Assembly (NCBI GenBank): GCA_944385595.1 | Contig: CALWXY010000062.1 | Coordinates: 1-32,232 of the forward strand | Length of the DNA stretch: 32,232 bases | Direction: 5' to 3' | Source of the DNA: an uncultured Oscillospiraceae bacterium | GTDB taxonomy: Bacteria > Bacillota > Clostridia > Oscillospirales > Oscillospiraceae | Shown here: piece by piece, positions 1-32,232 of the stretch | Layout of the letters: each line of letters opens with the position of its first letter | How positions within the stretch are numbered: the stretch's first letter is position 1 | Program-made: the position numbers and the translations under genes | The notes under the pieces: model-generated | Told to the model about the DNA's origin: nothing | Seen by the model: the letters and a program-made list of their open reading frames with translations, nothing else | Database searches by the model: none

Positions 1-7
1 TCGCCCC

Positions 8-45
8 AAAAATCGACTAGCTTCGCCAGAAGCTGGTCGATTTTT
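8..45. terminator. Long hairpin flanked by an A-run and a T-run (bidirectional intrinsic terminator candidate)
   Basis: AAAAATCGAC-t-AGCTTC-gcca-GAAGCT-g-GTCGATTTTT. Two nested perfect arms, with A5 upstream and T5 downstream. Confidence 0.5.
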
Positions 46-49
46 CCTT

Positions 50-128
50 ATTCACTCTTCACTATTCACTCTTCACTGACCTGATGGGTCGATTTTTGGA
101 AGTGAATAGTGAATAACGAATAGTGAAA
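50..128. repeat. Inverted arrays of a 7-bp unit around a 23-bp spacer
   Basis: ATTCACT CTTCACT ATTCACT CTTCACT at 50-77. The reverse-complement units AGTGAAT AGTGAAT AACGAAT AGTGAAA lie at 101-128. The spacer contains GGTCGATTTTT (87-97), a second copy of the 3' arm of the hairpin at 35-45. Confidence 0.8.
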
Positions 129-157
129 AAGTGTGGTGTGCCGCTGCGCGGCACGGA

Positions 158-343
158 TTAAATGGCGGCTGGCCCTGCGGGCTTGTCGCTTTTTTCATTT
201 TTCACCGATTTGCCTCGCCGTCTCCCGGCAGTGAATAGTGAAGAGTGAAAAGTGAATAGTGAATAGTTTGGGATGCGGCAAGGCGGCTCGCCGGTCACGA
301 GCAGGCTCAGTATCACCGGATGCTCCGGGCAATTTCTGTACAA
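158..343 (-). CDS. Hypothetical 61-aa ORF, or a non-coding leader, of the leftward transcript
   Basis: TTG at 343 lies 6 nt after AAAGGAGG and downstream of the consensus leftward promoter. The TAA stop (158-160) is followed by hairpin GTGCCGC-tgc-GCGGCAC (138-154). Against coding: codons are not GC3-rich like all neighbouring genes, the ORF runs through the heptamer array, and I recognise no family. Confidence 0.25.
   Translation of the reverse strand: MYRNCPEHPVILSLLVTGEPPCRIPNYSLFTFHSSLFTAGRRRGKSVKNEKSDKPAGPAAI
230..264. repeat. Third heptamer array (5 tandem AGTGAAW units)
   Basis: AGTGAAT AGTGAAG AGTGAAA AGTGAAT AGTGAAT, read directly from the sequence. Confidence 0.8.
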
Positions 344-354
344 GCTCCGCCTCC

Positions 355-433
355 TTTATGATTTTTCGTAATTTCATCTTCATATTACACGCAAATTCAT
401 AATTTGTCAACGCTAATTTATGATTTTTCGTAA
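355..433. promoter_or_regulatory. Candidate operator set: a 17-bp direct repeat bracketing the leftward promoter, plus a palindrome inside its spacer
   Basis: TTTATGATTTTTCGTAA occurs at 355-371 and again at 417-433 (identical). The palindrome CAAATT-cat-AATTTG at 392-406 lies between the -35 and -10 of the leftward promoter. Confidence 0.45.
382..410 (-). promoter_or_regulatory. Leftward sigma-A-type promoter
   Basis: On the minus strand: TTGACA (410-405), a 17-nt spacer, then TAATAT (387-382). Confidence 0.6.
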
Positions 434-441
434 AAATTCTG

Positions 442-469
442 TTGACAATCGGCAAAGCTATGATATCAT
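442..469 (+). promoter_or_regulatory. Rightward sigma-A-type promoter of the repressor gene
   Basis: TTGACA (442-447), a 16-nt spacer, then TATCAT (464-469) with a TG extension at 461-462. The TTG of this -35 box is the false start used by the ORF track. Confidence 0.55.
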
Positions 470-490
470 CAAATCAAAGGGGTGATATCA
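461..490. promoter_or_regulatory. Two copies of the self-complementary octamer TGATATCA, spaced 22 bp apart
   Basis: Copies at 461-468 (over the -10 box) and 483-490 (abutting the ATG at 490). Candidate autoregulatory sites. Confidence 0.35.
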
Positions 491-1227
491 TGTTCGGCTC
501 AAGACTGAAAGCGCTGCTCGACGAGCGCGGCATAAAACCCAGGGATTTCGCCCGCCGCGTCGGCATCCACGAGCAAACTCTCTACAGCCTCATCGACAGG
601 GACGGCAACAAAATCGACCTCGACGCGCTCCGCCGCGTCTCACACGAGCTCGACATCCCCATCCCCATCCTCTGCGGCGAGGACGGCGACGGGCAGCTCA
701 GCCTGCGCGAGTACGATATGCTGAACAAATTCCGCGCTCTCGACGAACACGGCAGGCGTCTCGCCGAGCTGGTCGTCGACGCCGAGCTCAGCCGCGTCTC
801 CGCCGAAAGCGAGCCGGAAAGCGCGAAAACCAAAATCATCCCCCTCTACGCGACGCCCGCCGCCGCGGGCTACGCAAACCCCGCCCTCGGCGAGGATTAC
901 GAGGACTACGCCGTCCCAGCCGACAGCCGCGCCGATTTCGCCGCCCGCATCAGCGGCGACAGTATGGAGCCCTTCATCGAGGACGGCAGCATAGTCCTCG
1001 TCAGCCGCAGCCAGCCCATCAGCGTCGGCGACGTCGGCCTCTTCTTCGTCGACGGCGATATCAAGTGCAAGCAGTACTGCGAGGACAGCTTCGGCAACGT
1101 CTACCTCTTCTCCCTCAACCGCGCGCGGGCCGACGCCGACACCACCATCCCCGCCAGCAGCGGCATAACCGTGTTCTGCTTCGGCAGGGTGCTGCTCCCG
1201 AAGCGCCCGCCGCTCCCGGACGTATGA
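490..1227 (+). CDS. cI/LexA-type repressor: XRE-family HTH fused to an S24 self-cleaving peptidase domain
   Basis: HTH segment GIKPRDFARRVGIHEQTLYSLI. Ala-Gly site in PAAAGY, catalytic Ser in GDSMEP and Lys in DIKCKQY, at LexA-like spacing. ATG 490 lies 5 nt after AAGGGGTG. Confidence 0.85.
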   Translation: MFGSRLKALLDERGIKPRDFARRVGIHEQTLYSLIDRDGNKIDLDALRRVSHELDIPIPILCGEDGDGQLSLREYDMLNKFRALDEHGRRLAELVVDAELSRVSAESEPESAKTKIIPLYATPAAAGYANPALGEDYEDYAVPADSRADFAARISGDSMEPFIEDGSIVLVSRSQPISVGDVGLFFVDGDIKCKQYCEDSFGNVYLFSLNRARADADTTIPASSGITVFCFGRVLLPKRPPLPDV

Positions 1228-1233
1228 TAGAAT

Positions 1234-1277
1234 GAAAAAAGCGCCTGAGATGGCAAGCCATCTCAGGCGCTTTCTTT
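1234..1277. terminator. Bidirectional intrinsic terminator between the convergent repressor gene and the last tail gene
   Basis: A7, then GCGCCTGAGATGGC-aa-GCCATCTCAGGCGC (perfect 14-bp stem), then TTTCTTT. Confidence 0.85.
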
Positions 1278-1860
1278 ATGTCGATATCTTTTTCGTGAAA
1301 TCGTAGGCCTCGAACTCCCACCAGCTCAGCTCGAGGGCGTCCAGCTCGCCCCAGGTCAGCCCGGCGGACTCGATGTCGTTCCAGCTTGGGTACAGGAAGA
1401 AGTAGCTGACGTTCAGATGACAGGGCAGTATGTCCTCTATGCGCTTCGACAGCTCCGCAAAGTCGGGCGGCACGCCGCGCACATCCTCGAAGTGCACCAG
1501 CACCGTCATCGGCTCCGCGCTCTCCTCCGCCACGGCGGTGAAGCCGGAGCCGGAGAGCGTGTCGTTCAGCGCCGCCTGGGTGAAGCTGCGCCCGTCGATC
1601 CGCATCAGCGCCGCTATGGCGAGGCGTCTGCCGTCCGCGTCGCTGCGGAGCGGGCGGTAGGGGAACAGCTCCTCCCAGGCCGTGAGGCCGTCGTCCTGCG
1701 CCGTCGCGAGCAGCATCTCGCGCAGCGCCGTCTCGGCGCTGTCGAAGCTGAGGTCGAGCACCTCGCCCACGACGTTCAGCTCCTCGCCGGAGCGCCCTCC
1801 GTCGAGCCGGTAGACTCCGAGGGGTCTCAGCAGCTCGCGCATGTTGTCGGCGTAGCCCAT
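1276..1860 (-). CDS. Baseplate/tail protein, XkdU/YmfQ (DUF2313, Mu gp48)-like; last gene of the cluster
   Basis: 194 aa, lying directly after the baseplate-J gene as in PBSX-type clusters. Assignment rests on position, size and general sequence character only. Confidence 0.5.
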   Translation of the reverse strand: MGYADNMRELLRPLGVYRLDGGRSGEELNVVGEVLDLSFDSAETALREMLLATAQDDGLTAWEELFPYRPLRSDADGRRLAIAALMRIDGRSFTQAALNDTLSGSGFTAVAEESAEPMTVLVHFEDVRGVPPDFAELSKRIEDILPCHLNVSYFFLYPSWNDIESAGLTWGELDALELSWWEFEAYDFTKKIST

Positions 1861-1861
1861 A

Positions 1862-2911
1862 CTAAGCCCCCATTTCCGTTATCGTGAGCGTGCCGAGCGT
1901 CGGCAGCACGCCGTCCTGCGCGGCTATGTCCGCCGCCGGGGCGGTGATGCGGTAGTTCGTCACGCCCTCGGCTGAGAACAGCGCGCGGCCTATCTCCGCG
2001 AGCAGCACCGGCCTGCCCAGCATGGCGCCGGTGAACATCTCATACAGCGCGGCCTCGGCGGCCGCCTTCGCGCTCTCGAAATCCCCGCTCTCTATCTGGA
2101 CGCTCACATTCGTCTGGCTCAGCTGCGGGGCGCTCACCTCTATGTCGACGCATATCTCGCGCTGCGACTGCAGGCGCAGCTCCACCTCGCTCACCGTGGC
2201 GCTGTCGGGCGTGCCGCTCTCGGCGGCTATCACGACGTCCACGGTGCCGACGCCGCGGCGCTTCGGCAGCACCTGCACGGCGAAAACGCCGGGCACCGCC
2301 AGCGCCTGCGCCTCGTAGTAGGCGATGTTCGCGCCGTTCGGCAGGCTGCTGTAGCTGTCGAGTATCCTCGCGCGGAGGCTCTCGTCGTCCTCGCCGGCGC
2401 TGCCGCCGGTGAACGGCTCCGGGTTCTGACAGCCCGTGACGCCCACCGGCGGGTACGGCATGTAGCAGATGGCCAGCGCCGGGGCGTTGCCGCTCTCGCC
2501 GCCGCTCACCGCCTCGGCGGGCAGGTCGCAGTAGAGCGCCCCCGCCTCTATCGCGCCCGCCTCGGTCACGGCAAACTCAGTGCCCGCCGCATCCGTGCAG
2601 ATGACGCCCGCCTCTATCGCGACGGGCGAGTCATGCGCCTCGTCCACGAAAAAGCGCAGAGTGCCCATGGCCTTCGTCGCGCCGCCGCGCTCAAGGCCGC
2701 GTATTCCGGCGTGCAGGTCGAGATACTCGCCCTGCGCCGTCTGCGGAAAGGCCTGCCTGCGCGAGAACTCAAGCTGGTTCTCAAGCGCGAGCACCTGTGC
2801 CGCAAAGGCGTAGAACCTCAGCGACATGTCCCCGCCCGGACGCAGCACCAGCGAGCAGCGGCTCTCGTATTCCTTCGCCATCTCGGCGTAGATCTCGTCT
2901 ATGGTTCTCAT
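1862..2911 (-). CDS. Baseplate J-like wedge protein (XkdT-like)
   Basis: About 349 aa following the gp25-like gene. ATG 2911 lies 6 nt after GAGG; the TTG at 2923 in the ORF track is unlikely to be the start. Position and size fit the Baseplate_J family. Confidence 0.7.
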   Translation of the reverse strand: MRTIDEIYAEMAKEYESRCSLVLRPGGDMSLRFYAFAAQVLALENQLEFSRRQAFPQTAQGEYLDLHAGIRGLERGGATKAMGTLRFFVDEAHDSPVAIEAGVICTDAAGTEFAVTEAGAIEAGALYCDLPAEAVSGGESGNAPALAICYMPYPPVGVTGCQNPEPFTGGSAGEDDESLRARILDSYSSLPNGANIAYYEAQALAVPGVFAVQVLPKRRGVGTVDVVIAAESGTPDSATVSEVELRLQSQREICVDIEVSAPQLSQTNVSVQIESGDFESAKAAAEAALYEMFTGAMLGRPVLLAEIGRALFSAEGVTNYRITAPAADIAAQDGVLPTLGTLTITEMGA

Positions 2912-2919
2912 TGCACACC

Positions 2920-3261
2920 TCAAATCACAGTCGTAATGTTCAGGCTGTCGCCACCGGCGGTGAGGCTCAGCTCAAGGCGCAGGCCGTCCTCGGTCTCGCT
3001 GAGCTGCAAATCCTCGAGGACGACGTCCTCGCCCTCAAGCGCCTCGGCCACGAACTGCCTCGCGCTGCCCTCGCGCTCGCTGGGGCGCATGGAGCTGAGC
3101 GTGTAGAGCCTGCTGCCGTAGTCCGGCAGCACCGCAAGTCCACCGCGACGCGCCGCGAGGCGCAGCATCAGGCGCTGGGCCAGCTCCTCCGAGCCGGTGA
3201 CGCTCTCAAGGTCGTGATATTTTCCGGCGGTGTAGTCGCCGTCAACAAGCTTCAGCTCCAT
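2920..3261 (-). CDS. gp25/GPW-like baseplate wedge protein (XkdS-like)
   Basis: 113 aa lying between the spike and J genes. Its start shares one base with the upstream stop (TGATG). Confidence 0.6.
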   Translation of the reverse strand: MELKLVDGDYTAGKYHDLESVTGSEELAQRLMLRLAARRGGLAVLPDYGSRLYTLSSMRPSEREGSARQFVAEALEGEDVVLEDLQLSETEDGLRLELSLTAGGDSLNITTVI

Positions 3262-3686
3262 CAGAGCACACCCCCGTTCGGCTCGTATTTCTCGCCGTTC
3301 ACATAGAGGCTGCCCTCTATGCGGACGGTGCCGTTCAGCCCTATCTGCCCGCCGGTTATGCTTATGCTGCCGTCGGCGTTTATGGTGCAGCTCCCGCCGG
3401 TGATGGTGCAGCTCGAGCCGGCTATCTTCACCTGCTCCGGCACGCCGCCGTCGCGCTGGGCAATCACGCCCGCGACGATGGCCTCGCCCTCGTCCGTCGT
3501 GAGCAGCAGCACCCTGTCGCCCAGCCTCAGGCCGGAGGAAAAGCCCGCCGGCGAGGCCAGTGTGAGCGAGCGCTTCTCGCTCTCGGTCAGCACGGCGACG
3601 GACGCCCCGCCTATGCTGACGGTGCCGGTCTCGGCGCGCACCGGCGCGGAGCCGCCGCCGAACTTCATTTTCTCAGAAATCCACAT
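3261..3686 (-). CDS. Baseplate central spike / assembly protein V-like (XkdR-like N-terminus plus a repetitive beta-helix-like C-terminus)
   Basis: 141 aa. C-terminal repeats are SSCTITGGSCTINADGSISITGGQIGLNGTVRIEG. AAAGGAGGAG lies upstream of the ATG. Confidence 0.5.
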   Translation of the reverse strand: MWISEKMKFGGGSAPVRAETGTVSIGGASVAVLTESEKRSLTLASPAGFSSGLRLGDRVLLLTTDEGEAIVAGVIAQRDGGVPEQVKIAGSSCTITGGSCTINADGSISITGGQIGLNGTVRIEGSLYVNGEKYEPNGGVL

Positions 3687-3690
3687 GTAC

Positions 3691-4623
3691 TCACTCCTCC
3701 TTTATGAGCCGCAGCACGGTCTCGCCGGATTCGGCGTCCGCCGTGCAGCGGCTCTCGGCCACGAGATAGCGCCCGCCGCCGCCCAGCGGGGTCGACGGCA
3801 GCAGCACAATGTCGCCCGCGAATGCCGGGAACATCAGCGGCAGCGTCAGCTCCGTGACGTCCATCTCCCGCTCCGACTGCGCTATCTGGTACTCGCCGGT
3901 GTAGCGCATCGAGTCGTAGAGCGTGTAGCGCGGGACGTTCACCACCCGCCTGCACAGGCAGCCCAGCTCTATGGCCTCCGGGTTCTCGACCACGGTGGAT
4001 ATGCCCGCCGGGTTGTTCTTCACCAGCACATGCGAGAACACCCCGCTGCGCCGCCTGATCTCGCGCTGGCGGACGACGGCGGCGGAGCCGAGGTCTATCT
4101 CGCCGCCCCGCTCGCCGGTGAGTATCAGCCTGCCGCGCCTGTCGAAGCGCGGCTCCACGCCGCCGCCGAAAAAGCAGAAGTCGCGCAGCACCTTCCACTG
4201 GCTCGAGCCGGAGGATATGGGGAACCTGCCCCGGCAGCTCATGGCGCTGTAGCTGACCTCGCTTATCCGCCAGGGATAGACGTGCCGCTCCAGTATCAGG
4301 TCTATGCCGGGGTCCCAGTACTCGGCGCTCTCGGCCTCGTTGTCGAGCAGATACGCCGCCCGCCCGCGCCCGGAGAGGCGCGCCGTCGCGCCGGAGGCGT
4401 CGGCAGACAGCTCGTACTCGTCGACGACGCCGCGAAACACCGTCTCGCCCTCGTGGGTGCACAGCAGCTCGGAGGCGGCGGTAAGCGTCTCCGCGAGGCC
4501 GTCGACTATGGGGAAGCTCAGCTCAAAGGCGTCGCAGTCCCAGATGCTGTGCACTATGTCCCAGGCGAGCAGCACCGGCATGGCCGACATGTTCCCCTTT
4601 GCGTCATATATGTAAGCCTCCAG
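3691..4623 (-). CDS. Baseplate hub protein, XkdQ/YqbQ (gpD-like) family; probable CTG start
   Basis: Follows the LysM protein as in PBSX. The in-frame upstream extension LEAYIYDAKGN begins at CTG 4623-4621, 6 nt after GAGGGGGG. The first ATG is at 4590. Confidence 0.55.
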   Translation of the reverse strand: MEAYIYDAKGNMSAMPVLLAWDIVHSIWDCDAFELSFPIVDGLAETLTAASELLCTHEGETVFRGVVDEYELSADASGATARLSGRGRAAYLLDNEAESAEYWDPGIDLILERHVYPWRISEVSYSAMSCRGRFPISSGSSQWKVLRDFCFFGGGVEPRFDRRGRLILTGERGGEIDLGSAAVVRQREIRRRSGVFSHVLVKNNPAGISTVVENPEAIELGCLCRRVVNVPRYTLYDSMRYTGEYQIAQSEREMDVTELTLPLMFPAFAGDIVLLPSTPLGGGGRYLVAESRCTADAESGETVLRLIKEE

Positions 4624-4635
4624 AAAAATCCCCCC

Positions 4636-5181
4636 TCAGTAAATCCGCACGGTGTCGCCCGCCGTGAGGAGGTTGGGATTTTTAATCTGGGGATTCAGCT
4701 CCAGAAGCTTCTGCGCACCGCCGTAGGCGGCGGCCAGCGTCCAGAAGCTCTCGCCCGGCAGGAGGACGTGCCTGTTCGACTCCGGCTCGCCGTAGCCGTC
4801 GCGCCCGGCCTCGGTGACGTCGCCGTACTGGTCGAAGCTCTCCCAGAACTCGAAGCTGTAGGCGACGTAGTCCTCCGTCGGCACCTCGCGCAGGCTCAGC
4901 TCGACGAAATAGGCGTTGCTCTCCTGCCATATCGGGTGCACCAGCAGCCCCGGGCGGTTCTCGTAGAACACGGTCGCGAGGCGCGAGAACTCGTCGTAGG
5001 CCCCGTCGCCGACAAACTCGCCGCTGCCGCGCAGTATGCGGCAGCTCCTGCCCATGTTCTGCAGGACGTAGGCGCCGAAGGGCACCTTGCGGCAGACTAT
5101 GTCGCGCGAGAACAGCACCTCGTAGGTGTGCGGGTTGTGCGGCCAGATGTAGTTTTTATACCGCATAGGCGTCAGATTCAT
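4636..5181 (-). CDS. LysM-domain tail protein (XkdP-like, tube initiator/baseplate)
   Basis: C-terminal LysM-like segment HVLLPGESFWTLAAAYGGAQKLLELNPQIKNPNLLTAGDTVRIY. Lies immediately downstream of the tape-measure slot. Confidence 0.7.
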   Translation of the reverse strand: MNLTPMRYKNYIWPHNPHTYEVLFSRDIVCRKVPFGAYVLQNMGRSCRILRGSGEFVGDGAYDEFSRLATVFYENRPGLLVHPIWQESNAYFVELSLREVPTEDYVAYSFEFWESFDQYGDVTEAGRDGYGEPESNRHVLLPGESFWTLAAAYGGAQKLLELNPQIKNPNLLTAGDTVRIY

Positions 5182-5192
5182 GGAAAGCCCCC

Positions 5193-5627
5193 CTAGTATT
5201 TCTCAAGCGGCGCGTCGTAGCGGCGGCTGTCGCGCCTGATGCGCTCGGAGTATTCCTCGAGCAGCCTCGCCCTCTCGCCCAGCGAGGCCGCGCCGCCCGC
5301 GGACGCGGCGCTTCCAGTCCGAGCTCCGCCGCCCTCCCCGAAGACGGCGCGCTCCCTCGCGGAGACGGCCTCGCCGCCCGCGAACACAGCCCCGCCCGGC
5401 TCGCGGCGCAGGCTCAGAAATTCGCGCGGCGCCGCGTCCGGCGAGTCCGCGCCGGACGCGCCCTTCAGCAGCGCGGAGGCGGCAAAGCCGCTCTCCGCAA
5501 AGCCCCAGCCCCCGGCGCGGCGGGCATCCGCAAAGTCCCCGCCCGCCGCCGGGGCCGACGCGAGCAGCGCCGCGAGTATCTCGCGCGACAGCTCAGTGAG
5601 CTCCGCGCGGCTCAGTTCAAGCTCCAT
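5193..5627 (-). CDS. 144-aa Ala/Gly/Arg/Glu-rich protein occupying the tape-measure position (candidate mini tape measure)
   Basis: Lies between the chaperone and the LysM protein. Has its own SD: GAGGGAGGG, 8 nt, ATG. The termini look helical (MELELSRAELTELSREILAALL; RARLLEEYSERIRRDSRRY) and the centre is low-complexity. Confidence 0.45.
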   Translation of the reverse strand: MELELSRAELTELSREILAALLASAPAAGGDFADARRAGGWGFAESGFAASALLKGASGADSPDAAPREFLSLRREPGGAVFAGGEAVSARERAVFGEGGGARTGSAASAGGAASLGERARLLEEYSERIRRDSRRYDAPLEKY

Positions 5628-5850
5628 CAGCTCTGCCCTCCCTCAGCCTCTCAAAGCGCAGCCCGTCGAAGGCGGGGTTGAAGCTCGCCTCTCCCCCGCC
5701 CGACTGCTCCGAGAGCAAATGCAGCCCGCATTTGACGACCTCCGCGTCGCTCTGGCAGTAGGGCGCTATGCCCAGACGCCGCGCCACATACCAGCGCAGC
5801 TGCTCCAGAGCGTCGTCGGAGAGCGCCGCGAGCGCGGCGTTCAGTCTCAT
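5617..5850 (-). CDS. Putative tail assembly chaperone (XkdN slot), 77 aa
   Basis: ATG 5850-5848 overlaps the tube-gene stop as ATGA. The upstream 30 codons in the ORF track are an out-of-frame run inside the tube gene. Function is assigned by position only. Confidence 0.4.
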   Translation of the reverse strand: MRLNAALAALSDDALEQLRWYVARRLGIAPYCQSDAEVVKCGLHLLSEQSGGGEASFNPAFDGLRFERLREGRADGA

Positions 5851-6236
5851 GTCTCGGTCTCTATCCTGTGGCTGGCCGTGAGAGTCACCTTCTCGGCCAC
5901 CATGCGGCTGAGCTCGCCGGTCTCGGCGATCTCGCTCCACTGGCAGCCGGTGTAGACGACGCGGCGGTCAGGCTTCACTATGACCAGCGAGAAATCGCTG
6001 AGCGAGTAGAAGTCTATGCCGTCGGCCACGGCCTCGGCGGTGGCGTAGAGCCTCGTGAGCTCCAGCTTGTATGTGAGCTGGGTGGCTATGGTCGCGACCG
6101 GCTCGGACTCGCCGAAGGCCTCGACCACCTGCTCGGAGCGCTTTGCCGTCGCCTTGTAGCTCTGCACGACGGCTATTTTCTTGCCGTCGGCCTCAAGATA
6201 GATGTCGCTGCTTGTGGGAAAACCAACTGTACTCAT
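5847..6236 (-). CDS. Tail tube protein (XkdM-like)
   Basis: 129 aa directly after the sheath gene. AGGAGG lies 6 nt upstream of the ATG. Confidence 0.65.
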   Translation of the reverse strand: MSTVGFPTSSDIYLEADGKKIAVVQSYKATAKRSEQVVEAFGESEPVATIATQLTYKLELTRLYATAEAVADGIDFYSLSDFSLVIVKPDRRVVYTGCQWSEIAETGELSRMVAEKVTLTASHRIETET

Positions 6237-6246
6237 GCTCCGCCTC

Positions 6247-7272
6247 CTATACCGTTATTCTCGCCGCGAGATAGATGTGGTTCAGCCCGTGGGCGACGGT
6301 GAAGCCGAAGCCCACCTCGCAGACTGTCGGGTCGTCTGCCGCCGGCTCGACGGTGACGTCGCCGTAGGAGTCGATGATCTCGCGCGTCACGCGGTCCTGC
6401 AGCTCGATGACCACCTGGGTGCGTATCGCGCCGCGCGTCTGCGCCGTGTTTTTCGCCCTGGAGAAGCGGCGGCGCAGCGAGTCGCGTATGGCGGGTATGA
6501 CCTCGTCGATTATCCGCACGGTGGTGACCTCGCGCCAGGTCGTGTCCTCGACGCCGCCGGTGGTCGTGCGGGTGGTGACGGCGCGGAGCACCGCGGGGGT
6601 GCCGGCCTGATTCTCGATGAGCGTCACGCCGCCGCGCACGAGGGTGTTCACGTCGTCGTCGGAGTAGCGCAGAGAGCAGCCTATGCCGGTGAGGGTCGCG
6701 CCGTTTATGGGCAGAGCCGGGTCGCTTGTCGCGGCAATGACGCCGGTGAGCGCGGCGGCGTAGCTGCCCTTGGCCTCGGCGGCCTCGGCGGCGACGAGCA
6801 CCATGCGCTCGCAGTTGAGCGCCTTTGCCGCCGAGACGAGCGCGGCGGTCTCGCCCGCGCTCTCCGCGACGCCGATGCGGTAGCGGCAGGTCTCGGAGGC
6901 GGCGAGTATGGCCTCCATCATGGCGGAGTGCACGTTGGCCTCGCGGCTGTCGCAGAACATGACGCCTATGCTCTCCGCCTCGCACAGCTCGGCGAAGGCG
7001 GCGGCGTAGTCGGCGGCGTCGGCGTCCTCGCCGACGGCGCGCGCCACCACCGCGCCCGCGCCGCAGCGCAGGGCGACGGCGCACATATCGCTGAGCGAGC
7101 CCTCGCCGAACTGCTCGAGCGCCTGGGCGCTGCTGGTGATCCTCACGCAGCCGAGCTCTGTGCCTTTGGCGCTTTTTGCGGCGCAGCCGGCGTCGCCGCC
7201 GGTGGTCGAGCCGCGCACCGAGCTTGTGACCTCGTAGCTCGAGTACACTCCGGGTCTCTCGTTAAGTGCCAT
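6247..7272 (-). CDS. Contractile tail sheath protein (XkdK-like)
   Basis: The N-terminus MALNERPGVYSSYEV is typical of sheath proteins. 341 aa, followed by the tube gene. Confidence 0.8.
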   Translation of the reverse strand: MALNERPGVYSSYEVTSSVRGSTTGGDAGCAAKSAKGTELGCVRITSSAQALEQFGEGSLSDMCAVALRCGAGAVVARAVGEDADAADYAAAFAELCEAESIGVMFCDSREANVHSAMMEAILAASETCRYRIGVAESAGETAALVSAAKALNCERMVLVAAEAAEAKGSYAAALTGVIAATSDPALPINGATLTGIGCSLRYSDDDVNTLVRGGVTLIENQAGTPAVLRAVTTRTTTGGVEDTTWREVTTVRIIDEVIPAIRDSLRRRFSRAKNTAQTRGAIRTQVVIELQDRVTREIIDSYGDVTVEPAADDPTVCEVGFGFTVAHGLNHIYLAARITV

Positions 7273-7738
7273 GCAGTATCATTCCTTTCACAGTAAATCC
7301 CGTAAATTCGGTCTCGCCGCCCGGCTCGCGCACCAGCCAGAACTGTGCGCCCAGCTCGCAGCGGCAGCGCATACGGCAGAGCTTCGTGTCGAACTCGGCG
7401 GCCCCAATGCCGAGCTCGCCCGGCCCGAAGCCGCCGGACAGCTCGCCGACGGCGAGTATCAAATCGTCCACCGCCGCCGACAGCCCCGCCGAGCCCTCCG
7501 CCGCGGCGGAGTAGACGTCCAGCGCGAACACGGCGCGGCAGCTGAGACCGAACTGCTCGCCGCTCCCGCTCATGCCCATGTAGTCGCCGAAGCCGCCGGG
7601 GGCGACAGTGGCCTTCTTGAGGCAGACGGCCACGGCGGAGCCGTCCGGCTCCGGCGTCTCGCCGGGGAAGGCGCGCACGGCGTGAACGCCGTGCTCAGCC
7701 AGCTCATCCACGAGAGTTTTGGTCATCGCGTCAAGCAT
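7262..7738 (-). CDS. Neck/tail completion protein (XkdJ slot)
   Basis: About 158 aa lying between the head-closure and sheath genes. ATG 7738 lies 6 nt after GGAGGG. Function assigned by position. Confidence 0.4.
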   Translation of the reverse strand: MLDAMTKTLVDELAEHGVHAVRAFPGETPEPDGSAVAVCLKKATVAPGGFGDYMGMSGSGEQFGLSCRAVFALDVYSAAAEGSAGLSAAVDDLILAVGELSGGFGPGELGIGAAEFDTKLCRMRCRCELGAQFWLVREPGGETEFTGFTVKGMILHGT

Positions 7739-8054
7739 TTTCATCCCTCCCCACGCACCTCAGGAGGCACTCGATGTGGTCGAGTCCTCCGCCTGTCATC
7801 AGCTCGCGCCGCACAAGTGCGAAGCGGCGCGAGCCGTCGGTAATGCGCTGTACCTTCTCAGCCTCGCCTATGGCCTCCGCGGAGGCGACGAGCAGATAAC
7901 GCCCGCCGCCTCTGCCGCCCTCCGTCGGAGAGACAAGCGCCTCGCTCGTGAGATCCAGAGGCTGAATGAAGCCGCGCTCGACCCGCCCGGAGGGGCTGAG
8001 GTCGCTGAACACGGTGAATTTCCCGGCAAAGCGCTCTATAAGCTCAAAGTTCAG
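7731..8054 (-). CDS. Head closure / head-tail adaptor protein (start uncertain: CTG 8054 or GTG 8012)
   Basis: Only the C-terminal ~107 codons of track ORF 7731..8459 look protein-like (GLNFELIERFAGKFTVFSDL...RYLLVASAEAIGEAEK...). The N-terminal part is an Arg-rich out-of-frame overlap of gene 8051..8416. Confidence 0.4.
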   Translation of the reverse strand: MNFELIERFAGKFTVFSDLSPSGRVERGFIQPLDLTSEALVSPTEGGRGGGRYLLVASAEAIGEAEKVQRITDGSRRFALVRRELMTGGGLDHIECLLRCVGRDENA

Positions 8055-8416
8055 CCCCTCACCCCCCGGAAGTCGAAGCCGCGCTCGGTGAGCTGGGAGG
8101 CGAGCATCTCCTCGGCGAGGGCGCGCAGCGAGTCGGAGAAGTCCCCGCCGCCTCGCGTGAGCGTCAGCTCGCCGACACGCACGGAGCTGAAGTCCCCGCC
8201 GCCGACGGCGGAGTACATGGACAGCGCGAGCACGCCCGCGGCGGTGACGAAGTCCTCCTTTATGTCCTCGACGCTCACGCCGCTTCTCAGGCGCGACTCG
8301 AGATTCGCCGCCGCGACGGCGCAGAGCGCCGAGAGGGTCTGGCGTCCGCTCTCGCTCAGCTCGCCGCCGAGAAACAGCTCGGCTCTGTCGAGCACCTCGC
8401 CCTGCAGCTCCATCAC
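8051..8416 (-). CDS. Head-tail connector protein (gp6-like)
   Basis: About 120 aa immediately after the capsid gene. Its start overlaps the capsid stop (GTGATG). Confidence 0.45.
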   Translation of the reverse strand: MMELQGEVLDRAELFLGGELSESGRQTLSALCAVAAANLESRLRSGVSVEDIKEDFVTAAGVLALSMYSAVGGGDFSSVRVGELTLTRGGGDFSDSLRALAEEMLASQLTERGFDFRGVRG

Positions 8417-9420
8417 GCGTTCTCCAGGACGAGGGCGGCCTCGGTGTAGATTTTGGCAAAGCCCGCGGTGCTGGTGATGGCGGCGCGCTCGAGCTGGCGG
8501 TCGATGAGCCTGTCGTACTCGACGCTCACGTCGCCGGAGCGCACCATCTCGAGGGCGTAGCCCTTGTCGAGGCCGATAATCTGGCCCTCGGGAACGCAGG
8601 CGCTGCGGATAATCTTGGCGCCAAGGGGCGAGCCTATGTCGCCGCTGCCGGCGAAGTTCAGCCCGGCGACAGGGTTGCGCAGCTCCTCGATTTTGAGCAG
8701 CTGGAGCATCATGTCGGGGGACACGAGCATGGTGTTGAGGGTGTAGGGCTCGAACTTGCCCCAGAAATCGACGAGCGTGTCGTAGCTGAGAGCGCTGCCG
8801 CTCACGACCTCGGCTGCGTTGTCGTTGCCGTCGCCGTTTATGAGGACGTCGATGGCGTCGGCGAGGTGCATCTTGGCGATGTGGTTGCCGATCTGGCGCA
8901 GCATGACGGAAAAGAGCTCAAGGCGCTGGAAGCGTATGGCCTCGTAGGAGGCGACGAGCATTCTGCCGCGCTTGTGCAGGGGGATGAGCTTGTCCTGGGC
9001 GCGGATCTCGGTCTGGGGTATGGCCGCTCCCTCGGCGACGTGGGTGAGGCTCTTCTCGTCCTCGCTGGGCAGGGAGGCGACGGCGCGGTAGTCGAGACCC
9101 TCGATTTTGGTCGTGGTGGCGACTATGCCCGGCAGCACGTTGCTCTCCTCGATGCCCTGGCGGACGCTGCGGGAGACGTACTCGGGAAACAGTACGGCGC
9201 TCTCGGAGCTGTGGAAGAACTTCTCGACCTTGTCGCTGGACGCGCCGCGCACCTTTATGCCGAAGCGCTTGAGCTGGCGCTGATATGCGTCAAGACCCTC
9301 GAGCGCGGTGCCGCGGTACTCCTCGGAGGGGTCGAGCTCCTCCAGGATAGCGGAAAAGCCCTTGCCCGCGACGCTGTACATGCCCTTGTCGAGCTTAACT
9401 TCGTTGAATTTATAAGCCAT
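8413..9420 (-). CDS. Major capsid protein (HK97-fold type)
   Basis: 335 aa following the protease and decoration genes. ATG 9420 lies 9 nt after AAGGAGG. The C-terminal segment EYDRLIDRQLERAAITSTAGFA is typical of this family. Confidence 0.8.
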   Translation of the reverse strand: MAYKFNEVKLDKGMYSVAGKGFSAILEELDPSEEYRGTALEGLDAYQRQLKRFGIKVRGASSDKVEKFFHSSESAVLFPEYVSRSVRQGIEESNVLPGIVATTTKIEGLDYRAVASLPSEDEKSLTHVAEGAAIPQTEIRAQDKLIPLHKRGRMLVASYEAIRFQRLELFSVMLRQIGNHIAKMHLADAIDVLINGDGNDNAAEVVSGSALSYDTLVDFWGKFEPYTLNTMLVSPDMMLQLLKIEELRNPVAGLNFAGSGDIGSPLGAKIIRSACVPEGQIIGLDKGYALEMVRSGDVSVEYDRLIDRQLERAAITSTAGFAKIYTEAALVLENA

Positions 9421-9434
9421 GTGTTGCATCCTCC

Positions 9435-9773
9435 TTAAAGCATGATGGTGGCCGAGCCGGTCTGGACGTCGAGCACGAGGCGCTCTCTGCCGCTGGTGCC
9501 GCTGGTGATGCCGCCGTTTGCGTCGGCGTTCAGCTTGGCGTAGCCGGGGGTGAGGGTGCCGGAGCAGGCGGCGGTGACGCAGCCGGCGAGCTGCACGCAG
9601 GCGCAGCCGGCGCGGCAGCTGAGCACTATGCCGACGAAGTCCTCGCCGCTGGCGCAGGCGGTGACCTCGGCGGCGGCGCTGATTTTGACCGGGGTGCCCG
9701 GCGCGATATCGGCGCCGCTTGCGGTGCCGAAGGTCGCGGTGACGGAACCGATGCCATCAAAAGAATACTTCAT
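9435..9773 (-). CDS. Small Cys-rich head protein (DUF2190-like decoration/cement protein candidate)
   Basis: 112 aa lying between the protease and capsid genes. AGGAGG lies 9 nt upstream of the ATG. Confidence 0.35.
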   Translation of the reverse strand: MKYSFDGIGSVTATFGTASGADIAPGTPVKISAAAEVTACASGEDFVGIVLSCRAGCACVQLAGCVTAACSGTLTPGYAKLNADANGGITSGTSGRERLVLDVQTGSATIML

Positions 9774-9786
9774 TTATAAATTCCTC

Positions 9787-10701
9787 CTATATAATGTAGT
9801 CCTCTCCGTCGAAGCGGGTGTTTCTGTCGCGTCCGGGGAGCTGGCAGAGCGGCGGGAAGCGGCCGTCGAGCTTTTTCTCGAGGCTGAGCCTCAGCTCGCA
9901 CAGCTCCTCCGCGCCCATGCCCTCCGCCGCCTTGGCGACGGCGGGGGCCATCTGCTCATCCCAGAGCAGGCCGAGGCGCTTTACCTCCGCCCGCTCGCGC
10001 TCGAGCAGGCGCTCGCCCTCGGCGGCGAGCTTCTCAAGGCGCTCGAACTCGGCGCGAAACGCGCTGCCCGCCGCGGTCTGTACATAGCCGCGCAGGGATT
10101 TAAGCCCCGCACCCTTGAGCACGCCCGCCTCGCGCTGGGCGGGCACGGCGACGAAGCTCCACTCGTAGGCGTCGGTCGCGCCGGAGAGCACGGTGTGGCA
10201 GAGCTTGCCGTCGTAGCTCAGTCCCGGCACATGCGCGCAGGCGCTCTCGCCGCAGATGCTGCACCGGCGCTCGGACACCGAGCAGCCGACGCTCGTCTCC
10301 TTGACTATGCCCGCCTCGATGGCGGCGATGAAGTCGCCGGTGGCCTCGCTGCGGAGCATGTAGGCCCAGCCCTTGAGATAGCGGTAGACGTCCCCGGCGG
10401 AGTTTTTGCGCTCCGGCACGGCGACGACCTCGGTGCGGTAGATCCGCGCGAGCTGACCGCCCGCCGTCCACTGGTGGTCGAGTATGCCGCTCTTGCCGAC
10501 GAACATGGGCGCTAGCTCGTCGAGGCACTCGTCGGAAAAGCGCTCGAAGTCGCGGTCTACCTCGTTGTCGCAGAGCTTGACCTCAAAGACGTAGACCTCG
10601 TCGGCGCTGAGGGCGCGCTTTGCGAGGGCGTTAATCAGCTCCAGCTCGCGCGCCGCGGCCTCGCCGGCAACCGGAGCGCCGGCGGCCTTTGTGACATTCA
10701 T
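9787..10701 (-). CDS. Prohead protease fused to a coiled-coil scaffold-like C-terminus (XkdF slot)
   Basis: ATGA overlap with the portal stop. The N-terminal domain is followed by a charged helical tail (RAEFERLEKLAAEGERLLERERAEVKRL). Lies between portal and capsid. Confidence 0.55.
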   Translation of the reverse strand: MNVTKAAGAPVAGEAAARELELINALAKRALSADEVYVFEVKLCDNEVDRDFERFSDECLDELAPMFVGKSGILDHQWTAGGQLARIYRTEVVAVPERKNSAGDVYRYLKGWAYMLRSEATGDFIAAIEAGIVKETSVGCSVSERRCSICGESACAHVPGLSYDGKLCHTVLSGATDAYEWSFVAVPAQREAGVLKGAGLKSLRGYVQTAAGSAFRAEFERLEKLAAEGERLLERERAEVKRLGLLWDEQMAPAVAKAAEGMGAEELCELRLSLEKKLDGRFPPLCQLPGRDRNTRFDGEDYII

Positions 10702-11852
10702 ATGGAAGCCTCCTTTTCTCCGGCCTCAGCCAGATATTTTTTAGCCTGGGCGGCATACAGCTCCGCCCTTGCGAGCTCGACCTTGTCCTGCAGGTTCACA
10801 GACTCCCACACCGGCTCAAACGAGCAGGCGTAGCCGTGCATCCTCAGCCAGAGCGAGCATATCCGCCTCACGACGGGGTCGAGACTGCGCCGGTGGGCGC
10901 TGATCTCGCTGGTCATGAGGTCGGCCTGCTGCGAGGACATGCGCTCGGTGGAGCTCCAGTTCAGCCCCAGCATGAAGGGCGGAATGCCCGTGCGGGCGAT
11001 GAGCTGCTCGAGTATCTGCCTCACAGGCACCTCGCTGTCGAGCACCTGGTTGTCCGCGCCGATGACGCGTATGTCCACGTCGCCGACGGCGACGAAGTCG
11101 CGCACGGCGCCGGAGCGCGTCTCCTGCATGGCGCTGCTCCACTCGCGAGCCACCGCCTCCGCCCGCTCGGCGGCCCCGCCGCGCTCCGACAGCTCGCCCG
11201 ACGGACGGCAGACCACCGCGTAGCGCAGGTTGCCGCAGCGCTCCCAGTTGACGCCGATGGAGGTGAAGATCTTCATCAGAATGTCGGTCAGGAAGGGCAT
11301 GCTCCGCAGCATGGAGGAGCCGTAGGGGCTGTCGGGGTCGGGGTTGAACGGCGTGAACAGCAGCAGATCCTGATACGGCAGCGGGCGCGGGTCGAGCGAG
11401 TCGTTGAGGCAGATGGCGAAGTCCAGCGGGCTGCGCCCCTCGCGCACGCACACGTCGGCGACGTTGCCGCAGATGAGGGCGGCGATGTCGCGGTTTCCGG
11501 CGGTGACTATCTCGCCGACGGCGCGTCCGCTCGTGATCATCGAGTCGAGATAGGCGTCGAGAAACGAGCCTATGCCGCGCCCGCCGCGCCCGGTGTCGAC
11601 GGTGCGGAGGAACTCGTTCAGCTCGCGCTCGGCGCGCGCGTCGGAGCACTTCGCGGTGACGCCGCCGGTGAGGCGCACGAGCTTTTGTATGGCGGCGTCG
11701 ACCACCGGCACGCCCTCGCGTATGGCGCGGTAGAGGCGGGTGTCGCCCCCGCCGAGCGGCACATAGCCGTCGAGGGTGGTGAAAGGATGCCTCGCGCCGG
11801 CTCTCAGCTGCGCCCTCGCGGCGGTGTCCTTTCCTTTTTGAAACAATCTCAT
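10698..11852 (-). CDS. Portal protein
   Basis: 384 aa. ATG 11852-11850 overlaps the terminase stop as ATGA. Lies between the TerL and protease genes. Confidence 0.7.
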   Translation of the reverse strand: MRLFQKGKDTAARAQLRAGARHPFTTLDGYVPLGGGDTRLYRAIREGVPVVDAAIQKLVRLTGGVTAKCSDARAERELNEFLRTVDTGRGGRGIGSFLDAYLDSMITSGRAVGEIVTAGNRDIAALICGNVADVCVREGRSPLDFAICLNDSLDPRPLPYQDLLLFTPFNPDPDSPYGSSMLRSMPFLTDILMKIFTSIGVNWERCGNLRYAVVCRPSGELSERGGAAERAEAVAREWSSAMQETRSGAVRDFVAVGDVDIRVIGADNQVLDSEVPVRQILEQLIARTGIPPFMLGLNWSSTERMSSQQADLMTSEISAHRRSLDPVVRRICSLWLRMHGYACSFEPVWESVNLQDKVELARAELYAAQAKKYLAEAGEKEASI

Positions 11853-13132
11853 TTTTCCATCAAACTCCTCCATCCCGTGTTATTTGAGGGTGAGCGGCTC
11901 ACCGAGCATACGGCGAGCGAGGCGGGTTTCGCGGCGGCGAAGCTGGCGGCGAAGTAGCGCATGTCGTCCATGGCGTGATCGTTCTGCTTGAGCGGCCTGT
12001 CCGCGCCGCCCGGCTCCCAGCAGTAGAGAGACAGCTCGCGCAGGGTGTCGGCGCAGTTTCGGCAGATGACGAGCCTGCCCGTGCGGAGCAGCTCGGCGGT
12101 GAGGCGAATGCCGCTCAGCACGTCGTTTTTCGCCTTCATCACGGGCAGCCCGGCGCGCGAGAGCGCCTCCATGAAGCTAGCCGCCGACGGGTCGACGATG
12201 ACGGCCTCCACCTTCCGGTGCGCGATGAGGCGGATGAGCTCCGAGACGTACTCGCCGTCGGTCATCTGCCTGCCCTCGCGGCGCGAGTCGAAGTAGAACT
12301 CGTCGATGCGGTACCACACTCCGCCCTTCTCCGCCCAGAGGCCGAAGGAGGCGGGGTTCACCGTGCCGTAGTCGCATGAGACGGCATAGCGCTCGAACGG
12401 CCCGTCCGGCACATCCGCCGCCATGGACTCGTCGAAGAAGTCGTACACCCTGCCCTCGGCCTGCACCCACTCGCCCAGCACGAATCGCCTGTAAAACGCC
12501 CCGGAGTACATGCGCGAATACCGCTCGAGCATACGCTTCGAGAGCGTCGGGTTGTCGCTCATCTTGAAGCGTATGTAGAGGGCGCGCCGCTCGCGGGCCT
12601 TGAGTATCCACTCGCGGTAGAACCAGTGCGAGGGCGACTCGGGGTTGCAGTTGAACCAGAGCTTTGCCCCTTCGACGGAGCAGCGGGCAATCGCCTGCTC
12701 GACGAAGCTGCGCGGCATGAGCGCCACCTCGTCGAGCAGAACTCCGGCCAGCGTCACGCCCTGGATGAGCGCGCGCGAGCTCTCGTCGCGCCCGCCGAAG
12801 AGGTAAAAGGTGTTGCGTCTGCCGCCGAACTCGACGACCACGCGGTTTTTCGAGACCTTGTCGCAGCAGGCGAAGCCGAGCGAGCGCAGCGAGGGCAGCA
12901 GCTCGTCGAGCAGGTTGCGCCTGAGCGAGACTATGGTCTTGCCGCAGAGGCCGAAGCGCTCGCCGTCAAAGCAGCGCATCGCCCAGATGATGAACGACAG
13001 CCCCATACACATGGTCTTGCCGCTGCGCACCGCTCCGTCGCAGATGATGGCGTCGAGCGAGGCGTAGGGCGAGGAGGGGCTGTGCCAGGTGAGCACCTTG
13101 AGCTGCTTCGGCGAGAAGCGCTCAATCCGCAT
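11849..13132 (-). CDS. Terminase large subunit (PBSX XtmB-like)
   Basis: Walker A motif in CDGAVRSGKT, 427 aa, with an acidic nuclease-type C-terminal half. GGAGG lies upstream of the ATG, inside the end of terS. Confidence 0.9.
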   Translation of the reverse strand: MRIERFSPKQLKVLTWHSPSSPYASLDAIICDGAVRSGKTMCMGLSFIIWAMRCFDGERFGLCGKTIVSLRRNLLDELLPSLRSLGFACCDKVSKNRVVVEFGGRRNTFYLFGGRDESSRALIQGVTLAGVLLDEVALMPRSFVEQAIARCSVEGAKLWFNCNPESPSHWFYREWILKARERRALYIRFKMSDNPTLSKRMLERYSRMYSGAFYRRFVLGEWVQAEGRVYDFFDESMAADVPDGPFERYAVSCDYGTVNPASFGLWAEKGGVWYRIDEFYFDSRREGRQMTDGEYVSELIRLIAHRKVEAVIVDPSAASFMEALSRAGLPVMKAKNDVLSGIRLTAELLRTGRLVICRNCADTLRELSLYCWEPGGADRPLKQNDHAMDDMRYFAASFAAAKPASLAVCSVSRSPSNNTGWRSLMEK

Positions 13133-13445
13133 CTCCGCCTCCGAGCGCCGCGGCTGCGCTGTCGAGCGCCGTGACGAAGCTCTCCGCCGGGTTGGACTCG
13201 GCGTCGAGCATCCCCGCCAGCAGCTTTAGCAGCTCCAGCCGGTTGGTCAGCCTAATCTCAACGGCGCCGCTCGGCGAGCGCTTCAGCTCGGAGATGTGGC
13301 GCAGATCCAGCTCGTCAATGCCGCTCAGCTCCTCCGGCTCGAGATAGAGGAGCTTCACGGCGTCGTTGCAGCCGCCGAGTGCGAGCTGGGCGAGCGCCGA
13401 GACCAGGTCGGCCTTTTTGATTTTCTTCTTCAAACCATCGATCAC
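13122..13445 (-). CDS. Putative terminase small subunit
   Basis: 107 aa, first gene of the cluster, overlapping terL by 11 nt. GAGGTG lies 4 nt upstream of the ATG. Function assigned by position and size. Confidence 0.5.
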   Translation of the reverse strand: MIDGLKKKIKKADLVSALAQLALGGCNDAVKLLYLEPEELSGIDELDLRHISELKRSPSGAVEIRLTNRLELLKLLAGMLDAESNPAESFVTALDSAAAALGGGDAD

Positions 13446-13476
13446 CTCTCACCCCTGCGCCCAGCACCGGCATTTT

Positions 13477-13529
13477 TTGCACCGTCATGTGCAAAGCGCG
13501 GAAAAATTTTTTCTTTTTCGGCGAAAAAG
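13477..13529. promoter_or_regulatory. Two perfect palindromes in the terS/tetR divergent intergenic region (candidate operators)
   Basis: TTGCAC-cgtcat-GTGCAA at 13477-13494 and CTTTTTCG-g-CGAAAAAG at 13513-13529. Confidence 0.4.
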
Positions 13530-13545
13530 CGCCCCCGCGCCGCTC

Positions 13546-13574
13546 TGGACAGAGGAAAACGGCTGTGCTAAACT
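13546..13574 (+). promoter_or_regulatory. Promoter of the TetR gene
   Basis: TGGACA (13546-13551), a 17-nt spacer, then TAAACT (13569-13574) preceded by TGc (extended -10). Confidence 0.5.
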
Positions 13575-13603
13575 GTTCTTGATTGCAAAAACGGAGGTCA
13601 GCC

Positions 13604-14149
13604 ATGCAGGCCAACACAAAACAGCTCATAGCGGATAAATTCAGCGCGATGGCGCGCCAGCGCAGCGTAGACCGCATAACGGTCAAGAATCTGGTCGAGG
13701 CCTGCGGCATCTCGCGCCAGACTTTCTATTACCATTTTCAGGATATAACCGACGTCATAGAGTGGTCGGTGCGCCGCGCGTCGGAGCGCACCCTGCGCGA
13801 GAGCGTCACGGCGGCGACGCCGCGCGAGGCGCTGGAGCGCTTCATCGCCAGCGCCTCGGAGCACGGCCCCCTGCTGATGCGGCTGCTCAGCTCGCAGCGC
13901 CGCGAGGAGGTCGAGCAGATTATGACCGATTCTGTGCGCGGCTACCTGCGCGAGCTGTTCCTCGTGAAAGCGCCGAAGCTCTCGGCGCGGACGAGCATGG
14001 GCGATATGGAGACGGCGCTCGACTTTCTCGCCTTCGGCATCACCGGCATACTGCTCAAAAACTGCCTCTCCGGCGAGGTCGACGCCCCGGCCCTGGCCGA
14101 CAGGCTCCTGCGCCTCATAACGGGCGAGATGTTCTCGCCGGAGAAATAG
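13604..14149 (+). CDS. TetR/AcrR-family transcriptional regulator
   Basis: N-terminal HTH ITVKNLVEACGISRQTFYYHFQDI. ATG 13604 lies 6 nt after GGAGG. 181 aa. Confidence 0.85.
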   Translation: MQANTKQLIADKFSAMARQRSVDRITVKNLVEACGISRQTFYYHFQDITDVIEWSVRRASERTLRESVTAATPREALERFIASASEHGPLLMRLLSSQRREEVEQIMTDSVRGYLRELFLVKAPKLSARTSMGDMETALDFLAFGITGILLKNCLSGEVDAPALADRLLRLITGEMFSPEK

Positions 14150-14150
14150 G

Positions 14151-14184
14151 AAAACCCCGAAGTGTTTTTACACTTCGGGGTTTC
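14151..14184 (+). terminator. Intrinsic terminator after the TetR gene
   Basis: AACCCCGAAGTG-ttttta-CACTTCGGGGTT followed by T. Confidence 0.7.
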
Positions 14185-14279
14185 TGTCTATACACTGGGG
14201 CGAGGCTGGCAGTAGCACTCTCGAGCGAAGAGTGCTAATATCTATATATAAAAATGTGACCTCCGAAAGGGCTGATACT

Positions 14280-16091
14280 ATGAATGAGGTAAAAACCCCG
14301 AAGAAACCGCTGCTTTACTATTACGTCATAGTCCTGCTGGTGCTGCTGCTGTTCAACTTCCTCGCTATGCCGTGGATAGCGCAGAACCAGATAGTCGACG
14401 TCGACTACAACACCTTCATAGAGATGACGGAAAACGGCGAGATAAGCCGCGCCGAGCTGCAGGACGCGACCAACCGCATACTGTTCACCGACACCAATGA
14501 GAAGATAGTCTACAAGACCGCCATGGTCGACGACCCCGACCTGATTTCCCGCCTTAATGACAACGGCGTGTCGTTCCGCGGCGAGGAGATCGAGCAGAGC
14601 TCCGGCTTTCTGAGCGCGCTGCTGTCGTGGGTGCTGCCTATGGTGATATTCATAGGTATAGGGCAGTACATGTCGCGCCGCTTCATGCAGAGGGCGGGCG
14701 GCCCGAACTCGATGATGTTCGGCAAGAACAGCGCCAAGGTGTACGTCAAGTCGTCGGACGGCATAAAATTCTCGGATGTCGCGGGCGAGGACGAGGCCAA
14801 GGACAATCTCCGCGAGATAGTCGACTACCTGCACGACCCGCAGAAATACCGGGAGATAGGCGCGTCGATGCCGAAGGGCATACTGCTGGTCGGCCCTCCG
14901 GGCACCGGCAAGACGATGCTTGCCAAGGCCGTCGCGGGCGAGGCGAACGTGCCGTTTTTCTCGATGTCCGGCTCCGAATTCGTCGAGATGTTCGTCGGCA
15001 TGGGCGCTGCCAAGGTGCGCGACCTCTTCAAGCAGGCGAAGGAGAAGGCGCCGTGCATAGTGTTCATCGACGAGATAGACGCCATAGGCAAAAAGCGCGA
15101 CGGCCAGCTCGGCGGCAACGACGAGCGCGAGCAGACGCTCAACCAGCTGCTCACGGAGATGGACGGCTTTGAGGACAACACCGGCGTCATCATCCTGGCG
15201 GCGACGAACCGCCCCGAGTCGCTCGACCCGGCGCTGACCCGCCCGGGCCGCTTCGACAGGCGCGTGCCCGTCGAGCTGCCCGACCTCAAGGGCCGCGAGG
15301 AGATACTGCGCGTCCACGCGAAGAAGATAAAGGTGGCCGACGACGTCGACTTCAACAGAATAGCTCGCATGGCCTCCGGCGCGTCGGGCGCGGAGCTTGC
15401 GAATATCGTGAACGAGGCGGCGCTGCGCGCGGTGCGCGGCGGCAGGCGCTTTGCCACCCAGGCCGACCTTGAGGAGAGCATAGAGGTGGTCATAGCGGGC
15501 TACCAGAAGAAAAACGCCATACTCACCGACGCGGAGAAGCGCATAGTCGCCTACCACGAGGTCGGCCACGCCATAGTTGCGGCGCGGCAGAGCGGCTCGG
15601 CCCCGGTGCAGAAGATAACCATAGTGCCGCGCACCTCCGGCGCACTGGGCTATACCATGCAGGTCGAGGAGGGCAACCACTACCTGATGAGCCGCGAGGA
15701 GCTGGAGAACAAAATCGCGACCTACACCGGCGGACGCGCGGCTGAGGAGCTGGTGTTCGGCTCGGTGACCACCGGCGCCTCCAACGACATCGAGCAGGCG
15801 ACGAAGCTCGCCCGCGCCATGATAACCCGCTACGGCATGAGCGACGACTTCGACATGGTCGCGCTTGAGACGGTGACGAACCAGTACCTCGGCGGCGACG
15901 CCTCGCTCGCCTGCTCGGCGAAGACCCAGGCGGACGTGGACGCGAAGGTCGTTGAGCTGGTTAAGCGCCAGCACCGTAAGGCTCTGGACATACTCGAGGC
16001 AAACCGCGCGAAGCTCGACGAGATAGCCTCCTGGCTGTACGAGAAGGAGACCATCACCGGCGACGAGTTCATGGCGATACTGAATAAGTAA
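14280..16091 (+). CDS. ftsH: ATP-dependent zinc metalloprotease FtsH
   Basis: N-terminal TM segment, Walker A GPPGTGKT, Walker B IVFIDEID, second region of homology, and Zn motif HEVGHAI. ATG 14280 follows GAAAGGG. Confidence 0.97.
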
Positions 16092-16095
16092 TAAC

Positions 16096-16133
16096 AAAAA
16101 AGCTCCGGAGGAAAATTCCTCCGGAGCTTTTGT
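16096..16133 (+). terminator. ftsH intrinsic terminator (copy 1 of a duplicated ~42-bp hairpin)
   Basis: AGCTCCGGAGG-aaaatt-CCTCCGGAGCT followed by TTTT. Confidence 0.8.
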
Positions 16134-16221
16134 CGCCCCGCTTTGCCGCCGCGGCGGCAAAATATGCGCGAAGCGGAGCGCAATCTCTTTGCATTAAAAG
16201 GCGAAACGCCTTTTAATGCAA

Positions 16222-16264
16222 CAAAAAAAGCTCCGGAGGAAATTCCTCCGGAGCTTTTGTCGGC
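16222..16264. repeat. Copy 2 of the ftsH terminator hairpin
   Basis: CAAAAAAAGCTCCGGAGGAAATTCCTCCGGAGCTTTTGTCGGC compared with copy 1 at 16095-16137: two single-base length differences and one substitution. Confidence 0.8.
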
Positions 16265-16445
16265 AAAAAGGCGGGCGACAAGTCGCCCGCCGCCCCGCGA
16301 ATGCCGTGGTGACCCAATTAGAACCTGCACGACTCGGCAGGTGGGTCGCCTCCTCACAGCTTCTCTGCTTCCAACTTCCAGGCGCGGTCAAAGCCGCCCC
16401 GGGAGGCCTGCAATTCACTGAGAGAGCCGGCGTCCCGTAGTAAAA
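16265..16445 (-). ncRNA. Orphan GC-rich structured segment ending in a canonical minus-strand intrinsic terminator (candidate sRNA or 3'-UTR-derived RNA; class unknown)
   Basis: Minus strand: GGCGGGCGAC-tt-GTCGCCCGCC followed by TTTTT (16291-16265). Upstream helices include GCCUCC/GGAGGC, GACCCA/UGGGUC and ACCUGC/GCAGGU. No gene lies downstream on this strand. The 5' end is undefined. Confidence 0.25.
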
Positions 16446-16553
16446 ATGTGGGTTTAAATGGGTCAGTAAAAAATCCACGCACAACGCAGGGATTAAAAAC
16501 AGTATGAATCGCAAGCGCGATTATTTGTGGCCGGCGCGCCGGCGAAAGGGAAC

Positions 16554-16838
16554 TTATTCCTCCTCTTCGTCGTCCAACAGCAGTGTCATGAAGGTCTCAT
16601 AGGCCTCATCCAGCTCGCTCTCGTCGTCGACGGTGGCGAAGATTTCTTCCCCGTTTTCCTCAATAACTTTCAGTATGACGTAGCCATAGTCGGGGTCATC
16701 CTCGCTCATATCAGCGGGGAAGAAGGCCATGTAGCTCCTGTCATCCACGTCGAAGGACATGATGAACTCGAGCTCGAGTTGATTGCCATCCTCGTCAGTG
16801 ACCGTGATGTAGTCGCTGCCGAACTCGTTTTGGCCCAT
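16554..16838 (-). CDS. DUF1292-family small acidic protein
   Basis: ITVTDEDGNQLELEFIMSFDVDDRSYMAFFP...VILKVIEENGEEIFATVDDE with an acidic tail. ATG 16838 lies 8 nt after GGAGG. Confidence 0.7.
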   Translation of the reverse strand: MGQNEFGSDYITVTDEDGNQLELEFIMSFDVDDRSYMAFFPADMSEDDPDYGYVILKVIEENGEEIFATVDDESELDEAYETFMTLLLDDEEEE

Positions 16839-16971
16839 CGGAATCGCCTCCTCAGCAGGTGTGGACTTCCGTCCCACGGCTATATTGTAACTCAGCCTTC
16901 CGCAAAAATCAATCAGTCAAAACGCACAGTTATTGTCCGCTGCACATGTCGATGTAACAGAAATTGAGCTG

Positions 16972-17277
16972 TCACGAGCCCAGATCCTCGAGGATCCGCG
17001 CGAGCTCGTCATCATTTTCCACGAAAATGCCGTTTTCGAGGGCAGATCTGTCCGCCCGGGGCAGACTTTTCAGTTCGATTTCCGTCATTTTGACAGGGTC
17101 GCCCCCATCCGGCGGGAAAACGGCGACCTTCCCCTCCGCGGAGCCGACGATATAGCCCGGCGTCTCCGCCGCGCTCTCGACCTTCTCCGCCGGAGCTGCG
17201 GCCAGCGCAAAACCCGATACCGATAACGCCGCCGCTATCGCGGCGAGGCCCGCGGCAGTCCTGAATTTCATTTTCAT
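16972..17277 (-). CDS. Small secreted protein (signal peptide; possibly a BofC-like C-terminal domain)
   Basis: MKMKFRTAAGLAAIAAALSVSGFALA signal-like N-terminus. ATG 17277 lies 8 nt after GGAGG. The family assignment is tentative. Confidence 0.5.
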   Translation of the reverse strand: MKMKFRTAAGLAAIAAALSVSGFALAAAPAEKVESAAETPGYIVGSAEGKVAVFPPDGGDPVKMTEIELKSLPRADRSALENGIFVENDDELARILEDLGS

Positions 17278-17384
17278 AGGCAATACCTCCGCCAGTGATT
17301 TGTCATTGAGCATTCCCGAAAAGCCGCATATTTAAACGTATTCCGCCTTTCGCCGCCAAAACTGCATAGACCGTTGACAAGCTG

Positions 17385-17393
17385 TGATATAAT
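17385..17393 (+). promoter_or_regulatory. Extended -10 element upstream of the PBP gene
   Basis: TGaTATAAT lies 36 nt before the ATG. The nearby TTGACA (17374-17379) is too close to act as its -35. Confidence 0.4.
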
Positions 17394-17428
17394 AGCCCTA
17401 ATGAGCATTCTCAGGAGGAACCAAGCTG

Positions 17429-19579
17429 ATGAACCTGTTCAAAAATAAAAAGACGAATAAGGCGGCAAAGACGGCCGCCTCAGCGGTCGCCTTCACCGTC
17501 GGCGGCACCGCGAGGCTCGTGCTCAAAACGCTGCTGACCGTCCTGCTCATCTTCCTCACGACGGGTATGATTTTCACCTGCATCTTCGCCGTGTACGTCA
17601 AAACCTGCCTCTCGTCCGACCTCGACATCAGGCTCGAGGACTTCTCCATGGATCTCAGCACCACGCTGTATTACGAGGACGACGGCGAGATCAAGGAGCT
17701 GACCTCGCTTTACAGCACGGTCAACCGCATCTGGGTCGACTACGACGAGATACCCGAGGATCTCGTCCACGCCGCCGTCGCCATCGAGGATCAGCGCTTC
17801 TACAAGCACAAGGGAGTCGACTGGTTCCGCACCGTCGGCGCCTTCGCCAACATGTTCCTCGGCATGAGGAGCGACTTCGGCGGCTCCACCATCACCCAGC
17901 AGCTGATTAAAAACATCACGCAGGAGGACGATATCACAGTCCAGCGCAAGCTGCTGGAGATATTCAGAGCGCTCGAACTGGAGAAAAACTACTCCAAGGA
18001 CGATATCATGCTCTGGTACCTCAACTTCATCTACCTCGGCAGCGGCTGCTACGGCGTCGAGGCCGCGTCGGAGACCTACTTCGGCAAGCACGTCAGCGAG
18101 CTGAGCCTCGCCGAGTGCGCGAGCCTCATAGGCATCACGAATAACCCCTCGCGCTACAGCCCCTACGCCGACGTCGAGGCCAACAAGGAGCGCCAGGAGA
18201 CCATACTCTGGGAGATGTACGACCAGGGCTATATCTCCCACGAGGAGTATGAGCAGGCCGTCGCGGAGGAGCTCACCTTCGTCCGCAGCGTCACCGAGAG
18301 CTACACCCAGGAGATCTACAGCTACTACGTCGAGACCGTCATAAACGACGTGCTCACCGACCTCATGGAGCAGAAGGGCATAAACCTCTCCACCGCCCGC
18401 CAGCTGCTCTACTCCGGCGGCTACCAGATCTACACCTGCATCGACATGGACATACAGAATCAGGTCGACACCATATATGAGAACATGGATAACCTGCCGA
18501 AATCCTGGGCGCCGTCCGAGCAGCAGTTCCAGTCGGCAATAGTCATCATGGATCAGTACACCGGCGAGATCAAGGCGCTCTCCGGCGGCACCGGCGAGAA
18601 GAAGGCCAACTTCGAGCTGAACCGCGTCGACTCCAAGCGCCCGCCCGGATCCTCGTTCAAGCCGCTGGCCGTGTACGGCCCGGCATTCGACGTCGGCCTC
18701 GTCACGCAGTACACCCAGGTGAACGACGCCGCCGACATAAAGCTCAGCGGCACCACCTGGTACCCGCGCAACTCCGGCGGCGGCAACCGCGGCATCACCA
18801 CCATCCGCCAGGGCATCATCTCGTCGCTCAACACCGTCGCGGCGCAGACGCTCGATAAGCTCTCGCTGCAGACCTCGTGGGACTACCTGATGAAAATGGG
18901 CTTCGACCTCGTCGAGAGCGACCTCAACTACGCCCCGCTGGCCCTCGGCCAGCTCTCCGAGGGCACGACGGTGCGGAATATGGCGCAGGCCTACACGGCC
19001 TTCGCCAACAAGGGCATAATGACCTACGGCCGCACCTACTCCCGCGTGCTCGACGCGCAGGGCAACGTCGTGCTCGAGAATAACCCCGAGACGGTGACCG
19101 TGTTCAAGGAGAACACCGCCGCCAACATCACCGACGTGCTTGAGGACGCCGTCACCTACGGCACCGGCTCCGCCGCCTACCTCGGCTTCATGCCGGTGGC
19201 CGGCAAGACCGGTACCACCAGCGCCGACTGCGACCGCTACTTCGTCGGCTACACGCCGTACTACGTCGCCACCGTCTGGACGGGCTACGATATGCCGGAG
19301 GCCATGCGCTTCTCGTCTAACCCCGCGGCGCAGATTTGGAAATCCATCATGGGCCCGATACACGAGGATCTTGAGTACGTCGCCTTCCCCACTCCCGTCA
19401 TAGGCGCGCCGACCAACATCTTCGGCGACCTCGAGGAAGAAGAGGAAGAGGAAGAAGAGGAGGAGAGCCCCTCCCCCAGCCCGTCGCCGAGCCCCTCGCC
19501 CAGCACCGCGCCGGAGAGCTCCCCCAGCCCGGACGTGAGCGCTCCCCCGGTCTCCAACTCCGATGTGATTGTGGGCTAG
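17429..19579 (+). CDS. Bifunctional class A penicillin-binding protein (GT51 transglycosylase plus transpeptidase)
   Basis: N-terminal TM segment, GT51 motif EDQRFYKHKGVD, transpeptidase motifs SSFKP (SxxK), SLN and KTGT. AGGAGGA SD. Low-complexity C-terminal tail. Confidence 0.95.
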   Translation: MNLFKNKKTNKAAKTAASAVAFTVGGTARLVLKTLLTVLLIFLTTGMIFTCIFAVYVKTCLSSDLDIRLEDFSMDLSTTLYYEDDGEIKELTSLYSTVNRIWVDYDEIPEDLVHAAVAIEDQRFYKHKGVDWFRTVGAFANMFLGMRSDFGGSTITQQLIKNITQEDDITVQRKLLEIFRALELEKNYSKDDIMLWYLNFIYLGSGCYGVEAASETYFGKHVSELSLAECASLIGITNNPSRYSPYADVEANKERQETILWEMYDQGYISHEEYEQAVAEELTFVRSVTESYTQEIYSYYVETVINDVLTDLMEQKGINLSTARQLLYSGGYQIYTCIDMDIQNQVDTIYENMDNLPKSWAPSEQQFQSAIVIMDQYTGEIKALSGGTGEKKANFELNRVDSKRPPGSSFKPLAVYGPAFDVGLVTQYTQVNDAADIKLSGTTWYPRNSGGGNRGITTIRQGIISSLNTVAAQTLDKLSLQTSWDYLMKMGFDLVESDLNYAPLALGQLSEGTTVRNMAQAYTAFANKGIMTYGRTYSRVLDAQGNVVLENNPETVTVFKENTAANITDVLEDAVTYGTGSAAYLGFMPVAGKTGTTSADCDRYFVGYTPYYVATVWTGYDMPEAMRFSSNPAAQIWKSIMGPIHEDLEYVAFPTPVIGAPTNIFGDLEEEEEEEEEEESPSPSPSPSPSPSTAPESSPSPDVSAPPVSNSDVIVG

Positions 19580-19598
19580 CCCGAACGCCAAAAGCAAG

Positions 19599-19643
19599 AC
19601 CCGCAGACTGCATACATTCTCGCGGCCTGCGGGTTTGTTTTTT
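19599..19643 (+). terminator. Intrinsic terminator after the PBP gene
   Basis: ACCCGCAG ... CTGCGGGT followed by TTGTTTTTT. Confidence 0.6.
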
Positions 19644-19659
19644 GCCTAAAATCGCAATT

Positions 19660-19688
19660 TTGAAATAAAAATGAGCTTTTTTTAGAAA
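19660..19688 (+). promoter_or_regulatory. Possible promoter of the dgt-dnaG-rpoD operon
   Basis: TTGAAA, a 17-nt spacer, then TAGAAA. Confidence 0.3.
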
Positions 19689-19760
19689 AAAAGGAGGGAA
19701 AATCAGTCCGCATCGCGTATAAGAATAACAGAGACTTTTATTCCGCGGGAGGTGTCAGCC

Positions 19761-20765
19761 ATGCCCTGTCCACGAGAAGTCCGCGAGCAGCTCGAGGAGC
19801 TTATGATAGGCCCCTACGGCCAGCTCGCCAGAAACAGCCGGGGGCGCGAGAAGCCGGACAGAGTCTGCGAGATCCGCACCTGCTTTCAGCGCGATATCGA
19901 CAAAATCACGCACTGCAAGGCCTTCCGGCGCCTCAAACACAAGACGCAGGTCTTCCTCCAGCCGGAGGGCGACCACTACCGCACCCGCCTCACACACACG
20001 CTCGAGGTCTCGCGCATAGCGCGCACCATCACAAGGGCGCTGCGCCTGAACGAGGACCTCACCGAGGCCATCGCCCTCGGGCACGACCTCGGCCACACGC
20101 CGTTCGGCCACGCGGGCGAGCGCGCGATAAGGGAGATCTACCCGCCCGGCTTCCACCACTACGAGCAGAGCCTGCGCGTCGTCGACCTCATCGAAAAGGA
20201 GGGGCGCGGCCTCAACCTCTGCTATGAGACGCGCATGGGCATACTCCACCACACCCACGGCGCGCCGAACGACACGCTTGAGGCCATATCCGTGCGCCTT
20301 GCGGACAAAATCGCCTACATAAATCACGACGTGGACGACGCGATCAGAGCGGGTCTGCTCACAACGGAAAATCTGCCCGATGTCGTCCTCCGGCGCATAG
20401 GCCGCCGCCACAGCGAGAGAATAAACTCCATAATCAGCGACCTCATCGCCAACAGCACCGGCGGCGAGCTCAAAATGTCGCCGGAGATGTCCGAGGCTGT
20501 CGACGTTTTTCACGACTTCATGTACAAAAACGTCTACATGAATTCGACGGCAAAGGCCGAGGAGAGCAAGGTCTCGAATATAATATCGGGAATCTGGGAA
20601 TATTATGTCAACCACCCCGAGAAGCTCCCGCCGGAGTACGCGGCGATAGCAGAGCGCGAGGGGCTGCCTCGCGCGGTGTGCGACTATGTCTCAGGCATGA
20701 CTGATAAATACGCAATACGCAAATACAGCGAGATATTCATTCCCGCTGCGTGGATGGTATACTGA
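19761..20765 (+). CDS. dgt: dGTPase-like dNTP triphosphohydrolase (HD domain)
   Basis: HD-domain motifs RLTHTLEVSRIAR and LGHDLGHTPFGH. ATG 19761 lies 8 nt after GGAGG. Conserved position upstream of dnaG-rpoD. Confidence 0.85.
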   Translation: MPCPREVREQLEELMIGPYGQLARNSRGREKPDRVCEIRTCFQRDIDKITHCKAFRRLKHKTQVFLQPEGDHYRTRLTHTLEVSRIARTITRALRLNEDLTEAIALGHDLGHTPFGHAGERAIREIYPPGFHHYEQSLRVVDLIEKEGRGLNLCYETRMGILHHTHGAPNDTLEAISVRLADKIAYINHDVDDAIRAGLLTTENLPDVVLRRIGRRHSERINSIISDLIANSTGGELKMSPEMSEAVDVFHDFMYKNVYMNSTAKAEESKVSNIISGIWEYYVNHPEKLPPEYAAIAEREGLPRAVCDYVSGMTDKYAIRKYSEIFIPAAWMVY

Positions 20766-20780
20766 CAGGGGGCGAAAAAG

Positions 20781-22529
20781 CTGGCCATACCCGAGAGCTT
20801 CCTCAGAGAGCTGACAGAGCGCTGCGATATAGCCGATGTCGTGTCGGGCTATGTGCGGCTCACAAAGCGGAGCGGGGCGAATCTGTTCGGATTGTGCCCC
20901 TTCCACAGCGAGAAGACGCCGTCGTTCTCCGTCTCGCCGGAGAAGCAGATCTACCACTGCTTCGGCTGCGGCAAGGGCGGAGGCGTCATAAACTTCATAA
21001 TGGAAATCGAGGGTCTGAGCTTCCGCGAGGCGGTGGAGTTTCTGGCCAAGCGCGTCGGCATGGAGGTGCCGGACGAGCGGGGCGACACCGAGTCCCGCAA
21101 AAGGGAGCGGATGCTCGCGCTCAATAAGGACGCCGCCCGCTTTTTCCACAGCCGCCTCACCGACCCGTCCGGCGCTCCGGCTCAGGATTATGTAAACCGC
21201 CGCGGCATAGCGCCGAAAATGGTGAGGACATTCGGCCTCGGCTTCGCGCCCGACAGCTGGGACGCGCTGCTCAAGGCCATGACGGCGCTGGGCTACACGC
21301 GCCAGGAGATGTTCGACGCGGGGCTGATTCGCGTCGGCAAAAAAGAGGGCAGCTTTTACGACACCTTCCGCAACCGCCTTATGTTCCCAGTCATTGATAT
21401 AAGGGGCAACGTCATAGGATTTTCGGGCAGGATATTGGGCGACGGCGAGCCGAAATACATGAACAGCCCGGAGACGATGGTTTTCAACAAAAGCCGCAAC
21501 CTGTTTGCGATAAACCTCGCGAAAAAGACCAAGGCGCCCTACTTCATCCTCGCCGAGGGCAACGTCGACGTGCTGATGATGCACCAGGCGGGCTTCGACT
21601 CGGCGGTCGCCTCGCTCGGCACCTCGCTCACGCCGGAGCAGGCGCGGCTGATCTCGCGCTATACCGGCGAGGTCGTCATCGCCTACGACAGCGACGGCGC
21701 GGGGCAGAAGGCCTCGCAGCGCGCCATAGGCATACTTGAGAAGCTCGACATCAAGGTGCGCATACTGCATATGGAGGGCGCCAAGGACCCGGACGAATTC
21801 ATACGCAAAAACGGCGCGGAGGTGTTCCGCTCGCTGCTCGAGAGCAGCGAGAACCACGTCGAGTACCGCCTGCGGGCGATACAGGCGAAATACGACTTGA
21901 AAAACGACGAGCAGCGCGTCGCCTTCCTCAAGGAGGCGGCGGGGCTTCTCGCCTCGCTGCCGAATCAGCTCGAGCGCGAGGTGTACTCCATGCGCCTCGC
22001 CGAGACGGCGCGCGTCCCCGCGCAGGTCGTCGAGGACGAGGTCGCGCGGCTGCGAAAATCTCGCCTCAGCCGCGAGAAAAAGCAGTACGAGCGCGAGGAA
22101 CTGAGTCCGGTGCGGAACCTGCAGCGCCGCGAGCGCAGCGTGCGCTACGAAAACGTCCGCAGCGCAAAAGCGGAAGAGGGCGTCATCGCCCTGCTGTTCC
22201 AGGACCCGGAGCTGTTCCGCGAGCGCGACCCCGTGCCGCCGGAGGACTTCTCGTCGCCGGAGCTGGGGCGCATATACGCGGCTCTGCTCAGTCAGCTGCG
22301 CTCGGGCGGCGAGCTGTCGCCGCCGCTGCTGGCGGGTCAGCTCAGTCAGGACGAGATGAGCTGCCTCACCGAGATCATAGGCTCGCCCGAGATGACCCAG
22401 GGCAGCCGCGCCAAAGCTCTGGCGGATTACATAGAGGTCATAAAAAGCGAACGCTCCAAGGCCGCGCCGCAGGACGATCTGCGCGCCATGGCCGCAAAAT
22501 ACAGGCAGAAAAAAGGGTATGGTGGTTAG
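20781..22529 (+). CDS. dnaG: DNA primase DnaG (probable CTG start)
   Basis: CHC2 zinc finger [13 protein letters not shown]...[10 protein letters not shown] and TOPRIM motifs (EGNVDV, DSDGAG). The conserved N-terminal segment [20 protein letters not shown] lies upstream of the first GTG (20841). Confidence 0.93.
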
Positions 22530-22531
22530 AT

Positions 22532-23803
<1,272 letters not shown>

Positions 23804-23806
23804 AAT

Positions 23807-23845
23807 AAAAGACCTCCCGTATCCGCTGGATACGGGAGGTCTTTT
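23807..23845. terminator. Bidirectional terminator shared by rpoD and the convergent GNAT gene
   Basis: AAAAGACCTCCCGTATCC-gct-GGATACGGGAGGTCTTTT. Confidence 0.85.
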
Positions 23846-24269
23846 ATTTATCCCAAGCTAAGAGATATTCAAATTCGCCGGTGTTCTCATCAGTGGCGCC
23901 GTCTACAACTCTAAAGCCCTCTCGCTCGTAGAAACGCATGGCGCGGATGTTTTTGGCATATACACTGAGCTCCAGATGGTCTCTGAGGTTTTTGACATAA
24001 GTCAAAAGGTCTCTGCCTTCTCCCCTGCCCTGACGGTCCTCACGGACAAATATACCTGCGACATAGTTGCCGGTCAGGCCAATAAATCCGCCAATCTCAC
24101 CGCCGCCAAGCTCGAACACATATACCTCGGCCCGCTCCAGAGCCGCTCTCACCGGTATGAAATTATCAAGCCAATAGCTCTCTTGTATAAACTCGTGTGC
24201 GCGCAGGTTCTCATTCAGCCAGATGTGGGCCACGGCATCTGCATCCGCGGCCGACATTTTCCTAATCAT
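23844..24269 (-). CDS. GNAT-family N-acetyltransferase
   Basis: Acetyl-CoA motif REDRQGRGEGRDLL with RFYEREGF near the C-terminus. ATG 24269 overlaps the upstream stop as ATGA. Confidence 0.8.
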   Translation of the reverse strand: MIRKMSAADADAVAHIWLNENLRAHEFIQESYWLDNFIPVRAALERAEVYVFELGGGEIGGFIGLTGNYVAGIFVREDRQGRGEGRDLLTYVKNLRDHLELSVYAKNIRAMRFYEREGFRVVDGATDENTGEFEYLLAWDK

Positions 24270-25963
24270 TTCCCTATTTCGATGCCACAGGGATGGCACG
24301 GCGCAATCTTAAAGGAGCTCTCCGTCGCGGCGGACTCCCAGTAGCGGTAGCCGCCCGCGAGATTGTAGCAGTCGAAGCCGTGCTGCGCGAGTATGCAGCA
24401 GGCGATGTAGCTGCGCAGGCCGACCTGGCAGTTGAGATACACGGGCTTCGCCTTGTCCAGCTCGCCCATACGCTCACGCATGTTGTCGACGGGGATGTTC
24501 ACAGCGCCGGGGATAGCGCCGCGCGAGAACTCGCGCGGGGTGCGCACGTCGACTATCTGCACCTTTTCGCGGTCGAGCGCGGCCTCCTCATCCCAGTGGT
24601 ACTGCTTCACGCGGCCTGTGAGCACGTTCTCGGCGACATAGCCCACCATGTTGACCGGGTCCTTCGCCGAGGAGAAGGGCGGCGCATAGGCAAACTCAAG
24701 CTCGGTGAGGTCTATGGCCGTGAGGCCGAGCCTTATGGCCTCGGCTATCGTGTCGATGCGCTTGTCGACGCCGTCGAAGCCCACTATCTGCGCGCCGAGC
24801 ACCTTCCCGCTGCCGCGCTCGAAAATGAGCTTGAGCGTCATGTTGGTCGCGCCGGGGTAGTAGGTCGCGTGGTTCGGCGAGTAGGTCACGGCGTAGTCGT
24901 AGTCGAGCTGCGCGGCCTTGGCGGTTTTCTCACTGAGGCCGACGTGGGCGACGGTCATGTCAAACAGCTTCATCACAGCCGCGCCTATGGTGCCTTTGTA
25001 GCGGCTGTCGCCGCCGTTCATGTTGTCGGCGGCAATGCGGCCCTGCTTGTTCGCCGGGCCCGCGAGGGGGATGACGGCGGGCGCGCCGGTGATGGGGTTC
25101 ACTATCTCGACAGCGTCGCCCGCGGCGTAGACGTCCGGTGCGGAGGTCTCCATGCGGTCGTTCACGGCGATGGCGCCCTTGGAGGCGAGCTTTATGCCCG
25201 CTTTCGCGGCGAGGGCGGTGTCGGGCGTGACGCCTATGGCGAGCAGGACGAGGTCGGTGTCTATGCTGTCGCCGTTTTTGGTGACGACGCGGACGCCGTT
25301 TTCTATGGCCTCGTAGCGCTCGACAGGGGTGTTGCGCAGGAGATTTATGCCCTTGTAGCGCATGTAGCCGTGGACGAAGCTCGCCATGTCGAAGTCGAGG
25401 TTCGGCATGACGTGCTCGCTGCGCTGCAGGAGCGTGACGGCCAGTCCCGCCTCGGTGAGGCACTCTGCCATCTCGAGGCCGATGAAGCCGCCGCCTATGA
25501 TGACGGCCTTTTTCGCGCCCGTCTCTGCTATGAAATCCTTGATTTTGTAGGTGTCCTCTACGGAGCGGAGCGTGAAAATCCGCTCGCCGTCTATGCCCGG
25601 CACATCCGGCACAGTGGGCTTCGCGCCGGGCGAGAGCAGGAGCTTGTCGTAGCTCTCGGTGTACTCGCGCCCGGTCTCCGTCTCGCGGACGGCAACGGTC
25701 TTGTTCGCGGTGTCGATAGCGGTGACCTCGCTGTGGACGCGGACGTCGACATTGAAGCGGGCCTTGAAGCTCGCGGGGCTCTGGAGCGTGAGCGCGCTCT
25801 TCTCGGTGATATCGCCGCCTATGTAGTACGGCAGGCCGCAGTTGGCGTAGGACACGAAGCCGCCGCGCTCAAAGACTATGATCTCGGCGCTCTCGTTGAT
25901 TCTGCGGAGTCTGGCAGCGGCGGTTGCGCCTCCGGCGACGCCGCCGACAATTATAACTTTCAT
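24266..25963 (-). CDS. CoA-disulfide reductase / NADH-oxidase-class flavoprotein fused to a C-terminal rhodanese domain
   Basis: FAD fold MKVIIVGGVAGGATAA, redox Cys in SYANCGLPY, second dinucleotide fold VIIGGGFIGLE. Rhodanese active-site loop in YLNCQVGLRS. Confidence 0.85.
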   Translation of the reverse strand: MKVIIVGGVAGGATAAARLRRINESAEIIVFERGGFVSYANCGLPYYIGGDITEKSALTLQSPASFKARFNVDVRVHSEVTAIDTANKTVAVRETETGREYTESYDKLLLSPGAKPTVPDVPGIDGERIFTLRSVEDTYKIKDFIAETGAKKAVIIGGGFIGLEMAECLTEAGLAVTLLQRSEHVMPNLDFDMASFVHGYMRYKGINLLRNTPVERYEAIENGVRVVTKNGDSIDTDLVLLAIGVTPDTALAAKAGIKLASKGAIAVNDRMETSAPDVYAAGDAVEIVNPITGAPAVIPLAGPANKQGRIAADNMNGGDSRYKGTIGAAVMKLFDMTVAHVGLSEKTAKAAQLDYDYAVTYSPNHATYYPGATNMTLKLIFERGSGKVLGAQIVGFDGVDKRIDTIAEAIRLGLTAIDLTELEFAYAPPFSSAKDPVNMVGYVAENVLTGRVKQYHWDEEAALDREKVQIVDVRTPREFSRGAIPGAVNIPVDNMRERMGELDKAKPVYLNCQVGLRSYIACCILAQHGFDCYNLAGGYRYWESAATESSFKIAPCHPCGIEIGK

Positions 25964-25998
25964 AATGCATCTCCTTTCGGAATATCACATACAGCACC

Positions 25999-26027
25999 AT
26001 TATAATCCGCGCAGACAAAAGCCGCAA
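25999..26027 (-). promoter_or_regulatory. Promoter of the CoADR-GNAT pair
   Basis: Minus strand: TTGCGG (26027-26022), a 17-nt spacer, then TATAAT (26004-25999). AAAGGAG SD precedes the ATG. Confidence 0.5.
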
Positions 26028-26056
26028 GTACCGAAAAACGGATACCTGCGGCTTTT
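26017..26056 (-). terminator. Intrinsic terminator after the GT2 gene
   Basis: Minus strand: GCCGCAGGTATCCG-ttttt-CGGTACTTGCGGC followed by TTTTGT. Confidence 0.7.
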
Positions 26057-26060
26057 GCGC

Positions 26061-27317
26061 TCATGCGCCGACGACCTCGCTGACCGAGACGGCGGCGGTG
26101 TGCCGTATGGGCTTCCAGCCCTCGTCGCCGAACATGGCGGCGGCGGAGATGGGCACATAGGTGAGCATGAAGATGGGGAAGGTGAATATGTAAATCAGCT
26201 TCTTGGCCGCGGGGGCGTGGATCATCCTCCACTTGGAGAGGGTGATGAACGCGGCGACGGCCAGAGTGCCGAAGTAGCTTCCGGCGAAGGAGCCGAGCCA
26301 CATGATGAGCAGCGGCTTTAGCGGCGCGCCGAGCGCGAGACAGGCGAGCAGCCCCAGCGCGTAGACGGCGCAGCCCATGAGCGAGAGCGCCATGGCCGGG
26401 AAGTTCGACATGCAGAGGTCGTAGCAGGCGAAGTCGCCGCGCTTAAAGCCGTTCGCGGCCCTCGCGCCGTAGCGGGAGAAGACCTGCATGTAGCCGCGCA
26501 CCCAGCGGCGTCTCTGCCGCCAGGACTGCGCGAAGGAGACCGGCTGCTCGTCGTAGAAGACCGCGCTGTGGCAGTAGCCTATGTTCTCGCCCGCGAGCAC
26601 GCTGCTCACGGTGAACTCGGTGTCCTCGCTGATGAGGAAGAAGCGCCAGCCCCCGGCGCGCATGAGCGCCTCGCGTCCGACGAGGAAGCCCGTCCCGCCG
26701 ACGGAGCACTGAGTGCCGAGCAGCATGCGCGGGCGGTTGAGATACTCGGAGTCGTAGAGGAATCTCAGGGCGTTTCCGGCGGAGACCCAGCTGTCACCGT
26801 AGTTTTTGGAGTTGCGGCAGCCGGTGACTATCTGATACTCCGGCGAGAACACCCTGTTCATCTCGCTGATGAAGTTCGGGCTGAGCAGATTGTCCGCGTC
26901 GAAGACGAAGTAGCCGTCGAAGCTCTTGCCGTAGCGCTCGTGGATGTGCGAGAGCAGCCAGGCGAGGGCGTAGCCCTTGCCGACGCGCGCGGAGTCGAAG
27001 CGCTCGAACACCTCGGCGCCCGCCCTGCGCGCGGCAGAAGCGGTGTCGTCGGTGCAGTTGTCGGCGACGACGAAGGTCTGCACCAGCTCCGCCGGATAGT
27101 CCTGCGCCGCGATGCTCTCGATGAGCCTCGGCAGCACGGCCTCCTCGTTGCGCGCGGCTATGAGCACGGCGTAGCGCCTGCGGCCACCGCCGCCCTGCGG
27201 GGCGCGCGGCCTCACGAGAAACGGCACCACCGCGTAGGCGAACTGATAGGCGTAAAAGAAAAGAAACAGCAGTCCGAGAGCCTGTCCCGCGAATTTGAGC
27301 AGCTCCGTCGTTGCCAT
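26061..27317 (-). CDS. Membrane-embedded processive family-2 glycosyltransferase (PgaC/IcaA/NodC/cellulose-synthase-like)
   Basis: N-terminal TM segment, AARNEE...DNCTDDT, DADN, GGTGF, and the QxxRW-type motif in SWRQRRRWVRG. Several C-terminal TM segments. Confidence 0.85.
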   Translation of the reverse strand: MATTELLKFAGQALGLLFLFFYAYQFAYAVVPFLVRPRAPQGGGGRRRYAVLIAARNEEAVLPRLIESIAAQDYPAELVQTFVVADNCTDDTASAARRAGAEVFERFDSARVGKGYALAWLLSHIHERYGKSFDGYFVFDADNLLSPNFISEMNRVFSPEYQIVTGCRNSKNYGDSWVSAGNALRFLYDSEYLNRPRMLLGTQCSVGGTGFLVGREALMRAGGWRFFLISEDTEFTVSSVLAGENIGYCHSAVFYDEQPVSFAQSWRQRRRWVRGYMQVFSRYGARAANGFKRGDFACYDLCMSNFPAMALSLMGCAVYALGLLACLALGAPLKPLLIMWLGSFAGSYFGTLAVAAFITLSKWRMIHAPAAKKLIYIFTFPIFMLTYVPISAAAMFGDEGWKPIRHTAAVSVSEVVGA

Positions 27318-27393
27318 AAAAAATCCCTCCCGTTCTTGTGCTTGCAGGACAAGTGTAGCCCGAAGCGCGATTAAGAAACAAGGAGGGCAAAGA

Positions 27394-28470
27394 TTAAATT
27401 TTGTTTAAGCGCCTCAGCGCCGCCGCGGCGAAGAAGAACACCGCGGCCTGCATAAGCAGCGGAGAAAGCTCGCCGCGCAGATAGTGCGTCGCGGCAAGAA
27501 TGTCGCTCACCGGCGCGAGAGACGGCATGATGGCGGCGACGTCGAAGAGCACGGGGCAGAGAATCAGCATGGCCGCCGGCAGAAACGGCAGCGCGGCGGC
27601 GCTCCAGCCGCCCGGCAGATTGGTCAGCAAATCGCACAGCCCCGCGAGCGCGAGGCAGAGCGCCGCGAGCAGCCCCGGGCGCGAGCCCTCGCCGAGCGCG
27701 AGCAGCGACAGCTCCGCAATCGCGAACAGCAGCGCGAAGCGCACGGCGAGCACCGGCAGCATCAGCGCCGTCTCGCCGCGCAGAGCCGCGAGCGCGCGCC
27801 ACTGGGGCGAGCGGCGGCGAATCGCGAGCGCGTCGCCAAATGCGGCGGCAATCACCGTGAGCATCACGGCGGCGGCTGAGCGCAGCAGCGAGGAGGCGAG
27901 CACATCGCCCGTCCCGGCGGGGACGCTTCCGCTCCCGGAGGCGGGGACTATCTCAAGCCGCTCCCAGTCGTCGAGCGTCCAGCCGCCGTCGGGCGGCACG
28001 GCCCCGGCGCTCTCGAGATAGTCGGAGCCTATGTCCGGCGCGGCGAGCACCAGCATGGCGGAGGACACGGCCTCGCTCACGAGGCCGTGCACCGAGCTGC
28101 CGTCGCTGATGACGAGCGTGAAGAGGCGGCTGTAGCGCCGCGCGGCGCAGCGCTCGTCGAAGTCGTCGCGCAGAATATAGCCGCACTCCCACTGGCCGGA
28201 GGCGACGCTGCGGCGCAGCGTGTCCTCGTCGGCGGGTATGAATTCGATGACCCCGGCATTCTCGCGCAGCAGCTCAAGCAGCTCCCCGCCCCGCTCGCTG
28301 CCCTCCGGCACGCATATGCCCACCGGCACGGCGGGCTGGAGCAGATTCTCCGGCGCGGCGGCAGCCGCGAGCGCGAGGCAAACAGGCAGAGCGCAGAGGA
28401 AAAGCAGCGTTTTTTTCGAGCGGAACACGGCGCACAGCTCGCACAGCGCCATGCTCAGGAAAAATCTCAT
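27394..28470 (-). CDS. Polytopic membrane protein, ABC-2-type permease-like
   Basis: N-terminal TM segment, a ~150-aa extracytoplasmic segment, then 5-6 hydrophobic segments. Overlaps the upstream gene by 4 nt. Lies in an operon with an ABC ATPase. Confidence 0.5.
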   Translation of the reverse strand: MRFFLSMALCELCAVFRSKKTLLFLCALPVCLALAAAAAPENLLQPAVPVGICVPEGSERGGELLELLRENAGVIEFIPADEDTLRRSVASGQWECGYILRDDFDERCAARRYSRLFTLVISDGSSVHGLVSEAVSSAMLVLAAPDIGSDYLESAGAVPPDGGWTLDDWERLEIVPASGSGSVPAGTGDVLASSLLRSAAAVMLTVIAAAFGDALAIRRRSPQWRALAALRGETALMLPVLAVRFALLFAIAELSLLALGEGSRPGLLAALCLALAGLCDLLTNLPGGWSAAALPFLPAAMLILCPVLFDVAAIMPSLAPVSDILAATHYLRGELSPLLMQAAVFFFAAAALRRLNKI

Positions 28471-29603
28471 CCCCTCGCCTCCCTCACGAAGCCGCGCGCG
28501 CAGAGCACAGCGGCGGCGGCGCAGAGCGCGGCGCCCAAAGCAGCCACCTCCGCTCCCCCCTGCCCCAGCAGCGCGAGGCGCATCAGCGCAAGCGGCGAGT
28601 CGCTCACAAGTGCGGCAAACGCCTTAGGCATCAGCGCCGGCGGGATGATTCCGCCGGAGACAAACACCAGCGCGAGGCTGAGCGCGAAGCAGAGAGCGGC
28701 CATGGCGCTCTCGCCGCGGCAGACGGAGCCGAGCAGCGAGGCAAAGCCGCAGGCAAAGACGCCGCAGGCCATCGCCCCGAAGCTCACTCCCCCGCCGAAG
28801 GCGCAGCCCAGCGCCGCCGCGAGCGCGCAGCAGCACAAGAGCACCGGCAGCATAGCGCCGAGCGCCCACTGTGCGCCGGAGCACCCGGCGGAGACGAGCC
28901 GCGCTCTCCACTCGCCCTGCCCCGGTCTGAGCACCGGATGGTAGACGGCGGCGGACATCAGCAGCAGCCAGCACATGAGCGTCAGCGCGTAGTGCTGAGC
29001 TATGGGCAGCGCGCCCGTCGCGCTGAGGCGCTCCTCGGCGTACATGCCAGAGCGGGAGAGGGTGAATTTGATGTACTCGAGATTTATCTCCATGACGGCG
29101 TTCTCGCGCTCGATGCCTTGATTTGCCAGCTCGTCCAGCACGGCGTAGATGCCGCCCTGGGCGGCGGAGAGCATGTCCGCCGCGCACTGACCGGCGTAGA
29201 GTATGAGCATGCCCTCCAGCGGGCGGGCGGGGTCGGTGTAGAGCAAGGCCGGCTCGTTTTTGCCGCTGAGTATGCCGCCGACGAAGTCGTCCGGCAGCGC
29301 CAGCACGGCGGTGACGGAGCCGTTTTCCAGCGCGGACATGGCCTCAGTCTGCTCCAGCTCGATAAAGCTGCAATACTCCGAGATATCCGCCATGTTGGAG
29401 GCCACGCCCGTGAGCAGCTGCGCATCCTCGCCGCAGACGGCAATGACGAGCGGCTCGACGCCCTCGCGCTCGAGCAGGCTCTCCATGCCCGCGCCGAGCG
29501 GAAGCGCGAGCATACCAAAGGCGGCGGCTGTCGCCGCAAGCAGCAGCAGCCGCCGTCCAAGCCGGGCGCAATTAAGTTTTACAAGCTGCGCCGCGAGACG
29601 CAT
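28467..29603 (-). CDS. Polytopic membrane protein, ABC-2-type permease-like
   Basis: Same architecture as its neighbour. Starts 1 nt after the lipoprotein stop. Confidence 0.5.
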   Translation of the reverse strand: MRLAAQLVKLNCARLGRRLLLLAATAAAFGMLALPLGAGMESLLEREGVEPLVIAVCGEDAQLLTGVASNMADISEYCSFIELEQTEAMSALENGSVTAVLALPDDFVGGILSGKNEPALLYTDPARPLEGMLILYAGQCAADMLSAAQGGIYAVLDELANQGIERENAVMEINLEYIKFTLSRSGMYAEERLSATGALPIAQHYALTLMCWLLLMSAAVYHPVLRPGQGEWRARLVSAGCSGAQWALGAMLPVLLCCCALAAALGCAFGGGVSFGAMACGVFACGFASLLGSVCRGESAMAALCFALSLALVFVSGGIIPPALMPKAFAALVSDSPLALMRLALLGQGGAEVAALGAALCAAAAVLCARGFVREARG

Positions 29604-29604
29604 G

Positions 29605-31095
29605 TCAGCCCATCATGCGCGCCGCGAGCGCGGGCACTTCCTGCATAAGCTCCATGGCGATCCTCATGGCGTTGTTGTTGAGGGTCTGCTCGATTGCAAC
29701 GATGTCCTCATCGGTGAGGTCTTTCATATAGACGACGTCGGAGCTGTCGATCTCAACGGAGTCGACGGGGAAGATCTTGTACATGCCGTCGAGGCTGACG
29801 GAGAAGCCCATGGCGGAGACGGTGAGGTCGTCTATGACCATGTCCATGCCGTCCTCACTCGCGGCGAGGGTGCCGCTGGACGAGAAGTCGGCGGTCACGC
29901 CCTGAACCTCGAGGTAGCCGGTGACGGAGTAGGCGCCGCCGACCTCGTAAGAGGTCTCCCAGGCGAGCTCGCCCTGGCCGTTTATGTCGATGACGGTGCT
30001 GTCGGTGAACTTGCCGTCGGCGGGGACGTGGTTGCCCTCGGAGACGAGCTTCACATGGCCGAGCTCGCCGCCGCCGTCGGAGGCGGTGACGCTGAGCTCA
30101 AATCTGTCGGCCACATTCTTGCCGCAGCCGGTGTAGATGGCGATGTCGGTGTTGACACCGGCGACGACCACAAAGCCCTCGACGCCGCGGAGCAGGCCGT
30201 CGGACACATAGAAGGTGAGGTTCGCGGCCTCGGTGATGGAGGCGGCGAGCTGCTCCTCGAGGGTGGCGATGGTGTCGGCGACGAAGCTCTCATAGCTGTC
30301 GTAGCTGTCGGGCATGGCGGCGACATTGGCCTGCATGATGGTGGCTATGTAGTTGTCGTTCAGTGTGGCCTCGGTGACGTCGGAGATAAAGGCAATCATC
30401 GCCTCGGCGGGGACGTTTGCGGTGTAGGTCTCGCATTCCAGCGTGTCGCTTCCGCTGGTGAGGCTGGTCTTGTCGCCGGCGGCCCACTCGGAGGCGTCGG
30501 CCATGGTGTTGTACGCGGTGGTGAGGGCGGCCATGGTCTCATCGGAGAGGGAGAACTTGCCGTCGGCTCCGACATACTGCTCAACGAGGTCAAAGATGTT
30601 GTAGCCGTTGAGCGCCTCAAGTCCGGCTTCGGGGAAGTCCTCGGCCATGGTCTCGGTGTCTATGGCGTACACGGTGTCGCCGAGCAGCTCGGGACTGCTC
30701 AGACCGAGCAGGCTGTCGTCCAGGAAGACGCCCATGATTGCGAGCTGATAGTCGGCTATCTGGACGCCGATGTTGGCTGTGACCTGGCGTCCGGCGATGT
30801 CGGCCGCGCCGTCGAGCGTGAAGCCGCTGCCGTAGAAGCCGCTGATGTCGGTGCCGACGTTGGCGTCCTTGAGGTAGAGGCCCATGGTCTCTCCGTACTT
30901 GCCGGCGGCCAGCTCGGAGACGGCGTCGAAGCCGAGCTCTTTGTTCACATCGCCGAAGGCCTCGGCGGTGGCTATGGCCGCGTCCTTGACGGCGGTCTTG
31001 GGGTCTACCTCCTTGCTGCACCCCGCGAAGGCGAGCAGCATCGCAAGCGCCATGGCGAGAGCCAGGAGCCTGCGCATGGTTTTTGCTTTTGACAT
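29605..31095 (-). CDS. Large lipoprotein of unknown function
   Basis: Signal peptide plus lipobox MRRLLALAMALAMLLAFAGC. ATG 31095 lies 8 nt after GGAGG. I recognise no domain. Confidence 0.7.
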   Translation of the reverse strand: MSKAKTMRRLLALAMALAMLLAFAGCSKEVDPKTAVKDAAIATAEAFGDVNKELGFDAVSELAAGKYGETMGLYLKDANVGTDISGFYGSGFTLDGAADIAGRQVTANIGVQIADYQLAIMGVFLDDSLLGLSSPELLGDTVYAIDTETMAEDFPEAGLEALNGYNIFDLVEQYVGADGKFSLSDETMAALTTAYNTMADASEWAAGDKTSLTSGSDTLECETYTANVPAEAMIAFISDVTEATLNDNYIATIMQANVAAMPDSYDSYESFVADTIATLEEQLAASITEAANLTFYVSDGLLRGVEGFVVVAGVNTDIAIYTGCGKNVADRFELSVTASDGGGELGHVKLVSEGNHVPADGKFTDSTVIDINGQGELAWETSYEVGGAYSVTGYLEVQGVTADFSSSGTLAASEDGMDMVIDDLTVSAMGFSVSLDGMYKIFPVDSVEIDSSDVVYMKDLTDEDIVAIEQTLNNNAMRIAMELMQEVPALAARMMG

Positions 31096-31122
31096 GACAG
31101 TTTCCTCCAAATTTTTCATATT

Positions 31123-31788
31123 TTATCCCTTTCGGGAGTCTGACAGGAATTCCGCGGCCTCCCCGGCGGAGACCGCGCGGGTGCGCCCGGCGTCGATGAG
31201 GGCGACGGAGCGGCACAGCGCGTGCAGCTCGGCGGCGTCGTGCGTGCACCAGAGCACGGCCATGCCCTCGGCGAGGCGGCGGCGCAGCCAGTCTGCGAAG
31301 CTCTCGCGGAACTCGGCGTCGAGCGAGGCGAAGGCCTCGTCGGCGACGAGGTAGTCGGGCTTCGACTGTATGGCGAGGGCGATGCTCACCCGCTTGCGCT
31401 GCCCGCCGGATAGCTCGGATATGCGCCGCGGCATCAGCTCTGAGAGGCCGAGCAGCCCGTCGGCCTCCGGCAGCGCGGCGCCGACGGCGGCGCGCCACAG
31501 CTCCAGCTGCCGACTTACCGTAAGGAAATCGGCGAGGGCGTCGCTCTGCGGGATGTAGCCGAGCTTTATCGTGAGAAAGCACCTGTCACCTACTACGCTG
31601 CGCCCGTCGAGCAGCACCTTGCCGGAGTCGGCCTTGAGCTGCTGGGCGATGATTTTTATGAGCGTCGACTTGCCGGAGCCGTTTTTCCCCGCGAGGCCGA
31701 GGCAGATTCCCGGCTCGAGGACGGCGGACGCGCCTTTGAGCACGGCGGCGCCCCGGTATGCTTTAAAGATGTCTTTTGCCTCGAGCAC
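31123..31788 (-). CDS. ABC transporter ATP-binding protein
   Basis: Walker A GKNGSGKST, signature LSGGQRKR, Walker B LVADEAFASLD, H-loop THD. Start is GTG 31788 (6 nt after GAGGTG) or GTG 31797. Confidence 0.9.
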   Translation of the reverse strand: MLEAKDIFKAYRGAAVLKGASAVLEPGICLGLAGKNGSGKSTLIKIIAQQLKADSGKVLLDGRSVVGDRCFLTIKLGYIPQSDALADFLTVSRQLELWRAAVGAALPEADGLLGLSELMPRRISELSGGQRKRVSIALAIQSKPDYLVADEAFASLDAEFRESFADWLRRRLAEGMAVLWCTHDAAELHALCRSVALIDAGRTRAVSAGEAAEFLSDSRKG

Positions 31789-31874
31789 GGCTCTCACCTC
31801 GCGGCCATTATACTCCGCTTGTTAAAAAATTGCACCATCATTTTCAGAATTACTGCCTTTTTCAGCATTTTAAC

Positions 31875-31907
31875 GAAAAACGGGCGAACCGGCAGCGGTT
31901 CGCCCGT
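31875..31907 (-). terminator. Intrinsic terminator after the TrpB-like gene
   Basis: Minus strand: ACGGGCGAACCG-ctgc-CGGTTCGCCCGT followed by TTTTT. Confidence 0.8.
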
Positions 31908-31922
31908 CTCTGTTGTGTATTT

Positions 31923-32232
31923 TCAGTCCACCTTGGGGAGCTGGTCGAAGCTGGCCTGAAGCTCCGCGTCGCTGGGGATGTAGTCGGTCATCTGGCCGTC
32001 GTTGAAGCGCTGGTAGGCGACCATGTCGAAGTAGCCGGTGCCGGTGAGTCCGAAGAGGATGGTCTTCTCCTCGCCGGTCTCGCGGCAGCGTATGGCCTCG
32101 TCCATTGCGACCTTGATGGCGTGGCTGGACTCGGGCGCGGGCAGTATGCCCTCGATGCGCGCGAATTTGACTGCGGCGTCGAACACGGCGGTCTGCTCGA
32201 CGCTGACGGCCTCCATCAGCCCGTCGTGGTAG
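31923..32232 (-). CDS. TrpB-like PLP-dependent enzyme (tryptophan synthase beta, type 2-like); 3' fragment, with the 5' end outside the window
   Basis: The reading frame stays open to the window edge (YHDGLMEAVSVEQTAVFDAAVKFARIEGILPAPESSHAI...LTGTGYFD). Confidence 0.7.
   Translation of the reverse strand, partial: YHDGLMEAVSVEQTAVFDAAVKFARIEGILPAPESSHAIKVAMDEAIRCRETGEEKTILFGLTGTGYFDMVAYQRFNDGQMTDYIPSDAELQASFDQLPKVD

Follow-up and report, generated by a model that had tools for sequence, protein, structure and literature searches.

Is a head with a contractile tail, encoded in 12.2 kb, the visible part of a prophage or a particle that its host has domesticated? The question is raised by contig CALWXY010000062.1 of assembly GCA_944385595.1, from an uncultured Oscillospiraceae bacterium; the window analysed is the whole contig (positions 1-32,232, forward strand; 32,232 bp). 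Nineteen co-oriented, tightly packed minus-strand genes (1276-13445) lead from the small terminase gene, the first of the cluster, to that of a Mu gp48/XkdU-like baseplate protein, the last, and ORF calls and family scans confirm this unbroken run, noted in a preliminary description. The order is that of PBSX and Mu: TerL, portal, major capsid protein, sheath, LysM/Mu gp43-like hub, gp44-like hub, Baseplate_J and Mu gp48/XkdU-like protein. With a probability of roughly 0.6, we read the cluster, which is apparently undescribed so far, as the domesticated descendant of a Firmicute myovirus, fixed in the chromosome and producing GTA/PBSX-like particles.

Gene content of the cluster

The relatives retrieved for comparison comprise 21 GTDB Oscillospiraceae genomes and 80 loci from IMG/VR, which lists these regions as proviruses; single loci are cited by L numbers. 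The features of the window are as follows.

13477-13494, no strand: conserved palindrome TTGCAC-N6-GTGCAA, candidate operator, 32 nt upstream of the terS start codon (13445)
13122-13445, minus: small terminase, short form, 107 aa; Terminase_2 oligomerisation core only, no N-terminal HTH DNA-binding domain
11849-13132, minus: large terminase, 427 aa; NCBIfam TIGR01547 (PBSX family TerL), Pfam Terminase_6N and 6C, phrog_2
10698-11873, minus: portal, 391 aa; phrog_30703 portal (541 bits), weak Pfam Phage_portal match
9787-10701, minus: probable prohead protease/scaffold, 304 aa, between portal and capsid genes; phrog_16951 (339 bits), a function-unknown family
9435-9773, minus: small virion structural protein, 112 aa; phrog_4588 virion structural, conserved in all loci
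8413-9429, minus: major capsid protein, 335-338 aa; Pfam PF25209 Phage_capsid_4, phrog_3922 (343 bits)
8051-8416, minus: head-tail connector candidate, 121 aa; position and conservation in relatives, no family match
7731-8054, minus: head-tail joining candidate, 107 aa; 51% identical to L025 gene 11367-11690
7262-7744, minus: neck or tail-terminator candidate, 160 aa; phrog_25177 (function-unknown family), directly before the sheath gene, conserved
6247-7272, minus: tail sheath, 341 aa; Pfam Phage_sheath_1C (3e-12) and Phage_sheath_1, phrog_279, phrog_165
5847-6236, minus: tail tube, 129 aa, by structural model; gene after sheath
5617-5850, minus: tail assembly chaperone candidate, 77 aa, between tube gene and tape-measure slot; L025 orthologue 55% identical
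5193-5627, minus: tape-measure-position protein, 144 aa; synteny with Mu gp42 and PBSX XkdO
4636-5181, minus: LysM/Mu gp43 (DNA_circ_N)-like baseplate hub, 181 aa, XkdP position; Pfam LysM and DNA_circ_N, phrog_184 baseplate hub
3691-4590, minus: baseplate hub, 299 aa, Mu gp44/XkdQ position; phrog_177 baseplate hub
3261-3686, minus: central spike candidate, 141 aa; phrog_25991, weak beta-helical trimerisation-domain match, position
2920-3261, minus: gp25/W/Mu gp46-like sheath initiator, 113 aa, XkdS position; PHROG baseplate and wedge families
1862-2923, minus: Baseplate J, 353 aa, XkdT position; Pfam Baseplate_J (2.7e-43), phrog_6
1276-1860, minus: Mu gp48/XkdU-like baseplate protein, 194 aa, last gene of the operon; Pfam PF10076, phrog_521
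1238-1273, no strand: bidirectional intrinsic terminator ending the operon; 16-bp stem, 9 GC pairs, T-runs on both strands
490-1227, plus: HTH and S24 repressor (LexA/CI type, autocleavable), convergent with the operon; Pfam Peptidase_S24 and HTH_26, phrog_4
242-343, minus: small conserved ORF with MYRxCPE motif, divergent from the repressor; tblastn match to small genes of L025 and L026

None of the 19 reading frames is interrupted in the window, as expected from the reported lack of internal stops and frameshifts. The ATGA overlaps described at 5847-5850 and 10698-10701 agree with the ORF coordinates; that at 11849-11852 corresponds to a Met within the portal ORF, which in its longest form begins at 11873.

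Judged from its sequence, the cluster would encode a complete small head, with terminase, portal, protease/scaffold and capsid. TerL scores 177 bits against TIGR01547 (cut-off 105), and the portal aligns at 46% identity with the N-terminal half of the portal-MuF fusion in prophage L107. The probable protease/scaffold, for which there is no sequence match in the PDB, has invariant Asp, His, Ser and Cys columns in its N-terminal 195 residues and a weakly coiled-coil-like C-terminus, and the 112-residue virion protein is possibly a head decoration protein. Homologues of the capsid protein form at least 8000 clusters at 90% identity; at E <= 1e-30 there are 382 representatives at 50% identity.

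Pfam Terminase_2 is matched by 16 of 18 members of the small terminase family, but the short forms cover only profile positions ~57-130, whereas the long forms (L008, L009 and L019) cover 4-128. The protein in the window gives a weak profile match onto the core of SF6 TerS (3ZQM), and there is no room for an HTH domain upstream, since only 137 bp remain before the neighbouring ORF. This distance runs to the TetR ORF's TTG start codon; the 158 bp given previously are correct to its first ATG. The TerS of RcGTA also lacks a DNA-binding domain. That of the Faecalibacterium prausnitzii element FpGTA is likewise reported to be without an HTH or obvious DNA-binding domain (PMC12946183). The missing domain is a hint toward non-specific packaging, which is not, however, a prediction for the whole family, because about half of its members keep a full-length TerS with the HTH domain.

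The tail genes specify a minimal contractile tail: neck, sheath, tube and chaperone, a tape measure that is very short, and a simple, fibreless Mu/P2-type baseplate. The AlphaFold2 model of the 5847-6236 product (pLDDT 72.8) folds as a tail tube, its best Foldseek matches being the tubes of phage 812, diffocin, phiCD508, Hcp and RcGTA (E 7e-5 to 1e-3, TM ~0.45-0.5). In the eighth gene (7731-8054), a CTG stands in the place of the ATG of its L025 orthologue (ATGA to CTGA), so that initiation is either non-canonical or takes place at an in-frame GTG 14 codons downstream. ORFs of 75-145 aa fill the chaperone slot in all loci. The sheath initiator is 35% identical to an L107 gene product bearing Pfam Sheath_initiator/GP46, and the L107 protein syntenic to the 299-residue hub bears Pfam Gp44-like_2nd, although these two have no direct sequence match. 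The XkdU-like protein scores 33 bits against PF10076, below the gathering score of 37.4, and only its N-terminal part matches phrog_521 (tail protein).

The tape-measure-position protein has a short helix conserved at its N-terminus and an invariant RD(A/S)RRYD motif at its C-terminus, with a variable, low-complexity stretch between them. It is 136-273 aa long in about 70 loci; in the nearest true myovirus relatives, prophages L107-L109, tape measures have 726-1017 aa. From the family-wide length we predict a contractile tail of 20-40 nm, and with 144 aa the tail might be too short to cross a Gram-positive wall.

Residence and selection in Oscillospiraceae

The cluster belongs to a large family, so far found almost only in Oscillospiraceae, where there are about 60 further complete, syntenic copies, all of 11-14 kb (terL-to-gpU span 11.3-14.0 kb). 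Pseudoflavonifractor phocaeensis and Flavonifractor are among the carriers. About 60 loci directly abut host housekeeping genes (among them those for GlgB, DacB, RecG, MutY, RidA, CstA, KdpDE, ABC transporters and GerA). These flanks are common within clades and different between clades, and genomic position varies between genera. In L025 (79% capsid identity) the cluster occupies the orthologous chromosomal site, by PBP-HD-DnaG, with a dS of 1.07 for the cluster and 0.95-1.42 for host genes. Unsaturated pairs give dN/dS values of 0.08-0.18 for head (terminase, portal, capsid) and tail genes alike, indicating that the heads are maintained and not vestigial, and the complete gene set is kept across proteins that are only 40-60% identical. 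The cluster has a GC3 of 0.889, compared with 0.871 for 11 host genes, and the RSCU values of the two sets correlate with r = 0.983, bearing out the earlier impression, gained by eye, of GC3-rich, host-like codons. Synteny, dS, dN/dS and codon usage together support the core of the preliminary description, that of an intact, long-resident candidate for a GTA/PBSX-like domesticated particle.

A prophage split by the window, with integrase, fibre and early genes lying just outside, had also been considered. In close relatives none of these genes is found beyond the baseplate end. We reject a prophage cut by the window edge: the copies are all 11-14 kb, embedded in housekeeping genes and strongly constrained by purifying selection, and L025 carries the cluster at the orthologous site with host-like synonymous divergence.

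Missing modules, neighbours and control

The cluster has no means of replication, integration or excision. A family scan of every gene called in the window recognised no integrase, fibre, holin or endolysin, and no att-like flanking direct repeats were found around the cluster, as the preliminary description had it. The left end of the contig lies only 1.2 kb past the cluster, and the absence of a lysis module can therefore be claimed for those 1.2 kb alone. The statement that every non-structural module is lacking was too strong: it holds for replication and integration but not for lysis and sigma-like genes, which neighbour the cluster in relatives. Past gpU, in the stretch that would fall just outside the left end of the window, L025, L026 and L037 have in common a small gene, the genes for tRNA-Tyr and tRNA-Thr, and two encoding proteins of 80 aa and 95 aa, the second of which is sigma70-region-4-like; a GH25 lysozyme comes next in L025 and L026, and L037 stops short of that position. 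In other loci the cluster is adjoined by holin-like genes and by endolysins of the M15, amidase or CHAP type, and the endolysin/holin genes beside it are of four types across different lineages. Neither the cluster nor its immediate surroundings encode a fibre or receptor-binding protein, which leaves adsorption unexplained and counts against our preferred reading.

The strong bidirectional terminator past the last baseplate gene and the convergent repressor beyond it are both present as described. At the other end, the palindrome upstream of terS is a single match in the window and lies about 45-60 nt from terS in most loci. With at most two mismatches it occurs in 24 of the 41 loci with upstream sequence, against a background of one match (at most one mismatch) in 674 kb. 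It shows symmetric changes at four of six positions and precedes terS in unrelated genomic contexts, which makes it a candidate for a shared operator of the family. The S24 repressor, whose orthologue in the corresponding place in L025 is 68% identical and which L026 lacks, is possibly part of the element's control; 17-nt direct repeats (355-371 and 417-433) lie in the promoter region that it shares with the small divergent ORF. The cluster had been thought to be wired to host-type regulators, but its TetR and ftsH neighbours are not conserved, and both are absent in L025.

Related particles and alternative readings

PBSX of Bacillus subtilis shares the gene order from TerS-TerL through sheath, tube, chaperone, tape measure, LysM, hub, spike, W-like and J to U-like genes, and both large terminases belong to the PBSX TerL family (TIGR01547). 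Like PBSX, the cluster is resident and does not replicate, and the particle that it encodes would likewise have a head and a contractile tail. Apart from TerL, no cluster protein has a sequence-level match to PBSX families; the proposed likeness stands for gene order and TerL family and falls for sequence-level membership of the other proteins. PBSX is about 28 kb long, compared with 12.2 kb. Its XkdO tape measure has about 1300 aa, the cluster's 144-aa protein being about a tenth of that size. The fibre (XkdV) and the xhlA-xhlB-xlyA cassette of PBSX are both missing from the cluster operon, and the cluster TerS, unlike that of PBSX, has no HTH domain.

PBSX packages 13.4-kb host fragments yet acts as a tailocin (PMC12946183), and the cluster might likewise encode a killer particle, a phage-like bacteriocin whose tail contraction harms competitors and whose packaged DNA is incidental and undelivered. 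Gene order, TerL family and purifying selection on the contractile sheath, spike and LysM hub would agree with this. However, a targeting bacteriocin needs a tail fibre or receptor-binding gene, which is not present, and the predicted tail is very short. Head and terminase, unneeded for killing, are as constrained as the tail, though PBSX keeps heads too. We consider a killer particle unlikely. R-type tailocins, diffocins and extracellular contractile injection systems share the sheath-tube-baseplate core (the diffocin tube is among the top matches of the tube model) but have no capsid, portal or terminase, whereas the head genes of the cluster are present and constrained.

FpGTA resembles the cluster in its gut Clostridia host, its compact head operon, its TerS without an obvious DNA-binding domain, the absence of replication and integration genes and the location of lysis genes apart from the main operon. 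It is described as podovirus-like, with a capsid annotated as N4-gp56 family and a Prp-type protease (PMC12946183), whereas the cluster has a PF25209 capsid with no N4-gp56 NCBIfam match, and sheath, tube and full baseplate in the same operon. The two look like independent domestications. RcGTA-type elements of Alphaproteobacteria share the concept of a roughly 15-kb head-tail cluster under vertical inheritance and purifying selection, and the RcGTA tape measure is short. RcGTA is siphovirus-like and lacks the sheath that the cluster has; no sequence similarity between them was found, only a generic likeness in tube fold (6TBA, E 1.4e-3).

The syntenic homologues in L107 and L108 (Sporanaerobacter-related) and L109 (Brevibacillus) belong to full-size myovirus prophages, which look like real phages. 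Identities to the cluster are 38-46% for portal, 33-40% for protease/scaffold, 38-44% for capsid, 42-45% for tube and 35% for the LysM protein; sheath, W and J are more weakly homologous. Besides their long tape measures, these prophages differ in a larger TerL and portal-MuF fusions; L109 has early genes (resolvase, dUTPase, Tad2-like protein) upstream of the terminase, and L108 a Tad2-like gene among the tail genes. The shared order of portal, protease, capsid, sheath, tube, LysM, gpW and J suggests that the cluster arose by streamlining from true prophages.

A helper-dependent mobile element (satellite-like, or a cryptic mini-prophage), with its own virion genes and with induction, replication or excision supplied from elsewhere, appears improbable. 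The CI/LexA-type repressor and divergent small gene do resemble a lysogeny switch, locations vary between genera, tRNA genes adjoin the cluster in L025, L026 and L037, IMG/VR classes the regions as proviruses, and the cluster is small enough for one small head. But integrase, excisionase, primase and replication genes are absent from about 60 loci, save for a tyrosine integrase 150 bp from gpU in the sister loci L058 and L068, where it sits among low-GC3 foreign genes. The lack of att repeats, the orthologous site with host-equal dS, the fully host-like codon usage and the flanks common within clades also argue against such an element. A decaying prophage remnant with no current function is very improbable: the CTG start of the eighth gene, the degraded L033 (split terL, no sheath, inserted mobile element), the truncated L032 and the head-only block L024 would suit it, but every frame in the window is open, and the same complete set is kept across 40-60% identical proteins at a dN/dS of about 0.1.

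For the preferred reading, a domesticated GTA/PBSX-like particle, we infer particle production, random packaging, tail length, induction route and DNA delivery as follows. A subpopulation of cells would derepress the operon through the conserved palindrome that precedes terS, and the autocleavable S24 repressor next to the operon and a nearby sigma-like activator may take part in this clade. Proheads would assemble, and TerS without a DNA-binding domain, together with the PBSX-family TerL, would direct headful packaging of essentially arbitrary chromosomal DNA. Filled heads would receive tails of about 20-40 nm, and an endolysin, encoded nearby or unlinked, would free the particles, which may deliver DNA to related cells (GTA-like) or mainly attack the envelope (PBSX-like). 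Since 12.2 kb could fit whole in a T=4-size head, the cluster may, unlike classical GTAs, retain a capacity for self-transfer.

In Oscillospiraceae, chromosomal DNA is reported to be packaged in a GTA-like, DNase-protected form, with read lengths that peak mainly at about 5.9 kb in Onthomonas and with Pelethomonas also implicated, but no gene cluster responsible for it has been identified (PMC12946183; bioRxiv 10.64898/2026.07.08.737213). The cluster described here, which these two genera may or may not carry, is a strong candidate for the machinery with which Oscillospiraceae may package bacterial DNA into virus-like particles.

Gene content and borders of the cluster

ORF calls place 19 closely spaced genes on the minus strand of the window at 1276–13445, and their products, in order from the small terminase gene (terS) to the last baseplate gene (gpU), are listed below together with the elements that follow gpU.

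Features of the cluster and its left border
Minus strand, first gene: small terminase core (TerS), 107 aa; Terminase_2 in 16 of 18 family members
Minus strand: large terminase (TerL), PBSX family; TIGR01547 at 177 bits (cut-off 105), with Pfam Terminase_6N and 6C
Minus strand: portal; phrog_30703, 541 bits
Minus strand: probable protease/scaffold, 304 aa; phrog_16951
Minus strand: virion protein, 112 aa
Minus strand: major capsid protein; PF25209
Minus strand: three small neck proteins
Minus strand: sheath; Phage_sheath_1C, 3e-12
Minus strand: tube, 129 aa; AlphaFold2 model with pLDDT 73, top Foldseek matches the tubes of phage 812, diffocin and phiCD508
Minus strand: chaperone candidate, 77 aa
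Minus strand: protein in the tape-measure slot, 144 aa
Minus strand: LysM/Mu-gp43-like protein, gp44-like hub, spike and gp25/gp46-like protein; from family scans and gene order
Minus strand: Baseplate_J protein, 2.7e-43
Minus strand: Mu-gp48/XkdU-like protein (gpU); PF10076 match below the gathering score
1238–1273: bidirectional terminator with a 16-bp stem, closing the operon directly after gpU
490–1227, convergent with the operon: HTH and S24 repressor, beyond the terminator

Gene content, relatives and selection (see below) confirm the preliminary description and show that this head and mini-contractile-tail cluster is real, intact, conserved, resident and phage-derived. The family assignments also follow the proposed gene order of PBSX, the defective element of Bacillus subtilis (xtmA-xtmB ... 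xkdK-M-N-O-P-Q-R-S-T-U). Searches of the PDB with profiles or sequences gave no meaningful match for the protease/scaffold, tube, sheath or capsid, and sheath, tube, capsid and portal have no NCBIfam or PDB sequence match. The AlphaFold2 model of the capsid (pLDDT 47) is too poor for structure comparison.

The eighth gene, a neck gene (7731–8054, minus strand), begins with CTG at 8054–8052, and its orthologue in L025, a close relative described below, begins with ATG. The change converts ATGA to CTGA within a stop/start overlap, and a GTG occurs in frame 14 codons further on. Translation may start non-canonically, the product may be shortened, or the gene may have a silent defect.

Upstream of terS, a gap of 137–158 bp is followed by a divergent TetR gene and ftsH. 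Neither of these two genes is conserved beside the cluster in relatives. Farther to the right lie a 6S RNA gene, a DUF1292 gene and genes for a class A penicillin-binding protein (PBP), an HD phosphohydrolase, DnaG and RpoD. The 6S (SsrS) RNA gene is located at 16288–16495 (minus strand), between ftsH and the DUF1292 gene, and scores 64 bits in Rfam (gathering score 46). A 43-nt palindromic terminator-like sequence occurs twice downstream of ftsH (16093–16135 and 16220–16262), with 127 bp between the copies.

The codon usage of the cluster is indistinguishable from that of host genes (GC3 0.889 versus 0.871, RSCU r = 0.983), as had been judged by eye. The apparent absence of att-like direct repeats likewise held up, as a repeat search of the window around the cluster found none. 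Family scans of the window and of the relatives' loci revealed no fibre gene.

Residence and selection in Oscillospiraceae

With the sheath protein as query, a scan of a single genome for each GTDB species gave 21 loci, all of them in Oscillospiraceae; they belong to Pseudoflavonifractor, Flavonifractor, Oscillibacter, Dysosmobacter and uncultured lineages. Cultivable carriers include Pseudoflavonifractor phocaeensis (NZ_JAUDDJ01) and isolates of Flavonifractor or Oscillibacter. A capsid scan of IMG/VR gave more than 568 relatives, mostly on 'proviral' fragments of 12–14 kb, and homologues of the capsid, when clustered at 90% identity, fall into at least 8000 groups. In all complete loci the gene order is identical and the distance from terL to gpU is 11.3–14.0 kb. 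About 60 related loci directly adjoin housekeeping genes, including those for glycogen branching enzyme, D-Ala-D-Ala carboxypeptidase, RecG, MutY, RidA, CstA, KdpDE, ABC transporters and GerA; the flanking genes are common to loci within a clade and differ between clades. This constant size, with host genes on both sides, contradicts the view that the window boundary truncates an ordinary prophage.

No integrase, excisionase, replication or anti-repressor gene accompanies the relatives' clusters, except for an integrase at two sister loci. There, 150 bp past gpU, the opposite strand encodes a tyrosine-integrase-like protein of 390 aa (L058 16834–18006, L068 18256–19428). Genes of low GC3 follow, and the integrase probably belongs to a separate integrative element inserted beside the cluster. 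We thus observe a resident, phage-derived structural cluster without genes for replication, integration or excision, which is a feature of gene transfer agents (GTAs).

The closest relative with long flanks, L025, is found on a 214-kb contig of Ca. Heteroscillospira and has a capsid 79% identical to that of the window. Its cluster occupies the orthologous site, adjoining the same DUF1292, PBP, HD and DnaG genes. The dS between the two loci is 1.07 for the cluster and 0.95–1.42 for neighbouring host genes, which fits co-divergence in place even though dS approaches saturation. For pairs with unsaturated dS (0.05–0.8), dN/dS is 0.08–0.18 over approximately 3000 codons, and it is low in terminase, portal and capsid and equally in sheath, tube and baseplate. 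Head and tail are therefore both under maintenance, which counts against a decaying remnant and against the role of a head-less tailocin; R-type tailocins and eCIS lack heads, whereas the terminase, portal and capsid of the cluster are present and constrained. The orthologous site, dS, dN/dS and RSCU together point to vertical inheritance with purifying selection on structural genes, a second feature of the GTA class.

Some loci depart from the common layout. The sheath-less loci L031–L033 were considered as a podovirus-like sister form, and this was rejected: L033 (1–1224 and 8445–10069) is degraded, with terL split into two ORFs, sheath absent and replication-/mobilisation-like genes of another mobile element following the hub gene. 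The faecal scaffold L024 carries a head-only block from terS to the neck genes (21602–27432) amid host-like genes. A second faecal scaffold, L023 (373–8026, 43% GC), has the head module together with a neck gene and the genes for LysM protein and hub; a sheath or tube is not recognisable there.

Lysis genes and regulation

The window comprises the entire 32,232-bp contig, so the context beyond its left end was taken from relatives. Past gpU, L025 has first an S24 repressor (68% identical to that of the window) and a small divergent gene, next, on the opposite strand, tRNA-Tyr and tRNA-Thr, and then genes for a protein of 80 aa, one of 95 aa that resembles sigma70 region 4, and a GH25 lysozyme. 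The close relative L026 shows this arrangement minus the repressor and continues with ThiF and a transporter; a third, L037, has both tRNAs and the pair of 80-aa and sigma-like genes. The tRNA-Tyr(GTA)/tRNA-Thr(TGT) pair is thus kept across three diverged loci (L025 19474–19651, L026 11514–11677, L037 12977–13163), and the genes past it may be part of the element or of the host. In the window, the small gene (242–343) is followed by a repeat-rich stretch of low GC that runs to the contig end. Arrays of the heptamer AGTGAAN (GTGAATA, GTGAAGA, GTGAAAA) are found here at 44–78, 101–131 and 229–267, inverted around small hairpins, and may be the reason for the assembly break. L025 has a short copy of the array at the equivalent place, before tRNA-Tyr.

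Elsewhere in the family, lysis genes adjoin the cluster on either side. They encode an M15 peptidase, which follows gpU immediately in about 12 loci, or else an amidase, a CHAP enzyme accompanied by a holin-like protein, or a holin-like product. The preliminary description noted the lack of a lysis module, and in view of these adjoining genes this is true of the window and probably not of the element. Such swapped and varied cassettes suggest lytic release. The GH25 lysozyme of L026 (12377–13273) has an N-terminal lipoprotein-type signal (…LMLASCSS), so that export without a holin is possible; the protein could be exported in this way or could be a host autolysin instead of the element's endolysin.

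A palindrome, TTGCAC-N6-GTGCAA, precedes the terS start by 32 nt in the window and by approximately 45–60 nt in most loci. It is present, with up to two mismatches, in 24 of the 41 loci with upstream sequence, and 674 kb of other sequence contain one background match (up to one mismatch). Its variants are symmetric (TTGTAC..GTACAA, TTGCCC..GGGCAA, TTGCAT..ATGCAA). Since the palindrome is conserved and the flanking genes differ, it points to a common trans-acting regulator encoded outside the cluster, for which it would be the candidate operator. An intrinsic terminator was rejected as an explanation, as the side of the T-run varies between loci and the stem keeps its sequence, and so was a known RNA, the sole Rfam match in the window being the 6S RNA elsewhere. 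A promoter scan found no canonical sigma-70 promoter before terS.

The linked S24 repressor is confined to the window and L025, although L029 gives a weak match. The sequence TTTATGATTTTTCGTAA occurs as a perfect 17-nt direct repeat at 355–371 and 417–433, where promoter-like sites of the S24 repressor gene and of the small MYRxCPE ORF stand back to back. Both copies are candidate operators in this switch-like region, which is conserved in L025.

Streamlining, related systems and probable function

The interval between the tube and LysM genes is only 0.48–1.44 kb in about 70 loci (the degraded L033 excepted), and its last ORF encodes 136–273 aa (144 aa in the window). In the encoded protein, a variable low-complexity middle separates a conserved N-terminal helix from an invariant C-terminal RD(A/S)RRYD motif, the pattern expected for a length ruler. 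Tape measures span about 1.5 Å per residue, and ORF length therefore predicts tails of 20–40 nm. The nearest true phages, which share the capsid family, are full-size prophages of Sporanaerobacter-related and Brevibacillus genomes, and their tape measures in the syntenic slot are far longer: 733 aa (L107 14604–16805), 726 aa (L108 7339–9519) and 1017 aa (L109 15631–18684). These prophages share with the cluster the genes for portal, protease, capsid, sheath, tube, LysM protein, W and J, arranged in the same order. Given this shared order and the difference in tape measures, the Oscillospiraceae element looks like a streamlined offshoot of that myovirus lineage. L109 has early genes upstream of its terminase; Tad2-like anti-defence genes are present in L109 and L108.

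TerS occurs in a long form (about 155–170 aa, spanning Terminase_2 positions 4–128 with the HTH domain) and a short form (90–110 aa, positions 57–130 only); the window, L025 and roughly half of the family have the short form. The TerS of RcGTA, the alphaproteobacterial agent, is likewise not known to have a DNA-recognition domain. RcGTA-type agents lack a sheath, which the cluster encodes. To our knowledge, the agent of Faecalibacterium prausnitzii (FpGTA) is the sole GTA described from gut Clostridia. Loss of the DNA-recognition domain is also reported for its TerS, and it is podovirus-like, with an N4-gp56-family capsid, a Prp-type protease and a tail set split over two operons (PMC12946183). 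The window, in contrast, encodes a PF25209 capsid without NCBIfam match, a sheath and a tube. The two systems are set apart by annotation names, which place capsid and protease in different families, so that the Oscillospiraceae cluster would represent a domestication of its own.

Abundant GTA-like packaging of chromosomes from gut Oscillospiraceae is reported in two recent long-read VLP-sequencing studies in which the genes were not found; the main read-length peak of Onthomonas is at about 5.9 kb, and Pelethomonas is a second case (PMC12946183; bioRxiv 10.64898/2026.07.08.737213). Scaffolds that join the cluster to host genes are among deposited faecal 'bacteriophage' contigs, which is weak evidence owing to deposition bias; the Mexican ones probably derive from a DNase-treated VLP virome (PMC8361208). 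We found no account of the cluster family in the literature.

We infer that the cluster makes particles that package arbitrary host DNA. GTA particles carry quasi-random host DNA in pieces too small for the whole cluster, and the short TerS and the published packaging in Oscillospiraceae are indirect hints of this. One main alternative is that the particles kill competitors in the manner of PBSX, which the cluster resembles in gene order and TerL family (TIGR01547). Compared with PBSX itself, the cluster is less than half the size, its tape measure reaches about a tenth of the length, it lacks a fibre and an in-operon xhl/xly lysis cassette, with the terminator directly after gpU, and apart from TerL no protein reaches a PBSX family model or solved structure by sequence. 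The other main alternative is a helper-dependent mobile element. Capsid-forming PICIs and satellites carry an integrase, replication genes (primase/rep) and a regulatory module and use helper tails, whereas the cluster has none of these and possesses a complete tail module.

The original interpretation as a domesticated GTA- or PBSX-like candidate is supported, with the corrections on lysis genes and on TetR and ftsH. The cluster is unusually compact and very widespread, and would be a GTA/PBSX-like viriform. Beyond this, we tentatively propose, at a probability of about 0.4, that it represents an undescribed, independently domesticated GTA lineage that is the missing basis of packaging in gut Oscillospiraceae, that it encodes the smallest known particle with head and contractile tail (12 kb, 19 genes, a tail of 20–40 nm) and that it may sometimes transfer itself. 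Such occasional self-transfer may occur because the whole cluster corresponds to about one small headful and, if true, it would blur the boundary between a GTA and a minimal virus.

The family is an example of streamlining, with a myovirus tape measure shortened approximately 5–7 fold, a terminase without DNA-recognition domain and no fibre, and structural or engineering studies could use it as a minimal contractile head–tail system. Such loci are currently filed as phages by provirus predictors and in phage databases, which inflates prophage counts in gut Clostridia. As a conserved and widespread cluster, it is a concrete candidate locus for the packaging seen in Oscillospiraceae and bears on gene flow in the gut microbiome.

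Follow-up and report, generated by a model that had tools for sequence, protein, structure and literature searches.

What sets the length of a contractile tail when the slot normally occupied by the tape measure gene codes for a protein of just 144 residues? The question is raised by a chromosomal cluster of approximately 12 kb in the window analyzed here, a stretch of 32,232 nucleotides from a chicken-gut Oscillospiraceae bacterium, which codes for a head and a contractile tail with a Mu/PBSX-type tail module. Textbook tail-length control relies on long helical rulers; a 144-residue, largely disordered protein would probe the minimal functional size of a sheath–tube assembly and, if it is a ruler, whether a disordered chain can measure length. 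The tape-measure slot of this compact phage-like particle, which recalls a GTA or a PBSX-like element, is occupied by the 144-residue protein, and we consider it reasonably probable that this protein acts as a miniature tape measure setting a tail of about 20–40 nm.

The head and tail cluster and its surroundings

All genes of the cluster lie on the minus strand. The head and packaging module (8413–13445) comprises a small-terminase candidate (13122–13445), the large terminase (11849–13132), the portal (10698–11873), a 304-residue scaffold or protease candidate (9787–10701), a 112-residue virion protein (9435–9773), and the major capsid protein (8413–9429). Three small genes follow (7262–8416), encoding 121 residues (8051–8416), 107 residues (7731–8054), and 160 residues (7262–7744; phrog_25177), which by position and conserved synteny are putative head–tail joining or tail-completion genes. 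Next come a contractile tail sheath of minimal size (6247–7272; 341 residues; Pfam Phage_sheath_1C, 3e-12; PHROG tail sheath, 3e-28) and the tail tube protein (5847–6236; 129 residues; phrog_27038, E = 6e-54). The latter has no Pfam match, and neither an hhalign comparison with the SuMu tube nor a PDB profile search gave a match; with these sequence-level searches having failed, its identity as the tube was settled by fold comparison, in which the AlphaFold2 model (pLDDT 75) matched tail tubes and Hcp with a Foldseek probability of 1.0 (phage 812, phiCD508, diffocin, Hcp, monocin, and RcGTA).

After the tube, the same strand holds just two open reading frames, one of 77 residues (5617–5850) and one of 144 residues (5193–5627), with the coordinates, strand, and lengths reported in a first-pass annotation of this DNA. 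Downstream of them lie a gene with a Mu gp43-like (DNA_circ_N) N-terminal domain and a C-terminal LysM domain (4636–5181; Pfam and PHROG matches, XkdP position), whose product is a candidate tube initiator or hub adaptor; a baseplate hub of the Mu gpP/gp44 and XkdQ type (3691–4590; phrog_177, E = 7e-18, and a weak GpP-like_1st match); a central spike candidate in the Mu gp45 position (3261–3686; phrog_25991, E = 4e-10, and a weak match to a beta-helical trimerization domain); a gp25/Mu gp46-like sheath initiator of the baseplate wedge (2920–3261; weak Pfam Sheath_initiator and PHROG baseplate matches); a Baseplate J (Mu gp47-like) wedge protein (1862–2923; Pfam Baseplate_J, E = 3e-43); and, as the last gene of the cluster, a Mu gp48-like baseplate protein (1276–1860; Pfam Phage_Mu_Gp48, 7e-8; phrog_521, 9e-21). 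Pfam and PHROG bear out the names that the sheath, LysM/DNA_circ_N, gpP-like hub, sheath-initiator-like, Baseplate_J, and Mu gp48-like genes had been given earlier, and the flanking structural genes are all intact, as had also been maintained. The gene order equals that of the Mu-like phage SuMu (sheath, tube, chaperones, tape measure, gp43, gp44, gp45, gp46, gp47, gp48), in which the tape measure has 787 residues.

The cluster contains structural and packaging genes only, with no integrase, replication, or lysogeny-establishment module, and is embedded among host genes; its flanks in the window carry an S24 repressor, TetR, FtsH, 6S RNA, PBP1A, dGTPase, DnaG, and RpoD. The lack of integrase and replication genes, together with these housekeeping flanks, marks the element as PBSX/GTA-like. 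The S24 gene, encoding an HTH and peptidase S24 (LexA/CI-like) repressor on the plus strand (442–1227), is convergent with the end of the cluster and is a candidate SOS-linked regulator. Cellular genes also flank the cluster in four related loci (L024, L040, L053, and L095), and an S24 repressor is likewise a neighbor in six (L001, L002, L017, L018, L038, and L057). The combination of PBP1A and S24 repressor neighbors is common only to the Heteroscilispira-like clade (L001, L017, L018, and L020), with differing flanks in other genera. Comparison of the window with metagenome and RNA-labelled runs yielded fragmentary multi-strain contigs and no usable expression or packaging signal.

The 144-residue protein and its 77-residue neighbor

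The 144-residue reading frame cannot be longer, since an in-frame stop lies five codons upstream of its ATG, and its GC3 of 0.88, similar to that of adjoining genes, is typical for coding sequence in this genome. Several features anticipated by the first-pass annotation are confirmed: the protein is rich in Ala, Gly, Arg, and Glu (31, 19, 17, and 16 of the 144 residues, or 58%), and its gene has its own Shine–Dalgarno sequence, GGGAGGG, on the minus strand at 5636–5642, 8 nt before the ATG. The strength of this site and the conservation of Met1 in homologues indicate that the frame is initiated on its own. The helical termini suspected earlier are likewise predicted by AlphaFold2, at residues 7–23 and 116–137, while pLDDT falls below 50 over most of residues 28–112, so that the Ala/Gly/Arg/Glu-rich middle (about 28–112) is predicted to form a disordered spacer. 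The C-terminal helix (116–137) bears the motif LEEYSERIRRDSRRYDAPLEKY, for which the family consensus is (L/M)E..S..(I/L/F)RRDSRRYD....Y. Across the family, the N-terminal helix is conserved from Met1 and the C-terminal helix is conserved as well, with an unalignable middle between them.

By sequence the protein stands apart from known tape measures. Neither it nor 30 family members matched any Pfam, PHROG, or PDB profile, the tape measure families covered being Pfam PhageMin_Tail, TMP_2, TMP_3, Tape_meas_lam_C, and others, along with PHROG families and solved chains. An hhalign comparison with the SuMu tape measure showed no similarity (probability 0.07), and inspection of the SuMu C-terminus revealed no link to the C-terminal motif. 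This motif was not detected in the tape measure ends of isolated phages, and a tblastn search with it through 50,697 phage records found nothing beyond two faecal contigs of the same family. Tape measures of the classical type form long, helical coiled coils in which repeats recur periodically; the AlphaFold2 model and the unalignable middle indicate that the 144-residue protein is not a helical or coiled-coil rod of this kind.

The 77-residue frame, whose start overlaps the tube stop codon as ATGA, resembles only the T (frameshift-extension) part of a G/GT chaperone (E = 7e-9 against the T frame of relative L006), and its tblastn matches fall inside the T frames of relatives. The earlier suggestion that the two frames are a bare G/GT pair left behind by a deletion is therefore refuted, as the 77-residue frame alone is chaperone-like. 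We regard it as extremely improbable that the two instead form a G/GT-type pair joined by programmed frameshifting: they do overlap by 11 nt, but the 144-residue frame is shifted by +1 relative to the 77-residue one, stops at the junction close the −1 frame, and the junction contains neither an X_XXY_YYZ heptamer nor an A-run. The slippery site that the first-pass annotation had proposed to look for is thus missing, and a frameshift fusion was rejected on these grounds; the strong Shine–Dalgarno sequence and conserved Met1 argue against it as well. The window as a whole has neither a G frame nor a slippery heptamer between these genes.

A true G/GT pair does occur in relatives, as a separate unit upstream of the gene encoding the RRYD motif. 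Members of one sub-family (sub-family ii) have a canonical G/GT pair with an A7 −1 slippery site just upstream of the slot gene. An A7/A6G heptamer lies between tube and gp43 in 37 of the 43 loci in which this interval is at least 900 nt, against a background of 0.25 per kb; at all seven loci examined in detail it falls where a G-like frame overlaps a T-like frame in −1 register, and two loci carry in-frame G–T fusions. The RRYD protein gene comes next after the G/GT pair, giving the classical layout of chaperone followed by tape measure, and it is this arrangement that identifies the slot gene as the occupant of the tape-measure slot. The 77-residue protein may then be a stand-alone remnant of the T part. 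Judging from lambda gpGT, it would serve to bring in tube subunits, and the G part that coats the tape measure is presumably dispensable or lost in the window's lineage.

Length conservation among relatives

A search for relatives of the gp43-like gene reached 335 species-level genomes, and the 80 loci that we fetched from these are nearly all labelled Oscillospiraceae. In all 80, the genes for TerL, portal, MCP, sheath, and tube, the slot gene, and gp43, hub, J, and gp48 follow one another in this order, and their tube-to-gp43 interval ranges from 430 to 1,530 nt. The frame ending at gp43 encodes 135–294 residues throughout these roughly 80 clusters, always with the motif R(R/E)D.RR(Y/F)D. 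An HMM search agreed: among 1.84 billion representative proteins, the true matches all had 125–202 residues, and three long matches were due to low-complexity sequence. Relatives are abundant, the tube protein accounting for more than 4,500 clusters and the capsid protein for at least 8,000.

These observations bear directly on whether a longer tape measure has been deleted from the window, leaving a decaying, tail-defective prophage remnant. The small size of the interval is the one observation in favor of such a deletion. Against it, the 80 fetched species-level genomes carry this short gene too, its frame intact and its termini conserved, although their cluster proteins are down to about 30%–50% identical to those of the window, and both the intact flanking structural genes and the coding-like GC3 (0.88) speak against decay. 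The first-pass annotation had considered that homologous clusters might carry a long tape measure where this genome has a deletion scar; no such case was found, the slot gene being short in all of the roughly 80 clusters. On the strength of these homologous loci and of the HMM search, we rejected the deletion, which we judge very improbable.

The slot protein is conserved in length without being conserved in sequence, its two terminal helices flanking a spacer of low predicted confidence. In the window's own sub-clade it measures 142.5 ± 6.3 residues (n = 13), even though aligned pairs differ by approximately 35 gap columns in the middle region; their mean net length difference is approximately 7 residues. 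In the sub-family that has no chaperone, the protein ranges from 211 to 294 residues, which is loose for a strict ruler. Among cultured carriers, it has up to 186 residues in Flavonifractor plautii ATCC 29863, 170 in Pseudoflavonifractor capillosus ATCC 29799, and up to 229 in Flintibacter muris DSM 110149. Sheath-less relatives retain merely a peptide of 42–49 residues with the C-terminal motif, as would fit a C-terminal anchor with the remainder of the protein scaling with tube and sheath. A 119-residue protein of one of these relatives, L015, gave no tube-like signal by BLAST or hhalign.

The same data can be read in another way, in which the slot protein is a hub plug, a tube-initiation factor, or an ejection factor, only its C-terminal helix matters, within the hub, and tail length is set by other means, such as terminator kinetics, or is not fixed. 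This would explain why the C-terminal motif is the sole part kept in the sheath-less peptides, why the middle is disordered and unalignable, and why length can vary by 83 residues inside one sub-family. It does not readily explain the conservation of the N-terminal helix from Met1, the maintenance of approximately 142 residues in the window's sub-clade despite many indels, or the division between sheath-bearing members, all of at least 135 residues, and sheath-less ones, of fewer than 50. We consider this explanation unlikely, though the most credible of the rivals, and favor a miniature tape measure.

The proposed ruler and known particles

The idea of a mini tape measure goes back to the first-pass annotation. 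Its structural part holds up: the gene lies downstream of the tube, between the chaperone or chaperones and the hub and initiator genes, as tape measure genes do, the protein is short in about 80 clusters, and a sub-family has G/GT directly upstream. Its functional part is less direct, in that we infer the ruler function, along with the location in the lumen, the trimeric state, and the tail length. The earlier estimate of about 20 nm used a rule of 0.15 nm per residue, which presumes a helix; with disorder predicted for the middle two-thirds of this protein, the conversion is uncertain. In the mechanism we propose, the conserved C-terminal helix (RRDSRRYD...Y) would anchor a probable trimer in the hub and gp43-like initiator, the spacer, conserved in length and not in sequence, would sit in the tube lumen, and the conserved N-terminal helix would mark the site of tube capping by the tail terminator or by neck proteins. 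With anchor helix, spacer, and capping helix so arranged, polymerization of tube and sheath would stop after approximately 4–8 rings, giving a tail of roughly 20–40 nm. The tape measures of contractile-tailed phages range from several hundred residues to over 1,000; as the slot here holds only a mostly disordered protein of 135–294 residues, the tail of the particle is probably shorter than any contractile tail proposed before.

The closest comparisons are with Mu gp42, SuMu gp42, and PBSX XkdO, which share the slot and the gene order and, in the case of the relatives, a −1 frameshifted chaperone pair directly upstream. Relative to Mu-, P2-, and PBSX-like tape measures, the 144-residue protein is five- to nine-fold shorter, is mostly predicted to be disordered rather than coiled coil, lacks peptidoglycan hydrolase and hydrophobic segments, and has no detectable sequence similarity. 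PBSX, a defective prophage of Bacillus subtilis, likewise groups its packaging, head, and contractile-tail genes in one chromosomal cluster that has no replication genes; the window cluster shares its XkdK-M-N-O-P-Q-R-S-T-U type of gene order, and an S24/HTH repressor adjoins the window cluster as in PBSX. The PBSX cluster spans approximately 28 kb and includes genes for tail fibres and lysis, and PBSX has a tail of approximately 200 nm and a tape measure exceeding 1,000 residues. The window cluster differs in its size of approximately 12 kb and in having no tail fibre or lysis genes, so that some functions must be encoded elsewhere.

This last point raises the possibility that a true long tape measure is encoded in a second operon and that the 144-residue protein is accessory. 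To our knowledge, the tape measure of Mu-, P2-, and PBSX-type modules always lies between the chaperones and the hub genes. What favors a second operon, besides the missing tail-fibre and lysis genes, is the related-looking FpGTA of Faecalibacterium, a candidate GTA split over two operons (Borodovich et al. 2026; PMC12946183). Yet the tape-measure slot of the window is filled, the frameshifted G/GT pair of relatives lies directly upstream of the short gene, and no 20-kb locus that we examined contains a long tape-measure-like frame; we therefore hold a second-operon tape measure to be improbable.

Short tape measures are not unprecedented in non-contractile (siphovirus-like) tails such as that of RcGTA, the gene transfer agent of Rhodobacter capsulatus, whose tape measure g11 (Rcc01694) has 216 residues for five tube discs with a pitch of 38.3 Å and consists of a 113-residue N-terminal helix with periodic repeats, a beta region, and a C-terminal helix of approximately 20 residues (PMC7296036). 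Likened by description, RcGTA is also a small particle with a short tail and a short tape measure, encoded by a domesticated cluster of structural genes only. The window differs in its sheath, its Mu-type baseplate, and its shorter protein with a disordered middle. For a contractile tail, a tape measure this short is far outside what has been described.

FpGTA, from a neighboring family of gut Clostridia, has a similarly compact operon, again compared by description: approximately 10 kb that lack replication genes and encode TerS, TerL, portal, scaffold, MCP, and small proteins (PMC12946183). Its particles, called podovirus-like, have no visible tail, and no sheath was reported (PMC12946183). 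The sheath-less relatives L015 and L016 are more likely to be its counterparts than the window cluster is. In a search for a link through the capsid protein, the best 120 of at least 8,000 matches were from Oscillospiraceae, from Clostridiales, or without a name, with no Faecalibacterium among them. The FpGTA study found signals of GTA-like packaging for Oscillospiraceae in faecal viromes but assigned no operon to them (PMC12946183), and the cluster described here, found very widely among gut Oscillospiraceae, offers an obvious candidate for the genes concerned.

A broader picture can be advanced tentatively, as possible rather than probable. Gut Oscillospiraceae may harbor domesticated particles, encoded in 12 kb and each with a head and a contractile tail, that form a widespread and so far undescribed family. 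They would be candidates for contractile GTAs or for headed tailocins, and their tail, with approximately 4–8 sheath rings, would be shorter than any contractile injection device known to date. The ruler would be of a new type, two anchoring helices joined by a disordered spacer with length rather than sequence under selection, and sheath-less relatives would have reduced it to a 45-residue plug. Searches of the literature on short contractile tails, short tape measures, and Flavonifractor GTAs or particles found no description of this element and no particle image, proteomics data set, or tail measurement for any member of the family. Since carriers are in culture (F. plautii ATCC 29863, P. 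capillosus ATCC 29799, and Flintibacter muris DSM 110149), the question of tail length is directly testable.

A structural gene series among cellular genes

The minus strand of the window (GC content 64%) carries a single unbroken series of phage-type genes from 1276 to 13445. It comprises a small-terminase candidate (13122-13445), the large terminase (TerL; 11849-13132), the portal (10698-11873), a 304-aa scaffold/protease candidate (9787-10701), a 112-aa virion protein (9435-9773), the major capsid protein (MCP; 8413-9429), and three small joining proteins of 121, 107, and 160 aa (7262-8416). There follow a 341-aa sheath (6247-7272), a 129-aa tube (5847-6236), ORFs of 77 aa (5617-5850) and 144 aa (5193-5627), a DNA_circ_N plus LysM protein in the position of Mu gp43 and XkdP (4636-5181), a gpP-like hub (3691-4590), a spike candidate (3261-3686), a gp25/gp46-like sheath initiator (2920-3261), Baseplate J (1862-2923), and, as the final gene, a Mu gp48-like protein (1276-1860). 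The order of the tail genes is common to the window and the Mu/PBSX tail module; Mu-like phage SuMu shares this series, with a tape measure of 787 aa in place of the window's 144 aa. The 129-aa protein has no match in Pfam; its AlphaFold2 model (pLDDT 75, pTM 0.65) resembles the tail tubes of phage 812, phiCD508, diffocin, Hcp, monocin, PVC, and RcGTA (the Rhodobacter capsulatus gene transfer agent) at a Foldseek probability of 1.0, and because of this match we assign it, on its predicted fold, as the tail tube. Public records annotate all of its homologues as 'hypothetical'.

Integrase, replication, tail-fibre, and lysis genes are absent from the cluster, and the gp48-like gene is not followed by any holin, endolysin, or gene for a tail fibre or receptor-binding protein; the next gene is a convergent HTH/S24 (LexA/CI-like) repressor (442-1227). 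On the opposite flank lie TetR, FtsH, a 6S RNA (16288-16495, minus strand; Rfam RF00013, 64 bits) between FtsH and PBP1A, and, on the plus strand within 14.2-23.8 kb, dGTPase, DnaG, and RpoD; the 6S RNA and the last three genes mark this flank as core chromosome. In the closest clade the cluster again has PBP1A and the S24 gene as neighbours, and in other genera it is flanked by different cellular genes. Restricted to structural and packaging genes and set among cellular genes, the window cluster has the gene content of a domesticated particle of the PBSX or gene transfer agent (GTA) kind. In two close relatives (loci L001 and L017) a small sigma-like gene lies, together with a GH25 lysozyme, approximately 2 kb past the repressor, and in Pseudoflavonifractor capillosus (L024, 13909-14810) gp48 is directly followed by a CBM5/12 protein of 152 aa and by a holin.

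A short gene in the slot of all relatives examined

According to the first-pass annotation, the place of the tape measure (5193-5850) holds only the 77-aa and 144-aa ORFs, and the gene limits bear this out: the 144-aa ORF has an in-frame stop five codons 5' of its ATG and so cannot be extended, carries a Shine-Dalgarno sequence (GGGAGGG) 8 nt upstream of the ATG, has a GC3 of 0.88, and encodes a protein in which Ala, Gly, Arg, and Glu make up 58% of the residues. The structure prediction that the annotation proposed places helices at residues 7-23 and 116-137, with most of 28-112 at low confidence in the AlphaFold2 model; the disorder prediction comes from a shallow alignment of 5 sequences.

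The annotation's alternative, that a long tape measure had been deleted here, does not survive comparison with relatives. Direct homologues of the 144-aa protein are few and all short (141-153 aa). When 1.84 billion representative proteins were searched with a profile of the family, 30 matched: the genuine matches span 125-202 aa, and three long ones aligned only through the low-complexity middle. Cluster synteny is identical in contigs of a Candidatus Heteroscillospira metagenome-assembled genome and of other metagenomes. Scanning one genome per species, we found relatives of the gp43-like protein in 335 genomes. The best 80 of these, nearly all labelled Oscillospiraceae or lacking a family label, include the cultured Flavonifractor plautii ATCC 29863, P. 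capillosus ATCC 29799, and Flintibacter muris DSM 110149. In all 80 loci gene order is identical, tube and gp43 stand 430-1,530 nt apart, and the ORF abutting gp43 encodes 135-294 aa (an upper bound, like the other lengths given for relatives, as starts were taken from the longest ORFs) ending in R(R/E)D.RR(Y/F)D....(Y/F/L); none has a long gene in the slot. The finding that the annotation named as fatal to its mini-tape-measure idea, a long tape measure at this position in homologous clusters, therefore did not turn up. A deleted long tape measure is thus ruled out by the short slot gene in every relative examined.

Across 30 diverse members of this family, which we call RRYD proteins after the C-terminal motif, just two parts can be aligned: an amphipathic helix at the N terminus and the helix at the C terminus. 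R135, R136, and Y137 (window numbering) are invariant, and M1, S127, R132, D133, D138, and Y144 nearly so. AT-richer relatives have middle regions rich in Glu, Ser, Thr, and Lys; the Ala/Gly/Arg/Glu bias of the window protein is attributable to genomic GC content. In the window's sub-clade length is held at 142.5 +/- 6.3 aa (n=13), and pairwise alignments of the middle need approximately 35 gap columns for a mean net length difference of 7 aa; a spacer or ruler would be expected to keep its length in this way without keeping its sequence. The family has no match in Pfam, PHROGs, or PDB sequences, nor to the SuMu tape measure, and is far less conserved than the tube (57-97% identity, 4,571 database clusters) and MCP (50-82%, at least 8,000 clusters). 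Sequence near-identical to window positions 1-14200 comes for the most part from gut metagenomes, those of chicken and birds among them, and also from one sludge sample (runs X1, X4, and X14), and the closest named genome, Candidatus Heteroscilispira lomanii (gp43-like protein 84% identical), is from chicken.

Chaperone frameshifting upstream of the slot gene

What precedes the RRYD gene differs among three locus types. Type i, that of the window, has one ORF of 75-91 aa resembling T, the frameshift-extension part of the G/GT tail assembly chaperone pair, before an RRYD protein of 139-178 aa. Type ii has a G-like ORF (125-145 aa) overlapped in the -1 frame by a T-like ORF (85-97 aa), with an RRYD protein of 157-252 aa, and in type iii the RRYD gene (211-294 aa) comes straight after the tube with no chaperone. 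All seven type ii loci examined in detail, from high-GC genomes, have A_AAA_AAA inside the overlap (L006, 10686-10773; L029, ~9127; L064, ~9193; L035, ~8919; L085, ~9172; L008, ~8087; L037, ~9232). More broadly, A7 or A6G lies between tube and gp43 in 37 of the 43 loci with an interval of at least 900 nt, against a background of 0.25 per kb; in two of the exceptions, L012 and L060, G and T are fused in frame. From sequence, then, we identify the type ii overlap as the conserved G/GT frameshift. By an established rule, reportedly described by Xu et al. (2004), such a frameshift stands immediately upstream of tape measure genes, and its place directly before the RRYD gene argues that the slot is indeed the tape-measure slot.

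A -1 slippery site fusing the window's own two ORFs, which the first-pass annotation had suggested seeking, was not found: the interval lacks any X_XXY_YYZ heptamer or A-run, the step from the 77-aa to the 144-aa ORF is one into the +1 frame, and the -1 frame is closed by stops at the junction, which together rule out a frameshift pair. The 77-aa ORF aligns with the T ORF of L006 (E = 7e-9), so the window type keeps T and appears to have lost G; the 77-aa protein is without the CxxC...CxxC zinc ribbon often present in type ii T parts. In one 217-aa database entry (P0020) a 77-aa-type sequence leads into the beginning of an RRYD protein, after which the frame is lost and the RRYD end is missing; a frameshift introduced in sequencing or assembly looks likelier here than natural fusion.

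A candidate ruler and its sheath-less relatives

With the slot protein always short and, in type ii, a G/GT pair directly upstream, the annotation's idea of a miniature tape measure is the best-supported reading, and a tape measure encoded at a second locus elsewhere in the genome is unlikely. If solved contractile tails and RcGTA are taken as models, a trimer of the 144-aa protein would seat its C-terminal helices in the hub and initiator and run up the tube lumen, its N-terminal helix marking the binding site of the terminator or neck proteins. The helical rule of 0.15 nm per residue predicts a tail ~22 nm long, and an extended spacer (up to ~0.35 nm per residue) would give an upper bound of ~40 nm; if each ring adds ~3.8-4 nm, this would amount to roughly 4-10 rings. 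For the whole family (135-294 aa) the helical rule predicts ~20-45 nm. In dwarf myoviruses, a group known for the shortness of its contractile tails, the tail measures ~81 nm (PMC3391216). We found no precedent in the searchable literature for a contractile tail with a short ruler; the non-contractile RcGTA, whose tape measure has 216 aa and whose tail has five tube discs at 38.3 A pitch (PMC7296036), provides one for small phage-like particles with short rulers. A miniature tape measure would matter to research on tail assembly and on gut GTAs, and the cultured strains allow testing.

A 2026 study found that in Ruminococcaceae and Oscillospiraceae bacterial DNA is packaged in a GTA-like manner, and characterised a candidate GTA of Faecalibacterium (FpGTA) with a 10.5-kb operon, a second operon, and particles with 40-nm capsids, ~9-kb DNA, and no visible tail; for the Oscillospiraceae packaging it found no operon (PMC12946183). 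We found no description of the present cluster in the literature searched. Two faecal contigs of ~43% GC (L015, MT835952.1, 9517-10519; L016, MT836604.1, 7620-8643) encode TerL and MCP 55-59% identical to those of the window and have no match to the sheath. A 119-121-aa protein is followed there by a 42-49-aa peptide and the LysM/gp43-like gene, and the slot holds only this peptide, with the C-terminal motif ERESRRYS; by sequence, the slot protein appears cut down to its C-terminal motif. If this is confirmed, the anchor helix would be the ancestral core of the slot protein, with the N-terminal helix and spacer accompanying a sheath-tube tail, and the layout of the two contigs may represent the FpGTA-type 'tailless/podovirus-like' architecture.
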